A DNA stretch of 33,600 nt from Macrostomum lignano. Lineage: Eukaryota. Shown here in pieces: positions 1-33,600 of this stretch. The stretch lies in contig NIVC01001123.1 of assembly GCA_002269645.1 (NCBI GenBank), forward strand, positions 1-33,600, written 5' to 3'. Position numbers and translations under genes: made by a program. The notes below the pieces were generated by a model. That model was not told the origin of the DNA, did no database searches, and saw only the letters and a program-made list of their open reading frames with translations. Within the stretch, counting starts at the first letter, position 1; each line of letters begins with the position of its first letter.

Positions 1-2380
1 ACCTGTCATGTTACGACATGCTTATATGGAATGAGCCAAATGCAGAGGAGGGGGCTTTGCTTGCTAGAGCCCCCCATTGACCCTAGAAAAGCTGTTTTTG
101 TAGGTGCACAAACCCTAAAAAGTAATTAAAAATGTCTATATTGGTTGAGTGGTTTTGAAGTCTATGACCATAGCAAGTAAAATTGAAAATAGATACAAAG
201 ATAGAGTTTTGATTTTTATAGTTAGAGATTAGGTCTAGCTATTTTTATTTTTAATATTTCTAAAATATGTCTATTAAAAATTTTGGCCTAGTCTAAGGCC
301 TAATACTATGTTTTATACTAATTAAGACAATTGAAAATAATATTATCTTGCAAATTTAAAGTTGGGCCCTAGGCCTATCTATGGTATAAGCAGATAAGTA
401 GGTTAGATTATTAAATTAATAGAAATCAATTTGGCCTAGCCCTAGGCCTAATGTTGCCCATTTCTAAATATCTTTCTTTAGCTATTTTGAATTAGAGTAG
501 AAAAAAAAGTTTTTGTTTTCTATTATTAAAATTTTCAGTTCTATACTAGTAATAAGCTTAGGCCTACCATTATTTTTTAGTATAAATATTACTTGGTAGG
601 CCTAAATTACAAAATAAATAAAGAAGCAAAAAGCCAAAAATTTATAGTTTAGAAGCAAAAATGGAAAAGGCAAAAAGGTATTGCAAAGCAAAAAAGAGAA
701 CCCTATTGAAGCAAGGTCTAAAAAATACTAGAAATCCTTTTTCTTTATTAGATATCTAGATTACTTTGATATATTGCAGCTTAACATAGCCTTTTTTGCT
801 TTCCCATATTGCCTTAGCTCCCTTACCTTTTATTCCTTATATGCAACTTTTTATTCCCTTTGCATTTCATTGCTACATTACCACTAAGCTATTTTATATT
901 AGATATTATCCATAAAATGGCCATTGTTTACAATAAGAAAAGAGAATAAAAAATAAAACAAGTTGCATAGCCAATATAGTTTCAGAGTTTATGCATTTGT
1001 TTATATATATATATTTAGTAAACCAAAATAGAGTAGACAATAGGCCTAATCAAAACCTAAAAAGAACTAAAAAGATAAGTTTTTATATTTTCTGACATAA
1101 TAATTCTATAGTAGTATATGTATAATCTTATTTGTTATTTGCTAGTTTCATTTTAGTGATTTTATCCATCATGGACATGGATATCCTAAATATATAAAAT
1201 TTTGATGATAGGAAATAATTTATATCTTTTAAGCATTGATTTGGGCATCTGCTTCAAAAACAAATTAAATAGAAAGGTTGCCATGACATATTTATAATTA
1301 TATAATTATAATTTATATAATATAGTATCATTTATTGTTTTAGTAGAAAATAGCAATCAGCCCCCATTTATAAGGCAACAAATAAAGTAGCAGAATAATA
1401 TCAAAAATATTTATAAAAATGCTAATATAGTTGTTTTCTTAAATTTTAGTGTGTAAAAATAAATCTTAAAATTAAGCATTTATAGTAACCTTTCAATTAT
1501 CAACAATAAACAAAATCTATTTGCCTTGGCATTTCCAAGCTTATCTGTTAGAAAAGCAATTTTTAATTCTATTAGTTTATTTTGAAGAATATTTTATATA
1601 TAAGTGAGCCTTTTATATAAGCATTTTTTATCTAAATTCAAGGTGCCAAATTAATAACCAGAATGAAATTTAGCATCAATCAAAAAGTCAAATTAAATAG
1701 CATATCAAAATCTTTACTTATACTTTTTACATTGCTGCACCTCTCTAAACTACAGAAGTTGCAAAAGTTTGCAGATTCCTTATTTATAGATATATATTAT
1801 TCAAATTTTACAATCAGTAGAAATCTCGAAATCCAAATGCTTATTGATACTTCAAATAATATATAAATAGGTTACTATAAGCTACTAAATAAGTATGGAA
1901 CTTGGATTAACAGTAAAACTACCAAGAGGGGTATTAATGTTTTGCTGCACCAGAACAGAGCAATATAAGACATTAAATTCAAGAACATTGTCTGACACAG
2001 GCGTCAAGGTGATGATATAATGCTTGAAAGACTCGCTAAGGATGTTAAGCAGTTGAGGTTTGCCCATTATTAAAGCTTGGTCAGCAAAATCAAGTAAATT
2101 AGCAAAGTGGTGTCCGTAATCATCTAGTAGCATCTGTTGAAAGTTCCAACAGCATTGAGATGATGACAGAATGCTTGAAAGACTAGCTGATGATGTCTAG
2201 CAGTTGAAGTTTGCTATAGGGTGTCCATAGCGAACTTTAATAACACAATAGGGTGTCCATAGTCACCTGATGTTACATGTTGAAGGTCTAGAAGCTGCGC
2301 TTGGGTGAAGGCCAGTGATCAAATTCCAGACACATTTGTCGATGTGATGATGAGATTTGGACTGGAGGCTTGGCAAAATA

Positions 2381-3679
2381 CGAGGGTCAGTCAAAAAGTA
2401 ATGATAATTTTGTTGTACCGCCTAAAATATCAGAGTTATTGAACTGCAACTGGTTTCATTTGAAAAAAACATCTTTTGATCTTTATTTGACAGAGTTTTG
2501 GTTCTTCTAAAGTGATTGATGCTTGCATGGTGACACTCTAATCACAGTATATCCTTTAAGCAATGGAAAATTCAAAAATCGAAGCTCATACTAACGTGAA
2601 ATTTCTTGTATAGCTTGGTTGGAAGCCAGCCGAAATCATTGACGCTTTGAAGAAGGTCTATGGGGACATTGCTCCACTAGATCCAACCATTTACTGCTGG
2701 ATTCAGGCTTTTAAGGAAGGCCGAGAGTCCACGGAAGACGCCCAGCGGTCGGGAAGGCCCACAACATCGCGCACAGGGGAAAATGTGGTAGCTGTGCAGC
2801 CAGTGATTGAGCTGGATCGGCGCGTGACCATAGACAATATTGCTGAAAAAGTGGGCATTGCTCATGGCAGTGCTCACTCCATTGTGATGGACTATCTTGG
2901 TCTGAGCAAGCTGAGTGCTTGCTGGGTCCCGCGGCTGTTGCGGCCTGAACACCGGGTTCAATGCACTGAGTGCGCCATCAACCTGCTGAACCGCTTGGAC
3001 GCTGATTCAGAAAACAGTTACCAGCGCTTAGTGACCGGGGATGAAACATGAATATTTCAATGCAATCCCGAGTCCAAGGTCCAATCCAAGGAGTGGCTGC
3101 CACGAGATTCAGCAGGCCCCAAGAAGTTCCATTCGGAATGGTCTGCAGCGAAGGTCTTGGCGACAATTCTCTGGGATGTTGAGGGAGTGGTGACGGTGGA
3201 CTTCTTGGAAAGCCAGAAGACCATCAATGCCACCTATTATGAGTCGCTTCTGTAAAAGCTCCGCACCGAACTGGCCAAAAAGCAACATGGCAAGTTGCAC
3301 CTTGGGATTCTCTTTCACCACGACAAAGCACCAGCTCACACTTCTCGGCTCTGCCATGAAGCCCTGCGAGATTTCTGCTGGGAAATCCTCCAGCATCTTC
3401 CATATAGCCCTGGTTTGGCTCTTTCGGACTTTTTTTGCTTCCCAAGCTGAAGGAAGCAATCAAAGGAGTCCAAGATGAGGACAAAGAGGCTGCCAAAAAG
3501 GCTACTGTACAGTGGCTTGCATCACAGCCTCCTGAGTTCTACGCAAACGGCCTGGAGAGATGGCGACACTGCATGGAGAAGTGCCTGACCCTGGAGGGGA
3601 CTATGTTGAAAAGTAGATTTCCATTTAAAGTTTGAGACTCGTGAGAACAAAATTATCATTACTTTTTGACTGACCCTCG
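2381..3679 (+). mobile_element. Full-length (1299 bp) mariner (DD34D) DNA transposon with defective transposase
   Basis: Perfect 34-bp TIRs (2381-2414 CGAGGGTCAGTCAAAAAGTAATGATAATTTTGTT and its reverse complement at 3646-3679), flanked by TA at 2379-2380 and 3680-3681. The interior encodes a mariner transposase remnant. Confidence 0.97.
2563..3616 (+). pseudogene. Mariner transposase pseudogene
   Basis: ATG at 2563 (MENSKIE). Motifs WVPRLL, VTGDET(W), HDKAPAH and YSPGLALSDF, with 34 residues between the 2nd and 3rd catalytic Asp, and the C-terminus EGDYVEK*. In-frame stops at 2611 (TAG), 3049 (TGA) and 3253 (TAA); frameshifts near 3435 and ~3600. Confidence 0.95.
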
Positions 3680-3889
3680 TACACTAGTGCTTATTGAAAA
3701 AATCTGGCCTTCTGGCAGAATTTTTTCCATATCTCGATGGTCTGGAGGGCGCTGGCGACAAGAATTTCATCCATGTTCTTGCATTTTGTGTGCCTGCGTT
3801 GTAAGTTCTGGTACCAGCTACAAATCGTACCTTTCATACCTAGGTGTATTATTTCAAAACTGCTGTTAATATTTCAGACAACAACGGTT

Positions 3890-6800
3890 ATGTCAGCAAC
3901 CCCGGCGCCGTCAGGTATCGAGCAGCAACTTGTTGACCGATTGCGCGCCACAGTGCAATCTTATTTATCCAGAATGCAATACAAATCTGCCGCATTCTGG
4001 GCCGATAAGCTTGTTAGTTTAAGCCGTGGCCAACCGAAAGATGTGTACAACTATTGCCAGTGCTTGTACTTGACTAAGCAGTATCATCGGGCTATTCACC
4101 ACCTGAAGCAGCGCCAATTGCACGTTCGCACAGTGGCTGGCTGCCATCTGACCGCACTGTGCCACTATGATAGTGGCGAATTCAATGACGCCTTGGCGGT
4201 GCTAGACAGTGCGGCCGCTGGTAATGGCGGCACGGCTGCTGACACTGGCGGCTTCAATGCCAGCCAATGGTTAGCCAGCGCTAGTCGGGTCCTTGACGAT
4301 GATAATTTGACAGCATCAACCGAATGGCAACAGCTGCCACAGTTGGACGAATTCGGTCTGCCATGCCGTCCGCTTGCCGGTTCGCTGGCTCTGCTACGAG
4401 GTCGCGTGTTCGAATCTCTGGGCGTGAGGCCACGCGCAGTTCACTGCTTTGTAGACGCCCTGCGCAAAGATGCCTATTGCTACGAAGCATTCGAAGCGCT
4501 ATTCGGTTCGCAGAATTTGCGCGCATCCGAGGAGGCCGAACTATTAGCAAATTTGCATTTTGATGAGGCCTGCCAGACTCCCGAGGAGGCTAAGCTACTG
4601 CAGCTGGTGTACGGCAATCGGGTTAATAAGTACGGCCCACCAAAGGAGCTGGAAGTGCCGGACTCGATTGTGGCGCTGAAGGTGAGCTCGCTCAATTGAA
4701 AGCAGGTTTGGCCTGGGGTCGATGTACACCCTGTGTGAGCGTGTGTATGAGTGGGTGTACGTGCAGAGTGGCCGTCAGCACTCATTGTAGGACAATGTCA
4801 CCGAATGCGTTGGCGCCAAGATGCCCACAATCTTCACGCAAATACTATTATCATTATTGTTAGTTGGCAGGAGGCAGACAGCGGCCCTGACTTTTTCATC
4901 CATACTGAAAAGGTGTGGATTTTAGTGCACACTGAAATAAATTGGCCATCTCACGGATTAAGGCCCTGACTAGTCATAGTCATAGCGTTTTTTGTTGTTG
5001 TTTTCTGAGGTAAAAAATAGCACCTCAACGCCCTGTGCCTTGGTGATTGTGAATGGGGAGTTGGTGCGCATAATTGCACAAATTGATAAAAAAAACTTTT
5101 TATACCATCCCTAATCTCATTCAGGACAATGGCGACCTGGTAACTAGCCTGGCTGAGCGCTACTTCTACGCGTGCCACTTCCACGAATGCCAACAATTAA
5201 CATCGAGCGTATTGGCCAACGATCCGTTTAACGATCTCTGCCTACCATTGCACATCGCCGCTTTGAAAGAATTAGGCAAAGATAATCAATTGTTTTTGCT
5301 CGGGCATCAACTAGTTGAATTATATCCGTCTAGGCCTATTTCTTGGTACGCTGTTGGCTGTTATTATCTGTGCATACACGACAAGGAGATGGCTAGACGG
5401 TGAGTTTAAATATTTCATTCTTTCTACTACCAGTAGACGCAGTGTGTGCGACTTTCTCGGTCTCAGTCTAGACGCGTACATTAGAACATAGTTGAAACGC
5501 GCGGCAGCCCATCCGCTGAGAATATAGGATCAATACTTGGTTTTGAGTGCTTAAATGTCTATGACACTCGTGCAGTCGTGACCGAGACATTTAAGCACTC
5601 CTATATCCTATATTCTCAGCGGATGGGCTGCCGCGCGTTTCAACTATCTTCTAAAGTCCAAGTTTAGAATACCAAAGTTCAAAACTAGGATGCCAGATGG
5701 GATTAGTCAGAATTGTTTTTTTTAATTTTAGTTCACTCTAGTTGCGACTTAGTTCACTCTAGTTGCGAATTAGTTCACTCTAGTTGCGACTTAGTTCACT
5801 CTATTTGCGACTTAGTTCACTTTAGTTGCGAATTAGTTCACTCTCGCTGCGACTTAGTTCACTCTATTTGCGACTTAGTTCACTCTAGTTGCGACTTAGT
5901 TCACTCTATTTGCGACTTAGTTCACTCTAGTTGCGAGTTAGTTCACTTTAGTTGCGAATTAGTTCACTCTAGTTGCGACTTAGTTCACTCTATTTGCGAC
6001 TTAGTTCACTCTAGTTGCGACTTAGTTCACTCTATTTGCGACTTAGTTCACTCTAGTTGCGAGTTAGTTCACTTTAGTTGCGAATTAGTTCACTCTAGTT
6101 GCGACTTAGTTCACTCTAGTTGCGAATTAGTTCACTCTAGTTGCGAATTAGTTCACTCTAGTCGCGAATTAGTTCACTCTAGTTGCGACTTAGTTCACTC
6201 TAGTTGCGACTTAGTTCACTCTAGTTGCGAATTAGTTCACTTCAGCTACAATCCGCCCACGCATTGTAGCTACTTGATGAAGTGCACCAGAATGAATCGC
6301 TACTTCGGGCCTGGTTGGATCGCTCTTGGCCACGCTCTAGCTGAGGACACTGAGCACGATCAGGCCATAGCTGCTTACACCACGGCTATACAGGCTATGC
6401 AGGGCAGTCACGTGCCCTACTTGTACATCGGCTTAGAGTACGGCCTCACAAATAATCTACCATTGGCTAGCGAATTCTTTGATCAAGCTGTTGAACTGTG
6501 CCCGAACGATCCATTCTTATTGCACGAGCGCGGAGTTACGTATTTCAATGCGCGCGACTATGCCAAGGCTGAGGAGCAATTCCGGCTGGCTGTTGGCCGG
6601 ATCGATGAACTGTCCGGCGAAATGCCCAGCTCATTCTGGGAGCCCGTGTTTAATAATCTCGGGCACACCTGCCGGAAATTGAAGAGGTTTGCTTTTTGTA
6701 CTTTAAATTAGTAGCAATAATAGTATAAACTAGCACCTTGTAAGTCACTTTTTAATCGTTAAGTAAAATTGTTCAAGCAAAAAAGTATGGGCCTGAAAGC

Positions 6801-7350
6801 CAGCTGTCTAGCTTAAGATATCAGATCCCTTATGAGCTTTGGCTCAATGCATTTGAGCACCCCCATGAGTCGCAGGATTTCAGCTATCCCCCATCTCAGC
6901 AATTTCCCATGAGCACGAAGAACCGTGTCTCACATAGTTGGACAGTTTAATACAACTGGTCGTATTGAGAATCTTGCCTCGAGGAGGTGTCAAACGGAGG
7001 TCTTTCAGCGATGCTATGATGGAGAGCATTTGTATTTGTAAAGATGAAGCAAGGGCTCATCTTGACGTTTCTGGGATGTCGGTCGGCTATAGATGTCGGA
7101 CGCTTTCTGCCGCCAAATTCACCCTTTATCGGATCCTGCAGAATCAGCACTGAAAGCGGCAGTGAAACAAAATTTAGGCCATATAATGTGAAGTCGCTGA
7201 CAGAAACTTGGCTCAAGCAGCTACCCATGTTAGTGCTCAAGCGAGATGTAGAGGTCTCGATGAATGCCATCACTCAGCAGAAATGCATTCAGCGGGTGAA
7301 CCATATTTAAACATGCATCTAGAGGTGTCTGACTGAATCACAACCAACTG

Positions 7351-7397
<47 letters not shown>

Positions 7398-8023
7398 TCT
7401 CCTATACCATAAGTAAACCCTCTCCTATAACATACCATAACTACCATAAGTAGTAGCTATAGTATTCTGATCAGTAAAACGTATAGAATCAACCGGATAG
7501 TTTGTAAGCAGGATATTATTACTGCTATTGTTCTCAATACCACAGATACGATGAGGCCATCCAGCACCACCAGCGAGCCTGGTCCCTGTATCCCGGCAAC
7601 GCAGCCACCCTGACAGCTCTTGGCTACGCGTTCGCTTTAAACGGCGATTTCGATCGAGCCGTTGATCACCTGACCCGGTCGCTTAGTTTAAACTATGACG
7701 ATAAATTTAGTTCGCAATTGCTCAGCAAACTGGTTGAAGTGATGGCGGAGACTCACCTGCCCTGGTTAGACTCTCTACTAGGCGATCGGGGCGACAGTTT
7801 GCCAACCATGAACTGGCAAGACCTGCCCGACCGGAAACCGGCGTCGTTGGCTATGGAATCTCCTAGCGGCGCCTCGCTGTCCGGTCGGTGGCTGCAGTCG
7901 GCTACCACACAGACGCCGAATTCTGCTATGCGACTGCGGCAGCAGCAGCAGCAGCGTCAGCTGACCATGTCGGCTGGCAGCGTGGAAAGTGTCGATATGG
8001 AGGACGTTTCTATGGATATTTGA
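3890..8023 (+). CDS. CDC16: Anaphase-promoting complex subunit 6 / cell division cycle 16 (TPR protein), ~653 aa
   Basis: join(3890..4681,5125..5399,6270..6686,7546..8023) = 1962 nt, all GT-AG and phase-consistent. Recognisable CDC16 motifs: YKSAAFWADKLVSLS, LAERYFYACHF, LYPSRPISWYAVGCYY, GPGWIALGH, EHDQAIAAY, LYIGLEYGLTNN, WEPVFNNLGHTCRKLKRY. The ATG is 12 nt after an acceptor (tttcag, 3877). Confidence 0.95.
5484..5651. mobile_element. Palindromic MITE-like element in CDC16 intron 2
   Basis: Perfect 43-bp inverted repeat at 5488-5530/5605-5647, extending to ~50 bp with one mismatch. An inner 16-bp inverted repeat lies at 5545-5560/5585-5600. TA dinucleotides flank it at 5482-5483 and 5652-5653. 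Confidence 0.6.
5728..6245. repeat. 21-bp minisatellite (TTAGTTCACTCTAGTTGCGAC), ~25 copies, CDC16 intron 2
   Basis: Direct tandem periodicity. It produces the LVHSSCD repeats of ORF 5713..6711. Confidence 0.97.
7354..7402. repeat. (CT)n microsatellite, CDC16 intron 3
   Basis: Directly visible. Confidence 0.95.
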
Positions 8024-8325
8024 TTATATTGTTATATTTTGCTGCGGCAATCTTAGTACAGTGGGAATTCAACAGTCTTGCAGACTCAGTTAGTTACATA
8101 TGATAAGGTCACTCTCTATTCTCCGCCAGTGTCGATACGTGTGGCTACTTTTTATGACAGTAGTAGAATTTGCATGTGTAAAGAAAAAAATTGTAGGGAA
8201 TTTAGGGAATTTCTGCCTTTTGTTTTAGGCAGAGGCTGTGTGCACTCTGGTGCACTTTAAGCGACATTGTCACACAACCGGCGAGAGGCATCCCTGCCCA
8301 TTCCGCCGACTCATCTTGTATCTTG

Positions 8326-8805
<480 letters not shown>

Positions 8806-9464
8806 CTTCTTGTGTCGTGACTCAGTGCTGTGTCTCCAGAATGTTCGTTTAACCAGTTTATTTTCCGCTGGGAAAGATCTTGAAGAAGAAGAAGCCAGTC
8901 TTGTCCTTAAATGTTCTGGTGCAGCTAAATGTTTTTAAAAGGTATTAATTCTGTTACAGTGCTACTTTTATTAAGTAGTGCAACCACCGTGCTGATAATC
9001 TAGTAATCTGCATGCTTATTGATAAACTGTGGGTCATAAGGCATTTTCTATTCTCCATATATTTGGAGACAATTTTTTTTCCAAATAATTGCATTGTGTA
9101 ATATTTTTGCAACTTGTAACGCTGTCTGACTCTTACAAAAATTACGAATAGAAATAATACAAATAACTTTGACTATAATTGCTATGTGTATTTTATTATA
9201 AATCTGTAGTTCAACATTCTTTGTGTTTTTATTTTGTTTATTCAAATTCTAAGTGCTTAGTGTCATAGATGTCTTTGGGGTTCCTTTTAGCTACTTGCAG
9301 TAGTGTTGATAGTTTTGTTTTCAGCAGAAAAATTCAGTGAAACCTCCACAGTTTTATCCTCGGGGCAGTAAAATATCAGAAATCGAAGCCAGGTTTTTCT
9401 ATCACGTTATTTTTATTAACATCGCAGACCCTTCTACTAACAGTAGTGCTGTCGCCAAATTTAG

Positions 9465-9866
9465 ATTTTCAGCAGACTAATTTCAAGCGTTAGTAGCGGC
9501 GGCGGCGGCGCTGCTCGGTTTGCCCAGCTACTATCGGTCAGCAGCAGTCGCTCCTTTGCCACCAGTTCCAAGCCGAATCAGAGTTCGCCAGAACTGCCAG
9601 CAGTGCTAACAATGTATACTCGGCCGGGTTGCACTCTGTGCGAAGATGCGGTTGAAGAGGTTCAACATTTGATCGACGCTGGTCGGATTGTACTGCGTCG
9701 GGTTGACATCGACTTGCCAGAGAATGAGCGGTATCAGGTGTGGCGCTACGATATACCCGTGTTTAAAATTCGCGGCCTGCCAACTATGATGCATCAATTA
9801 GACTTGGACGCTTTGACCCGGCATTTGAATCAGTTGGAGCTTGCGGAGAGGAGCAAAACTGATTAA
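9465..9866 (+). CDS. Glutaredoxin-like protein (C5orf63/DUF836/YDR286C family) with a probable mitochondrial transit peptide; start codon not in this exon unless internal M9612 is used
   Basis: VLTMYTRPGCTLCEDA (CxxC), RRVDIDLPEN, RYDIPVF and MMHQLD match the C5orf63 family pattern. The frame is open from 9465 (after TAG/acceptor 9462-9464) to TAA 9864-9866. Confidence 0.88.
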   Translation: MFSRLISSVSSGGGGAARFAQLLSVSSSRSFATSSKPNQSSPELPAVLTMYTRPGCTLCEDAVEEVQHLIDAGRIVLRRVDIDLPENERYQVWRYDIPVFKIRGLPTMMHQLDLDALTRHLNQLELAERSKTD

Positions 9867-9900
9867 TTGGTGAGCTTTTTACTTTTGTATGCGTACGTCT

Positions 9901-10465
9901 ATGAGTTAAGGATCGGGTAGGATTTATGAGTGAAGGATCGGGTAGGATTTATGAGTGAAGGATCGGGTAGGATTTATGAGTGAAGGATCGGGTAGGATTT
10001 ATGAGTGAAGGATCGGGTAGGATTTATGAGTGAAGGATCGGTGGTGTTCATAGGTGAGGGATCAGAGGGTAGGGATTAGGGAAGGGTTTATGGGTAAAGA
10101 ATCGGAGGGTAGGGATTAGGGAAGGGTTCATGGATAAAGAATCGGAGGGTAGGGATTAGGGAAGGGTTCATGGGTGACGGATCGGAGGGTAGGGATTAGG
10201 GAAGGGTTCGTGGGTGACGGATCGGAGGGTAGGGATTAGGGAAGGGTTCGTGGGTGACGGATCGGAGGGTAGGGATTAGGGAAGGGTTCGTGGGTGACGG
10301 ATCGGAGGGTAGGGAAGGGTTTATGGGTGACGGATCGGAGGGTAGGGAAAGGTTTATGGGTGACGGATCGGAGGGTAGGGAAAGGTTTATGGGTGACGGA
10401 TCGGAGGGTAGGGAAGGGTTTATGGGTGACGGATCGGAGGGTAGGGAAAGGTTTATGGGTGACGG
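9901..10465. repeat. G-rich composite minisatellite: 25-bp, then 40-bp, then 33-bp related units
   Basis: GATTTATGAGTGAAGGATCGGGTAG units (9901-10040), AGGGATTAGGGAAGGGTTCATGGGTGACGGATCGGAGGGT units (~10071-10310), and AGGGAAAGGTTTATGGGTGACGGATCGGAGGGT units (~10311-10465). Confidence 0.93.
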
Positions 10466-11274
10466 GTATTCATTCATGCAGCCTTTGACTCCTATTGTGC
10501 TAGTCAGTTATTCCAGCCCTTTACTGTCAAGTATGAACAGGTGAAAGTGCAGGACAGACGAAGGACAGTCCAAGTGTATTAATTGTACTTTTGTTTTAGT
10601 GCACAATGCTTATTGGCTACTCGAAATTGCCTTCTTTATCTGTCAGTGTCAAATTCTTTAAATTCGAAGTGCTAAGCTACAAAACAAAATTACATTTAAC
10701 GTCACCTTATTGAACATTTTTCTACTGTATATGCATATTTGTGTCTTAACACTCAGATTCGAGCAATATAATTATCAGTTTCTGCCGTTACGTTCAACAA
10801 CTTCTCTCCGCTTGGTAATGCTTTTCTATATTGTTTGATTTACTCTCTGAGTCTCCGTACCTCACAATATCTCTCTCTCCCTCTCCCCCTCTCTCTTTCT
10901 CTCAGTTTTGTTCTCAGTATGCAAGAGCCAAACTGCAGCAAACTAACATTTATGCCCTAGGACATACCTCAATTTTTGTACACTGCTCTCATTTCCAAGA
11001 AAACTCCGTGACTGAGAATGACATTGTGTTGTACTTGCTGAATACGCGTCTGAAATTTTTTTTACGCAGATAGCCTAGTTCAAGTACACAGTCTGTAGAG
11101 CTGCTGTGGGTCTGTTTCCTGTTACGGATGTACTTGCGCTCCTATGTACACGCGCTCTGTGTATATATGTTTCATATCGAGAGACCGCCGCAGCTTTTAT
11201 TATTGAATAGTAGCCGTGAAAAATGGCCATCGGCAAGCAGTGAAATATTTAAAAAAAGCTTTATCTATTTGAAA

Positions 11275-11683
11275 ATGTTTAATAAAAGTGGCGATGAAAA
11301 CAATAATGATGATGAAGATTTCCACGCCGAATCGCCGAGTCAGCTTCGTCCTCGGAGGCGGCGGCCTCGGCCGCATTGTACATTGATTGGCTCGAATCGG
11401 TGCTGCGATCGCATCGACAGATGGTTGCTGAGCCAGTTGGACTCGGCTTACCTGCCAGATCTAGTCTGGCTGGACAGGGCTAGCGGCCTGTTTCGCATCG
11501 ATTGGCATCGGCGGCAGTGTGACAGGCGGCGGCTGCGGCCGGCTGACTGCGGAGGACACGGCTGTGGAACTGCTGCTGCCGCTGCTGCTGAGGACTGCGG
11601 CAGCGGCCGTGGTAGCGTATTCACTGCCTGGCACCGGTATCGAGGTGACTGCCTGTCTGTCCGTCTGGCTGTCTGCCTGTCTC

Positions 11684-11729
<46 letters not shown>

Positions 11730-11855
11730 CCTCTGTCTGTCTGTCCGTGTGTCTATCTGTCCGTCTGTCTTTCTATCTGTCTGTCTGTCTGTCTTAGTGT
11801 CTGTCTGTCTGTCTGTGTGACTCTGTCTGTCTGTCTGTCTGTCTGTCTGTGTGAC

Positions 11856-11886
<31 letters not shown>

Positions 11887-12617
11887 TAGTGTCTGTCTGT
11901 CTGCCCCTTTTCTTATATGCCTGTCTGCACTGCCTATCTGTCTGTCCCGTTAGTTAGTCTGTCTGTCGTGCCTTTGCGCATCTGTCTGTTTGTTAGTATG
12001 TATATCATCATATCTCTTATTCTATCTTTGTCTTGTAATACCTTGCAGTTTTGTCTAATACATTCAATTTCCTTATCAATCGATTAATAGGTAAAAATAC
12101 TTTGCTAAGCGGACTCCAGCAGAGTAGTTCCGTATCAATTTTATATATTGTACTAAAGTACATTTATAACTTCAGCATATCTGTAGCACATTGTTGCCCT
12201 CTTACTAAATTCGCAGGCCGCGACAGCCCGGCTGAATGGCGCCGACTTAAACAAAATTTTCGCTGCGCCCTAAACGGCAGCCGGCGCTATCTGCGCTATC
12301 GGCGCGACCTAAGCCGGCGCGGGGGCGCCAACGCCTACCGAGTCTACCAGTTCGTTGCTAACGACGCCAACAGTCGCGTCGCCGTTTTGTCTACGCCAGC
12401 TACTAGTGTTGCTAGCACCCCCACAGATGCCAGCTTTGACATTGCGGCCAATGAAAACTATGACCAATTCGATTGTAAACCCGTTGCCAAGCATACTGTT
12501 GACATTGACAACGAAATTATCATTGATTGGCTGATCGACAAGTCGCCGCTGGTGTCCAGCATTGATCCGTGCATGCATTCCAGCGGCAGCGCCTTGGCTG
12601 GCTTGCTGCAATCCTGA
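11275..12617 (+). CDS. IRF: Interferon regulatory factor family transcription factor (IRF DNA-binding domain, no recognisable IAD), ~256 aa
   Basis: join(11275..11644,12217..12617), phase-1 GT-AG intron. All five IRF tryptophans are present: [27 protein letters not shown]. These are followed by the recognition helix [11 protein letters not shown] and the YRVYQF strand. The start codon could be further upstream. Confidence 0.88.
11650..11990. repeat. (TGTC)n compound microsatellite in the IRF intron
   Basis: Directly visible; begins immediately after the donor at 11645. Confidence 0.95.
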
Positions 12618-12989
12618 TCACTTCAAATAACTGTGGCTTGCTTTGTTTGATTGTATTCCATTTCATTTTAATTTTTGTCTACTCAGTACAGTATTAATGG
12701 TGTATAGATATGTTATCATATTCCCATGGATATGTTATCGCTTATCGGACATCAATGATTAGCATGACTTGATTCTAAATATATGTTATCAAAATTTAAA
12801 TTATTTCACACGTTTGTCTATTTACTTACCGTTGTTAAAGGCCTTTTAGTTATTTTTTCAACATTTGGGTTGCTATCTAATTACCAGTTAGAAGAATAAG
12901 AATAAAGGTAAGTAATTTTAGATCAGGACGGATTATTTTACGACCTTTGGGATTTTAAGTGTAATAATAATTTATAGATCAACAGGTTG

Positions 12990-13408
12990 AGCCACCCTCC
13001 CAGGTTGCTGGGCCACCCTCCCAGATCCTCAGTTTCTGGGCCAGTCTCCCAGATCCTCAGTTACTGGGCCAGCCTCCCAGATCCTAAGTTGCTGGGCCAC
13101 CCTCCCAGATCCTCAGTTGCTGGGCCAGCCTCTCAGATCCTAAGTTGTTGGGCCAGCCTCTCAGATCCTCAGTTGTCGGGCCACAGCCTCCCAGATCCTC
13201 AGTTGCTAGGCCAGCCTCCCAAATCCTCAGTTGTAGGCCAGCCTCCCAGATCCTCAGTTGCTGGGCCACCCTCCCAGATCCTCAGTTGCCGGGCCACCCT
13301 CCCAGATCCTCAGTTGCCGGGCCACAGCCTTCCAGATCCTCAGTTGTCGGGCCACAGCCTCCCAGATCCTCAGTTGCCAGGCCAGCCTCCCAGATCCTCG
13401 GTTGCTGA
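12990..13408. repeat. 28-bp minisatellite (CCAGCCTCCCAGATCCTCAGTTGCTGGG), ~15 copies, upstream of NUP155
   Basis: Tandem periodicity; same unit as 16746-17960. Confidence 0.95.
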
Positions 13409-13692
13409 ACCACTGCTACGCTCAAAGATCCTTAATAGCTTTGCTACCCTCCTAGATCCGTAGGCTACCTTGGTACCCTCAAAAATCCTCATTTTATGGC
13501 ATCCCATATCTTCAATTTGAGTGTCCAAATCCCTAAATTCTACCCTTTGTGTCGCTATCCCAGATTCCTAATACAGGAGAGGCAGAACGGATATCCTGTA
13601 CAGTTGCCCCAACAATAAATATGCCAGATTTAGTACATTTTTGCCAGCTAAAGCCCATAGCGTCGCGCTAATTTCATGTCAGTCCTAACAAA

Positions 13693-16600
13693 ATGGTAAA
13701 TGGACCGCCGTCAGTCGCCATCATGCAACAGCATCAGCAGCAGACTCCGCCATCAAGCGGCATTGCTATTGGCAGCTGCGGAATCGCCGCTACCCCGTCG
13801 GCCGCAGCGTCCGGCGTTGCAGCGTCCGGCGCGCCAGGCGGCGACCTGATCGAGGAGGGCCTGCAATTCCTGGAGCCGTTCGTCCAATCGGAGCGCAGCT
13901 ACCCGGATCTGGCCACCCTGCTAGGCGGCGTGGGCGATCGGGTGACCATGAGCGGCACCGACGTGGCGGCCTATCCGCCTAGTCCGAATGGCTCAGGCGG
14001 CGAAGTGTCGATCTCGCGCGTCACTCCGCTGCCAGGCGAACTAATGGAGAAACTGGGCGCTATGCAGACCAACTGCCTCATGGGCGTGTTCCCGGAGGCT
14101 AGCCGGGCCTGGCTGACTGTTGATAACGAATTCTTCTTGTGGAACTACGAGGACGGCAGCGATTTAGCTTATTATGACGGGCTTCAAGACGCTATTGTTG
14201 CTGTTGGATTTGTACAGCCTAGGCGAGATGTGTTTGCAGACGAGGTGCACCATCTGTTGTGCCTGGCTACGCCTTTAGAATTAGCTGTGCTAGGCGTTAG
14301 TTATCAGTCTGGCCAGGTGCACCTGCTGGCCGAACCGCTGTTGCGCCTGCCAACTGATGGACAGGTTGTCACCTGTATTGAAGGCAGCCGATCGACTGGC
14401 CGGCTGTTCGCTGGCACCCAGTCTGGCTGCCTGCTCGAGGTGGCGTATGAGGAGCGCCGAGTTGGATGGCTTAGCGGCCAGTACACGGTGGGTGGGGGAT
14501 CTGGGTGTGGAAAATATAGAGGTGTTAAATGATAAGACACAATATACAGAGTTACTTAACTAACTGACTGACTGACTGACTGACTGACTGACTGACTGAC
14601 TGACTGACTGACTGACTGACTGACTGACTGACTGACTGACTGACTGACTGACTGACTGACTGACTGACTGACTGACTGACTGACTGACTGACTGACTGAC
14701 TGACTGACTGACTGACTGACTGACTGACTGACTGACTGACTGACTGACTGACTGACTGACTGACTGACTGACTGACTGACTGACTGACTGACTGACTGAC
14801 TGACTGACTGACTGACTGACTGACTGACTGACTGACTGACTGACTGACTGACTGACTGACTGACTGACTGACTGACTGACTGACTGACTGACTGACTGAC
14901 TGACTGACTGACTGACTGACTGACTGACTGACTGACTGACTGACTGACTGACTGACTGACTGACTGACTGACTGACTGACTGACTGACTGACTGACTGAC
15001 TGACTGACTGACTGACTGACTGACTGACTGACTGACTGACTGACTGACTGACTGACTGACTGACTGACTGACTGACTGACTGACTGACTGACTTAAAAAC
15101 TAAAAACTAACTTGATAGTATTGCTACTTAAAGCAGTACATAAGTACATTAAAGATAATTGTTACACTCGCATCTTTTCAGGTACAGGGCCGCTTAATCA
15201 ATCACAGCGTGTCCAGCCTCTCCCGCCTAGTGCCCAGCTTCATCAGTAGTTTAGCGGCAGCCGACGATCCAATATGCCAGGTGTGCGTAGACGACAGCAG
15301 ACGATTAGTGTACACCAGATCGCAGGAGTCGACCGTGTTTGCCTATGCCTTGTCTGCCGAGGCTGGCGATACGGCGGCCAGGCGGGTGGCGGCCTTGCGC
15401 GGCTCAGACCTGGCCGCTCATGCTGCCCGCATTGCTCACATGGTCGATCGCAGCTGTCTAACCGATATTGTACACCTGTCGCCGCTGACTGCTCAGCATT
15501 CCGCTATGCTCTATCTTATGGCCGTCACCGGGTCCGGGGTTCGATTCTATTTCGATGCTCGCCTACGCCTGGCTCACGTTCGGCTAGGCCCGATGTGTCC
15601 GAGTCTGCCTAGGCTGGCCGATATTCGGCTGGCCACGGAGAGCCGCGGTACGGTCCTGATGCTGGCCAGTCGAGGGGAGGATCGGGACACACTCTATGTG
15701 CTCAGTCCGGACCCGTTTCCTAGGAGACCGCAGCTGCAGGTGCGCCTGGGGCTTTTCTATGTACTATTGCGTTTCATTGCGTGTACTTTTATGGTTTCAG
15801 AGTGTACTTTATGTGCTTCAGTGTAGCGCCAGTCCAGCCACTTACCAATGCTTCAGTGTAGCGCCAGTCTCTAGTATCCATTGTACTGTATGCTTCAGTA
15901 TAGCGCCAGTCCAGCCACTTTCCAATGCTTCAGTGTGGCGCCAGTCCAGCCACTTTCCAATGCTTCAGTGTGTCGCCAGTCTTACTTACCAATGCTTCAG
16001 TGTGGCGCCAGTCCAGCCACTTTCCAATGCTTCAGTGTGGCGCCAGTCCAGCCACTTACTAATGCTTCAGTGTGGCGCCAGTCCAGCCACTTACCAATGC
16101 TTCAGTGTGGCGCCAGTCCAGCCACTCTCCAATGTTTCAGTGTGACGCCAGTCTTACTTACCAATGCTTCAGTGTGACGCCAATCCAACGGCACTGTATT
16201 TCAGATGGGTTCCACCTAATTAGCCGTACACACTTTAACTTAATTAACTTAGCCATGCAATAGTAAATTAAATATTCTCCTTCATTTTCCCTCTTTATTC
16301 AGGAGGCCTGCAGCGTGGCCTGGCCCCCTGGCCGTGCCTGGATCATGTGCTGCCTGCCCAGCCCGCAGCTGGATTATCGGGACATCGGCATCGATCCCCA
16401 GCTGCACGACGGTCCCCTAGTTGGCAGGCCGTATCCTCCTGTGTTTCTGACTCAACACGTTGATCCGGTCAGGCGGTTTCTATTAGTATCAGTGCACGGC
16501 CTTGTGCTGCTGGAATTGCAGACTCCGCTAATGCGTCTGGCCGGTTTGTTAGCGGCCAATCAGCCGGATTCTCGTCCGGTGACAGATTGGTTTGCCCACT

Positions 16601-19521
16601 TTGGCCCCGAGGAGAGCAGCTGCGTCTGTCTGATCCTAGCCTGCTGCGATAGCGACGATCTAGTTAGGGAGAGAGCGCTGGCCGCCGTCATGCTGCATGG
16701 CACTGCCGCGGCTGTTAGAGATGGTTGGTACTTTTATTTTGAGTCTCCTCAGTTGCTGGGCCAGCCTCCCAGATCCTCAGTTGCTGGGCCAGCCTCCCAG
16801 ATCCTCAGTTGCTGGGCTAGCCTCCCAGATCCTCAGTTGCTGGGCCATCCTCCCAGATCCTCAGTTGCTAGGCCACTATCCCAGATCCTCACCAGCTGCC
16901 CGCATCCTCAGTTGCTGGGCCACCACCACCCTCCCAGATCCTCACCTGCTGCCCAGATCATCAGTTGCTGAGCCAGCCTCCCAGATACTCAGTTGCTAAG
17001 CTAGCCCTCCCAGATCCTCAGTTGCTGGGCCAGCCTCCCAGATCCTCAGTTGCTAGGCCAGCCTCCCAGATCCTCAGTTGCTGGGCCAGCCTCCCAGATC
17101 CTCAGTTGCTGGGCCAGCCTCCCAGATCCTCAGTTGCTGAGCCACCTGCCAGTCCCCAGATCCTCAGTTGCTAGGCCAGCCTCCCAGATCCTCAGTTGCT
17201 GGGCCAGCCTCCCAGATCCTCAGTTGCTGGTCCAGCCTCCCAGATCCTCAGTTGCTAGGCCAGCCTCCCGCATCCTCAGTTGCTGGGCCACCACCACCCT
17301 CACAGATCCTCAGTTGCTGGGCCAACCTCCCAGATCCTCAGTTGCTGGGCCAGCCTCCCAGATCCTCAGTTGCTAGGCCAGCCTCCCAGATCCTCAGTTG
17401 CTGGGCCAGCCTCCCAGATCCTCAGTTGCTGGTCCAGCCTCCCAGATCCTCAGTTGCTAGGCCAGCCTCCCGCATCCTCAGTTGCTGGGCCACCACCACC
17501 CTCACAGATCCTCAGTTGCTAGGCCAGCCTCCCAGATCCTCAGTTGCTGGGCCAGCCTCCCAGATCCTCAGTTGCTGAGCCACCTGCCAGCCTCCCAGAT
17601 CCTCAGTTGCTGGGCCAGCCTCCCAGATCCTCAGTTGCTGGGCCAGCCTCCCAGATCCTCAGTTGCTGGGCCAGCCTCCCAGATCCTCAGTTGCTGAGCC
17701 ACCTGCCAGCCTCCCAGATCCTCAGTTGCTAGGTCAGCCTCCCAGATCCTCAGTTGCTGGGCCAGCCTCCCAGATCCTCAGTTGCTAGGCCAGCCTCCCA
17801 GATCCTCAGTTGCTAGGCCAGCCTCCCGCATCCTCAGTTGCTAGACCAGCCTCCCAGATCCTCAGTTGCTGGGCCACCACCACCCTCACAAATCCTCAGT
17901 TGCTGGGCCACCACCACCCTCACAAATCCTCAGTTGCTGGGCCACCACCACCCTCACAGATCTTTATTTCTGTAGGCAACCCATTCTGGCCCATCGGCAG
18001 TTTATAAATACATGAAATGCCATCAAATTTCAAGCATAATTAATTTACACCATCTTCGCACCCATCGCAGCCGCCATGGCCGCCTCAATCGATTGCCAGA
18101 CGCCGGTTCCATCAAGCGCCGCGGCAGCCGACCCGTCGGCCAATGCCCTGCTGTCCGGCCTGTCCCGCTACGCCGCCAGAGTCCTGCTGCCTCTCTGGTA
18201 CAGCCCGATCGTGTCTGAACGGCGCGGCTGCTTCTTAGTCAGCCGATTAGAATCCGACGAGCTTGGCTGGTTCTCGTCTCATCTGACTCACCTGTTCAGA
18301 TTTGTGCAATCCAATCTAGCCCAGCTAAGCGCTTCGGCTAGGGGCCGCGTTGAAGCTGAGAGTCAACAGCGGGCCTACAAATTGTTGCAATTGATTTCTA
18401 CTAATTTGGAACTGTTGAACCTGTGGAAACTGCTGGCTGAGCATCAGTTCTATCTTGTGGCCAGGTTTGTACTGATTCAAATTGCACATTACCCCTTGTG
18501 TACTTTATACTGCACATTACCCCTTGTTCCATACTTTATACTACCCATTACCCCTTGTCCCATACTTATACTGCACATTACCCCTTGTTCCATACTTTAT
18601 ACTGCACATTACCCTTTGTCCCATACTTTATACTGCCCATTACCCCTTGTTCCATACTTTATACTGCACATTACCCCTTGTCCCATACTTTATACTGCAC
18701 ATTACCCCTTGTTCCATACTTTATACTGCACATTACCCCTTGTCCCATACTTTATACTGCACATTACCCCTTGTTCCATACTTTATACTGCACATTACCC
18801 CTTGTCCCATACTTTATACTGCACATTACCCCTTGTTCCATACTTTATACTGCACATTACCCTTTGTCCCATACTTTATACTGCACATTACCCCTTGTCC
18901 CATACTTTATACTCCACATTACCCCTTGTTCCATACTTTATACTGCACATTACCCTTTGTCCCATACTTTATACTGCACATTACCCCTTGTTCCATACTT
19001 TATACTGCACATTACCCATTGTGTCCCATGCTCTGCACTATTGTCACAGAAATTTCAAGCCTCAAGAACCTCCCCGACCACAATCGATTGTTTTACAGAC
19101 GCCTGACAGAAGACGAGCGCGCACACCTTCGTGGAACGCGGTTTCGAGACCTACTTCTGGCTAAGAATCGCCTACTGCTCAATCGTTTAATCGCCTGTCT
19201 GCTTGAGCACTACCTGGCCGACAGCGCCAGCGTTGACAGCATCTCTAACAAGCTGCAGGAGGCCTGCTCATCGCTCTATACTCCGCAGGATGCCCTGTGT
19301 GCCAAGGCTAACGAAATGCTGCAAGCGGCTGCCGGCGAGCCGCTCGACCGTCGGACCAGCCTGTTGGCCGAGGCCGGCCGGCTGTACAGGGAGGCCGGCA
19401 CCTCCGTCAGCCTGGCCGATGTGCTGCCCCGGCTAGAGGCTCTGCAGGCCTACGAGACTATGGCCGGATTGTGCCTGGCCTTGGCCAAGCAGTGGGATCC
19501 TCAGGTGCGCGTCTGTGTGTG

Positions 19522-19580
<59 letters not shown>

Positions 19581-21123
19581 GTCAGTCAGTCCGCCCGCTT
19601 CGCATTAGCATTCCTACCCTTGCCGCCCCGCCCACCAGGATCGCGCTCTGCACTTCACACGCGAAGGCCGGAAGCCGCACACGGAGGCGGACGCAGACGC
19701 GGTCGCCGGCCGACACGGCTGCTACCAGGCCCTGCTGGACATTTGCACCCGTCTGCGTCGTGCAGCCACCGGAGCTGGCGCTGCAACCGTGCCGGTGGCC
19801 GTGACGCCCCGACCAGTCGGCGTAAGTCCGCACTCCTCAGCGGCAGCCGCGGCAGCAGCAGCTGCAGCCGCCGTTGTCTCGCAATCGCCGGCCAAAGCGC
19901 AGCAGGGTCAGCACGAGATGGCCAGAGTGTTGGACAATGTTATCCGGGTGAGCCACTTTAAAGTACATTTGCTTCTTTTTAAGCTAATCAGTATGTGGCT
20001 GTGCCAGCGTGCGTCAAGTCTGTTATCTGCTGTATAGACTCCTTAGTACGGGGCGGGCGTAGCCTTTCGCTCTGATGTGCCAGCGGCCCAGGCTCGATTC
20101 CCAGTGCAATTCACATTAATTTGGGTCTAAATTGGAATCTTGGCTTGGCTCTGCTCGTGCAATTAACGCCCTGGATAGCCAACCCCCAAGGTACAGTGAA
20201 GTGTACATTCCTAACGATAAATAAAGTTAGGGCCGCTGTACACTCTTGTGACTACGTACATATCTGCGCGCTTGTGTGCCTGCTCAAGGGAGTCGGCGGA
20301 ATGGGTAGTAATGCCTTCTCGCCGGTTGTGCGACACAGCCGCCTTGCCTCTTGTATTGAAAGTTATTTTTTAGAATGCTTTCATCTCCATGGTAACAGGT
20401 GACGCTAAACTCAGACGACATGCTGGCCCACTACGAGATGTTCAACTGGCTGAGCCAACACGGCATGACCGAGCAGATGCTTAGTCACGATTCGGCTCAT
20501 TTAGAATCCTACCTGCGCAATAGGCTGCGCAAAACGCCCGAAGATCAACAGTTGCGCGAATTGCTCTGCCGGCATTTGAAACGCTGCGGCAAAGTTCTAG
20601 AGGCGGCTAGAATACTCGAACACCTGGCCGTGGCAGCCTGCGACACCGCTGATCTGGCCCAGCGTCAGGCCTACCTGGCTCAGGCCATTGTCGACGCCAA
20701 GAGTCGACCGGGCGAAGGCATTGGCGAATTGCTTCAACAGTTGGAGGACGAGTTGGACACCGCCACGGTGCAAGCGGCCGTGCTAGAGGAGCTGCAGCAG
20801 CGGTATCCGCAGTCGGCTGCCTCGCCCGAGATGGCCGAAGCTGTGCGCCGGCTCAACGGTCAGCTGTTTCCCCTCACGGAGCTCTATGCAGAGTTCGCCG
20901 CTCCGCTGCGCCTGCCGCTGGCCAAACTGAGAATTGTGGCCTCGGCGGGGCACCGGGACCAGGCGCTGGTCAATCAGCTGTGGGAGGAACTGCTGGACAG
21001 GGAGCTGGCCGGACCGGCCGGCTTCAGGGCTGTGCAGCAGACTCTGGCCAGGTGTGTCTGAGCGGGAGCATTGTCCCCAGCGATTTTTCTGGAAGAGTTA
21101 AATAAACAGGTAGACTTGCAAAC

Positions 21124-21206
<83 letters not shown>

Positions 21207-21229
21207 CTAAGACACTAAGACAGACACTA

Positions 21230-21262
<33 letters not shown>

Positions 21263-23355
21263 CTAAGACAGACACTAAGACAGACAGACAGACACTAAGA
21301 CAGACACTAAGACAGACACTAAGACACTAAGACAGACAGACACTAAGACACTAAGACAGACAGACAGACACTAAGACAGACAGACAGACACTAAGACAGA
21401 CACTAAGACAGACAGACAGACACTAAGACAGCCAGACAGACACTAAGACAGCTTATGCAGCTATGCAACCAAAGTGCCGCTGGGGTATTTTTTTTAAATA
21501 AACCGCATTCAATCGCCCAAGCGCCCGTTGCTCTCCATGCCGCAGGCTCGGCCGATCCTATTCCAGCGGTGCCAATGGCGAAGACTTTTTCCCAGCCGTA
21601 CAGATTGTAGCCACACTGGAGAAGCGCGCTATAGAAGCCCGCCTAGAGGAGGGCTGGGTTGTCAACGCGTTCTGCCAGTTCGATTATCCGCTGCACCGTC
21701 TGGCTCAGGCCTACGATCAGCTGCTACGGCGCCGGGCCGGCGATCCGGTCTGGCAGAGTCTGCGAGGCTATCATCAACTATTGCGCAGCCTCATCTGCCT
21801 GCTTGCCAAATTCCAGCGGGCCGCCGATTCCATGCCAGCTAGGAATCGGTGAGTTAATGAGCAGATATTGCGTGTGTTCTGCCCCTTTTCAGTTATACTG
21901 CATGAGCCACTATCAAATTCTATGTTGTTCTTAATGTGAGTTCTCTACTACCTCTGCTATTTCCTCTCCAGCTTCTCATTCTATTCTTCATATCTTCATC
22001 TTTCTAGAATCTTTCCTTCCCTTCCACCTTTTACTTCTCCCGTGTCTTCTTCTTTCTGCCTCCGTCTCTCTGTCGCCCTCTCTGTCGCCATCCCTGTCGC
22101 CCTCTCTGTCGCCATCCCTGTCGCCCTCTCCCTGTCGCCATCCCTGTCGCCCTCTCTCTGTCGCCATCCCTGTCGCCCTCTCTCTGTCGCCATCCCTGTC
22201 GCCCTCTCTCTGTCGCCATCCCTGTCGCCCTCTCTCTGTCGCCATCCCTGTCGCCCTCTCCCTGTCGCCATCCCTGTCGCCCTCTCTCTGTCGCCATCCC
22301 TGTCGCCCTCTCTCTGTCGCCATCACTGTCGCCCTCTCTCTGTTGCCATCCCTGTCTTCCTCTCCGTGTTTTTCTCTATCCTCGCCCTCTCTCTGTTGCC
22401 ATCCCTGTCTTCCTCTCCGTGTTTTTCTCTATCCTCGCCCTCTCCCTGCCTCTTTCTCCTTGTCTTCCACTCCCCTGGCATTGGCTCTCTTCCTCTCATC
22501 TGCCACTCCTTCATGTCCGCACCTTGCTCCTTTTTTCTGTTTCATTTTCATTCTCCAAACCAACCTTGTACCTATCCTTTCCCTCCTTCCTCGAGTCAAT
22601 TTTGTTTCGTATCGCTTTTTCAGCGCTTCAGAAATGTTCTCCATCTACATCTATTATAATTCAATCATCTCCATCTACATCTATTATAATTCAATCATTT
22701 CCATCTACATGATCTATTATAATTCAATCATTTCCATCTACATCTATAATAATTCAATCATTTCCATCTACATCTATAATAATTCAATCATTTCCATCTA
22801 CATCTATTATAATTCAATCATCTCCATCTACATCTATAATAATTCAATCATTTCCATCTACATCTATTATAATTCAATCATCTCCATCTACATCTATAAT
22901 AATTCAATCATTTCCATCTACATCTATAATAATTCAATCATTTCCATCTACATCTATTATAATTCAATCATCTCCATCTACATCTATTATAATTCAATCA
23001 TCTTCATCTACATCTATTATAATTCATTCATCTCCATCTACATCTATTATAATTCAATCATCTCCATCTACATCTATTATAATTCAATCATCTCCATCTA
23101 CATCTATTATAATTCAATCATCTCCATCTACATCTATTATAATTCAATCATCTCCATCTACATCTATTATAATTCAATCATTTCCCCGCCCCAACAACCC
23201 ATCGAATTTAAATTTGCAGTCAACGCGCGGCCTCCCAGTTCCTGGACATGATCTCATCTTATCAGGTGGACTTGCGCAGCCACACGGACGCGATGTCGGT
23301 GAACATCAGCCAGCGGCTGGCTCAGATCAGAGACGATTTGGCTAGGATGGCCTGA
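13693..23355 (+). CDS. NUP155: Nuclear pore complex protein Nup155 (Nup170/157 family), ~1324 aa
   Basis: join(13693..14487,15182..15739,16303..16723,18071..18464,19099..19504,19639..19947,20399..21051,21546..21848,23220..23355) = 3975 nt, GT-AG and phase-consistent. Motifs: [120 protein letters not shown]. The exon 1 donor and exon 3/4 junction are less certain than the rest. Confidence 0.95.
14563..15093. repeat. Perfect (ACTG)n microsatellite, ~132 copies, NUP155 intron 1
   Basis: 531 bp with no visible interruption. Confidence 0.98.
15812..16180. repeat. 35-bp minisatellite (CAATGCTTCAGTGTGGCGCCAGTCCAGCCACTTAC) with shorter variants, NUP155 intron 2
   Basis: Tandem periodicity, ~10 copies. 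Confidence 0.93.
16746..17960. repeat. 28-bp minisatellite (CCAGCCTCCCAGATCCTCAGTTGCTGGG), ~40 copies, NUP155 intron 3
   Basis: Tandem periodicity with CACCACCAC variant units and higher-order duplication. Confidence 0.96.
18483..19020. repeat. 31-bp minisatellite (TACTGCACATTACCCCTTGTTCCATACTTTA), ~17 copies, NUP155 intron 4
   Basis: Period 31 is visible directly. Confidence 0.96.
19511..19582. repeat. (TGTC)n microsatellite, NUP155 intron 5
   Basis: Directly visible. Confidence 0.93.
20050..20105 (+). mobile_element. Degenerate tRNA-derived (tRNA-Glu-like) sequence, possible SINE head, NUP155 intron 6
   Basis: CGCTCT...GCC-GCGGCCCAGGCTCGATTCCC (20068-20102) resembles the anticodon-to-T-arm half of eukaryotic tRNA-Glu, with a B-box carrying one substitution. 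No intact cloverleaf. Confidence 0.4.
21125..21450. repeat. (GACA)n compound microsatellite with CACTAA interruptions, NUP155 intron 7
   Basis: Reverse complement of the TGTC/TTAGTG family at 8331-8805. Confidence 0.95.
22063..22440. repeat. 24-26-bp pyrimidine-rich minisatellite (CCTGTCGCCCTCTCTCTGTCGCCATC), NUP155 intron 8
   Basis: Tandem periodicity, followed by a ~50-bp tandem duplication. Confidence 0.92.
22641..23183. repeat. 30-bp AT-rich minisatellite (CATCTATTATAATTCAATCATCTCCATCTA), ~18 copies, NUP155 intron 8
   Basis: Period 30; gives the [10 protein letters not shown] artefact ORF. Confidence 0.96.
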
Positions 23356-23945
23356 CCCAAGTCCAGGAGCAAGACGGCCGGTCTTAATGAACTTATTTTT
23401 CATACAAGAAATGTATTGCATTTGAATTGCTGCCTGCTGTTGCAGAGGTTTGGTGAACATGCTTACAGTTACCCAGTGTTATTTCATGCTAGTTAGTTTT
23501 AAATTATTTAATAGCCATCAAATTAATTGCCCCTCATTCAATTCAATCGAGGTGTCTAACCTATGTGCCATTGCGGGTGTTGATCGTGTTAAAAATTGCT
23601 TATATATTTATATGTTATTTTATTATTATCTGCGGTACACCTCAGCTCGCCTTTTTGTTGTGTGTTACAATATTATAATAATAATAACCAAATTTAAATT
23701 CCCACTTTTCATGTAAGTGCGTTTGTTTTTTAATTATATTTTTAACAGCGTTGATTCTACTTGAAAAACAACACAATAAACACATTTTGCATTCGACGTG
23801 AACAATCAAATTCACATTGTGAAGAAGAATTGAAAAATTAACGCTTTACTTATAAAAAATATTGCTAGTTGCATTTTCTTAAATCATATAACAGCAGCGC
23901 GTGTATGCGAAACTGCTCATAGTAGCAATATATGTATCTGTAGGC

Positions 23946-24604
23946 GCATCTGTGCCTCAGTGCCACTTTCCATCCAGGCGCATCTGTGCCTCAGTGCCAC
24001 TTTCCATCCAGGTGCATCTGTGCCTCAGTGCCACTTTCCATCCAGGTGCATCTGTGCCTCAGTGCCACTTTCCATCCAGGTGCATCTGTGCCTCAGTGCC
24101 ACTTTCCATCCAGGTGCATCTGTGCCTCAGTGCCACTTTCCATCCAGGTACATCTGTGCCTCAGTGCCACTTTCCATCCAGGTGCATCTGTGCCTCAGTG
24201 CCACTTTCCATCCAGGTGCATCTGTGCCTCAGTGCCACTTTCCATCCAGGTGCATCTGTGCCTCAGTGCCACTTTCCATCAGGTACATCTGTGCCTCAGT
24301 GCCACTTTTCATCCAGGTGCATCTGTGCCTCAGTGCCACTTTCCATCAGGTACATCTGTGCCTCAGTGCCACTTTCCATCAGGTACATCTGTGCCTCAGT
24401 GCCACTTTCCATCAGGTACATCTGTGCCTCAGTGCCACTTTCCATCAGGTACATCTGTGCTTCAGTGCCACTTTTCATCCAGGTGCATCTGTGCCTCAGT
24501 GCACTTTCCATCAGGTACATCTGTGCCTCAGTGCCACTTTCCATCAGGTACATCTGTGCTTCAGTGCCACTTTCCATCCAGGTGCATCTGTGCCTCAGTG
24601 CCAC
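23946..24604. repeat. 34/33-bp minisatellite (GCATCTGTGCCTCAGTGCCACTTTCCATCCAGGT), ~20 copies, between NUP155 and SUMF1
   Basis: Tandem periodicity; 34-bp units on the left, 33-bp variant units on the right. Confidence 0.96.
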
Positions 24605-24887
24605 TTATCGGGTAGAATCACAGATACTAAAATAACTAGATGGGCCACTCAGGCATATATGCGTAGTAAAACAGCTTTCTACTTTCAGTTCAGTAGCAAA
24701 GAAGAATACATAAGCTATTTTTTTTTCCTCACTGGCACTAATTTCTCATTTCTGTTGGCATGACAGTTTACTGTTAAATCTGTCAGATTATCGAACAAAT
24801 AATCACAGCGTGTTGATTAGCCAACTGATTTCTTGAATAAGACCGACCGAAGCCCGTTCAGTAAAAGCAACAAAAATCTGCTTTCAG

Positions 24888-26719
24888 GCTACCCAAATAT
24901 TAATCGGTTTTGTTGCCATGGTAACACCGTTGACCGGCCTGGTTGGCGCTGACTGCGGCTGCGCACTCGGCCCTCGCGTGCGTCTGTCTGTCCCGCAGTT
25001 TCCGCCAGCATCGATGCCTGGGCCTCGCCGTCGATTGAAAACGATCGCCTCGTCGGATTTAGCGTCGCCATGGCAACCGTCCCAGCCGGGCAGTACACGG
25101 TCGGCACCGATTCGCCTCAGCTGCCTTCCGACGGGGAATCGCCGGCCCGCCTGGTCCGCTTCCGGCGGCCCTTCCGGTTGGACACCGCTGCCGTGACTCG
25201 CGGCCAATTTGCCCAGTTTGTCCGGGCTACCGGACACCGGACGGACGCCGAGACGGCCGGCGAGTCCTTCGTCCCGGACATCCTGGTCGACGCCGAGACG
25301 TTCAGCGATCCGGTCGTCGTGCCCGGGCGGGTGGCCAACGCGCCCTGGTGGCTGCCGGTGCGCGGAGCCACCTGGCGCCGGCCGGCCGGTCCGGCGAGTC
25401 GAAAGTCGCCGCTGGAGTCGTCGAGTGGGTGCTGCCGGGCTCGTGCCCTAACAGAGAGTTGGGATCTGTCACCTGGAGATGGGATTTCACAAATGAAGTT
25501 GAGATCACAGATCAATTTGGGATCTCACAGATCAATTTGGGATCTCACAGATCAATTTGGGATCTCACAGATCAATTTAGGATCTCACAGATCAACTTGG
25601 GATCTCACAGATCAATTTGGGATCTCACAGATCAATTTGGGATCTCACAGATCAATTTGGGATCTCACAGATCAACTTGGGATCTCACAGATCAACTTTG
25701 GATCTCACAGATCAACTTGGGATCTCACAGATCAACTTGGGATCTCACAGATCAACTTGGGATCTCACAGATCAACTTGGGATCTCACAGATCAACTTGG
25801 GATCTTGCAGTAGCTTGAGTTGGGACTTTAGGATATAGTAGCTCAAGTTACAAGCTACAGAATCCCTATCCTTCCCACTGTCGCAGACTCCCGATTCCGT
25901 CATCCCGCTGTCCACGTCAGCTGGCGAGACGCCGACGCCTACTGCCGCTGGCAGGGGAAGCGGCTGCCCACCGAGGACGAATGGGAGGCGGCCTGCCGGG
26001 CCGGCCTGTCCGACCGCCTGTTCCCGTGGGGCAACGCGCCGAGGCCGGGCGGCCGGCACCGCATGAACATCTGGCAGGGCGAGTTTCCCAGGCTGAACAC
26101 CGCTGACGACGGCTATGTTGGCACCGCGCCGGTAATTCATCAGCATCAATCATCATCATCACCTGGCATTTATTCTGTCAGATACAAGTTTAATTTTCTT
26201 TACACTCTACTTATATTGTCTGTTAGGAGCAAACAGTGCTTTAAAAAAATTTCGCATGAAAAATTTCATCAGTACGAGTATATAAAGCGACTGTTTTGTA
26301 CTACTGGTACTGCTGTTCTCTCCCCCCTCTCCCTCGTTCTTTTGTGCGGACCTAAATATGAACAGCTAGCTTAGCTAACACGAAAGGTTGAAAGCGCTGT
26401 GCAGCGTACGTTCAGGCCTTCTCTCTACTCTATTCACAGTACAGTGCAGTTGGGCTGTCGTGCAGATAAGAGAAGGATAGACTGGGCAGGTAAGTGGGGG
26501 GAGCCTGGCCAAATAACGTTTCTGCAATTCTGCTGCAAATAACGACGAACAAGCTGTTAGAGCACTTTGATTGGCGCTTATATATGATAGGTTCTAAGCC
26601 TGAGTTTAAAATGAATCTCAATAACTGATTAATCCGGCCTGTGAATCGGCTGATAATGTAAACTTTACTCAGTCTAGCATCGGGTACTTTATTAGTCTCT
26701 ATGTCTGTCTGTCTGTCTG

Positions 26720-26792
<73 letters not shown>

Positions 26793-26839
26793 GTCTGTCT
26801 GTCTGTTTGTCTGTCTGCCTGTCTGTCTGTCTGTCTGCC

Positions 26840-26911
<72 letters not shown>

Positions 26912-26917
26912 CCTGTT

Positions 26918-27012
<95 letters not shown>

Positions 27013-27417
27013 GATCCATCCCCCAATTCGCCATCGTAGGTGGACGCGTACGGGCCGCAGAACTCCTTCGGTCTGTACAACATGGTTGGTAACGTGTGGG
27101 AATGGACGGCCAGCCGCTGGGACCGCAACGGCGCACCCGATGAGCTGCCGCAGCGGCCAGCGGCCAGTGATGAGATGACAAAAAAGGGCGGCTCCTTCAT
27201 GTGCCACAAGGTGAGAGTCGACATTTGTACTTTAACTGAAGCTTAGACGGACCAAGTCGAGTGCTGTCCCGTGTATGTTTAAACCTACCTCTTCTATTAC
27301 CGCCCGCAGAGCTACTGCTATCGCTACAGGTGCGCGGCAAGGTCGCAGAACACGGCCGATACTTCCAGCGCTAATATTGGCTTCCGCTGCGCCATCGATG
27401 TGGCTAATTCAGACTGA
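24888..27417 (+). CDS. SUMF1: Formylglycine-generating enzyme (sulfatase-modifying factor 1); 5' end frame-discordant
   Basis: N-terminal frame from 24888: signal-peptide-like [21 protein letters not shown] followed by DCGC. Core frame 25070..25424: [39 protein letters not shown] (donor GTGGGT at 25425; alternative at 25398). Then 25887..26131 ([31 protein letters not shown]), 27040..27210 ([22 protein letters not shown]) and 27310..27417 ([20 protein letters not shown]). The catalytic Cys pair is intact, so this is SUMF1 rather than SUMF2. Confidence 0.93.
24912..24925. promoter_or_regulatory. RFX X-box-like motif GTTGCCATGGTAAC
   Basis: Matches the X-box consensus GTHNYYATRRNAAC but overlaps coding sequence. 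Confidence 0.3.
25064..25077. promoter_or_regulatory. RFX X-box-like motif GTCGCCATGGCAAC
   Basis: Matches the X-box consensus but overlaps coding sequence. Confidence 0.25.
25501..25805. repeat. 20-bp minisatellite (GATCTCACAGATCAA(C/T)TTGG), ~15 copies, SUMF1 intron
   Basis: Period 20 is visible. Confidence 0.96.
26702..27012. repeat. (TGTC)n microsatellite, SUMF1 intron
   Basis: Directly visible. Confidence 0.95.
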
Positions 27418-27451
27418 AACCTCAGCTTGTCTACAATCCCCTCTCTTGGAC

Positions 27452-28295
27452 TCCCTGATCCCTGAGCCTGCCGCTCCAGATCCTCTCTCTCTGGCACTTC
27501 CTGAACCCTGAGCCTGCCGCTCCAGATCCTCTCTCTCTCTCTCTCTCTCTCTGGGACTTCCTGAACCCTGAGCCTGCCGCTCCAGATCCTCTCTCTCTGG
27601 GACTTCCTGATCCCTGAGCCTGCCGCTCCAGATCCTCTCTCTCTCTCTCTGGGACTTCCTGAACCCTGAGCCTGCCGCTCCAGATCCTCTCTCTCTGGGA
27701 CTTCCTGATCCCTGAGCCTGCCGCTCCAGATCCTCTCTCTCTCTCTCTCTGGGACTTCCTGAACCCTGAGCCTGCCGCTCCAGATCCTCTCTCTCTCTCT
27801 CTGGGACTTCCTGAACCCTGAGCCTGCCGCTCCAGATCCCCTCTCTCTGGCACTCCCTGAACCCTGAGCCTGCCGCTCCAGATCCTCTCTCTCTCTGGGA
27901 CTCCCTGAACCCTGAGCCTGCCGCTCCAGATCCCCTCTCTCTCTGGGACTCCCTGAACCCTGAGCCTGCCGCTCCAGATCCCCTCTCTCTGGCACTCCCT
28001 GAACCCTGAGCCTGCCGCTCCAGATCCCCTCTCTCTGGCACTCCCTGAACCCTGAGCCTGCCGCTCCAGATCCTCTCTCTCTGGCACTTCCTGATCCCTG
28101 AGCCTGCCGCTCCAGATCCCCTCTCTCTGGCACTTCCTGAACCCTGAGCCTGCCGCTCCAGATCCTCTCTCTCTGGCACTTCCTGATCCCTGAGCCTGCC
28201 GCTCCAGATCCCCTCTCTCTGGCACTCCCTGAGCCCTGAGCCTGCCGCTCCAGATCCCCTCCCCGGGACTCCCTGAACCCTAAGCCTGGCGCTCC
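27452..28295. repeat. ~46-bp minisatellite with an internal variable (CT)n tract, ~18 copies, just 3' of SUMF1
   Basis: Unit CCTGAGCCTGCCGCTCCAGATCC(CT)nGG(G/C)ACT(T/C)CCTGA(A/T)C. Confidence 0.95.
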
Positions 28296-28654
28296 AGATC
28301 TCCGTTGATTATCCAATAGTCATCACAAAGAAAACTGAAGTTAAGCAATTGATTAAAAATGGAAAAAATATTGAAGCTGAACAATTTTTTTAGATGCATA
28401 ATATATTTTAATGATCTGTCTGATTCTATTTTAGCCTATTAATATTTAAATGTGTCAATTTTTACAGTTCGTAAATTTAAATATATTGATTTTTAATGGT
28501 GCTAATTGGTATTTTCTTATCTATTTCTTTATTCTAACTGTTACTCGTTTGTGTTATTTATTGATTGAACATTTGCGTTTGCTGATATGAATTTTCTATG
28601 CAAGTGTTGGGTTCTCTCGCTACCTTATCGTTTTTTTTTCTAGAAACTCTTGGA

Positions 28655-30487
28655 CAGGGGTCGGCAAACTCCGCCTAGCGGGTCACGGCCACATGCGGCC
28701 CGCGAAGCCTCTCTATCCGGCCCTCATGTCCGTGAAACTCAATGTTTCTGTCTCTTCTCAGCGCTCTTCTCTAATCTCCTCTTCTCTTTTATCTCCCTCA
28801 CCTCCTCTCTCTCTCTTCCTCTCCTCTCTCCTCCTCTCTCTCCTCTCTCCTCTCTCCTCTCCCTTCTCTCCCTCCTCTCTCTCCTCTCTCCTCTCTCCTC
28901 TCCCTTCTCTCCCTCCTCTCTCTCCTCTCTCCTCCTCTCCCTCCTCTCCTCTCTCTCCTCTCTCTCCTCTCTCTCCTCTCTCCTCCTCTCCCTCTCCTCC
29001 TCCTCTCTCCCTCCCCTCTCTCTCTCTCTCTCTCCTCTCTCTCCTCTCTCCTCTCCCTCCTCTCTCCTCCTCTCTCCTCCTCCTCTCCCTCCTCTCTCCT
29101 CTCTCTCCTCTCTCTCTCTCTCTCTCTCCTCTCTCCTCCTCTCCCTCCTCTCTCCTCTCCCTCCTCTCCCTCCTCTCTCCTCCTCTCCCTCCTCTCCCTC
29201 CTCTCCCTCCTCTCCTCCTCTCTCTCCTCTCTCTCCTCTCTCCTCCTCTCCCTCCTCTCCTCCTCTCTCCTCTCTCTCCTCCTCTCCCTCCTCTCCTCCT
29301 CTCTCTCTCTCTCCTCTCTCTCTCCTCCTCTCCTCCTCTCTCCTCCTCTCTCCTCCTCTCCCTCCTCTCCCTCCTCTCTCTCCTCTCTCTCCTCTCTCTC
29401 TCCTCTCCCTCCTCTCCCTCCTCTCTCCTCCTCTCCCTCCTCTCCCTCCTCTCTCTCCTCTCTCTCCTCTCTCCTCTCCTCCTCTCTCCTCCTCTCTCCT
29501 CCTCTCCCTCCTCTCCCTCCTCTCTCTCCTCTCTCTCTCTCCTCTCCCTCCTCTCCCTCCTCTCTCCTCCTCTCCCTCCTCTCCCTCCTCTCTCCTCCTC
29601 TCTCCTCCTCTCTCCTCTCCTCCTCTCTCCTCTCTCTCCTCTCTCTCCTCTCTCCTCCTCTCCTCCTCTCCTCTCCTCCTCTCCCTCCTCTCTCCTCTCT
29701 CTCCTCCTCTCTCCTTCTCTCTCCTCTCCCTCCTCTCTCCTCCTCTCTCCTCTCCTCCTCTCCCTCCTCTCTCCTCTCCCTCCTCTCCCTCCTCTCCCTC
29801 CTCTCTCTCCTCTCTCTCCTCTCTCCTCCTCTCCCTCCTCTCCCTCCTCTCCCTCCTCTCTCCTCCTCTCCCTCCTCTCCTCCTCTCTCCTCTCTCTCCT
29901 CTCTCTCCTCCTCTCCTCCTCTCTCCTCCTCTCTCCTCCTCTCCCTCCTCTCCCTCCTCTCTCTCCTCTCTCTCCTCTCTCTCTCCTCTCCCTCCTCTCC
30001 CTCCTCTCTCCTCCTCCCTCCTCTCCCTCCTCTCTCTCTCCTCTCTCTCCTCTCCTCTCTCCTCTCTCCTCCTCTCTCCTCCTCTCCCTCCTCTCCCTCC
30101 TCTCTCTCCTCTCTCTCTCTCCTCTCCCTCCTCTCCCTCCTCTCTCCTCCTCTCCCTCCTCTCCCTCCTCTCTCCTCCTCTCTCCTCCTCTCTCCTCTCC
30201 TCCTCTCTCCTCTCTCTCCTCTCTCTCCTCTCTCCTCCTCTCCCTCCTCTCTCCTCTCCTCCTCTCCCTCCTCTCTCCTCTCTCTCCTCCTCTCTCCTTC
30301 TCTCTCCTCTTCTCCTCTCTCTCCTCTCTCTCCTCTCTCCTCCTCTCCCTCCTCTCTCCTCCTCTCCCTCTCTCCCTCCTCTCCCTCTCTCTCTCCTCCT
30401 CTCTCCTCCTCTCTCCTCTCTCTCCTCTCTCTCCTCTCTCTCTCCCTCCTCCTCTCCCTCCTCTCTCTCTCCTCTCTCTCCTCTCTC

Positions 30488-30521
<34 letters not shown>

Positions 30522-31538
30522 CTCCCTCCTCCTCTCTCCTCTCTCTCCTCCTCTCCCTCCTCTCCCTCCTCTCTCTCCTCTCTCCTCTCCCTCCTCTCTC
30601 TCTCTCTCTCTCCTCTCTCCTCCTCTCCCTCTCTCCCCTCTCCCTCTCTCCCTCCTCTCTCTCTCCTCCTCTCCTCTCTCCCTCCTCTCTCCTCTCTCTT
30701 CTCTCCTCCTCTCTCTCCCTCTCTCCTCTCTCCTCCTCTCCCTCCTCTCCCTCCTCTCCCTCGTCTCTTTCCTCTCCCTCCTCTCCCTCCTCTCTCTCCT
30801 CTCCTCCTCTCCCTCCTCTCTCCTCCTCTCCTCCCTCCTCTCCCTCGTCTCTCCTCTCCCTCTCTCCTCCTCTCTCTCCTCTCCTCCTCTCCTCCTCTCC
30901 CCTCTCTTTCTCTCTCCTCTCTCTCCCCTCTCCTCCTCTCTCTCCTCTCCCTCCTCTCTCCTCTCTCTCCTCCTCTCTCTCCTCTCTCCCTCTCTCTCCT
31001 CCCTCCTCTCCTCCTCTCCCTCCTCTCTCCTCCTCTCTCTCCCTCTCTCCCTCCTCTCTCCTCCTCTCCTCCTCTCCTCTCTCCTCCTCTCCCTCCTCTC
31101 TCCTCCTCTCTCCTCTCCTCTCTCTCCTCCTCTCCCTCTCCCTCTCTCTCCTCTCCCTCCTCTCTCCTCCTCTCCCTCCTCTCTCTCCTCTCTCTCCTCT
31201 CCCTCCTCTCTCCTCTCCCTCCTCTCTCCTCCTCTCCCTCCTCTCTCCTCCTCTCCCTCCTCTCCCTCCTCTCTCCTCTCCCTCCTCTCTCCTCCTCTCC
31301 TCCTCTCCCTCCTCTCTCTCCTCCTCTCTCTCTCTCCTCCTCTCTCCTCTCTCTCCTCTCTCCCATCTCTCTCCTCTCTCTCCTTTCCTCTCTGCTCTCT
31401 TCTCTCTTTTCCCTCGCCTCACCTTTGTTGTCATAGTTCCCTTCTCTCTTTTCCATCTCCTCTCTCCCCTCCTCTGGCCGCAGTCATGCTCTCGGTTTTC
31501 TTTCTAGCCATTGAGGTAAAAAGGTTTGCCGAGCCCTG
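28655..31538. mobile_element. Non-autonomous hAT (Charlie-type) element whose interior is a polypyrimidine tract
   Basis: 15-bp TIRs CAGGGGTCGGCAAAC (28655-28669) and GTTTGCCGAGCCCTG (31524-31538), 14/15 complementary. Charlie-like subterminal GGCCACATGCGGCCC at 28687-28701. The 8-bp flanks CTCTTGGA / CTCTAAGA (6/8 identical) resemble the NTCTAGAN target. Confidence 0.8.
28780..31475. repeat. ~2.7-kb low-complexity polypyrimidine (CTC/CTCT/CTCTC) tract
   Basis: Between 28801 and 31364 I see only two purines (G at 30763 and 30847). Confidence 0.98.
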
Positions 31539-32215
31539 CTCTAAGAAGAGGGAAGGTCATCAATTCCCTTTCCAGATACTGTTGCTGCCGCGTTCTCTAA
31601 ATGTCCGCGTACGCTCATTCCTATCCCGAGACCCGGCCAGCCATGGTAACAGCCAATAGCGCGCTTGAATCCTACCGCTGTTACCCACTGCAAGCGCTCC
31701 CTATTCCATTGCGCAGCACAGTACAGTTCTCTTTCAATCAAGCTAGCAGCTTTTTGCGCGAACAATACTAAGCTATCCCATAATCTTCTTCAGCCAGCTT
31801 GGTGCACTTTTATCAGACGGGACCTGTCTCTAAGATTGAAGGGTAAGTTTCTTTATGGCATGTCTGCATGAGAAATATACAAATTTTATTAATTACATCT
31901 ATAAAATATCCCAACTGACCCGGGTTACCAACCCTCCTCCGTCCCGTTCACTCCTTAGCTCTATTGTTCTTCTATTGATCTGGCCGTTGACCGTGCAGTA
32001 TCCAGTTTATATATCTACATATAGTGGCTAGGCTTGTCCTATGCTGCCAGGACTCTACATTGCGGATAGTTTAGCTTTGCACTATTTGTTTAATCTAGCC
32101 GACTATCCAGCCCTAGAACAAGCCGACTTGATTATCCTTCAAGCGTAATAACCAGTGCTATGGTAAGCCTGTACTATCAGGTTCCTAATGTTTTTTAATT
32201 ATTGCTTGTTTTTAA

Positions 32216-32475
32216 GGGCGTTGTAGCCCCTAGTGGTTGGGGAATCGGACTCAAGACTTGAAGGTCGGGGGTTCGATTCTTGATTCCAGTCGGAACAATT
32301 TGTGTCCTTGAGCAAGACACACTTAAGAGGGTGTGTGTGTGGCGACTCCCCCAGTCCTTGGACTGAACAGCCGTACGGGCCTTCAGATGCACCGCGCAAT
32401 AGCTGCGACTGAGCTGTCGGTTGCACATCTGGCCCAATTCGGGCAGGTTAATCAATAATAATAATTATTATTACT
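32216..32475 (+). mobile_element. tRNA-derived SINE with a V-domain-like core and (AAT)n tail
   Basis: A-box-like TAGCCCCTAGTGG (~32223-32235) and B-box GGTTCGATTC (32270-32279). TGTGTCCTTGAGCAAGACAC (32301-32320) resembles the central V-SINE core motif. The element ends in AATAATAAT at ~32455-32470. Confidence 0.7.
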
Positions 32476-32599
32476 GTTTATAGAAAATGCTCGAACAGTG
32501 TCGCATTGTTTCAGTATAATTCTACTTAATACCGCTTGGCTTTCCTGCTCTATAAGACGTTGCATTAATTTTGTTTTATAGGTTTCTAAATCGTACAAA

Positions 32600-32616
32600 A
32601 TGAAAAAGTCGAAGGC
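32600..32616 (+). CDS. Probable first coding exon (MKKSKA...) of an unidentified gene continuing beyond the window
   Basis: Exon 32582..32616 lies between a ttttatag acceptor and a perfect GTAAGT donor and contains AAAATG. An upstream GTAAGT donor at 31843 would end a non-coding first exon. Too short to identify. Confidence 0.4.
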
Positions 32617-32711
32617 GTAAGTATTTTAATTTTTAATGAGCTGCTGGATTGTTTCAGCGTTGTTTAGCATAGATACCGCTAGACCAGACCCGGGTGTGTA
32701 GTAAGAGCAAG

Positions 32712-33600
32712 AGATGAGAGAAGAAGTGGGGAAGAGAGGGGAGAGATGATGGAAGAGTGGGGGAGAGATGAGGGAAGAGAGGGGAGAGATGAGGGAAGAG
32801 AGGGGAGAGATGAGGGAAGAGAGGGGGAGAGATGAGGGAAGAGAGGGGAGAGATGAGGGAAAAGAGGGGAGAGATGAGGGAAGAGAGGGGAGAGATGAGG
32901 GAAGAGAGGGAAGAGATGAGGGAAGAGAGGGGAGAGATGAGGGAAGAGAGGGGAAGAGATGAGGGAAGAGAGGGGAAGAGATGAGGGAAGAGAGGGGAGA
33001 GATGAGGGAAAAGAGGGGAGAGATGAGGGAAGAGAGGGGGAAAAGATGATGGAAGAGAGGTGGAGAGATGATGGAAGAGAGGGGGAGAGATGAGGGAAGA
33101 GAGGGGGAGAGATGAGGGAAGAGAGGGGAGAGATGAGGGAAGAGAGGGGGAGAGATGAGGGAAGAGAGGGGAGAGATGAGGGAAGAGAGGGGAGAGATGA
33201 GGGAAGAGAGGGGAGAGATGAGGGAAGAGAGGGGGAGAGATGAGGGAAGAGAGGGGAAGAGATGAGGGAAGAGAGGGGAAGAGATGAGGGAAGAGAGGGG
33301 AGAGATGAGGGAAAAGAGGGGGAGAGATGAGGGAAGAGAGGGAGAGATGAGGAAAAGAGGGGGAGAGATGAGGGAAGAGAGGGGAGAGATGAGGGAAGAG
33401 AGGGGAAGAGATGAGGAAGAGAGGGGGAGAGATGAGGGAAGAGAGGGGAGAGATGAGGGGAGAGATGAGGGAAGAGAGGGGAGAGATGAGGGAAGAGAGG
33501 GGGAGAGATGAGGGAAGAGAGGGAAGAGATGAGGGGGGAGAGATGAGGGGGAAGAGAGGGGAAGAGAGTTGGGAGAGAGATGGAGAGAGGGGAGAGATGA
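32712..33600. repeat. Purine-rich 21-22-bp minisatellite (GATGAGGGAAGAGAGGGGAGA) running off the window end
   Basis: Tandem periodicity; almost C-free. Confidence 0.96.

Follow-up and report, generated by a model that had tools for sequence, protein, structure and literature searches.

Spliced-leader AUG initiation as a candidate mechanism for the start-less signal peptide of SUMF1 in Macrostomum lignano

The SUMF1 gene on contig NIVC01001123.1 of Macrostomum lignano has an ER signal peptide that lacks a start codon of its own. Its exon would follow a trans-splice-type acceptor and would have codon 2 of this peptide as first codon, and the initiator Met, which would not be encoded at the locus, would come from the 3′-terminal AUG of the 35-nt spliced leader (SL), trans-spliced at 24887/24888 (here and below, a slash between positions or between letters of a sequence marks a junction). 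The predicted product would begin with a 22-residue signal peptide, Met included, followed immediately by DCGC. We lean, without great confidence, towards initiation of the M. lignano SUMF1 signal peptide by the SL AUG. The mechanism would pertain to an intact form of the gene, and the copy assembled here would either carry a residual consensus error or have been inactivated, the genome being neopolyploid.

The window, by which we mean the whole stretch of 33,600 nucleotides that was analysed, carries on its + strand, in this order, a mariner-like remnant, a CDC16/APC6-like gene, a glutaredoxin-like gene (DUF836), an IRF-domain gene, a NUP155-like gene and SUMF1. The part of SUMF1 that encodes the FGE domain comprises the following features.

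25070..25424, + strand: FGE-domain part of coding exon 1, ending at donor TCGA/GTGGGT (Pfam; tblastn with Xenopus and Adelges FGE)
25887..26131, + strand: SUMF1 exon 2 (spliced model; tblastn with Xenopus and Adelges FGE)
27040..27210, + strand: SUMF1 exon 3 (spliced model; tblastn with Xenopus and Adelges FGE)
27310..27417, + strand: SUMF1 exon 4, which encodes the catalytic CYRYRC and ends in the stop codon TGA, 27415-27417 (spliced model; tblastn with Xenopus and Adelges FGE)

In the domain frame, ATG first occurs at 25070 (gccATGg), and the spliced model from 25070 to 27417 yields a protein of 292 residues. This protein matches the Pfam family PF03781 (FGE-sulfatase) with an E-value of 4.2e-73 over profile positions 5-254 of 255 (hmmscan). 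Its closest relatives are four UniRef “FGE-sulfatase domain-containing” proteins of M. lignano, with 72-82% identity, and vertebrate and arthropod FGEs share about 49-56% identity with the 292-residue model. The catalytic cysteine pair lies in a 14-residue motif at the start of exon 4 (27310-27351) that is identical in the orthologues inspected, and we take the pair to correspond to human Cys336/Cys341 (motif CxxxxC). Wherever the M. lignano UniRef entries are in frame they equal the translation of the window, and elsewhere they contain frameshifted stretches, which fit an origin in the error-rich ML2 assembly. These protein matches also point to M. lignano genomic DNA as the identity of the window. 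Error-free bases were reported as 31.9% for ML2 versus 64% for Mlig_3_7 (PMC5730564). We found no SUMF1 entry in the supplements of PMC5730564 and PMC5173321.

Upstream of the domain, the following features define the proposed start of the gene.

24834..24836, + strand: TGA that shuts the signal-peptide frame on its 5′ side (direct reading)
24881..24887, + strand: 3′ splice acceptor CTTTCAG, the proposed SL trans-splice site, with the exon running from 24888 (direct reading)
24888..24950, + strand: signal-peptide codons 2-22, 21 residues, without an initiator codon (hydrophobicity, VGA cleavage site)
24918..24920, + strand: internal in-frame ATG in the context gccATGg, the sole in-frame ATG near the start (direct reading)
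24951..24977, + strand: DCGCALGPR, the conserved N-terminal CGC motif of FGE (comparison with 14 animal FGEs)

The codons from 24888 read GCT ACC CAA ATA TTA... in frame 0 (codon starts divisible by 3), and the peptide begins ATQILIG. Direct reading found no in-frame ATG between the TGA at 24834-24836 and 24888. Our assessment of the signal peptide used only the -3/-1 rule and hydrophobicity. An uncharged run of 18 residues, with a mean Kyte-Doolittle value of 2.06, is present in the full peptide, whereas a start at ATG 24918 would leave an uncharged run of 11 residues ahead of DCGC with a mean of 1.45. The V-G-A at the end of the peptide fits the -3/-1 cleavage rule. A sequence-only reading of this DNA had previously described CTTTCAG followed by an ATG-less signal-peptide frame with TGA 24834 upstream, an internal ATG that halves the hydrophobic core, and a V-G-A cleavage site. 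The first of these was confirmed letter by letter, and the run lengths and the cleavage rule bear out the other two.

That reading had also placed the CGC motif in the conserved N-terminal extension of FGE, and comparison with other animals agrees. In all 14 animal FGEs inspected, [D/S/G]CGC occurs just past the signal peptide, in one case (Strigamia) as CSC, and most of the 14 have an R or K no more than 7 residues beyond it. At least 19 residues stand ahead of the motif in every one of these orthologues. In three arthropods the CGC is at residues 20-22, straight after the cleavage site, and here it would be at residue 24. The distance from the CGC motif to the conserved DGE is 50-81 residues in most of the animal FGEs inspected, and after frame repair the M. 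lignano spacing is 56. BLAST matched the short N-terminal region with an E-value of 0.39, but BLAST alone is blind to so short a match; an HMMER search with the frame-0 ORF recovered only more models of the ML2 type (P0121, P0122 and P0004). We therefore estimated chance occurrence from 20,000 simulated composition-matched sequences of 233 nt each, of which 3 had a hydrophobic 15-residue segment whose end was no more than 6 residues away from C[GS]C. Because the CGC motif is conserved and such a combination is this rare by chance, the signal peptide with its CGC is, to judge from the sequence, the true N-terminus of M. lignano FGE, and it comes without its own start codon. The N-terminal observation itself is real and far beyond chance.

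M. lignano has a single SL of 35 nt, CGGTCTCTTACTGCGAAGACTCAATTTATTGCATG, with ATG at its 3′ end (PMC8629364), and 30-39% of its genes receive the SL (PMC8629364, PMC5730564). The motif enriched at its trans-splice acceptors is [T/C]TNCAG (PMC8629364), and TTTCAG at 24882-24887 is a match to it (TTTCAG/GCT at 24887/24888). Use of the 3′-terminal AUG of an SL as the initiator Met is established in flatworms, according to later papers that relay the original work (Cheng et al., 2006, via PMC9851317 and PMC12582326). Joined at 24888, the SL gives ...AUG/GCU ACC, in frame with the signal peptide, an arrangement expected by chance in one third of trans-spliced genes. The resulting junction would be ...TTTATTGCATG/GCTACCCAAATA, also written TTTATTGCATG/GCTACCCAAATATTAATC, and the unspliced form TCTGCTTTCAG/GCTACC.

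All six public M. lignano SUMF1 gene models have an exon boundary or the protein start exactly at 24888. Two of them, P0002 and P0004, start precisely at ATQILIG with no Met; such Met-less starts are what alignment of an SL-clipped transcript would give, and offer only indirect evidence. The window contains no SL RNA gene and no exact copy of the last 10 nt of the SL. In combination, addition of the SL at 24888 and use of its AUG are likely.

Two further features describe the interval between the signal peptide and the domain.

24978..25069, + strand: linker with a one-base frame break, where a change from frame 0 to frame 2 is needed (frame reading, intron enumeration)
25194..25196, + strand: TGA terminating the 103-codon ORF that an SL AUG could open (frame reading)

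In the same uninterrupted DNA the signal peptide is read at 0 mod 3 and the FGE domain at 2 mod 3. The domain frame is shut by a TGA at 24950-24952 and has no ATG from there to 25070, and frame 0 past the CGC region is nonsense sequence as far as the TGA at 25194-25196. Compared with a continuous ORF, one base is missing within 24978-25069, so the ORF opened by an SL AUG ends at 103 codons, short of the FGE domain. A single ORF from signal peptide to catalytic domain is not found in the window, and this may be an assembly error. The proposal of the sequence-only reading that an SL AUG supplies the Met of SUMF1 is supported in part, by the in-frame geometry at 24888, and weakened by the difference in frame between the signal-peptide ORF and the FGE domain. 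Initiation at the SL AUG is plausible and agrees with published M. lignano biology, though it is weaker for this copy given the frame break.

We listed all GT/GC-AG introns that would restore the frame. They have poor donors and lengths of 23-134 nt, and most delete parts of the signal peptide or the CGC. The least bad of them (24986-25062, 77 nt, GTCTGT...TTTAG) was judged unconvincing. A canonical donor at 24978 (GTGCGT) pairs with an acceptor at 25085 (108 nt), yet the frame is wrong unless an extra G is present; paired with an acceptor at 25093 or 25120, the same donor would remove the conserved first strand, ATVPAGQY.

Each of the six public models crosses the frame gap in its own way. 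In P0001, a single additional G at 24978 yields a continuous ORF with a normal CGC-to-DGE spacing of 56. P0122, P0003 and P0121 continue in frame 0 past 24999 and switch at about 25046, 25127 and 25118, respectively. P0004 and P0002 omit 107 and 110 nt. Because ML2 is full of indels, the ways in which these models bridge the gap cannot decide the cause of the break.

We give appreciable, although minority, weight to the alternative that this copy is a frame-broken paralogue, non-functional or differently used, in which a peptide of 92-103 residues ends at 25194 whatever the source of its AUG. Its FGE domain could begin only at ATG 25070 and would be without ER targeting. The break is present in the window itself, and P0003, P0121 and P0122, which share frame 0 past 24999, regain the domain frame through differing later one-base changes. 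Moreover, no frame break interrupts the roughly 920 further codons of the window that Pfam matches verify; with assembly accuracy gauged from such unbroken Pfam alignments, the window assembly is therefore generally good rather than sloppy. M. lignano is also a neopolyploid with redundant copies (PMC8629364). However, the rest of SUMF1 is intact and conserved, the catalytic CYRYRC included, and the extra G of P0001 restores both the ORF and the normal spacing. It is possible that a systematic GG-to-G consensus error occurred, common to the ML2 models if the window belongs to Mlig_3_7, because the same PacBio reads underlie both assemblies (PMC5730564). The version with GG at 24977-24978 is CCTCGCGGTGCG, and the GG and single-G versions at the break are told apart by GGCCCTCGCGTGCGTCTG versus GGCCCTCGCGGTGCGTCTG. 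We regard a consensus error and a truly broken copy as roughly equally probable, and a short intron as less likely.

Other sources of the initiator Met were sought upstream, where the neighbouring gene and the spacer have the following features.

13672..23356, + strand: NUP155-like gene, with the stop TGA at 23354-23356 (Pfam)
23220..23356, + strand: terminal coding exon of the NUP155-like gene, with ATG 23248, ATG 23293 and the internal donor TCG/GTGAAC at 23298/23299 (Pfam, NUP155 models)
23942..24606, no strand: tandem repeat, 34 bp x 19.8, which fills much of the NUP155-SUMF1 spacer (Tandem Repeats Finder)

The terminal exon joins in frame to the preceding exons, and the Pfam Nucleoporin_C match (profile positions 340-666 of 672) extends into it. 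Both M. lignano NUP155 models, P0124 and P0125, have 23220..23356 as their final exon and read through to the stop at 23354. A search for NUP155 orthologues yielded these two models from M. lignano and, beyond them, only a distant fragment from a trematode. From the NUP155 stop (23356) to the acceptor of SUMF1 (24887) the spacer measures 1531 nt, or 866 nt once the 665-nt array is subtracted. Operons in M. lignano have been defined as same-strand neighbours with a repeat-adjusted distance below 1 kb (PMC8629364), and the NUP155-like gene and SUMF1, on the same strand and 866 nt apart by this measure, fall within that distance.

The Met could instead come from a cis-spliced exon, which we consider unlikely, through joining of the donor ATG TCG/GTGAAC at 23298/23299 in the last exon of the NUP155-like gene to 24888. 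The products would be MS-ATQILIG... from ATG 23293, or a longer N-terminus from ATG 23248. The junction would read GACGCGATGTCG/GCTACCCAAATA, also written CACGGACGCGATGTCG/GCTACCCAAATATT, with the core GATGTCG/GCTACCC. Exactly this 23298/24888 junction occurs in four of the six public models (P0001, P0003, P0121 and P0122), whose extra sequence maps to 23220-23298. It is in frame (phase 0/0; donor context ...CAC ACG GAC GCG ATG TCG/GTGAAC), and flatworm acceptors are often common to cis- and trans-splicing (PMC12582326). However, the four models look chimeric because their donor exon is NUP155 coding sequence, as the Nucleoporin_C match and models P0124 and P0125 indicate. ATGs 23248 and 23293 lie far inside the reading frame of a NUP155 transcript, and translation would therefore yield a NUP155-FGE fusion whose signal peptide is buried and useless. 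In three of the four models the start is ATG 23248, as expected of an “initial exon” predicted ab initio, and donor 23298 agrees with the consensus at 5 of 9 positions versus 6-7 for the real donors of the gene. ML2, the apparent source of these models, is error-rich (PMC5730564). From this sequence context, the four models look like chimeric annotations or a read-through by-product.

The sequence-only reading had named an upstream cis-spliced ATG as the finding that would count against it, with ATG ACA/GTTTAC (24760) as the candidate. The donor of that candidate, at 24766, is poor, with only 2 of 9 consensus positions; a cis-spliced ATG formally exists elsewhere, at the 23298/24888 junction of four of the six models. 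A SUMF1 promoter of its own, with an ATG-bearing 5′ exon in the 1.5-kb spacer or further upstream that is cis-spliced to 24888, is improbable: of the 19 pairs of ATG and GT that are in phase between 23100 and 24880, none has a good donor (the best, at 6 of 9, lie in NUP155 coding sequence or 3′ UTR), none is used by any public model, and the 34-bp tandem array occupies much of the spacer available for such an exon.

Initiation at the SL AUG had also been suggested for the glutaredoxin-like gene of the window, as the same arrangement. As stated, this fails, for the strong acceptor ending at 9472 puts the SL AUG out of frame. In detail, the DUF836 ORF at 9465-9863 (Pfam E-value 1.6e-11) has no in-frame ATG before 9612 and has a presequence-like N-terminus. 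With the SL joined at its strong acceptor TTTCAG/C (9467-9472), the reading would be AUG CAG ACU AAU UUC AAG CGU UAG, with a stop after 6 codons. Only the weak acceptor TAG at 9464, or else a mini-exon of 68 nt postulated at 9325-9392, would put the SL AUG in frame.

If SL-AUG initiation of SUMF1 is true, it would provide a clean case, in a free-living and transgenesis-ready flatworm, of a conserved ER enzyme that has its signal peptide only after SL trans-splicing. It would also aid in asking whether SL-AUG use leans towards targeted proteins. A further use would be in gene annotation, because start-less SL-AUG genes get mis-modelled as 5′-partial or as fused to the upstream neighbour. Exactly such 5′-partial or upstream-fused mis-modelling is seen in the six public SUMF1 models. 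A stronger version, which we think has little chance of being correct, is that ER targeting of FGE is strictly SL-dependent and that 24888 acts as a switch, where the SL would give the Met and cis-splicing would give a NUP155-FGE fusion or read-through. If this were general, SL-AUG supply would amount to genome-wide gating of signal and transit peptides in flatworms. The frame break in the assembled copy has to be settled ahead of any functional claim.

The M. lignano gene has in common with eukaryotic FGE/SUMF1 the PF03781 domain, the CYRYRC motif and the order of signal peptide, DCGC, linker of about 56 residues and domain. Human SUMF1 has an ER signal peptide and an N-terminal extension with Cys50/Cys52, and the signal peptide and DCGC of the M. 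lignano gene are the counterpart. It differs from eukaryotic FGE/SUMF1 in that no start codon is encoded together with its signal peptide and, in this assembly, the linker has a one-base frame break. As in the operons described for M. lignano (Wudarski et al., 2017, PMC5730564; Ustyantsev and Berezikov, 2021, PMC8629364), the two genes are same-strand neighbours with a repeat-adjusted spacer below 1 kb and an acceptor of the [T/C]TNCAG type marks the start of the downstream gene, so that the pair is operon-like by spacing.

A close parallel to the proposed start is the SL AUG of Schistosoma mansoni (Cheng, Cohen, Ndegwa and Davis, J Biol Chem 2006). In both, the SL ends in AUG, an acceptor lies directly before a start-less ORF, and the correct N-terminus would depend on the in-frame AUG. 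Unlike the S. mansoni case, the M. lignano one concerns a signal peptide, and its ORF is broken downstream in this copy. The same concept underlies slORFs (slORFfinder, PMC9851317), in which the SL gives the start codon to an ORF of the recipient mRNA. The S. mansoni work, as relayed by later papers, had cDNA and translation evidence, and slORFs are defined by SL reads and ribosome footprints, whereas M. lignano SUMF1 is known here from its sequence. If the SL AUG is used at 24888, M. lignano SUMF1 would add one more case to a mechanism known since 2006 and would not represent a new kind of mechanism.

SUMF1 carries a one-base frame break, at 24978-25069, that separates the region encoding the signal peptide and the conserved N-terminal CGC motif from the FGE domain. 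A 108-nt stretch with canonical GT...AG ends (24978-25085) can be removed in frame only given an extra G at 24978; its removal with that extra base would match P0004, one of the public M. lignano models of this gene. Four public SUMF1 models take as their start exon the terminal exon (23220-23356) of the NUP155-like gene, the same-strand upstream neighbour, and use a donor within it:

23299, donor TCG/GTGAAC, within the NUP155-like terminal exon

Either these SUMF1 models are chimeric annotations, or read-through cis-splicing joins the operon neighbours.

A start codon supplied by the spliced leader (SL-AUG) was also proposed, in the sequence-only reading, for the glutaredoxin-like (DUF836) gene (region 9319-9612), which has a presequence-like N-terminus, yet whose first in-frame ATG does not occur before 9612. 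The SL-AUG is out of frame if joined at the strong acceptor at 9472, and would be in frame via a putative mini-exon of 68 nt spanning 9325-9392, with ttgttttcag as its acceptor and CAG/GTTTTT as its donor. The CDC16/APC6-like gene has its own ATG at 3890, with a TTTCAG acceptor 12 nt upstream (region 3872-3892) at which the SL-AUG would likewise be in frame, giving M-TTTV-MSATP.... Upstream of this gene, at 2614-3632, lie mariner/Tc1-like transposase remnants, in which the match to HTH_32 is weak.

Tandem arrays crowd the introns and spacers of the window, including five as follows:

22638-23185, 30-bp repeat, x18
23942-24606, 34-bp repeat, x19.8
25480-25805, 20-bp repeat, x16
26702-27013, TGTC repeat, x80
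27543-28300, 46-bp repeat, x16

The + strand at 28801-31364 is a nearly pure pyrimidine (C/T) tract of ~2.56 kb, which two single interruptions divide into runs of 1962, 83 and 517 nt.

The stretch 11074-12614 contains two ORF pieces that align to PF00605, the Pfam IRF DNA-binding domain: one covers profile positions 2-36 and the other 62-105, and taken singly each scores near or under the cut-off. The sequence matches suggest that this region holds an IRF-like gene in a flatworm.
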